Shown: positions 1-64,000 of the stretch, piece after piece | How the letters are laid out: every line of letters starts with the position of its first letter | Position numbering within the stretch: the first letter of the stretch is position 1 | Source: Eledone cirrhosa | Lineage: Eukaryota | Assembly (NCBI GenBank): GCA_964016885.1 | Contig: OZ024743.1 | Location: 242,668,001-242,732,000, forward strand | Reading direction: 5' to 3' | Length of the DNA stretch: 64,000 nucleotides | Program-made: the position numbers and the translations under genes | The notes under the pieces: model-generated | What the model was told of the DNA's origin: nothing | The model's input: only the letters and a program-made list of their open reading frames with translations | Databases searched by the model: none

Positions 1-209
1 ATTAAATCTTCTCAATCCACATTGACAGATTTTACAAAACTATTACATAAACGAGGTTTCACACATACCCATATACAGGCTCATACACACACGTTATTTT
101 CATTCTTTCATTAGATTTTTATATTTCCCTTGTGTCACTTTACGATAATGTTACCGCCTGCTTTTATCAGCTGAAATAAAAACATCGTCTGGTTTTTTTA
201 TTATCTTCA

Positions 210-2028
210 CTAGCAGAAAAACCGCTCTCGTGCGGTTTTCTGCTGGCATGTGAAGTGTGCATATTGGTATTATACGCAAATATATATGCATATAGATATA
301 TGTAAATTGAAAAGTAAATTGACAATATCTTCTTCACCCACTTATTTCTAAAAGGGTCGTGGGGGCAGAGTCCTTCTCAAACACTCCTTTCAGCGAGTCT
401 GTCAGTAGCTAACATCTCAAACTGATCCAGCTGGATCCCAAAGCGTGACCAGCCAAGCTCATGGATGTTATCCAACTATCTTGCTCAGGGTCTACCTCTG
501 GATCTCTTGACGGTTGTTTTTTCCTGTAAAATGTGTCTAACGATTATTTACTGAGACATTCTAACCACATGCTCATAACATCGGAGTTGTGATCTCTCAA
601 TCCGGAGAAGTAGCGGCTCTACCAGGAGTGATTCTCTGGTCTCTGAGCTATGCACCTTATCGAGTAAAGTTACTCCAAAGACCCTTCGGAGGAATCTCAT
701 TTCTGCCACTTTTATTTGCAATTGTATTCCTTTGGTCATTACTCAAGATTCATGATCCTCGGTAAGAGTTGGCAGGAATGCCAGGAAGACAGCGAGTTTG
801 GCTTTTACACCTACTCCCCCTTCATTTGATTGCTGAATGCTGAGGCTGGCGCTTTACTGCATCAGCTTTTGCAATTCTTGCACTTAATTCAGCCTCCTGC
901 ATTCTATCACTCATGAACACGGCTCCAAGATACTTGAACTTCTCTAACTGCTTCAGTAGAACTCCATTCACATGTATATAAATTTGAGGGACTTCTGTCC
1001 ACCCGTCTATCACGCAATGTGTATGTGTGTTTGTGTGAATGTATGTGTGTGTAAAAGGGAGGAAAGGGATACACACATATATATGTCTAACTTAAAAACA
1101 GTGACACACACACACACGTGTCTCTAATTTAAGAACGCCGACAAACTCACGCGCGCGCACAGACAAACACTGTCCTATTACCACTGAAGAGCTTTGGCCC
1201 GGGCAAACATCCCCTCAATTTTGGAACCGCCTGGGTTGTCTTGAATTGATGGGAAAAATATTGCTATCTTTAGCTGTGGTAGCGCCTCGTTTTCTCACTC
1301 TTTCGCCTGCATATTGTTCTGTGGCCTAAGATGTGTGTATTACCTGCTTGTGTATTTTTTCTCTTTCTTTTTTCTTTTCCCTTTCCTTTGTATATATTAT
1401 CTTTGTTAGTGTTTTCGTTCTGTAACCATTATATTAAATGAGTTTTAAAAAAAAAGATTTATTAAATAAAAAAAAGAGTTAATAAATAAATAAAACGTTA
1501 TACTTGTTTTACTCTCCCATTTCTAATTCACGGAACGCTGCTATCATGACTGTATGTGTGTGTTTGTGTAAATGTATATGTGTGAATGTATGTGTGTTTG
1601 TGTGAAACTGTGTGTGAATGTATGTGTATGTGTGTGAATTATGTCCTTGAGCGTCTATTTTTATAAGTTTGTGTTTGCGCGATTATAGTTATATACTCAT
1701 AATAGTTATATACTCATACATATAGATGTATCTATGTGCACACTCATACGCGTCAGCGTGTAGAAAATCATAATCTCCCTATCTCTCTCATCACAAACTC
1801 TCTCTTTCTATATATATGGTAGTTGAAGTGGTGGTGGCAGCGACGATATACCGGAAGTGCAACTTGAAAAGAAGTCAATTTTAAATTATTTATTTTTACG
1901 AAATTTAGTACATAAATTATGTAATATTTATTCATTATTTATTCAAAGTAATCCAATTTATTTTACTAACTGGATTAAAAGAAATAAACCGTACGCAGTC
2001 CCGCAGACCTTACTTTATATAGTTTAGA
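210..2028 (-). mobile_element. Candidate non-autonomous Helitron with nested insertions
   Basis: The minus strand starts A|TCTAAACTATATAAAG at 2028. It ends with hairpin AAAACCGC-acgaga-GCGGTTTT followed by CTAG|T at 210. Both termini fit Helitron rules (5' TC, 3' hairpin plus CTRR, A/T target). That the two ends belong to one element is inferred. Confidence 0.45.
345..1000 (-). mobile_element. RTE-clade (Expander/Rex3-like) LINE 3' fragment, decayed
   Basis: ORFs 822-1076 (VNGVLLKQLEKFKYLG) and 548-739 (AEMRFLRRVFGVTLLDKV...VEPLLLRIERSQLR) match the typical RTE post-RT region. Homologous copies lie at 8390 and 54245. Confidence 0.85.
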
Positions 2029-2057
2029 TTATATCTTTCTTATCATCATTATTGCAT

Positions 2058-3348
2058 TGGCAGTATCGGTAGAGGGTCGGATGCCATGCTTTCCAGCATA
2101 GTTACGTCCCTTTACGATCTGAGTTCAAATCCCGCCGAGGTTGACTTTGCCTTTCATCCTTACGGGGTCGATAAAATAAAGTACCAGTAATGCACTGGGT
2201 AATTGCTGGCCTTGTGCCTAAAGTAGAAACAATTATTGCATATATATTAAACAAAAAAGAAGTATTTATTGTTTCTAATTTTGGAACAATGTCAGTAGTT
2301 TAGGGGGGGGGGGGTAGATTGTATCGACACCCCCCCCAGTATTTCACTGGAACTTAATTTTACCGAGCCCAGGATTTGAACTCCGACCGTAAAGAACCAT
2401 AATTAACTTCCGCAAAACGTTGTGTCCGATACTCTATTGATTCTGCCAATCCCCCACGCTAAAGCAAGTTATTATTTATTCTTATGCACTGGGTAATTGC
2501 TGGCCTTGTGCCTAAAGTAGAAACAATTATTTATTCTTATTATCAACAATATTAAATATCGGTAGAGCGTCGGACAACATGCTTTGTGGCATAGAGTTGC
2601 GTCCCTTTACGGCGTGAGTTCAAATCCCGCCGAAGATAACTTTTCCTTTCATCCTTACGGGGTCGATAAAATAAAGCACCAGTAACGTATTGGGGTCGAT
2701 TTAATCGACTTTCCCCTCCCCCCAAATTACTGGCCTTGCGCCTATACTAGAAATCCTTATTAACAATATAAAATATCGGTAGAGCGTCGGCCAACATGCT
2801 TTGCGACATATAGTTATGTCCCTTTACGTTCTGAATTAGCTTTGCTTTTCATCGTCATAGTTTCCATTGCCATAAACGTTAACTTTTATGAACAGATAAA
2901 ATATTGACTTTAACGAGAAAGCACAAAGGTGGCTAATATGATGCCGTCTCGTTAATGACGGTGGGTTGGCAGTATCGGTAGAGCGTGGACAACAAGTTTT
3001 ATGGCATATAGTTACGTCCCTTTATGATCTGAGTTCAAATCCCGCTGAGGTTAGTTTTGCCTTTCATCCTTACAGGGTCGATAAAATAAAGTACCAGTAA
3101 TGCACTGGGGTCGATTTAATTGACTTTCCCCACCCCAAAAAATTGCTGGCCATGTGCCTAAATCAGTGGCAGTATCGGTAGAGAGTCGGTCGCCATGCTT
3201 TGCAGCAAAGAGTTACGCCCCTTTACGGTCTGAGTTCAAATCCCGCCGAGTTTAACTTTGCCTTTCATCCTTACGAGGTCGATAAAATAAAGTACCAGTA
3301 ATGTACTGGGTAATTGCTGGCCTTGTGCCAAAAGTAGAAACCATTATT
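2058..3348 (+). mobile_element. Cluster of about 7 tRNA-derived SINE copies and fragments (one inverted, ~2265-2455)
   Basis: Repeated unit with A-box-like TGGCAGTATCGGTAG, B-box GAGTTCAAATCC, central GCCTTTCATCCTTACGGGGTCGATAAAATAAAGTACCAG and tail AGTAGAAACAATTATT. Copies start near 2058, 2485, 2557, 2774, 2959 and 3167. Confidence 0.9.
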
Positions 3349-3789
3349 AACAATATGGATAATGTTATTGTTACAAACTTTATCTATACACACATTTCAA
3401 TTATTTCAAACTTGATCTTTTACTATTAACTAAATGTTAACTTACTTTTTGTCTGTAAACATACGGGAATATTTAATTTCCACTATGTACTGGATCAGAA
3501 CCGTTTGTATTTTTAAATAGTGAGCTAAAGAGTCATCCTTATTCCTTCTAAATGGTGTGTGTAATTTTGTACTATTCAGATGTTTTCTTTTTCTTCCTTT
3601 AGAACCGTAATTCTTGGTGGAGTCGTGAAATCACAATTGGGAAATAGGCTCTTCTTGGACATTTTAAACCTGGCGGAGCCCATCACTGCTCCAGGTCTGA
3701 ACACAGCCGAATTCTTCCAGAGAAGGAGAGATAGAATAATAGAGACGGAATGAGAATGAGAAGTAGAGGAAGAATCGACCTCACTACTC

Positions 3790-4040
3790 ATCATCATCAT
3801 CATCATCATCATCATCCGACGGCCTCAGCTGAAATCGACTCAACAATTGATCTCCTCATGGGTCTGTCGTTCATTGCCGTTGCCAAGTCCTGGATTTCAA
3901 TACCAGAATCTCTGGAGATGACATCGGGATAGGAGAGCTTGCACCCCCTGTTAGTAGTGACTGCTTATGGTTTCTAAAGCACTAATGGGGACATGGCCTC
4001 ATAGATGGCACGATGACAGTGGCCAGCAAATCTTACTCTC
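3790..4040 (-). mobile_element. RTE-X-like LINE 3' end with (GAT)n tail
   Basis: The minus strand reads GCKLSYPDVISRDSGIEIQDLATAMNDRPMRRSIVESISAEAVG-stop, immediately followed by the (TGA)n tail. Confidence 0.7.
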
Positions 4041-4164
4041 TCTTTTACGTACAATGACAGATATGCGTGGGGGGGGGGGGGGTATATATCTCTCTCAAAG
4101 TCAGATGTCGCCAACTTATGTTCTGAATGCGTTGAAGCAGGCGAGTGTAGGTGCCATCAAGACT

Positions 4165-4300
4165 AGTACTCTATTTATCTATCTTGGAAGGATGAAAGGC
4201 AAAGTTGACCTCGACGAGATTGGGACTCAAAGAGCTGAGAGACAGAACGAATACCACAAAGAATTCTATCTAACGTTCTAACAACTCTGTCAATTCCCCA
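4165..4300 (-). mobile_element. Older diverged copy of the SINE family
   Basis: GGATGAAAGGCAAAGTTGACCTCGACGAGATT is the reverse complement of the SINE core. Confidence 0.7.
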
Positions 4301-4495
4301 CCTATTCAGATTAATAAAAACGTATATATTTACCTCCACCTGTGTTCTCATGTTAATATTTGCAATCTTCCAGTGGTATTCGTATGATGGAGTTTGAATT
4401 TTCAATTTAAAATTTCTCATCACTCTCCTAAAATTATACATACGTATATGTCTCCCTATCTGTATGTATGTATATATCTATCTATGTGTGCTTCC

Positions 4496-4534
<39 letters not shown>

Positions 4535-4727
4535 TGTCTGTCTGTCTGTCTGTCTGTGTGTGCGTGTGTTTGCCTCCGTGTGAGTGTGTCCAAAATAAAT
4601 CAATATTTGGAGCAAATAGATGGTTCAGAGTTCAAATCAAGGATGCAGGGGGTTCCAAACATCAGAAACATTAATCATCAATCTAAATTATACGATCATC
4701 GATAACACATCATCGATAGCACATCAT

Positions 4728-4729
4728 TC

Positions 4730-4779
<50 letters not shown>

Positions 4780-4846
4780 GTCATTCTCATCGTCGTCATT
4801 ATCATCATCATCGTCGTCATCATCATCGTCGTCATCATCATCGTCG

Positions 4847-4887
<41 letters not shown>

Positions 4888-4986
4888 GTCATCGACATCA
4901 TCAACATCACCATCATCATTTTCATTCTCATCATCATCACCATCATCACTAATTTCATCATCACAACCATCATCATCATCATCGTC
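4728..4986. repeat. (CAT)n microsatellite, imperfect
   Basis: Direct reading. Confidence 0.95.
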
Positions 4987-5004
4987 ATTATTATTATTAT
5001 TAAA

Positions 5005-5185
5005 TAATTGTTTCTACTTTAGGCACAAGGCCAGCAATTACCCAGTACATTACTGGTACTTTATTTTATCGACCCCGTAAGGATGAAAGGCAAAGTCAAC
5101 CTCGGCGGGATTTGAACTCAGACTGTAAAGGGACGTAACTATGCTAGAAAACATGGCGTCCGACTCTCTACTGATACTGCCAACT
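5005..5185 (-). mobile_element. tRNA-derived SINE
   Basis: Reverse complement of the 2058 unit, including the B-box and tail. Confidence 0.9.
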
Positions 5186-5196
5186 CATAATAACAG

Positions 5197-5232
5197 ACAA
5201 CAACAACAACCATCACCACCACCACCACTACC

Positions 5233-5269
<37 letters not shown>

Positions 5270-5271
5270 CC

Positions 5272-5302
<31 letters not shown>

Positions 5303-5548
5303 CCACCACCACCACAACAACAACAACCACAACAACAACAACAACCACCAACACCACAACAACAACCACAACAACAACAACAACCACCACCACCACAACA
5401 ACAACAACCACAACAACAACAACAACCACCAACACCACCACAACAACAACCACAACAACAACAACAACAACAACCACCACCACAACCAGAACCACAACAA
5501 CAACAACAACAACAACCACCAACACCACAACAACAACAACAACAACAA
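5197..5548. repeat. (CAA)/(CCA) compound microsatellite
   Basis: Direct reading; this is the source of the polyQ/P ORF. Confidence 0.95.
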
Positions 5549-5659
5549 GAGCATCTCTTTAAACATCAACAGATTTCAGAGATTGAACATTCAGGGTCTT
5601 ATCGACTTCAAATATCTGTTAATTCACTGATCTGGCTCAAAAGGTGTTCCTTTGTTTCG

Positions 5660-7369
5660 TGTGAGTGTGTATGTGTGTATGTGTTTATGTGTTTCTGTAA
5701 GAGTATGTGTGAGTGTGTATGTGTGTATGTGTTTATGTGTTTCTGTAAGAGTATGTGTGAGTGTGTATGTGTGTATGTGTTTATGTGTTTCTGTAAGAGT
5801 ATGTGTGAGTGTGTATGTGTGTATGTGTTTATGTGTTTCTGTAAGAGTATGTGTGAGTGTGTATGTGTGTATGTGTTTATGTGTTTCTGTAAGAGTATGT
5901 GTGAGTGTGTATGTGTGTATGTGTTTATGTGTTTCTGTAAGAGTATGTGTGAGTGTGTATGTGTGTATGTGTTTATGTGTTTCTGTAAGAGTATGTGTGA
6001 GTGTGTATGTGTGTATGTGTTTATGTGTTTCTGTAAGAGTATGTGTGAGTGTGTATGTGTGTATGTGTTTATGTGTTTCTGTAAGAGTATGTGTGAGTGT
6101 GTATGTGTGTATGTGTGTATGTGTTTATGTGTTTCTGTAAGAGTATGTGTGAGTGTGTATGTGTGTATGTGTGTATGTGTTTATGTGTTTCTGTAAGAGT
6201 ATGTGTGAGTGTGTATGTGTGTATGTGTGTATGTGTTTATGTGTTTCTGTAAGTGCATGTGTGAGTGTGTATGTGTTTATGTGTTTCTGTAAGAGTATGT
6301 GTGAGTGTGTATGTGTGTATGTGTTTATGTGTTTCTGTAAGAGTATGTGTGAGTGTGTATGTGTGTATGTGTTTATGTGTTTATGTAATAGTATGTGTGA
6401 GTGTGTATGTGTGTATGTGTTTATGTGTTTCTGTAAGAGTATGTGTGAGTGTGTATGTGTGTATGTGTTTATGTGTTTCTGTAAGAGTATGTGTGAGTGT
6501 GTATGTGTGTATGTGTTTATGTGTTTCTGTAAGAGTATGTGTGAGTGTGTATGTGTGTATGTGTTTATGTGTTTCTGTAAGAGTATGTGTGAGTGTGTAT
6601 GTGTGTATGTGTTTATGTGTTTCTGTAAGAGTATGTGTGAGTGTATATGTGTGTATGTGTTTATGTGTTTCTGTAAGAGTATGTGTGAGTGTGTATGTGT
6701 GTATGTGTTTATGTGTTTCTGTAAGAGTATGTGTGAGTGTGTATGTGTGTATGTGTGTATGTGTTTATGTGTTTCTGTAAGAGTATGTGTGAGTGTGTAT
6801 GTGTGTATGTGTGTATGTGTTTATGTGTTTCTGTAAGAGTATGTGTGAGTGTGTATGTGTGTATGTGTGTATGTGTTTATGTGTTTCTGTAAGTGCATGT
6901 GTGAGTGTGTATGTGTTTATGTGTTTCTGTAAGAGTATGTGTGAGTGTGTATGTGTGTATGTGTTTATGTGTTTCTGTAAGAGTATGTGTGAGTGTGTAT
7001 GTGTGTATGTGTTTATGTGTTTATGTAATAGTATGTGTGAGTGTGTATGTGTGTATGTGTTTATGTGTTTCTGTAAGAGTATGTGTGAGTGTGTATGTGT
7101 GTATGTGTTTATGTGTTTCTGTAAGAGTATGTGTGAGTGTATATGTGTGCATGTGTTTATGTGTTTCTGTAAGAGTATGTGTGAGTGTGTATGTATGTAT
7201 GTGTTTATGTGTTTCTGTAAGAGTATGTGTGAGTGTGTATGTGTGTATGTGTTTATGTGTTTCTGTAAGAGTATGTGTGAGTGTGTATGTGTGTATGTGT
7301 TTATGTGTTTCTGTAAGAGTATGTGTGAGTGTATATGTGTGTATGTGTTTATGAGTTTCTGTAAGTGCA

Positions 7370-7400
<31 letters not shown>

Positions 7401-7720
7401 TTATGTGTTTCTGTGAGTGCATGTGTGTGTGTGTATGTGTTTCTGTGTTTCTGTAAGAATATGTGTGAGTGTATATGTGTGTATGCGTTTATGTGTTTCT
7501 GTAAGTGCATGTGTGAGTGTGTATGTGTTTCTGTGTTTCTGTGAGTGCATGTGTGTGTGTGTGTGTATGTGTGTATGTATTTATGTTTTTCTGTAAGAGC
7601 ATGTGTGTGTGTGGGAGGGGGGATATGTTTATGTGTTTCTGTGAATGCATGTGTGCGTCTGTATGTGTGTATGTGTTTATGTGTTTCTGTGAGTGCATGT
7701 GTGAGTGTATGTGTGTGTGT
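5660..7720. repeat. 48-bp minisatellite GTGAGTGTGTATGTGTGTATGTGTTTATGTGTTTCTGTAAGAGTATGT, decaying to the right
   Basis: 16-aa periodicity ([16 protein letters not shown]) in the ORF track and direct reading. Confidence 0.95.
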
Positions 7721-8389
7721 GTGTATGCATGTTTTTGCATGTGTTAATGTGTGTGTGAATGATTGTGTATCAGACTCAGTGTTTGTGTGTATGTGTGTGT
7801 GTGAGTGCATATGTGAATGTATGTGAGACAGTGAGTGTGTGTATATTAGTGAGCGTGTTTGGGTGTGTTTGTGTGTGCGAGTGTGTGTAAGTGTATGCGA
7901 GTGAAGGTGTATGTGTGTATGTGAGTGTGTGTGAGTGTATGCGAATGAGTGTGTATGTGTATGTGTGAGTGTGTGTGAGTGTGTGTGAGTATATGCGAGT
8001 GAGTGAGTATGTATGCGAGTGAGCATGTATGTGTGTGTGTATTAGTGAGCCAGTTTGAGTGTGTATGTGTGTGAGGGTGAGTGTGTGTGAGTGTATGCGA
8101 GTGAGTGTGTATGTCTGTGTATGTATGTTTATGGGAATGTTTGTGTGTGTGTGCTGTATGATGGGTGTTTTGTTTTATTTTTACACGTGGTCATTAATTT
8201 TGTTTCAAACGTAGAATACTTGGTGTCATGTGATTAACATTTTTATTGTCTTTTGTGATAAATCTCATGTCATTCTATTAATTTCTTTCCATCACCTGCT
8301 TAATATCCTTTTAATACTCCGTCAAAGACTATCCACAGTCTTTTTTATTCCACCATGCAAACATTTTAATCTTTCAAACTCTGCATGTT

Positions 8390-8821
8390 TGCTACTTCTC
8401 CGAATTGAGAGATCACAGCGCCGATACTATGGGCATGTGGTTAGAATGTCTCAGTAAAGAATCACTGGACAGATTTTAAGGACAAAACCAGCCTGCAGGA
8501 GACCCAGTGGTAGACCCCGAACAAGATGGTTGGATAAAATCCATGAGCTTGGCTGGTCACGCTTGGTGATCCAGCTGAATCAGGTGGAGGCGGTTGCTTC
8601 TGACAGGACTCGACCTGCTGGAAGGAGTGTTTGAGGACTCTGTCCCCATGACCCTCTCAGAAATAAGTGGACGAAGAAGAAGAAGAAGAAGAAGAAGAAG
8701 AAGAAGAAGAAGAAGAAGAAGAAGAAGAAGAAGAAGAAGAAGAAGAAGAAGAAGAAGAAGAAGAAGAAGAAGAAGAAGAAGAAGAAGAAGAAGAAGAAGA
8801 AGAAGAAGAAGAAGAAGAAGA
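8390..8821 (+). mobile_element. RTE (Expander/Rex3-like) 3' end with long (GAA)n tail
   Basis: LLLRIERSQRRYYGHVVRMSQ and downstream sequence homologous to 345-620, then (GAA)n at 8673-8821. Confidence 0.85.
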
Positions 8822-9053
8822 ACTTCTCTATCCTTTGAACTCTAACTCTGTGTACATAAAGTTTTTGAAAGATTAAGTTGTTTTCAAAAAAGTACGAACA
8901 TCTCTCTTTCTCTGTCCCCTCTTTTCTTTCTTTCATTCTCTCTCTCTCTTCCTTTCTCTCTTTCTCTCTATTTTTTTTCTCCCGCCCGCATTTTTTTTCG
9001 CGGAAAAAACATATGAAAGAAGACGAATCACGTGACAGAGTGTTATAATCAAC

Positions 9054-9102
<49 letters not shown>

Positions 9103-9208
9103 TACTTTATAATATCCTTTATTCTATTACTGGTTAGAACTGTGTGCTACAACTACTGCACATTACACTACACTAAAGTAAACTAGTTAAACCAAGCAAT
9201 TATATATA

Positions 9209-9297
<89 letters not shown>

Positions 9298-9436
9298 GCG
9301 TGTGTGTGTGTGTGTGTGAACGTATGCATACACACAAGTATACACACTATATATATTACCTGAATGTATGGTTATAATCGCTAAAGAAGGAACCCTCAAT
9401 ATGTAATCATAGAGGTAAATATTATATTACATGAAA

Positions 9437-9626
9437 GGGCGGTTGATTGGCAGTATCGGTAGAGGGTCGGACGCCATGCTTTGACGCATAGAGTTACGGC
9501 CCTTGCCATTATGAGTTCAAATCCCGCCGAGGTTAACTTTGCTTTTCATCCTTACGGGGTCGATAAAATAAAGTACCAGTAATGAACTGGGTAATTGCTG
9601 GCCTTGTGCCAAAAGTAGAAACAATT
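9437..9626 (+). mobile_element. tRNA-derived SINE, full length
   Basis: Same unit as 2058. Confidence 0.9.
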
Positions 9627-9775
9627 ATATTACATGAAATACATAGCAAACTGGATATACCTTCTTAGGTTCTCCGAGTTTCCTGAAGTATGTTTATTTT
9701 ACCTCATTCTTCAGCCTTCATATATATATATGTTGTGTGTGTGTGTGCGTGTGTGTGTTTGTGTGTGCTTGTGTA

Positions 9776-9809
<34 letters not shown>

Positions 9810-9844
9810 TGTCTGTGTGTGTGTGTGCTTGAGTGTGTGTTTGT

Positions 9845-9892
<48 letters not shown>

Positions 9893-9956
9893 GCGTGTCA
9901 CTGAACAACCCATATTGAAAAGGTGGGTTTAATGACTCTAGTGTCAAATATGTGTC

Positions 9957-10237
9957 CACGGGGAGATTCCCACCCACTTTGGGGGTGGGTGAGAGATGTC
10001 TTCTCTTGTGAAAATGGGTATAGCTTTCATTATGTAATCCCGCCGAGGTTGACTTTGCCTTTCATCCTTACTGGGTCGATAAAATAAAGTACCAGTAATG
10101 CACTGGGTGATTGCTGGCCTTGTGCCTAAAGTAGAAACAATTATGTAAAATCTCCCTATTTTGCCTCATTTCTCCCCGTTTTGGGGCACTTTTTTCATGG
10201 TACTCCCCGTTTGGGTTTTTTGAGGTTGGCAGGTCTG
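9957..10237 (+). mobile_element. MITE (paralog of 38174-38353) interrupted by a 5'-truncated SINE at 10038-10139
   Basis: Colinear with 38198-38353 and ending GTTGGCAGGTCTG. The SINE is flanked by the duplication ATTATGTAA (10029-10037 and 10140-10148). Confidence 0.85.
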
Positions 10238-11275
10238 CGACTGTTTCAGCTATGCTGTGGTTTAGCAAAGTAAAGTGATAAACAACCCTTGGTTTGAAAC
10301 TTGACATGGTCATTCATCCAGCTAGAAATAGCAGTGACGTCTGTCTCAAACCACCTCTTTAAAAGTGGAAGGACATGTTCTATAATGTCCAAGGTACAAT
10401 GTGTTTGAAAGGAAAAAGTTTGGATGGTCATGACTGGAACGTCATACCTTTTCTAGATTGTGGCTGTCATGGGAATAAACAACATCAACAACTTTTAAAA
10501 CATCGCCAAAACAAAATACAACTACAACTTTATCAAGAAACATTATTGAATGTCTATAGTTTTTGTTTTGTTTTTGATATTTTTTGTTGATTTTTGGTTG
10601 TTTTTTTATTTTGTTTTTTTTTGTTGTTGTTTTTTTGTTTTGTTTTTTTTTTTGTTGTTTTTTTGTCAGAATTGATGCGTCTGAAAATTCCTGATTCTTT
10701 CACATAAACCAGTGGAGGAGTGTCTGCATTTACATATACCATTATATACTTCACTGAACTCACTGCATTGTTCTTTCCCTCTCCTCCTCTCTCTCCCTTT
10801 CTCTCTCGCTCTCTCTCTCTCTTTCTCTCTCTCACGCGTTTCCTCTCACTTTATCCCCACCACTCTCACCACGAACACACTTTCTTCTTTTATTCCTCAA
10901 TTCTTATTCTCCAGTTCATTTGATGAACACGGCCAGTTATAATATACTGGTAGAAATTAGCTCAATCATTTGTCTTTTCAAAAATGTTCGCTTGTCGGAG
11001 TCGTCGCCATTACTGTCAGAGATAATTGTTTTTCTTGTATCAACGAGATCACAGAAATGTAGGGCAATTAGTTCCCAAACTAGACGTATTGATCCTCCCA
11101 TATTCTCTCTTTCATTCCACTTTCTTTCCTTCGCCATGTCTTTTTCTTTCTAGAACATTTACTCTCCTAGAAATTTCCGTCTTCACAAAATAGTTCCGAT
11201 TTTTCTTCTCGTCGCCGCCATCAATACACCATCATCTACCAATAAAATATTGTTGGCTTTTTTTATGAGAGAGAG

Positions 11276-11313
<38 letters not shown>

Positions 11314-12267
11314 TTCTGTAGTGAGGGCATTATTTCAAAAGCATCAATAGCAACAACAAACACTACACACGTTACTATGGCTAATACCCACCATCACTGC
11401 TGCCGCCACTACTAAAAAAAATCAAAGTGGTAAAACAATTGCTTACAAGTGGCAGACATATTCAAGTAGAATAGTCTATTGGTATTTATGAAAGTGAGAA
11501 AGAATGAGACGAGAGAAAGGGGGAGAGAAAGAAGAAGAGGAGAAGAGGAAGCAGAGAGAGAGAGAATGGGGGAAGTATAGATTGAAAGAGAATGATTGAG
11601 GAGAGGGTGAGAGAGAATAAGAAAAGGGGAGGAGAGATATCAATGAAGAAGAGGAGGAGAGAACGAAGGGCGGGAGTGAGAGGGAAAGATAAAAGGAAAG
11701 AGAGAGGGAGATATAAAATGAAAAAGAGGAGAAAGATAAAATGAAAGAGGAAGGTGAGGAGGAGGAGGGAGAGAGAATGAAGGACAGAAGGGAAGGAGGG
11801 AGAAGGGGGTAGGAGTATTAGTGGTTGGTATAGAAATGGTTCGTTCTTTCAAGATGATAAGATAAAACAACAGTAATTGCATTCATTATGTATGGAAGAT
11901 AAAACTACACGAATACTCTGCGATGTCGAGATTTATAAGTGTGTGACCATGGACTTACTGGCATCTATTCTCTTTCGTGTAGTATGGAATAATTAGTGAT
12001 TTCTCTACTGATCCAGAAACAAAATGGGATACTGTTTATTTCAGGAATTAATACTGAAATAATCCTTGTCAAAAGCCGGTTTCATCTATATTCGTGAGTG
12101 TCTAAGTTGTTGTTGTCGTTGTTGTGTTTATTGTCCTTTACGAGAAAATAGAATTTCTTGTAAAACAATTAGTCTACAACAAGAAAAGGAAGTGTCAAAA
12201 TTATTTGTATAATAATACGTAAAATACAGCAACTGCCATCATGTAAGTACTACACCCCAATATACTA

Positions 12268-12670
12268 GCGTACTTGGACCCCGTACTGCTAAGCTCCTTC
12301 ACAAGATCGGAGCGTCGGCGGCCCGTCTGAGGAGAGAGCCCCGCGAGGTTGGGTGGCTGTTGCAGAGGGTGTCACTGGCCATCGTCCAGGGGAATACTTT
12401 TGCCGTCTTGTTCGCGGGCGCAGCACTCCTTCCCCCTTGTCCTAGGCCCAAAGCCCAATCACCCTCCCCCCTAACCCCCTCTCTTCTGCGACACCAGAGC
12501 TCTTGCCATCACCTCCCTTTCCCGTACTTTTTCTTTCTTTCTCTCATTTATATTTCCCTATTCTTTCTTTCCTTTTGTTTCCCCGTTTTTTTTTTCTTAC
12601 TAAATGAGCTTTGTTTTTTTTTTTTGCTTTTGAATCAATTGATAGGTTCCTTTCTAATCAGTAAAAAAAT
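12268..12670 (+). mobile_element. CRE-clade non-LTR retrotransposon 3' fragment
   Basis: Translates LGPRTAKLLHKIGAS...EPREVGWLLQRVSLAIVQGN, matching the QRxSxAIxxGN C-terminus of CRE restriction-like endonuclease ORFs. Confidence 0.75.
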
Positions 12671-12759
12671 ATATATATACTAGCTGAAACCTAAAGATAG
12701 TTCCAAGTTTAAAACGAAAAGATGGACTGTGCGGGTAATCTATGCAATATATTTATATA

Positions 12760-12905
12760 TCTTATATAGTATCAGTATGTCCGTGAAACATTACATATAC
12801 ACCAGGTCCGAACACAAAGGAACCAAACTCCCACTGTCACTGCCTCCGTCTCTCCCGCTCTCCCTCTCTCTCACTATTATGAGCAAATGGGGACCCATGC
12901 GGAGG
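12760..12905 (-). mobile_element. 3' UTR fragment of a second CRE-like family (paralog of 62660-62770)
   Basis: Shares TACACCAGGTCCGAACACAAAGGAACCAAA and flanks with 62690. Confidence 0.6.
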
Positions 12906-13336
12906 CCGCTCCGTTGTCCCGGCGGACAGAATACAGATATCTGCCCATACTTGAAACTTCCCTGATGCTTGAAATGAAAGCAAAGGATATCTTTTTTCTT
13001 TTTTTCTTTTTCTTTTTTTTTTTTTTGCTCTTATTTGCTTTGTTGGAATTTTTTGCAAATACAGTTTGTGTATGGTGTAGAGCAAGATACATTTGGTTAT
13101 GTGATGTTGAGTTCCATGTCCTTTGAGTGAGTTTAAAGTTCCTGTCGGAATGATGTAGGCGTTTTTTATGGTATACATGCTGATTTGCGGATGAGAGCTG
13201 CCTGTTTGTCCAGCACATACACATAGACTGAGTGGAACTAAGGTTGTCTTTGTGAGATATACGAGGGAAAGTGATTTGAAATTGGCTATACATGAAATCC
13301 ATCCATCTATACGTACATACATACATGCATACATAT

Positions 13337-13935
13337 ATGGTGGCTGTCAACTCGTTTTCGAGTACGGCCACTACTTTATATCCATGTAGGAGAACCCCTA
13401 CCGATGCGCTGAACGAGTGTGACTTTTTAGTCCAGCCAGCGACTTGAAAACTCTGGTACAAACACTACACTTGTGACAATTATTGACACAGTGCTGGGCC
13501 CATGGTACCATGTGACGACAAGTGCAGAGAGATCTCCAAATATAAAGCAATACCGTGAAGCTTTTATAGTGAGCAAAGTCAATGCACAAAGCCAGTCCCA
13601 CTCTCTTAACCAAGATGATATTTACCAAAAAGAAGAACAAGTCAACATCATTGGATACCATCAGGGTTGCAGGTGTTATATCAGAGTTTTCCTTCTCCTA
13701 GAATTCTGCCTTGACAAAGGCTAAGGAGTCATCTCTCCCGGTGATTTTGGATGGCCATTGACTCTTAAGAGCTCCTTTGCCCTTACAGGTTTTGTTTTTA
13801 GTCCTGCAGGATGTCCAAAGTCACCCTCCTCACCAAGAAACCTTGGTGGAGTTGCCAGTTTAGTCGCCAACGACCCGACCATGAGACAGGTTGTACTGGG
13901 ATACATGTTACCAGTAGCACCAACTGGTGACCTGA
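13337..13935 (-). mobile_element. Non-autonomous RTE derivative (~600 bp; 5' leader fused to a zinc-finger-bearing 3' end), (TATG)n tail
   Basis: Near-identical to 48710-49301. Its leader is homologous to the 5' end of the RTE at 48460-48655. It carries the RTE UTR motif CTAGGAGAAGGAAAACTCTG and the peptide CSVCTRVFKSLAGLKSHTRSAH. Confidence 0.85.
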
Positions 13936-13982
13936 CATACATACATACATACATACATACATACATACATACATACATACAT

Positions 13983-14017
<35 letters not shown>

Positions 14018-14029
14018 ATACATACATAC

Positions 14030-14557
14030 ATGATGGCTGCCCCCTCGTTATCGAGTATGGCCATTGCACGATATACCATTATTAATAATTATTAATTAAT
14101 TCTATCGTGCAATGCCTGTGCGTGAAGATATTTTTTTAAAGTGAGGAAAGACTGTGCACTGAGCCAATCCCACTCTCTGAGTGACAGTAGCTATAACCCG
14201 AAAAGAAGAAAACATCAACATCATCGGTAACTACTGAGCCGCAGGTTTTATATCGGAGTTATCCCAGTTTCCTGAGTTGCCTTCTCCTAGAAGAATGCCC
14301 TGACAATGGCTAGGGGTCCTTCACTCCCAGTGGTTTAACCGCGCGGTACATGTGTATATATATATTTACAAACTTTCGGATGGCCGGTGACTCTTATGAG
14401 TTCTTCCGCCCTTTGTCATGTTTTGTTTTTTGTCCTGCAGGGTGTCCAAAATCACCCGCTTTACCAAGTAAACTTGGTGGGATTGCCGGTTTAGTCGCCG
14501 ACGACCCGACCATGCGACAGGTTGTATTGGGTTACATGTTACCATTAGCACTCAAGA
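14030..14557 (-). mobile_element. Second, diverged non-autonomous RTE derivative
   Basis: Same leader (GGTAACATGTA...GTCGTCGGCGACTAAACCGG) with a different 3' end; flanked by (CATA)n. Confidence 0.8.
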
Positions 14558-14592
14558 TACATACATACATACATACATACATACATACATAC

Positions 14593-14733
14593 ATGGTGGC
14601 TGCCAACTCGTTTTCGAGTACGGCCACTACTTTATATCCATGTAGGAGAACCCCTACCGATGCGCTGAACGAGTGTGACTTTTTAGTCCAGACAGTGATT
14701 TGAAAACTCTGGTACAAACACTACACTTGTGAC
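14593..14733 (-). mobile_element. 5'-truncated copy of the 13337 element
   Basis: Matches 13337-13477; (CATA)n on both sides. Confidence 0.85.
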
Positions 14734-14804
14734 ACATACATACATACATACATACATACATACATACATACATACATACATACATACATACATACATACA
14801 TACA

Positions 14805-14835
<31 letters not shown>

Positions 14836-14837
<2 letters not shown>

Positions 14838-15725
14838 GTTGATTGCCATTTCTTGTCAGAAGAGTGCTATCCCTTCGTTGAACATTGCACGATCATGTGC
14901 ACTCTGGTGACTTTTCAGACCAGCTTTTGTTTTGAAAGCACGTTCACAGATGTGACACTTGAACTGTCAGTCTCCTGGTAATACCGGCTGGTGTGTGTCT
15001 ATATTGATTCTACCATGTCTAGTCAGTCCACCAACTGAGTTTACAAATTAAGCCACATTCATTGCAAATGCACCGCGGAGGGCATAGCGATAGAATGATC
15101 TCCCAAGTGGCTTCATTTCTCACTGGCTCGTGTGACTTCAAATGGTTGACAAATCCAGCTCTTTATAGAAGAAATGCTCCACATACATTGCACCTCAATT
15201 CCTGATGGATTTTTGCAGGTCCACTCGCTTTTTCTTTTTTTTTTTCAAAGACATCACATTCACGCTTGATTATCATTCTTCGTGATGTACGGCTTTCAGC
15301 CAGTTTCTCCTAGCTATCCATATCAATCTTCAGAGCTTTAAGATTGTCTTTTATGACATCCCTAAAATGCTTCTTTGGTTCGTGCTGTGGCCTTTTTCCT
15401 CTGGTCAGTTCCCCATAAAATAATTGTTTAGGCAGCCTTCTATCTTCCATCCTGACAACATGACCAGCCCAACGCATCTGGTTCATAATAATCCTTCTGT
15501 CAATACTGGTGCTGCCGCTTTCTCAAGTACAGCAGCATCAGGTATGTATTGCTTTCATATTTTGATGGAGCTTTTTGAATATTCCAACAAATTGAGGAGG
15601 GCATCAAAGTTTCCTCAATATGACCTACAACACACCTCGATTAACAGTATCGAAAGCCATTGTAAGTTCCACAAATACTTGGTACAGTGGCACTTGCTGC
15701 TCAACATAATTCTCCATAAGCTGAG
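14836..15725 (-). mobile_element. RTE 3' fragment with three C2H2-like fingers
   Basis: RCVGLVMLSG / QLFYGELTRGKRPQHEPKKHFRDVIK region, then CNVCGAFLL*RAGFVNHLKSH, CNECGLICK/SVGGLTRH and CHICERAFKTKAGLKSHQSAH, then a (TATG)n tail. Confidence 0.8.
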
Positions 15726-15734
15726 AAAATCATG

Positions 15735-16400
15735 TTCTTAGTGTTTAACGACCTTAAAACACTCAGGTAGAAAAACATTCGCACGGCTCCTATGACAGAA
15801 TTGATGGCGCTTTTTCTTGCAGTCATCGATATAAAACACCATCCGTTTCCTGCATCGAGATATTTGAGTTCAAAATAAAAACGGTGTTCTTGTATAGAGA
15901 TTGTCAACGTTCTGTTTAACAGTCGGGTGTTGGTTAATTTGATTCAAGGTACGAATGCCGAAATCTGATAGTGCATTAAGTAGGCTTGATTTTGATATTG
16001 ACTCCATGGCTGATTTTTTCGAACAATGTGACAGGAGTCGGTGCCTCAGCTGAACGCATCCATTGTTGACCCGTGAGACGAGTGATGCGGTACGAGCATC
16101 TGATTAATCTTTCATTAGTTAGTTGGCTATGTTCTCACCAGCGGACGCCACACCTGAAGATAAGTTGTAGTAGTTCGCTGACTGAACTTTGTTATGCCGA
16201 CCGTTGACCAAGGAGGTTCTTCCGCTCCACATCAGATGAGATACGCCGTTGATTCTGACTTGAATTCATCCAGCGTATGTCACCATCCACTACGCTGCAA
16301 ACAGATGGATTCGCTGTAACCCTGACAGTGTGGCTCTCGGAAGCAAGCTTTGCCAAAAGGCTACTAGTTGTTTGGACAGGAGTTGGGGTTATTTATTTCA
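15735..16400 (-). mobile_element. RTE-X-like LINE 5' region (AP-endonuclease N-terminus), decayed
   Basis: IRTLNQINQ...ISIQEHRFY.ELKYLDAGNGW motif of APE-type LINEs. Confidence 0.65.
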
Positions 16401-16604
16401 ATATTCGCAGCTAATATCAGCAAGGCCATTCCCTTGTCCGTCACCTGTCCTTCTTAATTACTGTCATTGTCCAGAGAATATTTCCAATATTATATCACTT
16501 ATCCGATTGTGTTATGAGGCAGTTAATGATGGCATAAATTTCACTGGAAAATTACGATCGCGTTTTCATATAAGTAGCATAATATATATATATATATATA
16601 TATA

Positions 16605-17666
16605 CAAATATACCCATCTTTCTACCTTATTTCAGTATATTATATTATACAATTTACTCACTCTATGTCGTTGTGATCCCCTATCTTTCTTCTTTTTATA
16701 CTTTTTCCTTTCTTCCTTTTCTCTTTTTTAATTTCTAATCTTTAATCTGTAACCTTTACTTCCCAATTACTTCTCAATTCATATTATTACTCACTACAGC
16801 ATTTTCCATTTTCCATTTTTCCTCATATTATTGGCCATAGAAACTATATATTTTTTAATATATAATAATATTACCATTAGAAAATGTTTGTAAACATATA
16901 TACTTTTTGACCTTAGATATTTTTTCTTCCTTAAATTCTCTTTTTTCTTCTCTCCTTCCGTGCTTGTTTTAAACCTACTATTTACTTTTACATATTACAA
17001 TACATAAAAACAAACTTAAACCCTAAATAATTCCTCTAAGTTCATAATTCATTTATTCTTCTCCTTCTTTCACATTATATCCTTAATATCCTTAATATTT
17101 TTATTTTAATAATGCATATTAATAAATTTTCTTTTTTTTTTTTCGCACATATTATTAAACCCTTCAATACATAAACCTAAATTAATACTATTCGTAATTC
17201 CTTTTTCTTCAATCATAAACATCAACATCCATAAACCACATTAACTTTTAATTTCAAAATCTTTTAAAATTATCTATTATCTTCCAACGGTTTTTTAATT
17301 TCTCTCTGTGAAACAATGTTTTTTCAGTTGTAAAGCCTATTTCTCTCGCTCTATCACTCATTTCTCCTCCTCTCTCATTCCTTCCTTCTTATACTCCTCC
17401 CCCACCATCCTTTATGTTCTTTCTTCCTCTTCCTTACCTTTTCCTACCCCCCCCCCCTCCTTATTTTTTCCCAATCTCATATATCCATCTTACTTTATTT
17501 TTTCATATCTTGATTTAAAACTTCACTGCTCACAAGTGTTTTTTAAGCTTCATATCATGTCTCCCTATGTTATCTGATGAAAACGCAGATATCATCCCAT
17601 GATGATATTTGTTTTTGAAATGCGCATAATAAAATACTTGGAACTATTTTAAGCATCTTTTGATCT

Positions 17667-17670
<4 letters not shown>
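16605..17670 (+). mobile_element. Probable PLE 3' UTR between (TA)n tracts
   Basis: Pyrimidine-rich tract ending in a hammerhead motif, then (TA)n. Confidence 0.5.
17570..17632 (+). ncRNA. Type-I hammerhead ribozyme
   Basis: TTAT-CTGATGA-[aaacg CAGATATCATC ccat GATGATATTTG ttttt]-GAAA-TGCGCA-TA-ATAA: intact core, stem I TTAT/ATAA, palindromic stem III. Confidence 0.8.
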
Positions 17671-17708
<38 letters not shown>

Positions 17709-17713
17709 AACCG

Positions 17714-17949
<236 letters not shown>

Positions 17950-18406
17950 GTAGATAAATCTACCAAAAGTTTACGGTAGTGTCCAATCCGTATGAAGAAC
18001 TCAATGTAATCCGGATATCATGGAAAGAAGAGATGCATTCAAAAATCACTTTCGGTGAAAGATAAACGGAATACAGAGTCAAGATAAAACATTAAAAACA
18101 TAATGAATAAAACAATGAAACAGTTCCTTATATTAAACAAAAAAAGTTCATTATTTAACGATCGTTTCTAGGACATATATGTGTTAGAATTGGCATGCAT
18201 ATTCAAAAGATCAAAGAGAATATACATACCAACACATATGTGTTGGTATGTATATTCTCTTTGATAGTTTGTATAATTTTGTACATAGATCTTTTGAATA
18301 TGCATGCCAATTCTAACACATATATGTCCTAGAAACGATCGTTAAATAATGAACTTTTTTTGTTTAATATAAGGAACTGTTTCATTGTGTTATTCATTAT
18401 TTTTTT

Positions 18407-18416
<10 letters not shown>
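17950..18416. repeat. Fold-back inverted repeat, PLE-type insert in (TA)n
   Basis: Arms 18084-18212 and 18288-18416, plus a perfect inner palindrome 18210-18265 centred at 18237/18238. Confidence 0.9.
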
Positions 18417-18466
<50 letters not shown>

Positions 18467-19152
18467 GACTAATCCCGGTTTCTTGGGGGGGGGGGGGTTA
18501 AACGGCGATATTTTATTTATAAAATAAACATAACGTCATCGAAATTTCGTCAATTCGAGTTTACTGTTAGATAAAGCCTTTAAGCGCAAAAATTAACTGT
18601 TAATATAGTGAAACAACTTGAAATAACACGTGTTTTTTTAAAGTATAACAGATTTTTAGCGTATCAACATGGCTTCCAAAAGTATCGAATACCGACTTTG
18701 AAGGTTTTACATGCGACGACATTCGAAATGAAAAAGAAACATAAGATAATATTAGTGATTTAAATACCGGGTATGCATTTCTATGGATTTTAATGACGGA
18801 TGGTTCGGTCAGATAGAAAAAAACGTAAACACTACGAAGTTTTAGTAAAAAATTTAAAATCAAGAAATATATGTATAAGAAGGTAGATATATTAAATTAT
18901 TATGTTAAATAATAAAAAATATTAACAAAGTTATTTTTATAAATACCCATCGTTGATTAAGTCTATGAAAAATCATTGGTCAGTCTGATGCCTATCGGAT
19001 AGGTCGCACCCCAAAAATGTATACTTATTTATCGTTAAAAAAGTGCGACCTATACGCGAGTATATACGGTATATACGTACATGTATATTATGTAATTAGT
19101 TTTTTAATTTGTTTTGCGAGATTTATTATCTGAAAGCGTGTGTTGAAACAGA

Positions 19153-20107
19153 TATTGTTATACTTTGGGAGTGTCTTGCTGCCAATAAAATCACATGTAC
19201 ATATTGGTTTTCACTTCAATTTATTATAAATTTCCGGTTGGTTGGTTGGTTCAATAACCGGAAGGTTGGACAAGCTCAAATCAAATATTAAGATAGTTGA
19301 AAGACTAGGTATTACCCCCAAAAATCCCTAATTAGTAAAACATACCCATTTCAAAGATCCCCTTTGCTGATAGGAAATGCATAGTCTGCAAACTAACTGC
19401 AAAACTAGGAACGTAGTATATAGCATAAGATGTACTGAGGGACAGTGTAGGAATAAGAACATAACATACATAGGTGAAACAGCCCGTAGCATAGGAGAAA
19501 GGATAAGTGAGCACTGGCGAGTTCTCCAGGATGGGAAAAACTCATCAGTACTCCTCCAACATGTCAAAATAGAACATAGGGGCACATTAGAGAACATAGA
19601 GATAAAAATTATATCCACACACAGAAAGATGCAATGTCAGACAAATCACAGAGGCGACAAACATAAACGAGCTCCAACCAAAATTAAACAGAAAACATGA
19701 GTGGAATAGCAACATCACAACTAATAATTAAGGACAAAATGAAGACATACAGACACACAAACATCAAACTAACAAAGCAAATCAGACACACACAGATAGA
19801 ACAAACATGTGATAAGTAAATAAACATAAATAAATGAATAAAAACACACACCGATGTAACGCATGCGACAACTAAGCACACAATACACAATAACAAGATG
19901 GTGTAGTACAGAACAAAGGAGAGACACAAAATTAAAACCTAGTCAATGAGGAGGTCACAGAATGTAGGACGAGAGAGCTTTGACAATATATAAACACCCT
20001 TCCGGTTATCGAACCAACCAACCGGAAACTTATAATAAATTGAAGTGAAGACCAACAGGAGCGTGTGTTTTCATTGGCAGTATGTCCCTCCCAAAGTATA
20101 ACAATAT
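19153..20107 (+). mobile_element. Truncated Penelope-like element: GIY-YIG fragment, 3' UTR and inverted terminal copy
   Basis: ORF 19377-19700 NVVYSIRC...YIGETARSIGERISEH (GIY-YIG). 19153-19265 is an inverted copy of 19998-20107. A degenerate hammerhead lies at 19942-19984. Confidence 0.85.
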
Positions 20108-20114
20108 ATATATA

Positions 20115-20283
20115 CCGTATTTCCCGGCGCTGAAGACGCTTCGTCCTCGAAGATGCACCCTAATTTTGACAACCAAAGATTTAAAAATAAATAATAAACA
20201 ATCTTCGGCCTCCAGAACGCATGGTAGAATTTTTAGACCTATTTTGGAAAAAAAAGTAGCGTTTTCGACGCCGGGAAATACGG
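20115..20283. mobile_element. Tc1/mariner-type MITE
   Basis: TIR CCGTATTTCCCGGCG / CGCCGGGAAATACGG with flanking TA duplications. Confidence 0.85.
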
Positions 20284-20294
20284 TATTTATATAT

Positions 20295-20463
20295 TCCCCT
20301 CTTGGACTCAACTCACCTCCCCAATTTCTCTAATACCCCGTCCAATATCGCACCGTTAGATTCCTATCGCTTTCTCTTTGCTCATAGCTTCGTACTTACA
20401 TGCACACACACTCTTTTACTCACATATACACACATATCTCTTCTTAGCTTCGTACGGACCTAT

Positions 20464-20501
<38 letters not shown>

Positions 20502-20516
20502 ACACATACACACACA

Positions 20517-20590
<74 letters not shown>

Positions 20591-20950
20591 CTTACGCACG
20601 TGCTCAAGTATAGCTCTTTTTACAAAACGTTTTTTTTTTCCATTTCAGGTAGACGCGCGCCATCATCCACTTTTCTAAAAAAAATAAATCATACGCAAAA
20701 CGCCAGTACCAATAGTTTTGTAAGAGATGTCAACATGAATGGACATTTTATATTTGTCTAAAGACATTTTTTCCAATTCCATCCCGCCCGTCCCCTTAAT
20801 CTATTTTATTTCTCATTCTTTCTTCTGATGAAGGACTAGCGTCCGAAATGTTAAGACCCTCTTCCTGCTATATCAAGCGTTAACCTAATATATACCTTCC
20901 ATATACTGTACCAATTGTGTTGTTATTTCTGTTTACCTTTTAGACACACA
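20295..20950 (+). mobile_element. PLE 3' fragment
   Basis: PLGLNSPPQFL-stop matches the C-terminus PPGLNSPPLSL-stop of the PLE at 32948; a hammerhead lies downstream. Confidence 0.75.
20821..20856 (+). ncRNA. Minimal type-I hammerhead ribozyme
   Basis: TCTT-CTGATGA-A-GGAC-tagc-GTCC-GAAA-TG-TT-AAGA; stem I TCTT/AAGA; the TG is probably a decayed CG. Confidence 0.75.
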
Positions 20951-21207
20951 CGTATATATATATATACACATGTACATATATAATATATTTATATGTGAGT
21001 GCATGCGCGCGCATGAGTGTGTGTGTGTGGGGGGGAGGGCGTGTCTATGTGTGTGTGTTTATTCATTTGTAAGTATAAACACGGAGTTCCAAGTACAAAA
21101 CTATAAAGTTTCACAGACGAAATATTTAATATATAAATGGTTTCTCAGACCTTAGAATGTTTTGGTTGAATTAACAACTACATCAGTGAGGCGAAATAAC
21201 ATTTATG

Positions 21208-21792
21208 AAAAGAATAGAGGTGGAACACACAAGTTATTATATATTGGTAAACGGAATAGAAAATGCTGACAAATTGTTCACAGTGAAAAATAGTTTAATT
21301 AAGAATAAGTGAGAATTAGTAATTGTATTGGTTAGTATTCAGTTTTGATTTTAAGTTTTACCGGTTGCGCATTTCTAATGGTTTTCAAAAATAATTTTGA
21401 GATAGACCGTCCGTGATGTTTGCTCTGATCTGATTAGTTTTGGGAATTCTACCTGTTTTTATGTTAAACAAGTGGCTCCAGCGGTATTAAAATAAGTTTT
21501 GCGCCAATTCGTGTTGCAAAAATTCTTGTGGTCAAAACAATTTTGATTGGTCGGTAGAGGTCATGTGAATGCAAAATATTGATTTTGCGCCAAATGTAGG
21601 TTTGTGTCGGCTGACTGAGAAATGATTCTTTCACAACAAATATGTGTGTGTGTGTGTGTGTGTGTGTGTAGTGGTAGTAAAGTGTTCGTTGTTGTGATAA
21701 TGGTCAGCAGGGATGTGTGTACGAACCGCAGCCTGTTGACAGTTCAAATGCCTATTAAGACAAGTGTGTGTGTGTGTGTTTTTGTTGTGTGT

Positions 21793-21864
<72 letters not shown>

Positions 21865-21991
21865 CAGAGTAATTCGTGGTAGAGGGATGGTCAGTAGGAA
21901 TGTGTCTGTAAGTGAGTGGGGGATATTTTAACATGTTAAAAGATATTTTTCAGCTCTTGTCTTATACGGAGAAGTGTGTGTGTGTGTGTGT

Positions 21992-22070
<79 letters not shown>

Positions 22071-23782
22071 GGTCTCTTTGTATGTTAATGTACGCGTGTG
22101 TATGTGTGTATATATGTGTGTGTGTGAGAATGTGTGTGTGTGTGGACCAGTATTTTTTTCCCTGGTAAAATGGTGTACATTACTCGATATTTTCAGTAAA
22201 ATCGATTCTCTCAATAGAACATCAAAAACCTTAATAATAAAAGGTGTGAAATGATATATAGTATTGGCATAATACCAAGGTGTGTGTGAGTGTGTGTCCA
22301 TCAGTGTGCAATGCATGTGTGCGTTTATGTATGTGTGTGTGTCGGCACGTTTATATCTATAGACATCAAAAGGTATGCAAATTTGTGTATATTTGTGTTG
22401 CACCATAGAACATGTGTGTTTACGTATGTCATTGTGTTTATATGTGGGTAGAGATGTGTGCTGATGTAGGTATATATGTTGACGTTTGTATGTTGTGGGT
22501 TCGTCTTAGGGAGAAGTGTTTACACGGGGTCCGTATTTGTTAATAAAGTAAGTTTCCTTGCTGATGCGCTGGGTGTGGGTGGTATTATCTTTAAATTTGT
22601 AGAGGGGAAAGATTCTGAAGTTGGGATGATTTTGGGCGGCACAGGTATCAATGTGTTCACTCAGTGGTATTTTCCTGTATTCCCGTATTTTAATTTGGGA
22701 TCTATGGACAGTCATGCGTTGGCGGAGGCTGTTTTTGGTCTGGCCTATATATTGTTCTCGACAACCTGAGCAAGTTAATACATATATTAGATTTTCCGAT
22801 GCACATGTGAAATTGTGTTTTACTATAAAACGTTGTCCTTCTTTGAAATAGAATTCCGAACCCTCTATTAGGTTGATGCAAATGCCACAGTTGGGTCTAT
22901 CGCATTTTTTTGCTGTGGGTTTCGTTGTTATGGTTGGCAGTACTTTGGCATGTGTTAGGATGTTTTTCATTGACTTAGATTGTCTTTTGCTCTTTATGAT
23001 ATCGTGTGTTCGTAGGATTTGGTTCATTCTATGGTCCTTTTTCAACGCAGGGATGTTCTGGAGGATGGTGTCAAAGGCCTCATTGTTGACGGGGTTGTGT
23101 GTGGAGATGTATGGAAGAGCTTTTAGTTTCGGTTGATTTACTTTAGGGTGTCTAAGGTCCTAGGTACTGAGTTTTAGGGTACGTTGGATTCCATTGTCAA
23201 TTAGTGATGCAGGGTAGTCCCTGCCTATGAGTGTGTCCGTTAGTTCTTGTAGCCGTAAGTAGCAGGTGTTTTTATTGGAGACTATAGTACAGATTCTCTT
23301 GGCTAAGTTGTAGGGAATATTAATTTTAACGTGTCTAGGGTGGCAAGAGTTGAAAGAAAGATATTGCTTGGAGTCTGTGGGCTTGTAGTATATGTCTGTT
23401 TCTATTTTTTTGTTATGGATCTTAATGAGGATGTCGAGGAAGGGGGGTTGTTGATGGCTGTATTCCATCGTGAAGTTAATATTCGTGTTGAGCCCATTTA
23501 TAAGGGTGTGAAATTCTTTAAGTTTATCGATGTTTTCGTGCCAAAGGATGAAGCAGTCATCTAGATATCGCTTCCAGTTCCTTTCTATGTGTAAGTGGAG
23601 AGTGTTTCCAAATTTGTTTAGGACTTTAGTGTAGAGGGTGATTTCCAGGTATCCCATAACTAGGTTGGCATAAGTGGGGGCTGTTTTCGTTCCCAAAGCG
23701 GTCCCAGATTTCTGCCTGTAGGCTTTGTTATTGAAAACGAAGTAATTGTTCTCCAAGATAAATTTGAGTCCCTCTATCACGA
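21208..23782 (-). mobile_element. 5'-truncated Penelope-like retroelement (RT plus GIY-YIG, one frameshift)
   Basis: ORF 23160-23780 has QKSGTALGTKTAPTYANL, RYLDDCF and YYKPTD. ORF 22506-23045 has the CDRPNCGIC linker and LIYVLTC...YIGQT. A ~1.3-kb 3' UTR follows. Confidence 0.95.
21356..21391 (-). ncRNA. Variant-core hammerhead-like motif (U3/A8, C13)
   Basis: Minus strand TTT-TTGAAAA-cCATT-aga-AATGC-GCAA-CCGG-TA-AAA. Confidence 0.55.
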
Positions 23783-23844
23783 ATTCTTTTTTGATGCGTC
23801 ACACACACATACATAAACGCACACATGCATTGCACACTGATGGG

Positions 23845-24255
23845 CACATACATTTTTGTGCACAGGTATTCCAATACGGCAAAGCCTAATGAATTCCCCT
23901 TGCAGTACGTACAATCTGGACACACTCCAGATACATATTTGTACACAGGTATACAATTTCTGGACACATTCCAGATACATGTGTACAGTTTGTGCACAGG
24001 TATACAATTTCTGGACACACTCCAGATACATATTTGTGCCCAGGTATTCCAATACGGCACGGCCTTACAATCTGGACACACTCCAGATACATATTTGTGC
24101 ACAGGTATACAATTTCTGGACACACTCCAGATACATGTGTACAATTTGTGCACAAGTATACAATTTCTGGACATACTCCAGATAGATATTTGTGCACAGG
24201 TATTCCAATACGGCAAGGCCTAAGGGATCCCCCTTTCAGTACGTACAATCTGGAC
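23845..24255. repeat. Array of ~41-bp hairpin-containing units (TACAATTTCTGGACACACTCCAGATACATATTTGTGCACAGG)
   Basis: Direct reading; absent from the homologous position (~22297) of the other arm. Confidence 0.85.
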
Positions 24256-24500
24256 ACACAAACACACTCACACACACCTTGGTATTATGCCAATACTATA
24301 TATCATTTCACACCTTTTATTATTAAGGTTTTTGATGTTCTATTGGGAGAATCGATTTTACTGAAAATATCGAATAATGTACACCATTTTACCAGGGAAA
24401 AAAATACTGGTCCACCCACACACACACACACACATTCTCACACACACACACACATATATACACACACATACACACGCGTACATTAACATACAAAGAGACC

Positions 24501-24549
<49 letters not shown>

Positions 24550-24791
24550 CTCCGTATAAGACAAGAGCTGAAAAATATCTTTTAACATGTTAAAATATCC
24601 CCCACTCACTTACAGTCACATTCCTACTGACCATCCCTCTACCATCAATTACTCTGCTACACACACACACACACACACACACTTCTCCGTATAAGACAAG
24701 AGCTGAAAAATATCTTTTAACATGTTAAAATATCCCCCACTCACTTACAGTCACATTCCTACTGACCATCCCTCTACCATGAATTACTCTG

Positions 24792-24861
<70 letters not shown>

Positions 24862-24972
24862 TTCTCCGTATAAGACAAGAGCTGAAAAATATCTTTTAAC
24901 ATGTTAAAATATCCCCCACTCACTTACAGACACATTCCTACTGACCAGCCCTCTACCTCGAATTACTCTGCT

Positions 24973-25003
<31 letters not shown>

Positions 25004-25370
25004 TCTTAATAGGCATTTGAGCTGTCAACAGGCTGTGGTTCGCACACACATCCCTGCTGACCATTATCACAACAACGAACACTTTACTACTACTACACAC
25101 ACACACACACACACACACATATTTGTTGTGAAAGAATCATTTCTCAGTCAGCCGACACAAACCTACATTTGGCGCAAAATCAATATTTTACATTCACATG
25201 ACCTCTACCGACCAATCAAAATGGTTTTGACCACAAGAATTTTTGCAACACGAAATAGCGCAAAACTTATTTTAATACCGCTGGAGCCACTTGTTTAAAA
25301 TAAAAACAGGTAGAATTCCCAAAACTAATCAGATCAGAGCAAACATCACGGACGCTCTATCTCAAAATTA

Positions 25371-25406
25371 TTTTTGAAAAGCATTAGAAATGCACAACCG
25401 GTAAAA
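25371..25406 (+). ncRNA. Variant-core hammerhead-like motif, with G12 lost
   Basis: TTT-TTGAAAA-GCATT-aga-AATGC-aCAA-CCGG-TA-AAA. Confidence 0.45.
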
Positions 25407-25514
25407 CTTAAAACCAAAACTGAATACTAACCAATACAATTATTAATTCTCACTTATTCCTAATTAAACTATTTTTCACTGTGAACAATTTGTCAGCATT
25501 TTCTATTCCGTTTA

Positions 25515-25600
<86 letters not shown>

Positions 25601-25604
<4 letters not shown>

Positions 25605-26195
25605 CAAAAGGGATATTTAATTTGTTGGTAATTTAACAAATATATATATTTATAACTGATTCGAAGCACTCGACAAGTTTTCTGGTGTATAATATCAATG
25701 AATAAATGGAAACTGTATTTATAAAACTATACAAACTGTATTTATAAAACTATACAAACTGTATTTATAAAACTATACAAAGTTTGTTTTATAAATATTG
25801 ACATATCCAGGAAGGAAAGAATTTTTGCAGTCAGTTATAGTTTAAAGTGCTCAACATTAAAGGAGCTATTTATAAGCAAAAGGGATATTTAATTTGTTGG
25901 TAATTCAACAAATATATATATTTATAACTGATTCGAAGCACTCGACAGGTTTGCTGCAGTATAATATCAATGTCGAGTGCTTCGAATCAGTTATAAATAT
26001 ATATATTTGTTGAATTACCAACAAATAAAATATCCCTTTTGCTTAAAATAGCTCCTTTAATGTTGAGCACTTTAAACTGTAACTGACTGCAAAAATTAAT
26101 AATGGAATTCTTTCCTTCCTGGAAATGTCAATATTTATAAAACAAAGTTTGTATGGTTTTATAAATACAGTTTCCATTTCTTAATATCATTGATA
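25601..26195. repeat. ~270-bp unit in partial tandem followed by an inverted copy, within (TA)n
   Basis: 25603-25700 is repeated at 25874-25971, and 25971-26195 is the reverse complement of the unit. There is an internal 21-bp triplication ACTGTATTTATAAAACTATACAA-like near 25711-25780. Confidence 0.85.
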
Positions 26196-26216
26196 TATAT
26201 ATATATATATATAGTA

Positions 26217-26294
<78 letters not shown>

Positions 26295-26312
26295 ATGTAT
26301 ATATGTAAGTAA

Positions 26313-26407
<95 letters not shown>

Positions 26408-26494
26408 AATATCCGTAGGTGTCAAAAACGAACCAAGACGACATTGCTTAGTCGAGGAGAGAGCTAATATATTATATTATATGTATTTACAGAA

Positions 26495-26665
26495 TAAATA
26501 ATTTATTAATAAGAATTTAAAAAATGATAAAACAACACTACAGATATTTAAAAACGGAAAATGAAGGGAAGACAAGGGCTTTGGGGTCACAGAAGAATGA
26601 GAGGGGGAAGGGAGATGGTGGTGGACTCTAGGTCTAGGGCGCGGTGGTGTTGGGGCTGCGCCACA
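26495..26665 (-). mobile_element. CRE-family 3' UTR fragment
   Basis: The reverse complement matches CCTTCATTTTCCGTTTTTAAATATC at 35468 and the 12415-12500 region. Confidence 0.6.
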
Positions 26666-27826
26666 AGCTTTCGTATTCCTTCCAAGGTTTTGGGTTGGTC
26701 ACACAACTATTTATGCACCGCTGCCTGCACTTCGTTATCCGTAGGAAATCGGCGACCACATAAAGCATCTTTGAGCGGTTTAAATAGATGACAGTCGAAA
26801 GGCGCATGATCTGGGCTGTAGGCAGGGTATTCCAGTACCTCAAAACCCAATTGATTAATGGTATCAAAGGTATGTGGGCATGCATTTTTATGCAACAACA
26901 AAACTTTTTTCAACCATAGGCTTCAGCCTTTGGTGCGAATTGCAGGTTTCAGATTGTTGGCCAGGAAAACATTGTATCTTGTACTGTTGGTCATTTACCC
27001 CTTTTCCAGGTAGTCTTCCCGTATAGACCCTTTTGATTCTTCAAAAAACGGTTAGAATCACCTTTCCCGCCGAAGAATGAATCTTGAATTTCTTCGTCGC
27101 TGACGAACCAGAATGTTTCCACTCCATACTCAGTCTTTTGGATTCTGGCTCGTAGTGATGGACCCATGTTTCACCATCTGTAACTATTCTGCTAAAAAAT
27201 GATTCACCTTCATTGTTGTAGCGGTCAAGTAAACGTTATCAGACTTCAACACGTTTGCACATGTGCTCTGCAGTAACCTCTCTTGGAACCTATCTCGCAC
27301 AAACTTTATGGAATCTGAGCTTATCGTGGATGATCTGATAGGCAGAACTATAACTAATCTGCTGACAGCATGCTACCTCATCGATGATAACTCACCGGTT
27401 CACCATTACCATATCTCGAGCTTGCTGAATCTTCTCGTCAGTGATGGAGGTTAACGGGCGTCCTGCTTCTTCTTCGTTCGTCACGCTTGTCCGACCACTT
27501 TTAAACTTCTACTCATATACATATCTACGTGGTTGAGCACTGTTGCCGCATTTTCCTAAGCCCCTCCGATAAATTTCAGCCCCTGACACACCTTCCGGCC
27601 GGAGAAATCAGATCACTGCTCTTTCTTCCTCCTTGGTGCACACTACTAGCAAAGCGGCCATGTTTACACTGTTACAGCAGCAAGAAATTTGGCATGATCA
27701 AGCTCAAACTTCGATCACGCGATCACAATAGTACCAACTACAAGCACGCATTAATATAAGGCAGTGTGACAAACCTAAAGATATGTTATGGTGAACGTGC
27801 GGGGATAATATTTGACTTGCCCTCGT
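26666..27826 (-). mobile_element. Decayed mariner transposon (DD34D-type transposase pseudogene)
   Basis: Motifs RIVTDGETWVHHYEPESKR, VLLLHKNACPH and YSPDHAPFDCHLFKPLKDALCGRRF; TIR-like CGAGGGCAAGTCAAATATTATCC at the right end. Confidence 0.92.
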
Positions 27827-28019
27827 GTATGTATATATAAATATATGTGTGTGTGTGTGTGAGGAGAGAGTGAGTGTGAAAGTGTGTGTGTATATATATA
27901 CACACATTGAAAATTGTAAACTTGACTGTCACCACAGAATATGAACCTGAAGATTGCGAACCATGAAAGTACTTGTTCAATTAACACTTAACATTTAATA
28001 TTCTACCATACTATTTCAT

Positions 28020-28801
28020 TATAAACGGAAAAAATGAAACGAAGTTTCATTTCCCACTCTTAGTACGGCTGTTACTTAAATATAAGTATGTACACGTACA
28101 TACATACATACATGTATACAGACGTACAGTAGTATGTATATATATATACATACATGCACACATATATATATATGTACGTATGGATTCACCGAACATTTAT
28201 TATAATGCTCGGTGTGTTTGTAAACAAACATCCCGTATTAAGCCGTAGTGTCTAGCAACCATCGTTGCTCGTTTGTTCAACACTGACAAAGGAACGCTGT
28301 ACTAATTTCAAGCTTATTAGCTATCGTCAGCAACGTATACCTTCCTGCCAGATTGTTGAACGTCTGAAAGTATATACTTTCCTTATGCATATTAACGGCT
28401 GAGTAGCCCAATTTGCATATCGAGTGGGTTAATCGGCCGGGTGCACCGAAAACGATAAACGTAAAAAATGAAACGAAATTTCATTTCCCACTCTTAGTAC
28501 GGCTGTTACTTAAATATAAGTATGTACACGTACATACATACATGTATACAGACGTACAGTAGTATGTATATATATATATACATACATGCACACATATATA
28601 TATGAACGTATGGATTCACCGAACATTTATTATAATGCTCGGTGTGTTTGTAAACAAACATCCCGTATTAAGCCGTAGTGTCTAGCAACCATCGTTGTTC
28701 GTTTGTTCAACATTGACAAAGGAACGCTGTACTAGTTTCAAGCTTATTAGCTATCGTCAGCAACGTATACCTTCCTGCCAGATTGTTGAACGTCTGAAAG
28801 T
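28020..28801. repeat. ~350-bp direct duplication (28020-28371 and 28456-28801)
   Basis: Near-identical copies separated by ~85 bp. Confidence 0.92.
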
Positions 28802-29400
28802 CTGTATGTCTGGCTGTCTGCATTACGTCACTTCCTTGAGGATGTTTGTGTGTGTGTGTGTGAGTTTGAATCCCTAAAACTCGAGTGGTACCCAACCGAT
28901 CTTTTTCAAACTTTACATGTGTATTACTTATTACTTTTTTTATCTCCTAGGTGAAAAACTGCGTTGTTTAACATTTTTAGGGTTTTTTTAGGCGTTACGT
29001 CAGACCGATTTCCTTGAAATTGTAACTATGTATTAGTCAGTCTCTTCTTCATACCGTAAGCAAAGATAATCCAACTTTCTTATGGCCCGCATTAGGTGAA
29101 AAACTTCATTTTTTAAGCTTCTTAGGGCTTTTTGGAGGCGTTACGTCTAGCCGATTTTCCCTAAATTTAAAGGCATATTATGCACATAAAAAAAATTCAT
29201 TTTCTTGATCCCCTAGGGCCCGCATTAGGTGAAAACCTGCATTTTTCCTGCTTCATCGAGGAAAATCTTAAAGATTATCCAGCCATCAGAGTATTCGGTT
29301 TATTTTCTTTACATATTGTCCAGGCATGCAGTTTTTAGGTTTATTGGCGCACCGTGTTCCAAAATACCTTATCCCGTGCCACGCCGGGTACCACTGCTAG
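28800..29400 (+). mobile_element. Non-autonomous Helitron-like element, 3' part
   Basis: Ends CCCG-tgccacgc-CGGG-taccactg-CTAG|T at 29400. Internal subrepeats TAGGTGAAAA occur three times and there is a TCTG-type microsatellite near the 5' side. Confidence 0.7.
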
Positions 29401-29461
29401 TATGATATAATTTTAAAGGATTGTAAATAAAACGAGTAAATCAATGTTGGAATTCCTTTTA

Positions 29462-29500
<39 letters not shown>

Positions 29501-29548
29501 CAGGAAAGAAGGTTTACATGGTTTGCTATACAAAAAAGTTTTTTATCA

Positions 29549-29660
29549 CATAGCTTACATTTGTTTCACTGAACTGGTCTGTCTAGAGATCGCCATCCGC
29601 CTAATTTTGCGTCACTCGATCGCCAATACAGAATTATAACCAGTCAGATCTTCGGAGCAT
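29549..29660 (-). ncRNA. Degenerate hammerhead with a long stem II insertion, in a probable PLE 3' fragment (~29496-30085)
   Basis: Minus strand GCT-CCGAAGA-T-CTGACTGGT...ACCAGTTCAG-T-GAAA-CAAATG-TA-AGC; U4 is mutated to C. Confidence 0.55.
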
Positions 29661-30084
29661 GCGAGAATGAAGAAAATACACAGGCAAGAAAAGAAAAGAA
29701 AATATGGAGTAGTTATGGCATTCAATTAGAACAATAACAACAACAATTATTACAACAATGCTATCAATAAACTATTTAAGGAGACCCTGACATTACTTAG
29801 GTGGGGGGTATATAATGTATCTAATGTTACGGCGTGAAAATCAGCTGTCATAAGGCAAAAAGTATCGTAGTGTGTATCAATTTTAAATTATAAATTATAA
29901 AGATAAGCTAGTTTTTACAGTCTTTACAGTGTTTACAACATAGGAATTACAGCATACCCGCAGCATCACTATGAAAACGCCTTGTTGAGTCAAACCAAGC
30001 CAAGCGTTAATATCATCCACTACCTGGAATACCATAACTAGACTTCACCTAAGTGGACTGCATTTAACTATTATTTGTTAATCC

Positions 30085-30125
<41 letters not shown>

Positions 30126-30130
30126 AAAAA

Positions 30131-30408
30131 ATAGAGGTGTAACACACGAGTTATGATATATTAGTAAAAGGAAAAGAAAATGCTGACAAATTTTTCCCAG
30201 TGAAATCTAATCTGATTAAAGCAGATTAGAGTAAACATCACGAGCGCTCTATCTCAAAATTATTTTTGAAAAGCATTAAAAATGCGCAACCGGTAAAAAC
30301 TTAAAACTAAAACTGAATACTAACCAATACTTATTACTAATTTATACTTATTCGTAATTAAACTATTTTTCACTGGGAAAAATTTGTCAGCATTTTCTTT
30401 TCCTTTTA

Positions 30409-30417
<9 letters not shown>
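30131..30417. mobile_element. Mini fold-back insert of the same PLE family as 21208
   Basis: Homologous to 21212-21420 and 25330-25520. Arms 30156-30205 and 30368-30417; junction hairpin TCTAATCTG-attaaag-CAGATTAGA. Confidence 0.85.
30263..30298 (+). ncRNA. Variant-core hammerhead-like motif (U3/A8, C13), best-preserved copy
   Basis: TTT-TTGAAAA-GCATT-aaa-AATGC-GCAA-CCGG-TA-AAA. Confidence 0.6.
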
Positions 30418-30474
<57 letters not shown>

Positions 30475-30526
30475 TATCCCGGGTTCAATCGGGTGTAATC
30501 ACAGTAAGTAAGGTACTCAATACATA

Positions 30527-30566
30527 GATTTCCTGATGATTTTCCCCGAATGAAACAGTTCGAGTC
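30527..30566 (+). ncRNA. Candidate hammerhead
   Basis: GATTTC-CTGATGA-tTTTCcccGAAt-GAAA-CAGT-TC-GAGTC; the core is intact but the stems are weak. Confidence 0.4.
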
Positions 30567-30607
30567 ATGTAGAAGCCATTTCTATATTAAAAATATATAT
30601 ATGTATA

Positions 30608-33600
30608 TCCATCCACCACCCCCCGCCCATCCCTATGACCTCCCTACACCCGTCCCACCACTCTCCACCACCTCCACCCCTCCACCACCCCACACCCCTT
30701 TCCAATCTCCACCCTCCACCTCCCCCCTCACACACCCAAACCCCACCACTTGTTGTCACCATACCCCCTGACCTCCCCCTCTCCGCACCTGAGCTCTCAC
30801 TCCTCAGTATAGGCCTTCGCTTCATACCCCACACTCCGCACAGCGATGAGTTCCGCACCCGAACGGAAGTCGAGCGATTCGTGCGACGCACGAAGCTACA
30901 GGGACATTTCGGCCGAACGCCACCGGCTCCGGACGCCCCAGACCCGTTTCTCGCCCTGGGCCGACGACCATCGTCTTGGACGCCGGCCCGAGGGCAATTT
31001 AGCACCCTGGACGCGTTCGTCGATGCCTGTCGTAGCGCAGTAAATCGCTTCGACTTCCGCCACCGGTCGAAACGGCATAACATCTCACGGGGCGAACTCC
31101 TCGCTCTCCGCTCCCTCCGTAGCCGAGATTACATCGTCATCAAACCGGCGGACAAGGGAGGCGCCGTGGTGGTGTGGCGCGCTGAACTCTACACGGCTGA
31201 AGCCCTCAGGCAGCTCCGTAACCCCCTCTTCTACCGCCCTCTACCCTCCGATCCCACACTCCTCCACCATCCAATACCTTGTCTCCTCCTACCTCCTCCC
31301 CCACCGGTTCCCACCTCATCGTCCGCACCGCCCGCACCCCACTATCTACTTCCTCCCCAAACTCCACAAACCCGACAACCCCGGCCGCCCCATAGTCTCC
31401 GCTTACAACTGCCCCACCGAACTCATCTCCGTCTTTCTTGACTCCATCCTCGCCCCCCTCGTCACCACCCTCCCCTCCCACATCTCCGACACCAACCACG
31501 CCCTTCGCCTATTCGACTCCTTCACATTCCCACCCGTCTTACAGCCCTTCCTCTTCACCCTAGATATCAAGTCGCTCTATACTGTCATCCCCCACGCCGA
31601 CGGCCTACGTGCCCTCAAGCACTACTTCGACCTTCGCCCCTCCCCCATCACCTCCACTCCTACCCACCTTCGCCTCGCCGAGCTGGTCCTCACCCTCAAC
31701 TGTTTCTCCTTCTCGGGTGAGTTTTACCAACAGGTCACGGGGATAGCCATGGGCACAAGAATGGGCCCAAACTATGCCAACCTTTTCGTTGGCATAGTTT
31801 GGGCCCACGTACACAGGCCCCACGCCCGAACTGTACGGTCGTTACATCGACGACTGTATCGGAGCCACGACCCTCACCCGAGAACAGCTCGACTCCTTTC
31901 TCTCCTTCTTCTGCTCCTTCCACCCCTCCCTCCACTTCACCACCTCTATCTCCACCACCCACGTCCACTTCTTAGACGTCTCCGTCGCCTTCGACCCCTC
32001 CCAACACTCCCTCGTCACCTCCGCCTTCTTCAAACCCACCGTCTCCCACTCCTATCTCGACTTCACCTCCTCCCACCCTTCACACACTAAACACTCTATT
32101 CCCTACTCCCAACTCCTCAGAATCGGCCGCCTCTGTAGCCGAAATGCTGACTTTGAGTCCCAGGCCCTTTCCCTAGTCAGCCATTTCATCCGCAGAGGTT
32201 ACCCCCCTCCCCTCCCTCGTCCACACCGCCCTCACTCGCGCCCGTGCTGTCCACCGCTCCACCGCCCTCACTCGCGCCCGTGCTGTCCACCGCTCCACCA
32301 CCCTCACCCCACGCCACCGCACACCCACCCACCGTCTCCCCTTCCCCATCACCGCACCCCTCCACCGCACCCCTCCACCGCACCATTCTCCGCCTCTTCC
32401 AACGCCTCCAGTCCGACCCCTCCACCTGCCACATCTTCCCAGCCCCACCACTCCCCTCCTTCAAACGCGCACGCAATCTCCGCAGCCTCCTCGTCCACAG
32501 CTCCCTACCCCCTAACCCACGCCCCCCCCCCGGTTCCCTTCCCTGTTCCAGGCCTCGTTGCAACACCTGTCCCCACATTACCAGCACCACCACCTTCCAG
32601 GGCCCCAACGGCCACTCTCTCTCTGTCCGACACGCGTTCCGCTGCACCTCCTCCAACCTAGTCTATGGACTTCGCTGCACGGAGTTTAGCGCAACCTACG
32701 TCGGACAGACTGGACGTCGCCTGGCGGACCGTTTTACCGAACACCTCCGGGATATTCGTCTCGGCGGGAGTTCCCCCATCGTCCGCCACTTTGGCTCCCC
32801 TGGACATTCCGCGCTCCACCTCACAGTCTGTGGCCTACTCCAATGCCACGGAACACCCGCCACCCTCCTCAGGGTCGAACAGCGCACCATCTTCACCCTA
32901 CAGACCCACACTCCCCCCGGCCTGAACTCCCCACCCCTATCCCTTTAGCCTTCGACCGCCCTGTTCCTCCCTCGCCCCCCCCCCCCGTCACACATATCCC
33001 CCACTAACACCACTAACACACTCCTCCTTTTCACCGCCCACCCCACAACTAACAATACTAACACCCCCACCCCACCCTCGACCACCCTCCCCCAACTAAC
33101 AATACTAACATTCTTTCCCCCTTCCCCCTTCCCCTCCCCCTATCACGCACACACCCACCGGTACATATATACACGCACTCACACTAACCACACACCCTAC
33201 TACCACCACTAACCCTCACCCGCACATCCACTCCACAGCTAATAACACTAACATACCCCCGACCCACGCACACGAACACACACACCCACCCACACCCACT
33301 TACACCACCCACTCTACACACCCTACCACCACCGACCCCCACTAACACACCCGCATTGAGCCCTTTCCCCACCACCAGTATACTAACACCCACTAATACC
33401 CCCTTCACCACACACACACACTCATCCAAACACGCACACACACATCAGTACACTACACTCCCTCCACCGTCCCCCACACCTTTCTCTCCCTCTCCCCGCT
33501 CCACCCACACCCCTTCACACACACACCACTAACACCTCTACTAATACACACCCCCTCTCCCCGCATGACCCCCTCCTCACTCCACCTTTCACACCTACCC

Positions 33601-34500
33601 ATCCTCTCCCCTGTGTACCGCAACTCCGCACACACTGACACACCGACTTTCTCCACCTGCCATTCTCCCCTACTGCTGCTATGCCCTGACCCTGTGACCA
33701 CCTCTCCGCACACACAGACACACACAGCCCTCTCCGCCTGTCCTTCTCCTCTACCCTCCTCCTGCCTTGACCCTCTGACCATTTCCTGTTGCGCGCGCAC
33801 CCCACATCTACCCTCTTCCGACCAACCCAACTACGGATTACACACATTGGACATCGCCCCCACGAATCAACTCCATCACAAGGAAAATATCCGGCAACTC
33901 ACCACACCCTCTATGGAACTACCTTAGGAACTTACCCACGGACATACACTCACAAAAATGTTTTTTCCCACACGCCACCTACATCCACAATACGTATAAA
34001 CACCACACACACGTGCGTACCCCCACATATTTACACACTCAGCCTCCGGAATCCTCTCCCACCCCTCTGACCCCATCCCCATCCACAAGCGCACACACAC
34101 ACCGACCTACACCCCACCCCACACACACACCTTTTCCTGAACATGGAACCTCTTTCTTCCCCCAACTCTCACATTCACATACACACACACACACACATAC
34201 ACGTACACCTACACACACACACACACCACCTTCAGCCCTCCCCGCTCGGACACCCCGCCTCCCTCTCCCCACTCCACCCGCCACCACCCCTACACCCTTC
34301 CACCATTTGTTTATCTTCATGTTTATTTTTTTTTTTTATATTCATTTTCATTTGTACCCCTTCCACCGTTTCCTCTCCCCCCACCCCTTTTTTCTAAATG
34401 TCTCTCCCCCACTCCCCTATACACCCTTAGAACTCTCTTCCCACACACTTTTTGCCTGAAGAAGGGCTTATGCCCGAAACGTCGTTACCCCCTTTTCAGC
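30608..34500 (+). mobile_element. Penelope-like retroelement with a frameshifted ORF (30635-32948) and long 3' UTR
   Basis: IVIKPADKGGAVVVW, GIAMGTRMGPNYANLFVG, YGRYIDDCIG, CSRPRCNTC linker and LVYGLRC...YVGQTGRRLADRFTEH (GIY-YIG). Confidence 0.95.
34453..34486 (+). ncRNA. Minimal type-I hammerhead at the PLE 3' end
   Basis: CTGAAGA-A-GGGC-ttat-GCCC-GAAA-CG-TC; stem I is very short. Confidence 0.75.
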
Positions 34501-34567
<67 letters not shown>

Positions 34568-34830
34568 GTGTGTTGGGGGGGTATGTGTGTGTGTGTGTGT
34601 GTGTGTGTGCGTGCGTGGGTGGTGTGTCCGTTAGTTTTAAGTAACTGTAGTTTCACTGATCTGCATTCACTACTTTGGAGTACACTGACTTGTGGTCACT
34701 ACACTGGACCTGCCTGAGACTCCATTGTAACAGGCTACTGGATCATTTTCAAGGAATTATGTTTATGTGTGTGTCTGGATATGTATGGGTATGCGTGTGT
34801 ATGTGAATATACGTGTATGTATAGATATAT

Positions 34831-34864
<34 letters not shown>

Positions 34865-34923
34865 TCTTTTAATCTTTTTACCTTTTCCAGTCATCCGGCT
34901 GAGGCCATGCTGGGGCACCGCCC

Positions 34924-34977
<54 letters not shown>

Positions 34978-35385
34978 TCACTGGGTGTGTTATATTAAAG
35001 ATATGATTGTATTCGCTTTTAATGTTATCCATTGGGAATGTTTCATATTTCCTCATCGTCCTGTATCCTTTAGACAATTGCCGTTAATCAATTGCTGTTA
35101 GAAGAGTTCGGTTACGTTATCTGAAGACATCAGGGGTATCAAACCCGCGACCAGTGGCCCGTAAACTACTTGTCTGTGAAAAGTAGCACAACAATGGAAA
35201 ATGTGTACTCATTCATATATCCCATGTATTCATTTTGATGAAAAAAATAATAATAGCAAAAGTGTTGTAGATTATCCTTATAACTGGTGGAAAAAAGGCA
35301 CTCCGCGCCACTTCATTTCCCTTTTGGCCCGCTATGCCTCTCTCCCATGATATAATGGTCGTTTTGAAACCTTAAGAACATCATC

Positions 35386-35550
35386 AGCCCGTCTGAGGAA
35401 GGAGCCCCGCGAGGTGGGGTGGCTGTTACAGCGGATGTCGTTGGCCATTGTACACCCTAGCCCTTTCCTTCATTTTCCGTTTTTAAATATCAGTAGTCTT
35501 GTTGTTATTTGAAATAGATTTGTTTATGATTTTTTTTTTTATTATTAATA
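35386..35550 (+). mobile_element. CRE-clade 3' fragment
   Basis: GCCCGTCTGAGGAAGGAGCCCCGCGAGGTGGGGTGGCTGTT is homologous to 12321-12390. Confidence 0.7.
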
Positions 35551-35675
35551 AATTATTTCTTCTGTAAACGCATATAATATAAATTATTTCTTCTGTAAAC
35601 ACATATAATATAAATTATTTCTTCTGTAAACACATATAATATAAATTATTTCTTCTGTAAACGCATATAATATAA
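35549..35675. repeat. 31-bp tandem repeat x4 (TAAATTATTTCTTCTGTAAACRCATATAATA)
   Basis: Direct reading. Confidence 0.9.
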
Positions 35676-35923
35676 AATAATATAATATATCAGCTCCCTT
35701 CCGATTTTTTTATTTTTATTAATAAAACATATTTAGCTGATAGATAAAAACGGAGAGACAAAGGTTTTCAAAATGCAGCCCAATGTTATATATAGATGTT
35801 GGATACTAATTTCGTTATATGTTATAAGAAAGTGAAGAGGAAGATTCTTGTTATACATGCTGTTGACTTTCTTGTCGGTCACAATGATGGTAATAATAAC
35901 ATACATGTACACTTCCTGTAGTG

Positions 35924-36153
35924 CAGGGGCGGTGGAAGCATTTCTGAATTGGTTGGGGGTGCAAATTTGGAAAATTAAGTTGTAGTGGTTAGTTTGGCTC
36001 TTTGCACTCTAAAATGGTCAGAAAACCTTGATATACGATAAACATAACATATACGTAAAATGTAGCGCATATCCAAATAGATGTGTGTTTTGGTAGTTAG
36101 GGGAGAAAATATAATTATTGGAGGGGACATGCCCCCCAGTTCCACCGCCACTG
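35924..36153. mobile_element. MITE with CAGKGGCGGTGGAA TIRs (hAT-like ends)
   Basis: CAGGGGCGGTGGAA at 35924 and TTCCACCGCCACTG ending at 36153. A related fragment lies at ~37660-37785. No target duplication is visible. Confidence 0.7.
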
Positions 36154-36261
36154 TATATATACATTTTTTTTATTATGCTATCTGCCCTTTCCTAAGGGGT
36201 TAACACATCGAGATTCTTCGCATCTGGTAAAAAAACTGGTATTTATTCATCTCCTTTATAT

Positions 36262-36450
36262 ATAATTGTTTCTACTTTTGGCAGAAGGCCAGAAATTATT
36301 CCAGTGCATTACTGGTACTTTATTTTATCGACCCCGTAAGGATGAAAGGCAAAGTTAACCTCGGCGGGATTTGAACTCAGATCATAAAGGGAGGTAACTC
36401 TATGCTTCAAAGCATGGCGCCCGACCCTCTACCAATACTGTCAATCCACC
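36262..36450 (-). mobile_element. tRNA-derived SINE
   Basis: Reverse complement of the 2058 unit. Confidence 0.9.
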
Positions 36451-36875
36451 GATAATGGCTATTGGTGAGATTTATCACTCTAAAGTTTCACCTGCGCACT
36501 CACAGGATCACCAGTCTTGTCTGGTGAGTACACAGGTGAGACTCTACTTCAGTTTTTAGTTTTCATTCTTACGTCCGTCAATAAATCACGCACTCTCAGG
36601 TCTTGAAGAATCGTCCCCACACTCGATTATAAATTTGTCAGATTCCCCCACCCCCACCCGCTTATTAAATTTTGCTAATCTATCTCCGGCGAAATGTTAT
36701 TATAACTGATTAATATTGATACAGCAGCTGGAGAATATAATAATAATTTTATTTTACATTGAAAAAAAACATATATGACAAAAAAACATTACAAGAAATC
36801 CCATATTTACCCTATACAATTACTGATTTCCCCTTATCAATACCTATCTCTATCATCCTCTCACTCTATTTATTA

Positions 36876-37650
36876 CCACCAAACTCTCCCCCTCTCTACA
36901 TCAACCATACAACACTCTCTCCCAATCCCCCGCTCTATATGAATTAACACCAAACTCTCCCCCTCTCTATATCTACTACGCGGTAATCTCTTCCAATCCC
37001 CCTCTCTATATCAATTTACACCAAACTCTCCCCCTCTTTATATCTACTACACGGTAATCTCTTCTAATCTCCCTCTCTATAGCAATTTACACCAAACTTT
37101 CCCTCTCTCGATATCTACTACGCGGAACTCTCTTCTAATCCCGAGTGAATGGGCCTTCTCTCTATATCAGCCTGTAGGTGAGAGAGGAGAAGAATGAGAA
37201 GAGGAAGGGAACACCCGCTCTTTGTGCTCCTGAAGAGGAGGGTTGCACATGTTTTCGGGGGTGTGTGCGACCCATGTCAACGCCCCTCCCTATTGAGGAG
37301 ATCGATTGTTAAATTTAATTTGTTATATGTTTTTTACACGTCTTTTTAAATGTATGTAAACTCCCCCCTTTGTATTTGTCCCAATCTTTGATACCCTGGT
37401 GGCAAATAAATAGAAATTTATATCAATTAACACCAACCTCTCCCCCTCTCTATATCAATTAACGCCAAACTTTCCCTCTCTGTATATCTACTACATGTAA
37501 CTCTCTTCAAATTCCTCTCTCTCTATATCAATACACATCAGTATCTCCCCCCTCTCTATATCTAATATACAACACACTCTCCCAACCTTCCTCTCTATAT
37601 CAATTACCACTAAACTCTCCCTCCTCTTTATATCTATATCTATCTCTCCT
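36876..37650. repeat. Degenerate CT-rich ~70-bp tandem repeat, interrupted at ~37142-37415 by a probable L1/Tx1 3' end
   Basis: CACCAAACTCTCCCCCTCTCTATATC recurs; the insert ends in AATAAA and an A-rich tail. Confidence 0.6.
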
Positions 37651-37953
37651 ATCTGTCAACATAACATGTACATAAATTGTAGCGCATATACAAATAGAGT
37701 GTGCTTTGGTAGTTTGGAGAGAAAAATATAATTATTGGGGGTGACATGGCTCCCCTGCCTCCCCCTCCCGCCAGTTCTAACGCCCGTGGGGGTGATAAGA
37801 AATCATGTGAATGCTGGTAGGATTTTCGACGCTGATTATGAACGATTTTCAACGATAAGTCCTTCTTAATTAATTTCATGTGCACTGTATTTGAGTATCA
37901 ATTGTTGGTTTGTATTTTGCCTTTAGAGAAGAATCCATAATTATTCAGTGAAC

Positions 37954-38110
37954 GCAGCATGGTTTAATGGTTGAGGAGTTCGCTTCACAATCATTAGGTC
38001 CCACGTTCGATTCTATTACGCGACATCTTGCGCAAGTGTCATTTACCATGGCTTCGGATCGATCCACACTTTGTGGGCGACATTAGGAGAATGGAAACTG
38101 GAAGCCAGTT
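37954..38110 (+). mobile_element. Second SINE family (tRNA head plus CORE-like segment), old
   Basis: A-box TGGTTTAATGG, B-box GTTCGATTC, then CTTGCGCAAGTGTC resembling the CORE motif CCTTGGGCAAGT. Confidence 0.65.
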
Positions 38111-38173
38111 GGATGAACTGTACTTGTGATTGAAAAGGCCACCCTTGTCTTGTCACACACTGTGTCCGGCTGA

Positions 38174-38353
38174 CAGACCTATCAACTCTCCCCGTCTGAC
38201 GGGGAGATCTTCCACCCACTTTGTCCTCTTTTGTGAAAATGGGTATAGCTTTCATTATATAAAATCTCCCCATTTTGCCTCATTTCTCCCCGTTTTGGGG
38301 CACTTTGGTTTTAATGGTACTCCCGTTTGGGTTTTTAGATGTTGGCAGGTCTG
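38174..38353. mobile_element. 180-bp MITE
   Basis: Imperfect TIR CAGACCTATCAAC / GTTGGCAGGTCTG; paralog at ~9957-10237. Confidence 0.75.
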
Positions 38354-38606
38354 TTAATACATCTCTGAGAATTACGTTAAGGGTACACGTGTTTGTAGAA
38401 TACTCAGTCTCTTACACGTTAATTTCATGCGCTGGCTGTCCTGTTGATAAAACATACATCCTTGAAACCCACGGAACTCTATTTCATAATTACTTTTATC
38501 GTTATTTTAGTTGTTTACTCTATACATAGGTGTAGTGTTTAATTGTATGAAATATATTGTTTCAGAAATAATTATGAATAAATTTCATTAATCATTTAAT
38601 GTTCGA

Positions 38607-38786
38607 GGGCGGTGGATTAGCAGTATCGGTAGAGCGTCGGACACCATCCTTTGCAGCATAGAGTTACGGTCCTTTACGTTCTGAATTCAAATCCCATCGG
38701 GGTTAGCTTTGCCTTTCATCCTTACGGGGTCGATAAAATAAAGTACCAGTAATTGCTGGCCTTGTGCCTAAAGTAGAAACAATTAT
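38607..38786 (+). mobile_element. tRNA-derived SINE
   Basis: Same unit as 2058. Confidence 0.9.
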
Positions 38787-39348
38787 TTAATGTTCTTTTT
38801 TACGTTGATAGAACCTTAAAATTCCCTGTACAACAAAGATTAGTGTTTTCCAGTGCATTCAGTACCCCGCATTATTGTTCATAGTCATGCTCTTGGCACT
38901 CTTCGGTTTGTTTGGAGTGGTGTAGGGTGTGTTCTCAGCTTCTTTTTTGTTTTTAATTATGCAAATTACCTTTGGCCCAAAATATACCTAATTCTGTTGT
39001 AAAAAATCTAATTTTGATCAGCAAGTAAATTCATGCTGTACAATACTGACGAGGTCTAATAGACCGAAACATATGTAACATTGTCCTTTGCTTGCAACAA
39101 AGATTCCACTGTTTTCTCCAGCATGTTAAATTATTCTAGAATTTATTCTACATTTTTTTTTCAATTATCTCCCCTTTCTTTGGGAGTCACGTATAATAGC
39201 ATGCAGGTGTTGCTTTTCGCCTCTCAGAGAGAAGTTTCAAAATATTTAGAATGTATCATGTATTTCATTCAGTACAATACCCTTAGGCTTATATATATAT
39301 CATATATATGTGGGGGTGTATTTGTATATGTATATATATATATATATA

Positions 39349-40043
39349 ATCCACCACATCCCAAGGATATTACCCAGCATTCCACCACATCCTCTACGGA
39401 ACTAACTTAAGGACTCACCCACTGACATACTTACAAAAAATTTTTTTTCCCACACGCCTCCTACATCCACAACACGCATAAACACCACACACACACGTGC
39501 GTACCACCACATATTTACACACTCAGCATCCGGAATCATCTCCCCCCCCCACCCCTCTGACCCCTCCCCATCCACACACCGACCTACACCCCACCCCACA
39601 CACACCTCTTCCTGAACATGCAACCCCGTTCTTCCCCCAACTCTTACTTTCACATACACACACACACACACGTACACCTACGCACACACACCACCTTCAG
39701 CCCTCTCCGCTCGGACACCCCGCCTCCCTCTCCCCACTCGACCCGCCACCATCCCTACACGCCCCACCCATTCCACCACCTGTTTTACTTCATATTTATT
39801 TTTATTTTTATTATGCTTTTATATTTAATTTCATTTGTACCGTTTCCTCTCACCCCTTTTTTCTATATGTCTCTCCACCACTCCCCTACACACCCTTGGA
39901 ACTCTCTTACCACACACTTTTCACCTGAAGAAGGGCTTATGCCCGAAACGTCGTTCCCACCACCACCCCACTCTCAAGAGTGTGAAACTAATAAACCTTT
40001 GTTCGTACTGCCTCTCTGTTTTGTTCCCGTTCAATTTTTTACT
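39349..40043 (+). mobile_element. 5'-truncated copy of the 3' UTR of the 30608 PLE family, in (TA)n
   Basis: Colinear with 33872-34490; it retains a 3' terminus that the 30608 copy lacks. Confidence 0.9.
39922..39955 (+). ncRNA. Minimal type-I hammerhead
   Basis: CTGAAGA-A-GGGC-ttat-GCCC-GAAA-CG-TC, identical in core to 34456. Confidence 0.75.
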
Positions 40044-40078
40044 ATATATATATATATATACATACATATATGTATATA

Positions 40079-40161
<83 letters not shown>

Positions 40162-40166
<5 letters not shown>

Positions 40167-41088
40167 TAAAGTGGTCCTTCGTCAGTGATCTTCCAACCAC
40201 CACAGGTATTTCTTCACTTTAAAGACGACCATATACCTCCGGTTGGTGCGAGCAACGGCTAAAAAAAGTCGTTGGGACACGTAAATAAAGGGGACAGCGA
40301 GAGTGTAAACAAACAAAGATGGTGAAGCAACGAAAAATGAGGAAGAACAAAAAGCGAAGTAATACCTGTGATGGTTGGAAGATCACTGATGAAGGACCAC
40401 TTTATTCATATGTAACCCATTTGCAACCACGCACGTTTATTCTCATATTTACACATATGTTTTCCCCCGCTGTGACCCGTCTATTTCGTTCTTACTGCTT
40501 CCTCTTTCTCTGTATCTTTAACCCCTCTAACAGTCACTCTCTCTGTTAGCCTCTTCCTCGCCCTTCACTCACTCACTCACTCTCTGTTACTACCTCCTCT
40601 CCTCCTCCTTCTTCCCGTTTGACCTGTGCGTAATTCTTTTCTTTCGCACGCCTGGCCAGGCTGGTTCGCCTTTTTCCTCTCTCGTCTACGATTTCACAGA
40701 ACTTATGTTCACCGAATTCACAGACTAGATTCCTTCTTCCTCCCGTTAGACCTGTACGGAATTCCTTCCTTGCTCACATTCCAACCAGGTTTGATGGTCT
40801 TTATTGTCTCTCGTTCACGATTTCACCGAACTTATATTCATGGAAATTTGGGAGTTGACTCGTTCTTCCTCACTTTTCGTTGCTTCACCATCTTTGTTTG
40901 TTTAAAATCTCGCTGTCCCCTTTATTTAAGTGTCCCAACGACTTTTTTTAGCCGTTGCTCGCACCAACCGGAGGTATATGGTCTTTAAAGCGAAGGAATA
41001 CCTGTGATGGTTGGAAGATCACTGATGAAGGACCACTTTATTCATATGTAACCCATTTGCAACCACGCAGTACGTTTATTCTCATATT

Positions 41089-41091
<3 letters not shown>
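40162..41091 (+). mobile_element. Non-coding PLE-type element: ~100-bp direct terminal repeats plus an inverted 5' copy
   Basis: 40351-40453 is repeated at 40987-41091, and 40162-40349 is the reverse complement of ~40861-41046. (TA)n lies on both sides. Confidence 0.75.
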
Positions 41092-41148
<57 letters not shown>

Positions 41149-41163
41149 CATACATATATATAT

Positions 41164-41645
<482 letters not shown>

Positions 41646-41656
41646 TATATATATAT

Positions 41657-41771
<115 letters not shown>

Positions 41772-41797
41772 GAAGTGGTTACACAACGGTTAGTTCA

Positions 41798-41847
41798 CCA
41801 TACCGAGAACAATTGTTTCACCTTAGCGGATCCTCAGCTCGTAATGG
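41798..41847 (-). ncRNA. Type-I hammerhead ribozyme
   Basis: Minus strand ccattaCGAG-CTGAGGA-T-CC-gctaa-GG-T-GAAA-CAATTG-TT-CTCGgtatgg. Confidence 0.78.
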
Positions 41848-42510
41848 ACATGGTTATATATATATATAATCTGCCGCCGATTTGACTTCTCTCCCTCTCT
41901 CTCTCCCGGTTACTTACATACATGTGCTGCTTTATCGGTATGTTTTCTGCGTTTTTTTATTTTTCTCTTTTTTTCCCTTCTGTTTAATTTATTTTTTCTC
42001 TCTCCTTTTTCCTTCCCCAATAACTTACAAACGTTATTTACACACTCGAGATAGACATATTGTCTTTAGTGCGTTGAAATGTCCGAGACCCCCAGCAGAC
42101 AACTGAAGAAGGGACTGTTCCTTGTTTGAGCTTTCCTTTCATTTCTAAATACACTTTATCAAGTAACCACACAGCCCCTTGTTCCTTCTAAATATATAAT
42201 TATATATGTGTGTGTGTATGCGTGTGAGAGAGAGTATGTGTCTGTGTGTGTGTATAAATAGACAGCTGGACATAGATATATATGTTGTGCGCGAGTGCAT
42301 GCATTGTGATAGATATTTTGCGTGAGTGTCTGAGACAGAGAGATAGAAACAGGTGGAAAGATAGAGAGATAGAGAGAGGATGAAATAGGGAGAGGGTGAC
42401 AAAGAGACACTATTTCGTCTATACTTATGTACATATGTATGTCTCTGTGTATGTATTATACGTATGTATGTACGTATATATATATATGTGTGTGTGTGTG
42501 TGTATGTATG

Positions 42511-42561
<51 letters not shown>

Positions 42562-42580
42562 ATATATATATATATATGTG

Positions 42581-42612
<32 letters not shown>

Positions 42613-42658
42613 CATATATGTATATATATGTATTTATCTCGGGGATTTTACCCGCCCT

Positions 42659-42842
<184 letters not shown>

Positions 42843-42947
42843 TATATATGTGTGTGTGTGTGTGTGTGTGTAAGTGTATTTAAAATACTTAGGTAAAAGA
42901 GAGGTGAGTTACAACCAAACGATATCTCGTCTTGTGACTGAAATGTC

Positions 42948-43032
<85 letters not shown>

Positions 43033-43144
43033 TTGTAGTTGTGGGAAATGAAGGACTGTTGTGTGTGTGTGAGTGTGTGTAAGAGAATGAAAGTGGAAGT
43101 GGAGTATGTGTGTGTGTAAGGAGAGTGGGTGACCACAGTTTCTG

Positions 43145-43244
43145 TGAGGAGGAGGAGGAGGAGGAGGAAGAGGAGGAGGAGGAGGAGGAGGGGGAGAAGA
43201 AGAAGAAGAAGAAGAAGAAGAAGAAGAAGAAGAAGAAGAAGAAG

Positions 43245-43288
<44 letters not shown>

Positions 43289-43420
43289 CGACGACGACGA
43301 CGACAACAACAGCAACATCAATATACTACTACTTTTAACACTACTATTACTGGTAGTACTACTAATATTACCACTACCACTGCTACTACTACAGTTGCTG
43401 CTACTATAACAACAACAACT
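43145..43420. repeat. Compound trinucleotide tract (GAG)n(AAG)n(AAC)n(GAC)n(TAC)n
   Basis: Direct reading. Confidence 0.95.
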
Positions 43421-43583
43421 ATTTAGTGTAATTATGAATGTGTAATATATAAGACGAATATGTTTTATGTAACATAAGGTGGAGTGAGTGACTTTTGGTG
43501 GAGGGTAAGGGGGAGAGCATGTAAATACTTATTTCTACAATCATATATAAAATGATTGCATATATATATATATATGTATATAT

Positions 43584-44369
43584 ATACAAATTTTAGTACA
43601 GCATTAACGAAGCTTTAGGATGCGGCTAAGCTAACGAATGCAGTTAGCACTCGATGGAGAATAATACCCCAGAGTTATAACAATACGTTTAGACAGCTTT
43701 GCAAATCAAATATAGCGACCAGCAGTCCAGCCGCATTGCCATAGCAACGAAAAAAACTGAACTCAGGGAAAGATTTTGACTGACCTGGACCATCACGTGT
43801 ACATCGAATGCAACATGCAACACATAACGCATATCGTATAGCATACAATATACATCACATATAACATACAACATCCACGCTAGGTTTCTGTAAATCCGAG
43901 ATCGACTAATTCCGTTTGCAGGGGTCTGCAAGTTAATGGCCTTGACAACAGAACAAAGGATTTACTTTACAAGTCTTGCGTTCTATAGCCTCGGCGGGTG
44001 TGTTTTCTAGCAGTAATTTACGCTATAGACACGTGGTTTTCTCAAAGGGAGGTAACCCCCGTTTTGGCGGTGAATTCGAAATTTGGGACAAAGGGATGAA
44101 ATTCCCTTAAACAAACCGAATTAAGCACTCAACCAGAAGTTATCAAACAGACATAAACAATTAATCAATCAATAGAATTGTCTAATTAAATTAATCAGTT
44201 AATCGTTAATTCTAGGAGTTAAAAATACAAATTTTAGTACAGCATTAACGAAGCTTTAGGCTGCGGCTAAGCTAACGAATGCAGATTCGGAATACAGCTT
44301 AGCACTCGATGGAGAATAATACCCCAGAGTTATAACAATACGTTTAGACAGCTTTGCAAATCAAATATA
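43584..44369. mobile_element. Non-coding element with ~130-145-bp direct terminal repeats in (TA)n
   Basis: 43584-43714 matches 44225-44369, the second copy having a 14-bp extra segment. Confidence 0.7.
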
Positions 44370-44741
44370 TATATATATATATATATATGCAATCATGTTA
44401 TATATGATTGTAGAAATAAGTATTTATATATATATGTGTATATATGTACATACATATATATATATATGTACATATACATACATACTTACATACATACATA
44501 TACACATATATAAATATATAATATTATATATATATATAATATTATATATATATGTGTGTGTGTGTGTGTTTCTATATACACACATGCGTGTGTGCGTATG
44601 TCTGTGTATGTGTGGTGAACATATATATACATTACAGAAGCAAATAAATGTAAACATGCAAACAAAAATACATGTATACAAGAATATGCATGTGTGTGCG
44701 CGTAAATACACGCACGCGTGCATACGTACGTACATACATAC

Positions 44742-47700
44742 ATGATGGTTGCAAACTCTGCCAAGTGTATTGCAATCGCTTGTCAAATTCAGATGTGGGA
44801 CGCTCGGATATGGCTTTTCAAGCCTACTAGAGATTTGCACTCCTTCACACACTGACGACAACTATGGATCTCCCTGGCTTGAGGTCCTGCATCAGGTTGC
44901 CCGTGAACCCTCACAACACTGGGGAGATCATAGTTCACTGGTTCTCTTTGAACATGACTGCGACTGTGGCTCCTGAGACCAGATTTGCTCAAGCAAAATT
45001 TTCCACACTCAGGGCACTTCAATTCAATGGAGACACCGATCTCTTCGAGAGATACACCAGGGCATTGCTTACGCACATCCTGTTTGATCTTCTCGTGCTC
45101 TATGCCTCTGTCCTCAAAATTATGGACCCCATGATTCACCATTCCACGCCAAGTTTCTCTTTCAAGAGCTTCTATCTCCCAGTCAGCCATCATCAGACCA
45201 GTTTTTTTTCAATGAGTCCTTTACACAATCCTTGAATCGGAGCTTTGGCTTGTGAGGTGGTCTCTTACCCTCACAAAGTTCGCCATACAAAAGTTGTTTT
45301 GGGATTCGATCATGCTCCATTCTGCAGAGGTGTCCGGTCCATCGCAAACGCCGTTGGTGGATGATACTCGCAATGCTCCGACACTCACTTCTCTCAAGGA
45401 CCTCAACATCACTCACATGCATCTGCCACTTGATACCGAGTATCTGTCTGAGACACTGCTGGTGAAACCATTCCAGTCTGTGGATATGCCGTTTGTAGGC
45501 AACCCATGTCTCACATGCATACAGCAAAACTGACAGTACACGTGCAACATACACTCACACCTTGGTCTTCATTGTGATTCCTCGCCTGCACCAAAGACGG
45601 CCGCTGAGCCTTCCAAATGACTCGCCTTACTAACACGTAGACCAACTTCTGCATCCAGAGAGCAGTTCACACTCAGAGTACTCCCCAAATACACAAATGT
45701 GTCAGCAGCCTTCAGCTTTTGACCGTATACGTGTATGGAGGGTTCATTGAAAACTTTATCCGGAGCAGGTTGGTACATGACGATAGTCTTCTTCAGACTG
45801 ATTGTCAGTCCCAAAGCACTGCACGCATTGGAAAAAGAATCCATAAGGTGTTGCATGTCACTCTGGGAGTGTGCAAAGAGATCACAATCATCTGCATGTA
45901 AAAATTCTCTGATCAAGGTACTCGGTACCTTAGTGTTGGCAGTGAGACGCCTAAGGTTAAACAGCCTGCCGGAAGTGCGATATCTGAGATAGATACCGTG
46001 TTGACAATCCTTGAAGGCCATGAAGAACACCATCGCGAAATACAAGGCAAACAAAGTCGGTGCAGGTATATCACCGTTTGACACCATTTTCAACCGAGAT
46101 TGGCTCAGACAGTTTACCTCCAACATTCACCCATGCCTGCATGTCATCGTGGAAGAGTTTCATAATGTTCACAGACTTTTCAGGATAGCCCAATCTGTCC
46201 AAAATAACCCACAAAGCCTTCCGATTAACGGTGTCAAATGCCTTGGTCAGATCGACAAAAACTTGGTATAAGTCCATGCGCTGCTCAATGAATTTCTCTT
46301 GAAGCTCTTTGGCCGAGAAGATCATGTCAACAGTGCTTCTGCCATTCCTAAAGCCACATTGTGACTCAGGAAGTACCTCAACAGTAATGTGCTGTATCAA
46401 TCTGTCCAACAAAATCCTGCACAAGATCTTCCCAGCCACAGATAGCAGTGAAATACCTCTGTAGTTGCCACAGTCATCTTTGGCTCCCTTTCCTTTGTAA
46501 AGTTCCACCATCAATATATCTTTCCAGTCCTGTGGCACATCTTCTTCATTCCAAACATTCACAAAGAGATCAGTGAGGCGGTTTAAGAAGTTATCACCAG
46601 CACACGTGAAAATCTCGGCACTCAGTCCATCCGCTGTATAAGTTGGCAATGGCCTTCGCCACCTCATCAAATGAAGGAGGATCAGCCATTGCCAGCTTTG
46701 TAGGTTTGGATGGAATCGACCGGATGAACACATCATCAATTTCTGATGGTCTGTTGAGAAGCTCATCAAAGTGGCCATGCCACCTGATCAGGATTTCCTT
46801 CGGATCTCTGAGCAATTCCTTGCGGTCCCCGGAACGAAGTGGTGATATTTGTGAACCTGTCGGACCATACACCTCCCTGAGCAGACTGTATAGGAGCTTT
46901 GTATCATATCTATCTGAGGCCTTCTGGATTTCATCAGCCTTTTGGCTCCACCAGGTATCCTGCATGGCTCTCAATCGATGTTGCACAAGTGCCTTGATCT
47001 GCCTGAAGGTCCGGTCACTCCCGTCAGAACGTGTCTCACACAACAATGATGTCAGCACTTTTTGCTTCTCTTCAAGCAAGGTCTGGATCATTGGATCATT
47101 TTCATCGAACCAGTCTTTATGCTTTCTATTGGTATGACCCAAAACTCCAGCTCTAACATCATAGACGGTTTTCTTCAATGATTCCCAAGTGTTTTCACAT
47201 TCCATGGACTCAGGGGACCTCGACTTTCTCTGTTTTCAGACGAGCCACGTTTAGTTGTTTTGGAAGTGCAACATTCTTCCCCCTTATTTTGGGCTTCACA
47301 ACAAATTAAAACTTGGCGCGCACCAGACGATGATCAGTCCAATATTCCGCGCCTCGCAATACACGAACCAACGTGATATCCCTGATATCACGTTTTCTCG
47401 TTAAAACAAAGTCAATAAGTCTTGGAACCTGGATGCACCCAAGTTGTCTTTCTGCTGAAAGAGCGTGTTCCCAACAACCATATCCATCTCAGTGCACATC
47501 TGCAACAGAAGTAGACCATTGTTATTGCACTTACCTACTCCATGCCATCCCATCACACTCCAAGCTTCCCAGTCATTACCAACACGTGCATTAAAATCAC
47601 CAAGGATGACAATCTTGTCTGCATAAGGTATACCATGGATGACGTCTCTCAAAGACATGTAGAAACTTAGTTTTTCATCATCACTAGCACACATAGTAGC

Positions 47701-48655
47701 AGCGTACACACTGATCAGATTCACAAAGCGGTTTTGAATCAGAGGGACTCTCATGGACATTATCCTATCATTAAATCCACAAGTAAGATTTTCCAACTTT
47801 GAGACGATTCCATTCCTGACTGCAAATGCGACCCCTGCCTCTCTCCTACAACCCTTTTCTCCACCACTCCAATAGAAGGTATATCCTCCCTTCTGTTCTG
47901 TGAATTGACCCTCACGTGCCAATCTCGTTTCTGAAAGAGTAACGATGTCCATGCTATAGTGATTGAGTTCCCTCGACACCAAAGCAGATCTTCTTTCAGG
48001 GCGAGTTTTACTGGACTGGGAATCCAGCAAAGTTCATACATTCCAACATCCAATATTCAGAGGTTTGAACCTCCTTGCAGTTGTAAGATGACGACCGGGC
48101 CCACGCTGCGGTGCCATGGGACACCTGCCGAATCAGACCCCTTCACAATAAGTTCCAGAGCCCTTACTGCCATTGACTTCAAGGTTATTATCTGTTATCA
48201 TAGAGTTTGGTGCACTTTTAGGCTACGGCCAGCCACACGAACCTGTAACAGATCCTGAACAAGCGATACCTGTGCTTTGAAGGTTTTAAGTGGGGAAAAG
48301 CCTTGCACGCGACCAATCCCACTCTCTGAGCATCTAAAACGCTACCCGAAAAGGAGAACTGGTCAACATCATCCGATGCTCCCAAAACCGCATCGGATGT
48401 TGTGACAACAACAGGGGGCCCTTCACGCCCAGGTTTTAAAAAAAAAAAAAAAAAAAGTACTATTTGGATGACCGTTGACTCTGCTGAGTTCCTCCGCCAT
48501 TTGCCGGGTCTTGTATTTCATCCCGCAGGGTGTCCAAATATCACCCTCATCACCAAGCAAGCTTGGTGGGGTTGCCGGTTTAGTCGCCGACGACTCGACC
48601 ATGAGACAGGTAGTACTGGGGTACATGTTACCAGTAACACTCGAGAGCAATCTGA
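44742..48655 (-). mobile_element. Full-length RTE (BovB-like) LINE, decayed: 5' leader, AP endonuclease, RT, two C2H2-like fingers, (TATG)n tail
   Basis: APE motifs LSETRL and ILGDFNARVG; RT motifs NYRGISLLS, PESQCGFR, FVDLTKAFDTV and LHADD; C-terminal CPECGKFCLSKSGLRSHSRSH and CRQCVKECKSLVGLKSHIRASH; multiple frameshifts. Confidence 0.95.
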
Positions 48656-48709
48656 CATAACATACATACATACATTCACACATATATACATACATGCATG
48701 CATACATAC

Positions 48710-49301
48710 ATGGTGGCTGCCAACTCGTTTTCGAGTACGGCCACTACTTTATATCCATGTAGGAGAACCCCTACTGATGCGCTGAACGAGTGTGACTTTT
48801 TAGTCCAGCCAGCGACTTGAAAACTCTGGTACAAACACTACACTTGTGACAATTATTGACACATAGTGCTGGGCCCATGGTACCATGTGACGACAAGTGC
48901 AGAGAGATCTCCAGATATAAAGCAATGCATGTGCCGTGAAGCTTCTATAGTGAGCAAAGGCACTGCACAAAGCCAGTCCCACTCTCTTAACCGAGAACAA
49001 GTCAACATCATTGGATACCATCAGAGTTGCTGGTGTTATATCAGAGTTTTCCTTCTCCTAGCCTAGAATTCTGCTTGTCAAAGGCTAAGGGGTCATCTCT
49101 CCCGGTGATTTTGGATGGCCATTGACTCTTAAGAGCTCCTTTGCCCTTTTACAGGTTTTGTTTTTAGTCCTGCAGGATGTCCAAAGTCACCCTCCTCACC
49201 AAGAAACCTTGGTGGGATTGCCAGTTTAGTCGCCAACGACCCGACCATGAGACAGGTTGTACTGGGATACACGTTACCAGTAGCACCAACGGGTGACCTG
49301 A
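48710..49301 (-). mobile_element. Non-autonomous RTE derivative
   Basis: Near-identical to 13337-13935; (CATA)n on both sides. Confidence 0.88.
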
Positions 49302-49514
49302 CATACATACATACACACATACATTCATACATACATACGTACACACATACGTATATACATACATACATCTATACATACATCTATACATACATCTATACAT
49401 ACATACATACATACATACGTACACACGTACATACACACTTACATACATACATACACACACACACACATACATACATACATATATACATACATACATGCAC
49501 ACATACATACATGC

Positions 49515-52500
49515 AATAGACAGTCAACGCGATCAGTCGCGTATTTTGGCGTGGGAGACTATTTATTAAATTTAAGATGAATACTATCTCCGACAGTAAT
49601 GCCACAACTACAGCCAGGTTGAATAACTGGTTATTCTTCTAACTATCCCTTCTGAAGACACCTTTTATTCGAATTCGTAGAGATATCCGACTAAATACAT
49701 AATTCATTTTACAAGGATTTGCTACAAACAGCATGGCTGAACACAACATCAACATAAAAATTAAGGAAGTATCGAAGACAAATAACAAAGAAGGTAATCA
49801 AACTTTATTCAGTTGTAGCTACAGAAGAAACCGAAATTATAAATCGCATTTCTCTTGGAGTTGCGAACTTAATAATGATTTATTTAATTGTTATAAAATG
49901 GCAAAAAACAATCCCTCCATTGGCTATATGAATAGAATGAAGCTACACTGGGACGAAATGCACCCAGAGCTAAATTATTTCACAGCGAAACAATTACGCC
50001 AACAAGCGACGTTTGTTGAACGTAAAAATAAGATAAATATTATTAATTGTAAGTCCCCCACAACAAACATGGAATCAACAACACGTGCTACAGATCGCTA
50101 TGCTACTAGACTTCCTAGCAGCCAGGTCGAACAGCGCCTTGAAACAACTATGCCTGTAAGAAACTTGACACCACCTGTACCATCTAAGTCTACCTCGAAT
50201 GCTGGAGAAAACACTATCGATAATAATAATAATCGAAGAAATAATAATAATAATCGAATAAATGGGACACCACGTATACCATCCGAGTCTACCTCGACTG
50301 TTGTGGGAAATACTATAGATAATGATAATCAAAAGTATAAACAATTGAAAATTTCCCTCAGGGAAATCTTCCAGAGAGAAATTAACTCATGTATAAATAT
50401 CTCTCTTGTTGAACGTGTTAAAACGACAATGGTGAATAACAAACCAAATAATGAAATACTACGTGTTATTGATGAAATAGGGGATGAATATATAAAAACC
50501 CCAACATTTTGGCAAATCAACGTCTGTTTATATGCCTTAGCAATGACAGTGAAGCATTATCTTGGTGATAGCAGAGATATTAACAAGAACAAAACACCAC
50601 CAAAAATACCATCATATATAACTAAAATAGAAAAAAGAGTGTTGACCTACGAAAAAACATAGGACATGTGACAATGCTCCTTACATGCAAACAAACACAA
50701 AAAAAACCTCACTCCTCACCAACAAAGAGTGAAAAATAAAATAGAGACGATGTTTGGTAACAGTAGAACCAGAACTCTCCAATATAAGCTGATCACCCTC
50801 AAACAAGAATTGAGAGCTGTTAACGAAAAACGCCGATACCTGAAGAAGGTAGATGAGAGAAAAGTGCCTAATAAAAGATTCAGACGAAACCAAACTTCAG
50901 TCTATAGAGATATGAAGGGCAAAATAATAAGTGTCACTGAGGCCCCATCCCAGAAAGACATAGATTCCTTTTGGAGAAAAATATGGGGTGAAAAGAAGAA
51001 TTTCAACCAAGATGCAGTGTGGCTAAGAGAAATCCGAAAGAACTATTGCTCCTACACTTCAACAAAAACATACGAAATAAGTGAGGGTACCCTTGAGACT
51101 GATAGGAAAACTCCAAGATAAGAAAACACCAGGAAGAGACATGATTGTCGGCTACTGGTACAAAAAAATAACATTCTATCGGAGGTATCTTACTGACCTC
51201 TACCAACAATGGTGGACATTAGCACAAACGTTACTGGTCCCCAACAACAAAGACACCCACTTGGCAAAAAAACTACCGACCCATTGCATGCCAGAACCTG
51301 ATGTATAAGATGTATACAGCCTGCCTGAACCTATTCCTCCAAGATCACTGTGAAAATAATATCATCACAGATGAACAAGCAGCTGGAAAGAAAGGGGTTT
51401 GGGGATGTGCTGAACAACTCCTAATCAACAAAACTGCGATGTCGGAGGTGCGACAACTTAGGAGGAATATGACTACAGTCTGGCTGGACTACAGGAAAGC
51501 TTTCGATTCTGTTCCCCACTCTTGGATGATAGAGGCCCTCCAACTTGCTAAAGTCCCAGACATTATTGTCAGAGCCGTAGAGAGGCTGTCTTCTCTTGGG
51601 CTACTATCCTAAGTTTAAAGACAGAGAGGGAGGACTCTATTTTCACTGATAAAATAAAATATTGCAGGGGTATATTTCAGGGGGATAGTCTCTCTGTGAT
51701 ATTGTTCGTCTTGTCATTAAACCCCTTGTCCTTTCTGCTCAAGAAATGTGAGGGATACATCATTGGCTCACAGGAGGACAGAAATACGAACCTAACCCGT
51801 AATTTCTTTGTGGAAGATCTGAAACTCTATGCCAAGAACATGGATGGGATGAAGAAAAATCATGACATGGTTACAACGTTCTCAAAGGATATAGCAATGG
51901 AGTTTGGCCAAGATAAATGCTCATACATGACTGTAAAGCGGGGAAAAACAACAACCCAATCTAGCAACATTGTCATCAATGGTCTAACTGTTTCACCGAT
52001 ATCTGATGAGGACTGCTACAGATACCTGGGGATAGATGAGAACATATCCTATAATGGTATCTGTAATAAAGAACGCGTATCCAGGGAATACTACACCCGA
52101 TTAAGAAAGATCTGGTCATCGGAACTCTCTGCGCAAAACAAAACAGTGGCTCACAATGTGTTTGCTGCGCCTGTCCTAACACCAACGTTTGGAATACTCA
52201 ATTGGACGATAGACGAAATCCGAGCAGTTGATGTTGGAACTCGAAAAATACTGAACAACACCGGAAACTTCCACATCAACAGTGACATAGACCGCCTTTA
52301 CTTGAAACGTAAGCAGGGAGGCAGAGGCCTAACATCAGTCCAGACAACATTTGAATGTCGCATCATATCTCTCTGACAACATCTACGAACCTCGAAGCGT
52401 AGGAGCCCGTTTCTCGAGCAAGTCTATCTGCATGAAACAGATAAGATCATGAGAGTTGGGAAGGAACTCCTTGAGAGATATTCCTGTGTGATAATCAAAA

Positions 52501-53603
52501 ACTCACACCCAGGGATGTCGCTCAGCAGTATCGCAGTGAATCCATGGATGAAAAACTGCATGCCTATCAGCAAAAAATCATGCATGGATATGTTGCCAGG
52601 AAGCTCCAGAGTGAGAGTAATGTAGATAAGGAAAGTAGTCTATCTTGGACCAACAACTGCTATATTGGCTCCCACTTTGAAGGATACGCTTTTGCTATCC
52701 AAGAACAGGAGATTAACACGAAATACCTGATTCACAAAAGAGATAGGGATGCAGGCAAAACACCTAGATGTGATAACAAGTGCAGTCTCTGCAGAACTAA
52801 CATCGAGGATATCACCAATGTCATCAGCAGCTGTCCAAAGATGTCATCGCGGTACTATCTACCTTTGAGGCATGATGTAGTGGCCAAAACACTGTACAAT
52901 GCAGTTCGTAAAAAAGATAGCCCCGATAATAAACACATTAAAAGCTACAACAATGTGGAAGACATCCATGTACATAATATGAAAGAATACTGGTGGAATG
53001 TTCCAGTAAAAACCTCAATAAAATGCAGGCATAACAGACCAGATATTATGATATGGGACAGGAAGAAGAAAACATGCCCAGTAGTGGAAATTAGCTGCCC
53101 AGCAGATGCCAATATAATATCAAAGATTAGTGAAAAGGAGAATATTTATGCAGAACTGATGAGAAATCTGCAGATACTCCACCCTGATTACACCTTCAGA
53201 TTTATGCCTGTGATTATTGGGGCACTGGGATATGTTAGTAACTGCCTCAATACAAATCTTGAGAAGCTAGGCTTCACAGGAACAGAAAGAACACAACTAG
53301 TTAGGAAATTACAAGTACAATCCATTAATGGAACAGTAAAAATATGTAAAACATTCCAAAAATGTTGCATCTAATAACTGCATATACACATGTACAGATA
53401 TAAAGCATATACACATGCACACATACAACTCAAAACATCCACATCCACACATACAATAACATCCATATCTACACATGCATGCATACATACATATCTACCT
53501 AGTTGATGTTGTGTAAATTCCAATGAGAGAGTCTTGTGTCTATGTTAAAAACCGACTCTCTCTCTCTCTATTGGTAAAACTTTGTGAAATTATAAAACCA
53601 GAA
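49515..53603 (+). mobile_element. Full-length R4/Dong-clade non-LTR retrotransposon (RT plus restriction-like endonuclease), frameshifted
   Basis: N-terminal GYMNRMKLHWDEMHP..T.KQLRQQ; RT WLDYRKAFDSVPHSW, GIFQGDSLS and FVEDLKLY; knuckle CSLC...ISSC, RHD, and RPDIMIWD...VVEISCP. ORF pieces span 49733-53374. Confidence 0.92.
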
Positions 53604-54244
53604 CATACATACATACATACATACATACATACATACATACATACATACATACATACATACGTATTCACACAAGCTTTTATTACAAATTGTTTTGTTACAG
53701 GTGTTGTTCTTGTTAATGTTAGAAAATGTTGTTGATGTTATTGTAACTGTTGTTGTTGTTGTTGTTACTGATTTTGTTGCTGCTACTATTAGTCTAGTTA
53801 TTGTTGCTGTTGATATTTCTGATATTATTTACCAAGCTGATGACTTTGTAAAGTAACCTGAGATTGATTTGAAGAAGTATATAGACAAAATTGAAGATCG
53901 CTGTTAGAAACACTGGTTTCTATTTATTTTTGTTGTTGTTGCTGTTTATGTTTTGTATTTTGTTTGTGTGTTTTGTTTTATTTTTGATCTTTTCAGATTT
54001 GTTTGTTTCTTTTTTTAATTTTTTTTTTATTTTCTTTGGTGTCATTGTTGAAAGAAATTCCGTAGAGTATATTGTACTGAGAGGGAGGGGGGGGGGGAGT
54101 TTGTGCGTAGAGGGTGAGTGAGTGAAACTGAAGCCAATGAGTGTGAAAGAGAGCGACAAGAGATATTAAGAGAAAGATTTGTGTCGGTGACCAAAATTAC
54201 TCGACAGATTTATACCACTCAGAGTTATTTCCCTTACAATGTCA

Positions 54245-54760
54245 TCTCTCACTTATTTTGGGGGGGTTGTGAGAGAAGATTCCTCAAGCACGCTTTCCAG
54301 CGAGTCTTGTTTGAGGCAGCTGTCTCCAATTGATCTGGCTGGATCTCAATGCGGACCAGCCGAGCTCATGGATGTTATAAAACCATCTTGCTCTGGGGTT
54401 TATCCCTGGGTCTCCAGACGGTTGGTTTGCCCGTAAAATATGTACAGCGATTCTTTCCTGGGACATTCTAACCACGTGTCTATAATATCGGAACTGTGAT
54501 CTCTCAATACGGAGAAGTAGCGGCTCTACCTGGATTGGCCTTCTGATCTGTGAGTTACACACTCTAGCTAGTAACGTTACTCAAGAGGCCATTCGGAAGA
54601 GCCCATTTCGGCAGCTTGTATTTGTGATTGTATTTTTTCGCTCATTGCCCAAGATCCAGGCTTTTACACCTTCTTTTGATGATGAATGGAATTGCACTTA
54701 ATTCAGTCTCCTGCCTTCCATCATACGTGAACACGGCCACGAGATACGTGACCTTCTCCG
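54245..54760 (-). mobile_element. RTE (Expander/Rex3-like) 3' fragment, old
   Basis: VEPLLLRIERSQFRYYRHVVRMSQER; homologous to 345-950. Confidence 0.85.
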
Positions 54761-54904
54761 CATTGACATACGGCGTTTTTAGGTTAAAAGCTGGTTGTGT
54801 CTATCACTTTCCAGGTCTGAATACACTTTTTTTTTTTTGTCAGGGAAAGATAGAGAGTGCGGGAGCGGAAGTGAGAAAGATATGTAGAGAAAGACTTGAC
54901 TGTG

Positions 54905-55035
54905 GTACTAGTGGTTTTTTTATCGACCTTGAATGAATGAAAGGCAAAGGTGACATCAACAAGATTTGAACTCAGAGAGCAGAGAGCCGGAAGGAATACT
55001 GCAAAGCATTCTATCTGTTGTTCTAACCACTCCAC
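54905..55035 (-). mobile_element. Old SINE copy
   Basis: ATGAAAGGCAAAGGTGAC...GATTTGAACTCAGA. Confidence 0.65.
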
Positions 55036-55269
55036 CAATGTCGTGACATATGGTGTGGATTGTTATCGGGGACCATCACTCGACAGGTCTGAATACAGCC
55101 GAATTTTTCCATATATTTCTTTCTACTATGTGTGTATGCGTGTGTCTGTCTGTAAGCATGCGCGTGTGTATGTGCGCGAATGTCTATGTGCGTGTGTGTA
55201 TATATGTATACATACAAAATACATACATATATACATAAATACATACATAAATACATACACACATACATA

Positions 55270-55335
55270 CATACACATGCACGCATACATAATCTACCTA
55301 GTTGATGTTGTGTAAATTCCAATTCTATGCTAGAA

Positions 55336-55395
<60 letters not shown>
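55270..55395 (+). mobile_element. Second 3'-UTR fragment of the R4/Dong family
   Basis: ATCTACCTAGTTGATGTTGTGTAAATTCCAAT...AAACCGACTCTCTC matches 53493-53568; followed by (CATA)n. Confidence 0.8.
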
Positions 55396-55399
<4 letters not shown>

Positions 55400-55412
55400 C
55401 ATACATATATAA

Positions 55413-55443
<31 letters not shown>

Positions 55444-55465
55444 CATACATACATACATACATACA

Positions 55466-55496
<31 letters not shown>

Positions 55497-55617
55497 GAAT
55501 TTACAGTTCTCTTATCACAGACTTTTTAAATTACTTAATAAGGGAGCTAAGCGCGTTTGATTTGTCCTTCGAGTTAGCTAACTTGGCAAAAAAACCAATA
55601 TATTTAGTGTAGTGGAC

Positions 55618-58600
55618 ACATATACACGCACATGCACAGCTGCATATACCTATACAGTCATACACACATGCACAGCTGCATATACCTATACAATCATACA
55701 CACATACACAGCTGTACATACATATACAGTCATACACACATGCACAGCTGCATATACCTATACAATCATACACACATGCACAGCTGCATATACCTATACA
55801 ATCATACACACATGCACAGCTGCATATACCTATACAGTCATACACACATGCACAGCTGTACATACCTATGCAGTCATACACACATGCACAGCTGCATATA
55901 CCTATACAGTCATACACACATGCACAGCTGCATATACCTATACAGTCATACACACATGCACAGCTGCATATACCTATACAGTCATACACACATGCACAGC
56001 TGCATATACCTATACAGTCATACACACATGCACAGCTTCATATACCTATGCAGTCATACACACATGCACAGCTGCATATACCTATACAATCATACACACA
56101 TGCACAGCTGCATATACCTATGCAGTCATACACACATGCACAGCTGTACATACCTATACAGTCATACACACATGCACAGCTGCATATACCTATACAGTCA
56201 TACACACATGCACAGATGTACATATACCTATACAGTCATACACACATACACAGCTGCATATACCTATACAGTCATACACACATGCACAGCTGTACATACC
56301 TATACAGTAATACACACATGCACAGCTGCATATACCTATACAGTCATACACACATCACAGCTGCATATACCTATACAGTCATACACACATGCACAGCTGC
56401 ATATACCTATACAGTAATACACACATGCACAGCTGCATATACCTATACAGTCATACACACACACACAGCTGCATATACCTATACAGTCATACACACATGC
56501 ACAGCTGCATATACCTATACAGTAATACACACATGCACAGCTGCATATACCTATACAGTCATACACGCATACATAGCTGCATATACCTATACAGTCATAC
56601 ACGCATACACAGCTGCATATACCTATACAGTTATACACACATGCACAGCTACATATACCTATACAGTCATACACGCATACACAGCTGCATATACCTATAC
56701 AGTTATACACACATGCACAGCTGTATATACCTATGCAGTCATACACACATGCACCACACATGCACAGCTGTACATACCTATACAGTCATACACACATGCA
56801 CCACACATGCACAGCTGTACATACCTATACAGTCATACACACATGCACAGCTGTACATACCTATATAGTCATACACACATGCATAGCTGTACATACCTAT
56901 ACAGTCATACACACATACACAGCTGCATATACCTATACAGTCATACACACATACACAGCTGCATATACCTATACAGTCATACACACATGAACGGCTGTAC
57001 ATATACCTATACAGCCATACACACATGCACAGCTGTATATACCTATACAGTCATACACACATGCACAGCTGCGTATACCTATACAGTCATACACACATGC
57101 ACAGCTGCATATACCTATACAGTCATACACATATGCACAGCTGTACATACCTATACAGTCATACACACATGCACAGCTGCATATACCTATACAGTCATAC
57201 ACACATGCACAGCTGTACATAAACCTATACAGTAATACACACATGCACAGCTGTACATACCTATACAGTCATACACACATGCACAGCTGCATATACCTAT
57301 ACAGTCATACACACATGCACAGCTGTATATACCTATACAGTCATACACACATACACAGCTGTACATACCTATACAGTCATACACACATGCACAGCTGCAT
57401 ATACCTATACAGTCATACCCACATGCACAGTTGTACATACCTATACAGTCATACACACATGCACAGCTGCATATACCTATACAGTCATACACACATGCAC
57501 AGCTGTATATACCTATACAGTCATACACACATACACAGCTGTACATACCTATACAGTCATACACACATGCACAGCTGCATATACCTATACAGTCATACAC
57601 ACATGCACAGCTGTACATATACCTATACAGTAATACACACATGCACAGCTGTACATACCTATACAGTCATACACACATGCACAGCTGCATATACCTATAT
57701 AGTCATACACACATGCACAGCTGTACATACCTATACAGTCATACACACATGCACAGCTGCATATACCTATACAGTCATACACACATGCACAGCTGTATAT
57801 ACCTATACAGTCATACACACATACACAGCTGCATATACCTATACAGTCATACACGCATACACAGCTGCATATACCTATACAGTTATACACACATGCACAG
57901 CTGCATATACCTATACAGTAATACACACATGCACAGCTGCATATACCTATACAGTCATACACACATACACAGCTGCATATACCTATACAGTCATACACAC
58001 ATGCACAGCTGTATATACCTATACAGTCTTACACACATACACAGCTGCATATACATATACAGTTATACACACATGCACAGCTGCATATACCTATACAGCC
58101 ATACACACATGCACAGCTGTACATACCTATACAGTAATACACACATGCACAGCTGCATATACCTATACAGTCATACACACATACACAGCTGCATATACCT
58201 ATACAGTCATACACACATGCACAGCTGTACATACCTATACAGTAATACACACATGCACAGCTGCATATACCTATACAGTCATACACACATCACAGCTGCA
58301 TATACCTATACAGTCATACACACATGCACAGCTGCATATACCTATACAGTAATACACACATGCACAGCTGCATATACCTATACAGTCATACACACATACA
58401 CAGCTGCATATACCTATACAGTCATACACACATGCACAGCTGCATATACCTATACAGTAATACACACATGCACAGCTGCATATACCTATACAGTCATACA
58501 CGCATACACAGCTGCATATACCTATACAGTCATACACGCATACACAGCTGCAGGATATACCTATACAGTTATACACACATGCACAGCTGTATATACCTAT

Positions 58601-61600
58601 GCAGTCATACACACATGCACCACACATGCACAGCTGTACATACCTATACAGTCATACACACATGCACCACACATGCACAGCTGTACATACCTATACAGTC
58701 ATACACACATGCACAGCTGTACATACCTATATAGTCATACACACATGCACAGCTGTATATACCTATACAGTCATACACACATACACAGCTGCATATACCT
58801 ATACAGTCATACACACATGCACAGCTGCATATACCTATACAGTCATACACACATGCACAGCTGTACATACCTATACAGTCATACACACATGCACAGCTGC
58901 GTATACCTATACAGTCATACACACATGCACAGCTGCATATACCTATACAGTCATACACATATGCACAGCTGTACATACCTATACAATCATACACACATGC
59001 ACAGCTGCATATACCTATACAGTCATACACACATGCACAGCTGTACATATACCTATACAGTAATACACACATGCACAGCTGTACATACCTATACAGTCAT
59101 ACACACATACACAGCTGCATATACCTATACAGTCATACACACATGCACAGCTGCATATACCTATACAGTCATACCCACATGCACAGCTGTACATACCTAT
59201 ACAGTCATACACACATGCACAGCTGCATATACCTATACAGTCATACACACATGCACAGCTGTATATACCTATACAGTCATACACACATGCACAGCTGCAT
59301 ATACCTATACAGTCATACACACATGCACAGCTGCATATACCTATACAGTCATTCACACATGCACAGCTGCATATACCTATACAGTTATACACACATGCAC
59401 AGCTGCATATACCTATACAGTTATACACACATGCACAGCTGCATATACCTATACAGTCATACACACATGCATAGCTGTACATACCTATACAGTCATACAC
59501 ACATGCACAGCTGCATATACCTATACAGTCATACACACATGCACAGCTGCATATACCTATACAGTCATACACACATGCACAGCTGTATATACCTATACAG
59601 TCATACACATATGCACAGCTGTATATACCTATACAGTCATACACACATACACAGCTGCATATACCTATACAGTCATACACACATGCACAGCTGCATATAC
59701 CTATACAGTAATACACACATGCACAGCTGTACATACCTATACAGTCATACACACATACACAGCTGCATATACCTATACAGTCATACACACATGCACAGCT
59801 GCATATACCTATACAGTCATACACACATGCACAGCTGTACATACCTATACAGTCATACACACATGCACAGCTGCATATACCTATACAGTCATACACACAT
59901 GCACAGCTGTACATATACCTATACAGTAATACACACATGCACAGCTGTACATACCTATACAGTCATACACACATACACAGCTTCATATACCTATACAGTC
60001 ATACACACATGCACAGCTGCATATACCTATACAGTCATACACACATGCACAGCTGTACATACCTATACAGTCATACACGCATGCACAGCTGCATATACCT
60101 ATACAGTCATACACACATGCACAGCTGTATATACCTATACAGTCATACACACATGCACAGCTGCATATACCTATACAGTCATACACACATGCACAGCTGC
60201 ATATACCTATACAGTCATACACACATGCACAGCTGCATATACCTATACAGTTATACACACATGCACAGCTGCATATACCTATACAGTTATACACACATGC
60301 ACAGCTGCATATACCTATACAGTCATACACACATGCATAGCTGTACATACCTATACAGTCATACACACATGCACAGCTGCATATACCTATACAGTCATAC
60401 ACACATGCACAGCTGCATATACCTATACAGTCATACACACATGCACAGCTGTATATACCTATACAGTCATACACATATGCACAGCTGTATATACCTATAC
60501 AGTCATACACACATACACAGCTGCATATACCTATACAGTCATACACACATGCACAGCTGCATATACCTATACAGTCATACACACATGCACAGCTGTACAT
60601 ACCTATACAGTCATACACACATGCACAGCTGCATATACCTATACAGTCATACACACATGCACAGCTGCATATACCTATACAGTCATACACACATGCACAG
60701 CTGTATATACCTATACAGTCATACACATATGCACAGCTGTATATACATATACAGTCATACACACATACACAGCTGCATATACCTATACAGTCATACACAC
60801 ATGCACAGCTGCATATACCTATACAGTCATACACACATGCACAGCTGTACATACCTATACAGTCATACACACATGCACAGCTGCATATACCTATACAGTC
60901 ATACACACATGCACAGCTGTACATACCTATACAGTAATACACACATGCACAGCTGTATATACCTATACAGTCATACACACATGCACAGCTGTACATACCT
61001 ATACAGTAATACACACATGCACAGCTGTATATACCTATACAGTCATACACACATGCACAGCTGCATATACCTATACAGTCATACACACATGCACAGCTGC
61101 ATATACCTATACAGTTATACACACATGCACAGCTGCATATACCTATACAGTCATACACACATGCACAGCTGCATATACCTATACAGTCATACACACATAC
61201 ACAGCTGCATATACCTATACAGTCATACACACATGCACAGCTGCATATACCTATACAGTCATACACACATACACAGCTGCATATACCTATACAGTCATAC
61301 ACACATGCACAGCTGCATATACCTATACAGTCATACACACATGCACAGCTGTATATACCTATACAGTCATACACACATGCACAGCTGCATATACCTATAC
61401 AGTTATACACACATGCACAACTGTACATACCTATGCAGTCATACACACATGCACAGCTGTACATATCTATACAGTCATACACATATGCACAGCTGTATAT
61501 ACCTATACAGTCATACATATATGCACAGCTGTACATACCTATACAGCCATACACACATATGCACAGCTGCATATACCTATACAGTCATACACACATGCAC

Positions 61601-61745
61601 AGCTGCATATACCTATACAGTCATACACACATGCACAGCTGTACATACCTATACAGCCATACACACATGCACAGCTGCATATACCTATACAGTCATACAC
61701 ACATACACAGCTGTACATACCTATACAATTATACACACATGCACG
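55618..61745. repeat. 36-bp minisatellite (CATACACACATGCACAGCTGCATATACCTATACAGT), about 170 copies
   Basis: 12-aa periodicity in several frames; about 6.1 kb divided by 36. Confidence 0.97.
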
Positions 61746-62009
61746 TCCACATATAGATTTGGCGATTCGGGGATGGTGGTTTAGTAAATTAAAAGAGACC
61801 TCCGAAGGTTGTTTCACTTTCTAGCGATTAACTGTTTTTTAAAAATTGCAAGTGCCCTCAACCTTCGCCAGATTCTCTGGACGGTGTATTGTTGTCATGT
61901 ATGTTGAAGTCAGTATAATAATATTTCTGAAAGATTCAGAGATTATTTTTTGTTTAGTTTTGGCTTGTATCTTCTTTAAAAAAAACCTTTATATTAATAA
62001 TAACAATAA

Positions 62010-62432
62010 AATTATTGTGTACAGTGCTCGGGTGCACTACAACTCATCAAAGGTGTATAGTGTTCGAAAAGCTGACCCTTGTTCCTCGATACATTGTTAA
62101 CCTTGCAATAAAAATGCCATCACTTTCCGGTTAATTATAACGCCCTCTGTATAATAATAATAATGAAAGTTATTGTATACAATGCTCAGGTCCACTACAA
62201 CTCATCAAAGTGCATTTATAGTACATAGAATAATGTACAAATGTCAGGAAAGTGAACAGCGTATGAGTCATGAAATACACATAGATACATGTGTGCATGT
62301 GTGTGGAGGGGTAATATTAGGTGTTGTGTTGGCGAACTTCGGGAAGTATGGAAGGTTTGAAAGATACAGTGTCCCGACAGCTAACAACTGGTACAGGTAG
62401 TTTGTTCCATGCTTCAGCAACTCTGAGCGTAG
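62010..62432 (-). mobile_element. CR1-like LINE 3' fragments
   Basis: TLRVAEAWNKLPVPVVS is typical of CR1 ORF2 ends; the terminal motif CACTACAACTCATCAAAG is duplicated at ~62035 and ~62193. Confidence 0.6.
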
Positions 62433-62659
62433 TTTGTATTTCTATATATAAAAAAAAATAATAAAAATAAGACGCGAATCTAAAAGAATGTGATTCGTCC
62501 CTTTCTGCATGTTTCAAATTGTTCACAAAATGTTGTGTTTCTGATAAACGGCTCCCTACTTTATTGTTTATGGACCCTTATTATGTCATATTGTCCTGTT
62601 CCAGTTCCTCCAATATCGTATTTTTTGCATGAATAAATATCAAATTAAATTGCCTCAGT

Positions 62660-62915
62660 GTGAATGTGTCTGTGAAACATATACATATATACACCAGGTC
62701 CGAACACAAAGGAACCAAATTCCCGCTCCCTCCATCTCTCATTATTGTGAGCAAATGGAGGCCCACGCGCTCACCGGAGGATGGTGGGGTAAATTGGCTG
62801 GAAGAGCCATTCCAGCTCGTGAGGCTCTCACTTGCGGGTAGCCAACTCTGTGCTGATGGTGTTGAGTAGGAAGATGGCCCTAGGGCCAAGGTCGCCAGAG
62901 GTTTCCACTGCATTG
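62660..62915 (-). mobile_element. CRE-like 3' fragment
   Basis: The minus strand reads AVETSGDLGPRAIFLLNTI...EPHELEWLFQ, similar to the CRE endonuclease C-terminus. Confidence 0.6.
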
Positions 62916-63304
62916 TGGACAAGAAGAACAATAGATCAAGTTTCTTGATTTGCAATTTACATTTGCGTTAATTTTTAAATTTTCATTGTATTTAAAAATA
63001 TTTTGTTTGAATATATATATTTTTTTTAATCTACTGTAAATTATGTGTGATTCTTTCGGGTGTTCATTCATTTTAGGGGACTAATGGAGAATCGGGAGAT
63101 ATATTTTAGCAGCATTCAGAATATGAGGGTCGGCCGAAAAGTTCATAGGCTGACTATACTTGCATTAATTTTAACTCTATTGATAACTATTTTGTTTTGT
63201 TTTGTTTTTTCATGGTCTATGTTGAAAAATATACCTCATTTTAGTAATTTCATGAGAGTATATTGTAAACACTTTTCCTTTAATATGGGTGTCTTCTATT
63301 TAAT

Positions 63305-63743
63305 ATGTATGACGCCTGTGTGAGGTGCGCGATGCTGCATGGTAGTGAAACATGGGCTGTGACTGCAGAGGACATGCGTAGACAGGAGAGAAATAAAGGA
63401 ACCATGTTTCGTTGAATGTGCAATGTAAATGTGAGAGAAAGGCGGGGCTTGGACGAGCTGGGGGAGAAGCTGGTTTAAGAAGAATCCGAGATAGTGTGCA
63501 GGAGAGAAGATTGCGTTGGTATGACCGATGGGTGAAGAAATGCCAAGAAATCCCAGTGGAAGGAAACCGAAGTAGAGATAGACCTAGAAAGACCTGGGCA
63601 GAGTTTGTGAGAGCTGACCTCAAATTGCTAAAACTGGCAAGGGAGATTACGAAGGAACGCAGCAAGTGGGAAGATGCCGTGTTGAGAAGAACGGTCCAAC
63701 CCATGCAAGCATGGAAAAGCGGACATAAAAATTATGATGGTGA
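63305..63743 (+). mobile_element. RTE LINE 3' fragment
   Basis: MLHGSETWAVTAEDMRR, ERRLRWY and GNRSRDRPRKTWAEFVRADL, followed by a (TGA)-type tail. Confidence 0.85.
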
Positions 63744-63873
63744 TATATATATATATACATAAATACATGTAAACGAAACTCCATCGGTTTTCTTAATATA
63801 TACACTCTGCCTGTGCATCGAGAAGTGCTCATACTGGTACCACTACCAGATATTCACTCAAACACATACACTA

Positions 63874-64000
<127 letters not shown>

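Follow-up and report, generated by a model that had tools for sequence, protein, structure and literature searches.

Oppositely oriented RTE-type and R4/Dong-like retrotransposons occupy TATG/CATA microsatellites in Eledone cirrhosa

The window analysed here, a 64,000-nucleotide stretch of Eledone cirrhosa contig OZ024743.1, contains a contiguous array of approximately 9 kb in which a probable RTE-clade LINE and a non-coding RTE-type element on the reverse strand and an R4/Dong-like LINE on the forward strand are separated by CATA/TATG tracts (Table 1). The order, strands and contiguity agree with a sequence-only reading of the same DNA. Its claim that the repeat is present at every junction holds in that tracts are there, although on the left only three units are perfect, beside degenerate alternating sequence, and the middle tracts are degenerate. 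Both LINEs of the array carry stops and frameshifts.

Table 1 Elements and repeat tracts in the window
Feature	Position	Strand	Evidence or remarks
TATG, three units	44732..44743	-	Duplicated target site of the RTE (probable, 12 bp), 3' copy; identical in sequence to 48660-48671
RTE-clade LINE (probable), full-length, broken	44744..48659	-	Pfam; alignment to natural copy L203
Degenerate TATG spacer, 52 bp	48660..48711	-	RTE 5' duplication (probable) at 48660-48671; short element's 3' duplication (probable) at 48700-48711
Non-coding bipartite RTE-type element, family A, 590 bp	48712..49301	-	Head and terminal hairpin in common with the RTE
Degenerate CATA tract between two heads, 211 bp	49302..49512		53 units, 79% matches
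R4/Dong-like LINE, full-length, broken	about 49513/49520-53603	+	Translated motifs; alignment to natural copy L200
(CATA)14, Dong 3' junction	53604..53659	+	Sequence
Second array: family A, family B, 3' piece of A	13339..14834	all -	Separated by (CATA)16 and (CATA)8; followed by (CATA)25
Old Dong 3'-end fragment, 72%	55204..55495	+	Followed by (CATA)20

The window RTE is 92% identical to its natural copy and consists, in order, of a 5' untranslated region (UTR), an APE endonuclease, a reverse transcriptase (RT), two C-terminal C2H2-like motifs and a 3' hairpin; it begins with one out-of-phase TATG unit. Pfam searches of the broken pieces recovered PF03372 (E = 2 × 10−8) and PF00078 (E = 6 × 10−16). 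No intact copy was present among 8 fetched copies, but an intact relative (P0121, 69% identical) has APE and RT in a single 1,137-amino-acid open reading frame (ORF) and no ORF1, as is characteristic of RTE elements. The stop codon is followed by approximately 40 nt, the hairpin and the repeat, that is, by a short 3' UTR ending in a simple repeat. We assign the element provisionally to the RTE clade from this architecture and N-terminal motifs, the RT tree having been built without named references. RTE elements are usually described as dispersed and not choosy about their target; among non-LTR elements, target specificity is known from the RLE clades, R1 and Tx1. By the genome flank counts given below, the usual lack of marked target specificity, which is not a strict criterion for the clade, does not extend to this RTE.

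The Dong element, 96% identical to its natural copy, encodes an N-terminal domain, RT, a CCHC knuckle, and an RHD and PD..E..K restriction-like endonuclease. The succession of RT, CCHC knuckle and C-terminal restriction-like endonuclease, read from motifs in the translations, is that of the R4/Dong group, as is insertion at a specific target (rDNA or a microsatellite). Matches in the PDB were to R2 proteins only, and no named R4/Dong element occurs among the 120 homologues listed. The predicted structure of the N terminus, where members of this group carry a SANT/Myb-like domain and no zinc fingers, includes a three-helix domain (residues 44–104, pLDDT 84–94), for which we found no Foldseek match at E ≤ 0.001 and no Pfam family. 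The (TAA)n target that defines Dong in the strict sense is replaced by (CATA)n, which two Dong families use in this genome, the second being approximately 68% identical in DNA over the piece compared.

The short element of the array belongs to family A, which has the bipartite structure of non-autonomous RTE elements: part of the RTE 5' region, the RTE 3' end and no ORF. Its alignment with the RTE is confined to the head (bases 16–193, approximately 84% identical), a second 5' piece (approximately 70%) and the terminal hairpin, besides which the two share an end motif; the term derivative, used in the sequence-only reading, therefore applies only loosely, and family A is a sister family of this RTE and no deletion copy of it. 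ARAGORN found no tRNA gene in the head, which corresponds to the RTE 5' UTR, so that family A is not a tRNA-derived SINE, and Rfam returned no family at the gathering score, its matches being repeat-driven miRNA only. The RTE and families A and B have the same 3' hairpin, which two metagenome relatives also carry. For family B, 15 of the 29 head matches were set aside owing to internal differences in a subfamily.

Tabulation of flanks, which the sequence-only reading had proposed to make genome-wide, shows for sampled copies and a 1-Mb genome sample that both clades are strongly enriched at the repeat in a strand-specific manner, truncated copies included. Of 50 full-length RTE-family copies, 29 have (TATG)3 within 28 nt on the 5' side, and of 31 5'-truncated copies 20 do (21 and 11, respectively, lack the strict motif); the reverse orientation was seen at 1 of 81. 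The background is 0.17% of 664,800 sampled positions with tandem (TATG)3 within 28 nt, taken from 1 Mb of evenly spaced genome stretches not chosen by similarity; in that sample (TATG)3 occurs at 4 of 10 RTE-family heads and 10 of 17 3' ends. The tie of this RTE lineage to (TATG)n, from which the sequence-only reading concluded that it inserts there, is thus more than chance; (TA)n is also used ((TA)6 at 9 of the 50 heads; TA at 4 of 10 heads in the 1-Mb sample, equal to TATG), and the preference is graded, not exclusive. For Dong, whose copies were gathered with a query from the element body, (CATA)3 precedes 26 of 28 heads and 9 of 15 truncated copies (5'-side CATA is absent from the other 6, and the 15 include two non-independent pairs, L165/L166 and L182/L183), never in reverse orientation. 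Neighbouring elements were taken from loci found by similarity search, whose copies are those most like the ones in the window: adjacent Dong/RTE pairs are in opposite orientation in 45 of 45 cases, RTE/RTE neighbours point the same way in 37 of 40 and Dong/Dong neighbours in 19 of 22, with spacers between stacked elements as short as 10–16 nt. The use of the same repeat by a second clade in the opposite orientation is thereby supported.

Deposition of (TATG)n as a tail by the RTE, also claimed from the sequence, is not supported in that form. The 3' tract mirrors the 5' flank and probably represents for the most part a target-site duplication of approximately 12 bp instead of a fixed deposit: matched 5' and 3' flanks agree over 11.7 nt, compared with 6.7 nt for mismatched pairs (0 of 20,000 permutations as good), duplication lengths being ambiguous inside perfect repeats. 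Variant units of the 5' flank recur in the 3' tract copy by copy, and at (TA)n targets the tract itself is (TA)n. Of 122 RTE-family 3' junctions, 118 start with AT and 77 with ATGT, whereas 27 continue with ATAT, for the most part in copies with little TATG in the 5' flank (TATG-rich 5' flanks in 47 of 66 ATGT-starting compared with 5 of 26 ATAT-starting copies; P = 1.3 × 10−5).

It is unlikely, given these 27 junctions and the copied variant units, that the RTE adds a (TATG)n tail copied from its RNA whenever it inserts, and in this way builds targets for itself and for Dong. The frequent ATGT starts are compatible with such writing, as are extra ATC units at 10 junctions, which indicate slippage at the RNA end, and the out-of-phase TATG start of several full-length copies (5 of 50 flanks end in TTATG). 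In a second RTE-like family, the L095 family, an added (GATA)n is plainly visible ahead of (TA)n, and the 3' UTR of an octopus RTE transcript is described as mostly microsatellite (PMC9115989). In a few copies (for example, L091 of family B, L137 and L229) an ATGT tail occurs without TATG on the 5' side, which fits a deposit or a later deletion. In the 1-Mb sample, 8 of the 12 tracts with 8 or more TATG units adjoin these families, compared with 8 of 587 long TA tracts; however, 58 of 79 TATG tracts of at least 3 units adjoin no library element. Copies with the same type of tail also fail to group in the phylogeny of copies (8 changes compared with 8.6–8.9 when shuffled, on a weak and nearly unresolved tree). 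Of the claim that each insertion creates a new target, the duplication of approximately 12 bp and the splitting of the tract remain, with at most occasional added units in place of a deposited tail.

A further explanation dispenses with RTE targeting: ordinary T^A cuts would be followed by retention of copies, or expansion of short seeds, in microsatellite-rich neutral DNA. The signature described for the RTE clade, a T-stretch plus TA with a tail-dependent first base (PMC6007223, PMC13295347), is in line with this, and (TA)6 is common here (5% in the 1-Mb sample). Other LINEs lie in (TA)n too: the L095 family does so in 5 of 9 cases, so that alternating repeats may to some degree be favoured generally in this genome. 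That family, tried as a negative control, was rejected for this reason and replaced by an abundant SINE, which in the 1-Mb sample shows no TATG at any of 76 heads or 93 tails. We regard the absence of targeting as improbable, because TATG is enriched approximately 340–380-fold at RTE-family flanks compared with 2–8-fold for TA, the polarity is strict, truncated copies, which lack the element's own 5' end, have the same flank, and long 5' tracts are already present at copies that are 98–99% alike. Finally, spread of the arrays as units, by segmental duplication or read-through retroposition of dimers, would account for a few locus pairs with common flanks (L072/L073, L071/L089, L224/L240) and for some spacers of just 11–16 nt, but is highly improbable in general and largely refuted for this window, as, among 116 loci, the outer flanks of the array in the window match no other and only 9 pairs share at least 300 bp outside the elements, array composition and truncation points vary by locus, and both head-to-head (26) and tail-to-tail (19) pairs are found.

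We consider it likely that target-primed reverse transcription placed each family independently in one TATG/CATA tract, which the RTE machinery probably opened opposite T^AT and the Dong enzyme on the other strand. The RTE endonuclease would nick the CATA strand, the 3' hairpin of the RNA and its terminal AU(GU) would pair with the freed end, and a second nick approximately 10–16 nt away would duplicate the target. On the sense strand, TAT is present in (TATG)n and (TA)n and absent from (CATA)n, a difference that would give rise to the polarity. By itself, TAT is too frequent to account for the strong bias to TATG over TA; a longer readout, by annealing of the RNA tail or by the C-terminal zinc fingers, may therefore be involved. 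Each insertion would split the tract and copy approximately three units, enough for the next insertion, so that stacks could grow without nesting.

Relatives from other hosts may extend this picture. None was found in a first metagenome scan; a metagenome RTE relative identified since (L278, 50–66% identical, same RT clade) has (TATG)13 at both ends. A candidate HDV-like fold at its 5' end starts at the last G of the tract, and 0 of 100 shuffles match the descriptor, which was written after the fold had been seen. This descriptor of a nested double pseudoknot, the form of the HDV-like 5' ribozymes of RTE, R4 and Dong elements, has no match in the RTE, family A, family B or Dong heads of this genome; a loose version matched a poly-T stretch only and was discarded, and RNAalifold on 15 heads gave hairpins without covariation support (term +0.18). 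We tentatively suggest, with rather less confidence than for independent insertion, that an old microsatellite-specific RTE branch exists in unrelated hosts, marked by the shared 3' hairpin, additional zinc fingers at the C terminus and (TATG)n on either side; that at least one member cuts itself from the host transcript through an HDV-like ribozyme whose first base is the last G of the tract; and that this branch and a CATA-specific Dong branch have converged on one repeat from opposite strands, yielding self-renewing polarized stacks.

We found no report of TATG/CATA targeting by RTE or Dong in the literature searched, although subscription papers, Repbase entries or supplements may hold one. 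A strand-specific RTE preference for (TATG)n beside an opposite-strand Dong offers a natural system for separating endonuclease readout, zinc-finger binding and RNA-tail annealing, the roles of which in target choice are left open in the accounts of PMC6007223 and PMC13295347. RTE proteins are under development as random gene writers, and RTE-1 is listed as 'Random' in target (PMC13708176); a repeat-seeking RTE is therefore of practical interest. Such a preference also makes long TATG tracts poor choices as single-locus markers in this genome.

Several known systems share parts of this arrangement. Dong elements of the R4 clade from Bombyx mori, an ostracod and a mollusc are described as having a CCHC knuckle and restriction-like endonuclease downstream of RT, and insert into microsatellites in one orientation (PMC7998251, PMC2887409), as here; however, their published target in most insects, molluscs and cnidarians is (TAA)n (PMC7998251), compared with (CATA)n used by two families here, and B. 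mori Dong self-cleaves through an HDV-like ribozyme (PMC3774820), whereas our descriptor found none in the Dong heads. RTE-2_OV of octopus resembles the window RTE by description, with one ORF for APE, RT and a C2H2 finger and a 3' microsatellite (PMC9115989). RTE-clade LINEs with a Tn-TA signature (Bov-B, plant RTE and the Sauria SINE) are described with a duplication that follows the tail and, as here, starts at an A preceded by T (PMC6007223, PMC13295347), but all of these are characterized either by a short signature at the site or by a lack of sequence specificity (PMC2887409), compared with a repeat 5' of approximately 60% of copies in fixed orientation here. Bipartite RTE elements (RTESINE, WALLSI3, Bov-A and the Ceph-SINE body) likewise combine part of the RTE 5' UTR with the 3' end and have no ORF (PMC5786205); unlike them, family A still has the outermost 5' sequence, lacks a tRNA head according to ARAGORN and resembles the RTE in the head and terminal hairpin only. 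Tx1 elements (Kibi, Koshi and the crocodilian TTCC/TTTC families) are also APE-type LINEs in microsatellites, including four-letter repeats, but belong to another clade and use other repeats (PMC4494074). The SaTar arrays of guayule and rice are similarly modular, non-nested stacks of unrelated elements in microsatellites; they are built from non-autonomous Mutator-like DNA transposons (PMC5907723), whereas those described here combine two retrotransposon clades with strand polarity.

The RTE-clade LINE, the short non-coding RTE-type element A and the R4/Dong-like LINE (hereafter Dong) lie in the window as the sequence-only reading described them, although all three are broken; no intact open reading frame occurs in any of the 12 Dong and 8 RTE copies retrieved. 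Identical 12-bp stretches (44732-44743 and 48660-48671) bracket the RTE, which begins with an out-of-phase TATG. The description of A as an RTE derivative holds for its head and terminal hairpin, which are common to both elements, and the rest of A is unmatched. About 140 bp immediately left of the array appear by eye to be directly duplicated (43573-43720 and 44221-44370). A 36-bp minisatellite (55629-61744; 168 copies, 92% matches) with abundant CATA-like units starts just past the old Dong tail. Elsewhere in the window are a 48-bp minisatellite with a strong G/T strand skew (5659-7724; 42 copies) and a C-skewed island of 55-64% GC at 30500-34000 that contains long open frames and matches no Pfam family.

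Features of the window (G000:C4:242668001-242732000; assembly of 3.0 Gb) and of single loci (L numbers)
Feature	Position	Strand	Description
RTE	44744-48659	-	APE (endonuclease) and RT pieces, two C2H2-like motifs, then stop and short 3′ UTR
Short element A	48712-49301	-	RTE match limited to head and terminal hairpin
Dong-like element	about 49513-53603	+	RT, CCHC knuckle, restriction-like endonuclease
Second array	13339-14834		Inside same window
Old Dong tail	55204-55495		Inside same window
Second RTE-like LINE	L241-L270 (e.g. L241:591-2953), L095:313-2518		
Candidate HDV-like ribozyme	L278:54-150		Exact 5′ end of metagenome RTE, from last G of (TATG)13; without Rfam entry

For other copies in the genome, 40 candidates per search were scored and 30 loci returned, with the window's own copy excluded; a copy was counted when, read on its sense strand, the 28 nt at its 5′ side contained a tandem (TATG)3. 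The repeat precedes 15/29 RTE heads, 7/13 full-length and 12/16 truncated A copies, 7/8 full-length and 5/6 truncated copies of the related family B (15/29 left out owing to an internal break), and 3/9 truncated RTEs (omitting 14 that reach the locus edge and 6 with internal breaks). The reverse orientation was found 5′ of 1/81 RTE-family copies (RTE, A and B). For Dong, (CATA)3 precedes 26/28 heads (1 more left out) and 9/15 truncated copies (11 at the edge and 3 others excluded; two pairs among the 15 are not independent), with the reverse orientation at none of these 28 and 15. Truncated copies matter most among these counts: because the 5′ terminus of the element is missing from them, the repeat at their 5′ side is host sequence. 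Under the working rule of more than 20% of flanks, as given in the available text of PMC4494074, both the RTE-family and Dong count as target-specific.

Across 100 evenly spaced 10-kb stretches of the genome, the background frequency is 0.17% for (TATG)3 and 5.1% for (TA)6, against which the flank enrichment of the tetramer is about 340- to 550-fold and that of TA 2- to 8-fold. In this unbiased 1 Mb, TATG adjoins 4/10 RTE-family heads and 10/17 3′ ends (TA, 4/10 and 4/17) and CATA adjoins 3/3 Dong 3′ ends; TATG is present at 0/76 heads and 0/93 tails of an abundant unrelated SINE used as a control. Viewed from the repeat, 8 of the 12 TATG tracts of at least 8 units, 21/79 of those of at least 3 units and 8/587 long TA tracts adjoin an RTE-family or Dong element. 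Scaling very roughly from 17 and 3 ends per Mb, the genome would hold ~50,000 RTE-family and ~9,000 Dong copies. The control repeat, SINE-like and 190 bp long, is very abundant in AT-rich sites, including window positions 9416-9645, 36255-36456 and many others.

The proposal that the RTE itself writes a (TATG)n tail and so builds its own targets mostly does not stand. A few RTE-family copies do have a TATG tail and no TATG upstream, a second RTE-like family of this genome adds (GATA)n, and an octopus RTE transcript is reported with a long microsatellite 3′ UTR (PMC9115989, text available in part). However, the 3′ tracts of A track the 5′ flanks copy by copy: in 29 copies the best match between flank end and tract start averages 11.7 nt, compared with 6.7 nt for mismatched pairs (reached in 0/20,000 permutations), and variant repeat units are copied between flanks at five loci (L134, L143, L145, L146 and L153). 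The bases after RTE-family ends begin with AT in 118/122 cases (77 ATGT, 27 ATAT, 10 ATCA), and, with 17/124 doubtful junctions removed, the 5′ flank is TATG-rich for 47/66 ATGT ends versus 5/26 ATAT ends (P = 1.3 × 10−5). Given this copying, the AT start and the association between flank and tail type, the 3′ tract is chiefly target duplication, with extra units now and then. Flank matching is weaker for Dong (9.8 versus 8.0 nt, P = 0.001; CATA lies 5′ of 38/55 copies in this set) and CATA follows the 3′ end in nearly all copies, so Dong may deposit some CATA units. Segmental duplication as the source of the arrays, which the sequence-only reading had set as a test, is largely ruled out because only 9 pairs among 116 loci have at least 300 bp in common outside the elements and the outer flanks of the window array match none of these loci.

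Neighbouring elements 8-200 nt apart across alternating repeat, in loci drawn from the searches rather than at random, are strictly polarised: Dong-type and RTE-type neighbours are oppositely oriented in 45/45 pairs, of which 26 meet head to head and 19 tail to tail, and same-direction neighbours make up 37/40 RTE/RTE and 19/22 Dong/Dong pairs. In two of the three RTE/RTE exceptions the spacer is TA-rich and nearly symmetric. Together with the flank counts, the opposed pairs uphold the claim of one target used by both clades in opposite orientations.

By analogy with established target-primed reverse transcription, the RTE APE would nick opposite T^AT, leaving a free AT to which the end of the RNA would anneal, a scheme already put forward for other RTEs in the accessible parts of PMC6007223 and PMC13295347. 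The polarity would follow because sense-strand TAT is present in (TATG)n and (TA)n and absent from (CATA)n. As TA is 30-fold commoner than TATG, the preference for TATG would need an extra readout, for which tail annealing and zinc-finger readout are candidates. A nested 3′ hairpin, its stem differing in sequence, is predicted for the RTE, for A and B and for two distant relatives (z −1.0 to −3.2). The restriction-like enzyme of Dong would nick the TATG strand. Every insertion would split the tract and copy about three units; the shortest spacers between neighbours, 10-16 nt, suggest that these are enough for the next insertion.

A quick RT tree of 58 of 80 metagenome RTE loci, built without named references, places metagenome loci L278 and L281 with the Eledone RTE family in a 10-row clade (SH-aLRT 100). 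At the 3′ end of both loci, (ATGT)n comes after the same type of hairpin and motif. Outside this clade tails are mostly other, with four CATA units in L277 and a short ATGT run in L348. A distant RTE relative, L347:580-4300, has (GT)n immediately at both ends and is possibly a GT-targeting element (single copy). (TATG)13 borders L278 at both ends, and an HDV-like descriptor fits its 5′ end, the first paired G being the last G of the tract (0/100 shuffles); the descriptor, composed after viewing the L278 fold, also gives a canonical-looking match in L276 and none in the Eledone heads. The putative ribozyme/tract boundary is thinly evidenced, by one full-length contig.

Further families occur in the Eledone genome. 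Internal-deletion RTE derivatives, in which bases 1-477 are fused to the last 47, form another non-autonomous family (L007, L009, L013, L014, L022, L023, L026 and L027). A B subfamily (L212, L218, L230, L232 and L238) has a ~90 bp internal TA/TG-rich insert resembling captured microsatellite flank. The second RTE-like LINE is young (copies 95-99% alike), encodes RT and DUF6451, is 28% identical to the first and ends in (GATA)n; its truncated copies have (TA)6 at 5/9 and TATG at 0/9 5′ junctions. A second Dong-like family (L075:1787-2399, L164:732-1344) is preceded by and ends in (CATA)n in the same orientation.

The literature searched, with subscription journals, Repbase and supplements outside its scope, holds no report of TATG/CATA targeting, and the available text of two octopus papers (PMC13282606, PMC9115989) reports RTE and Dong-R4 activity without giving targets. 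The mix of RTE, Dong-R4 and SINE in this genome resembles that described in PMC13282606 and, with one homologue named from Argonauta, fits an octopod host. As far as the accessible parts of the sources go, bipartite RTE elements (PMC5786205), microsatellite-specific Tx1 LINEs (PMC4494074) and plant DNA transposon stacks anchored in microsatellites (PMC5907723) are already known. Dong elements are published there as (TAA)n-specific (PMC7998251, PMC2887409), whereas the window-type Dong targets (CATA)n; RTE is described as not sequence-specific (PMC2887409, PMC13708176), whereas the Eledone RTE-family is tied to TATG in a fixed orientation. The polarised target common to RTE and Dong is real, and is a novel form of a known lifestyle.
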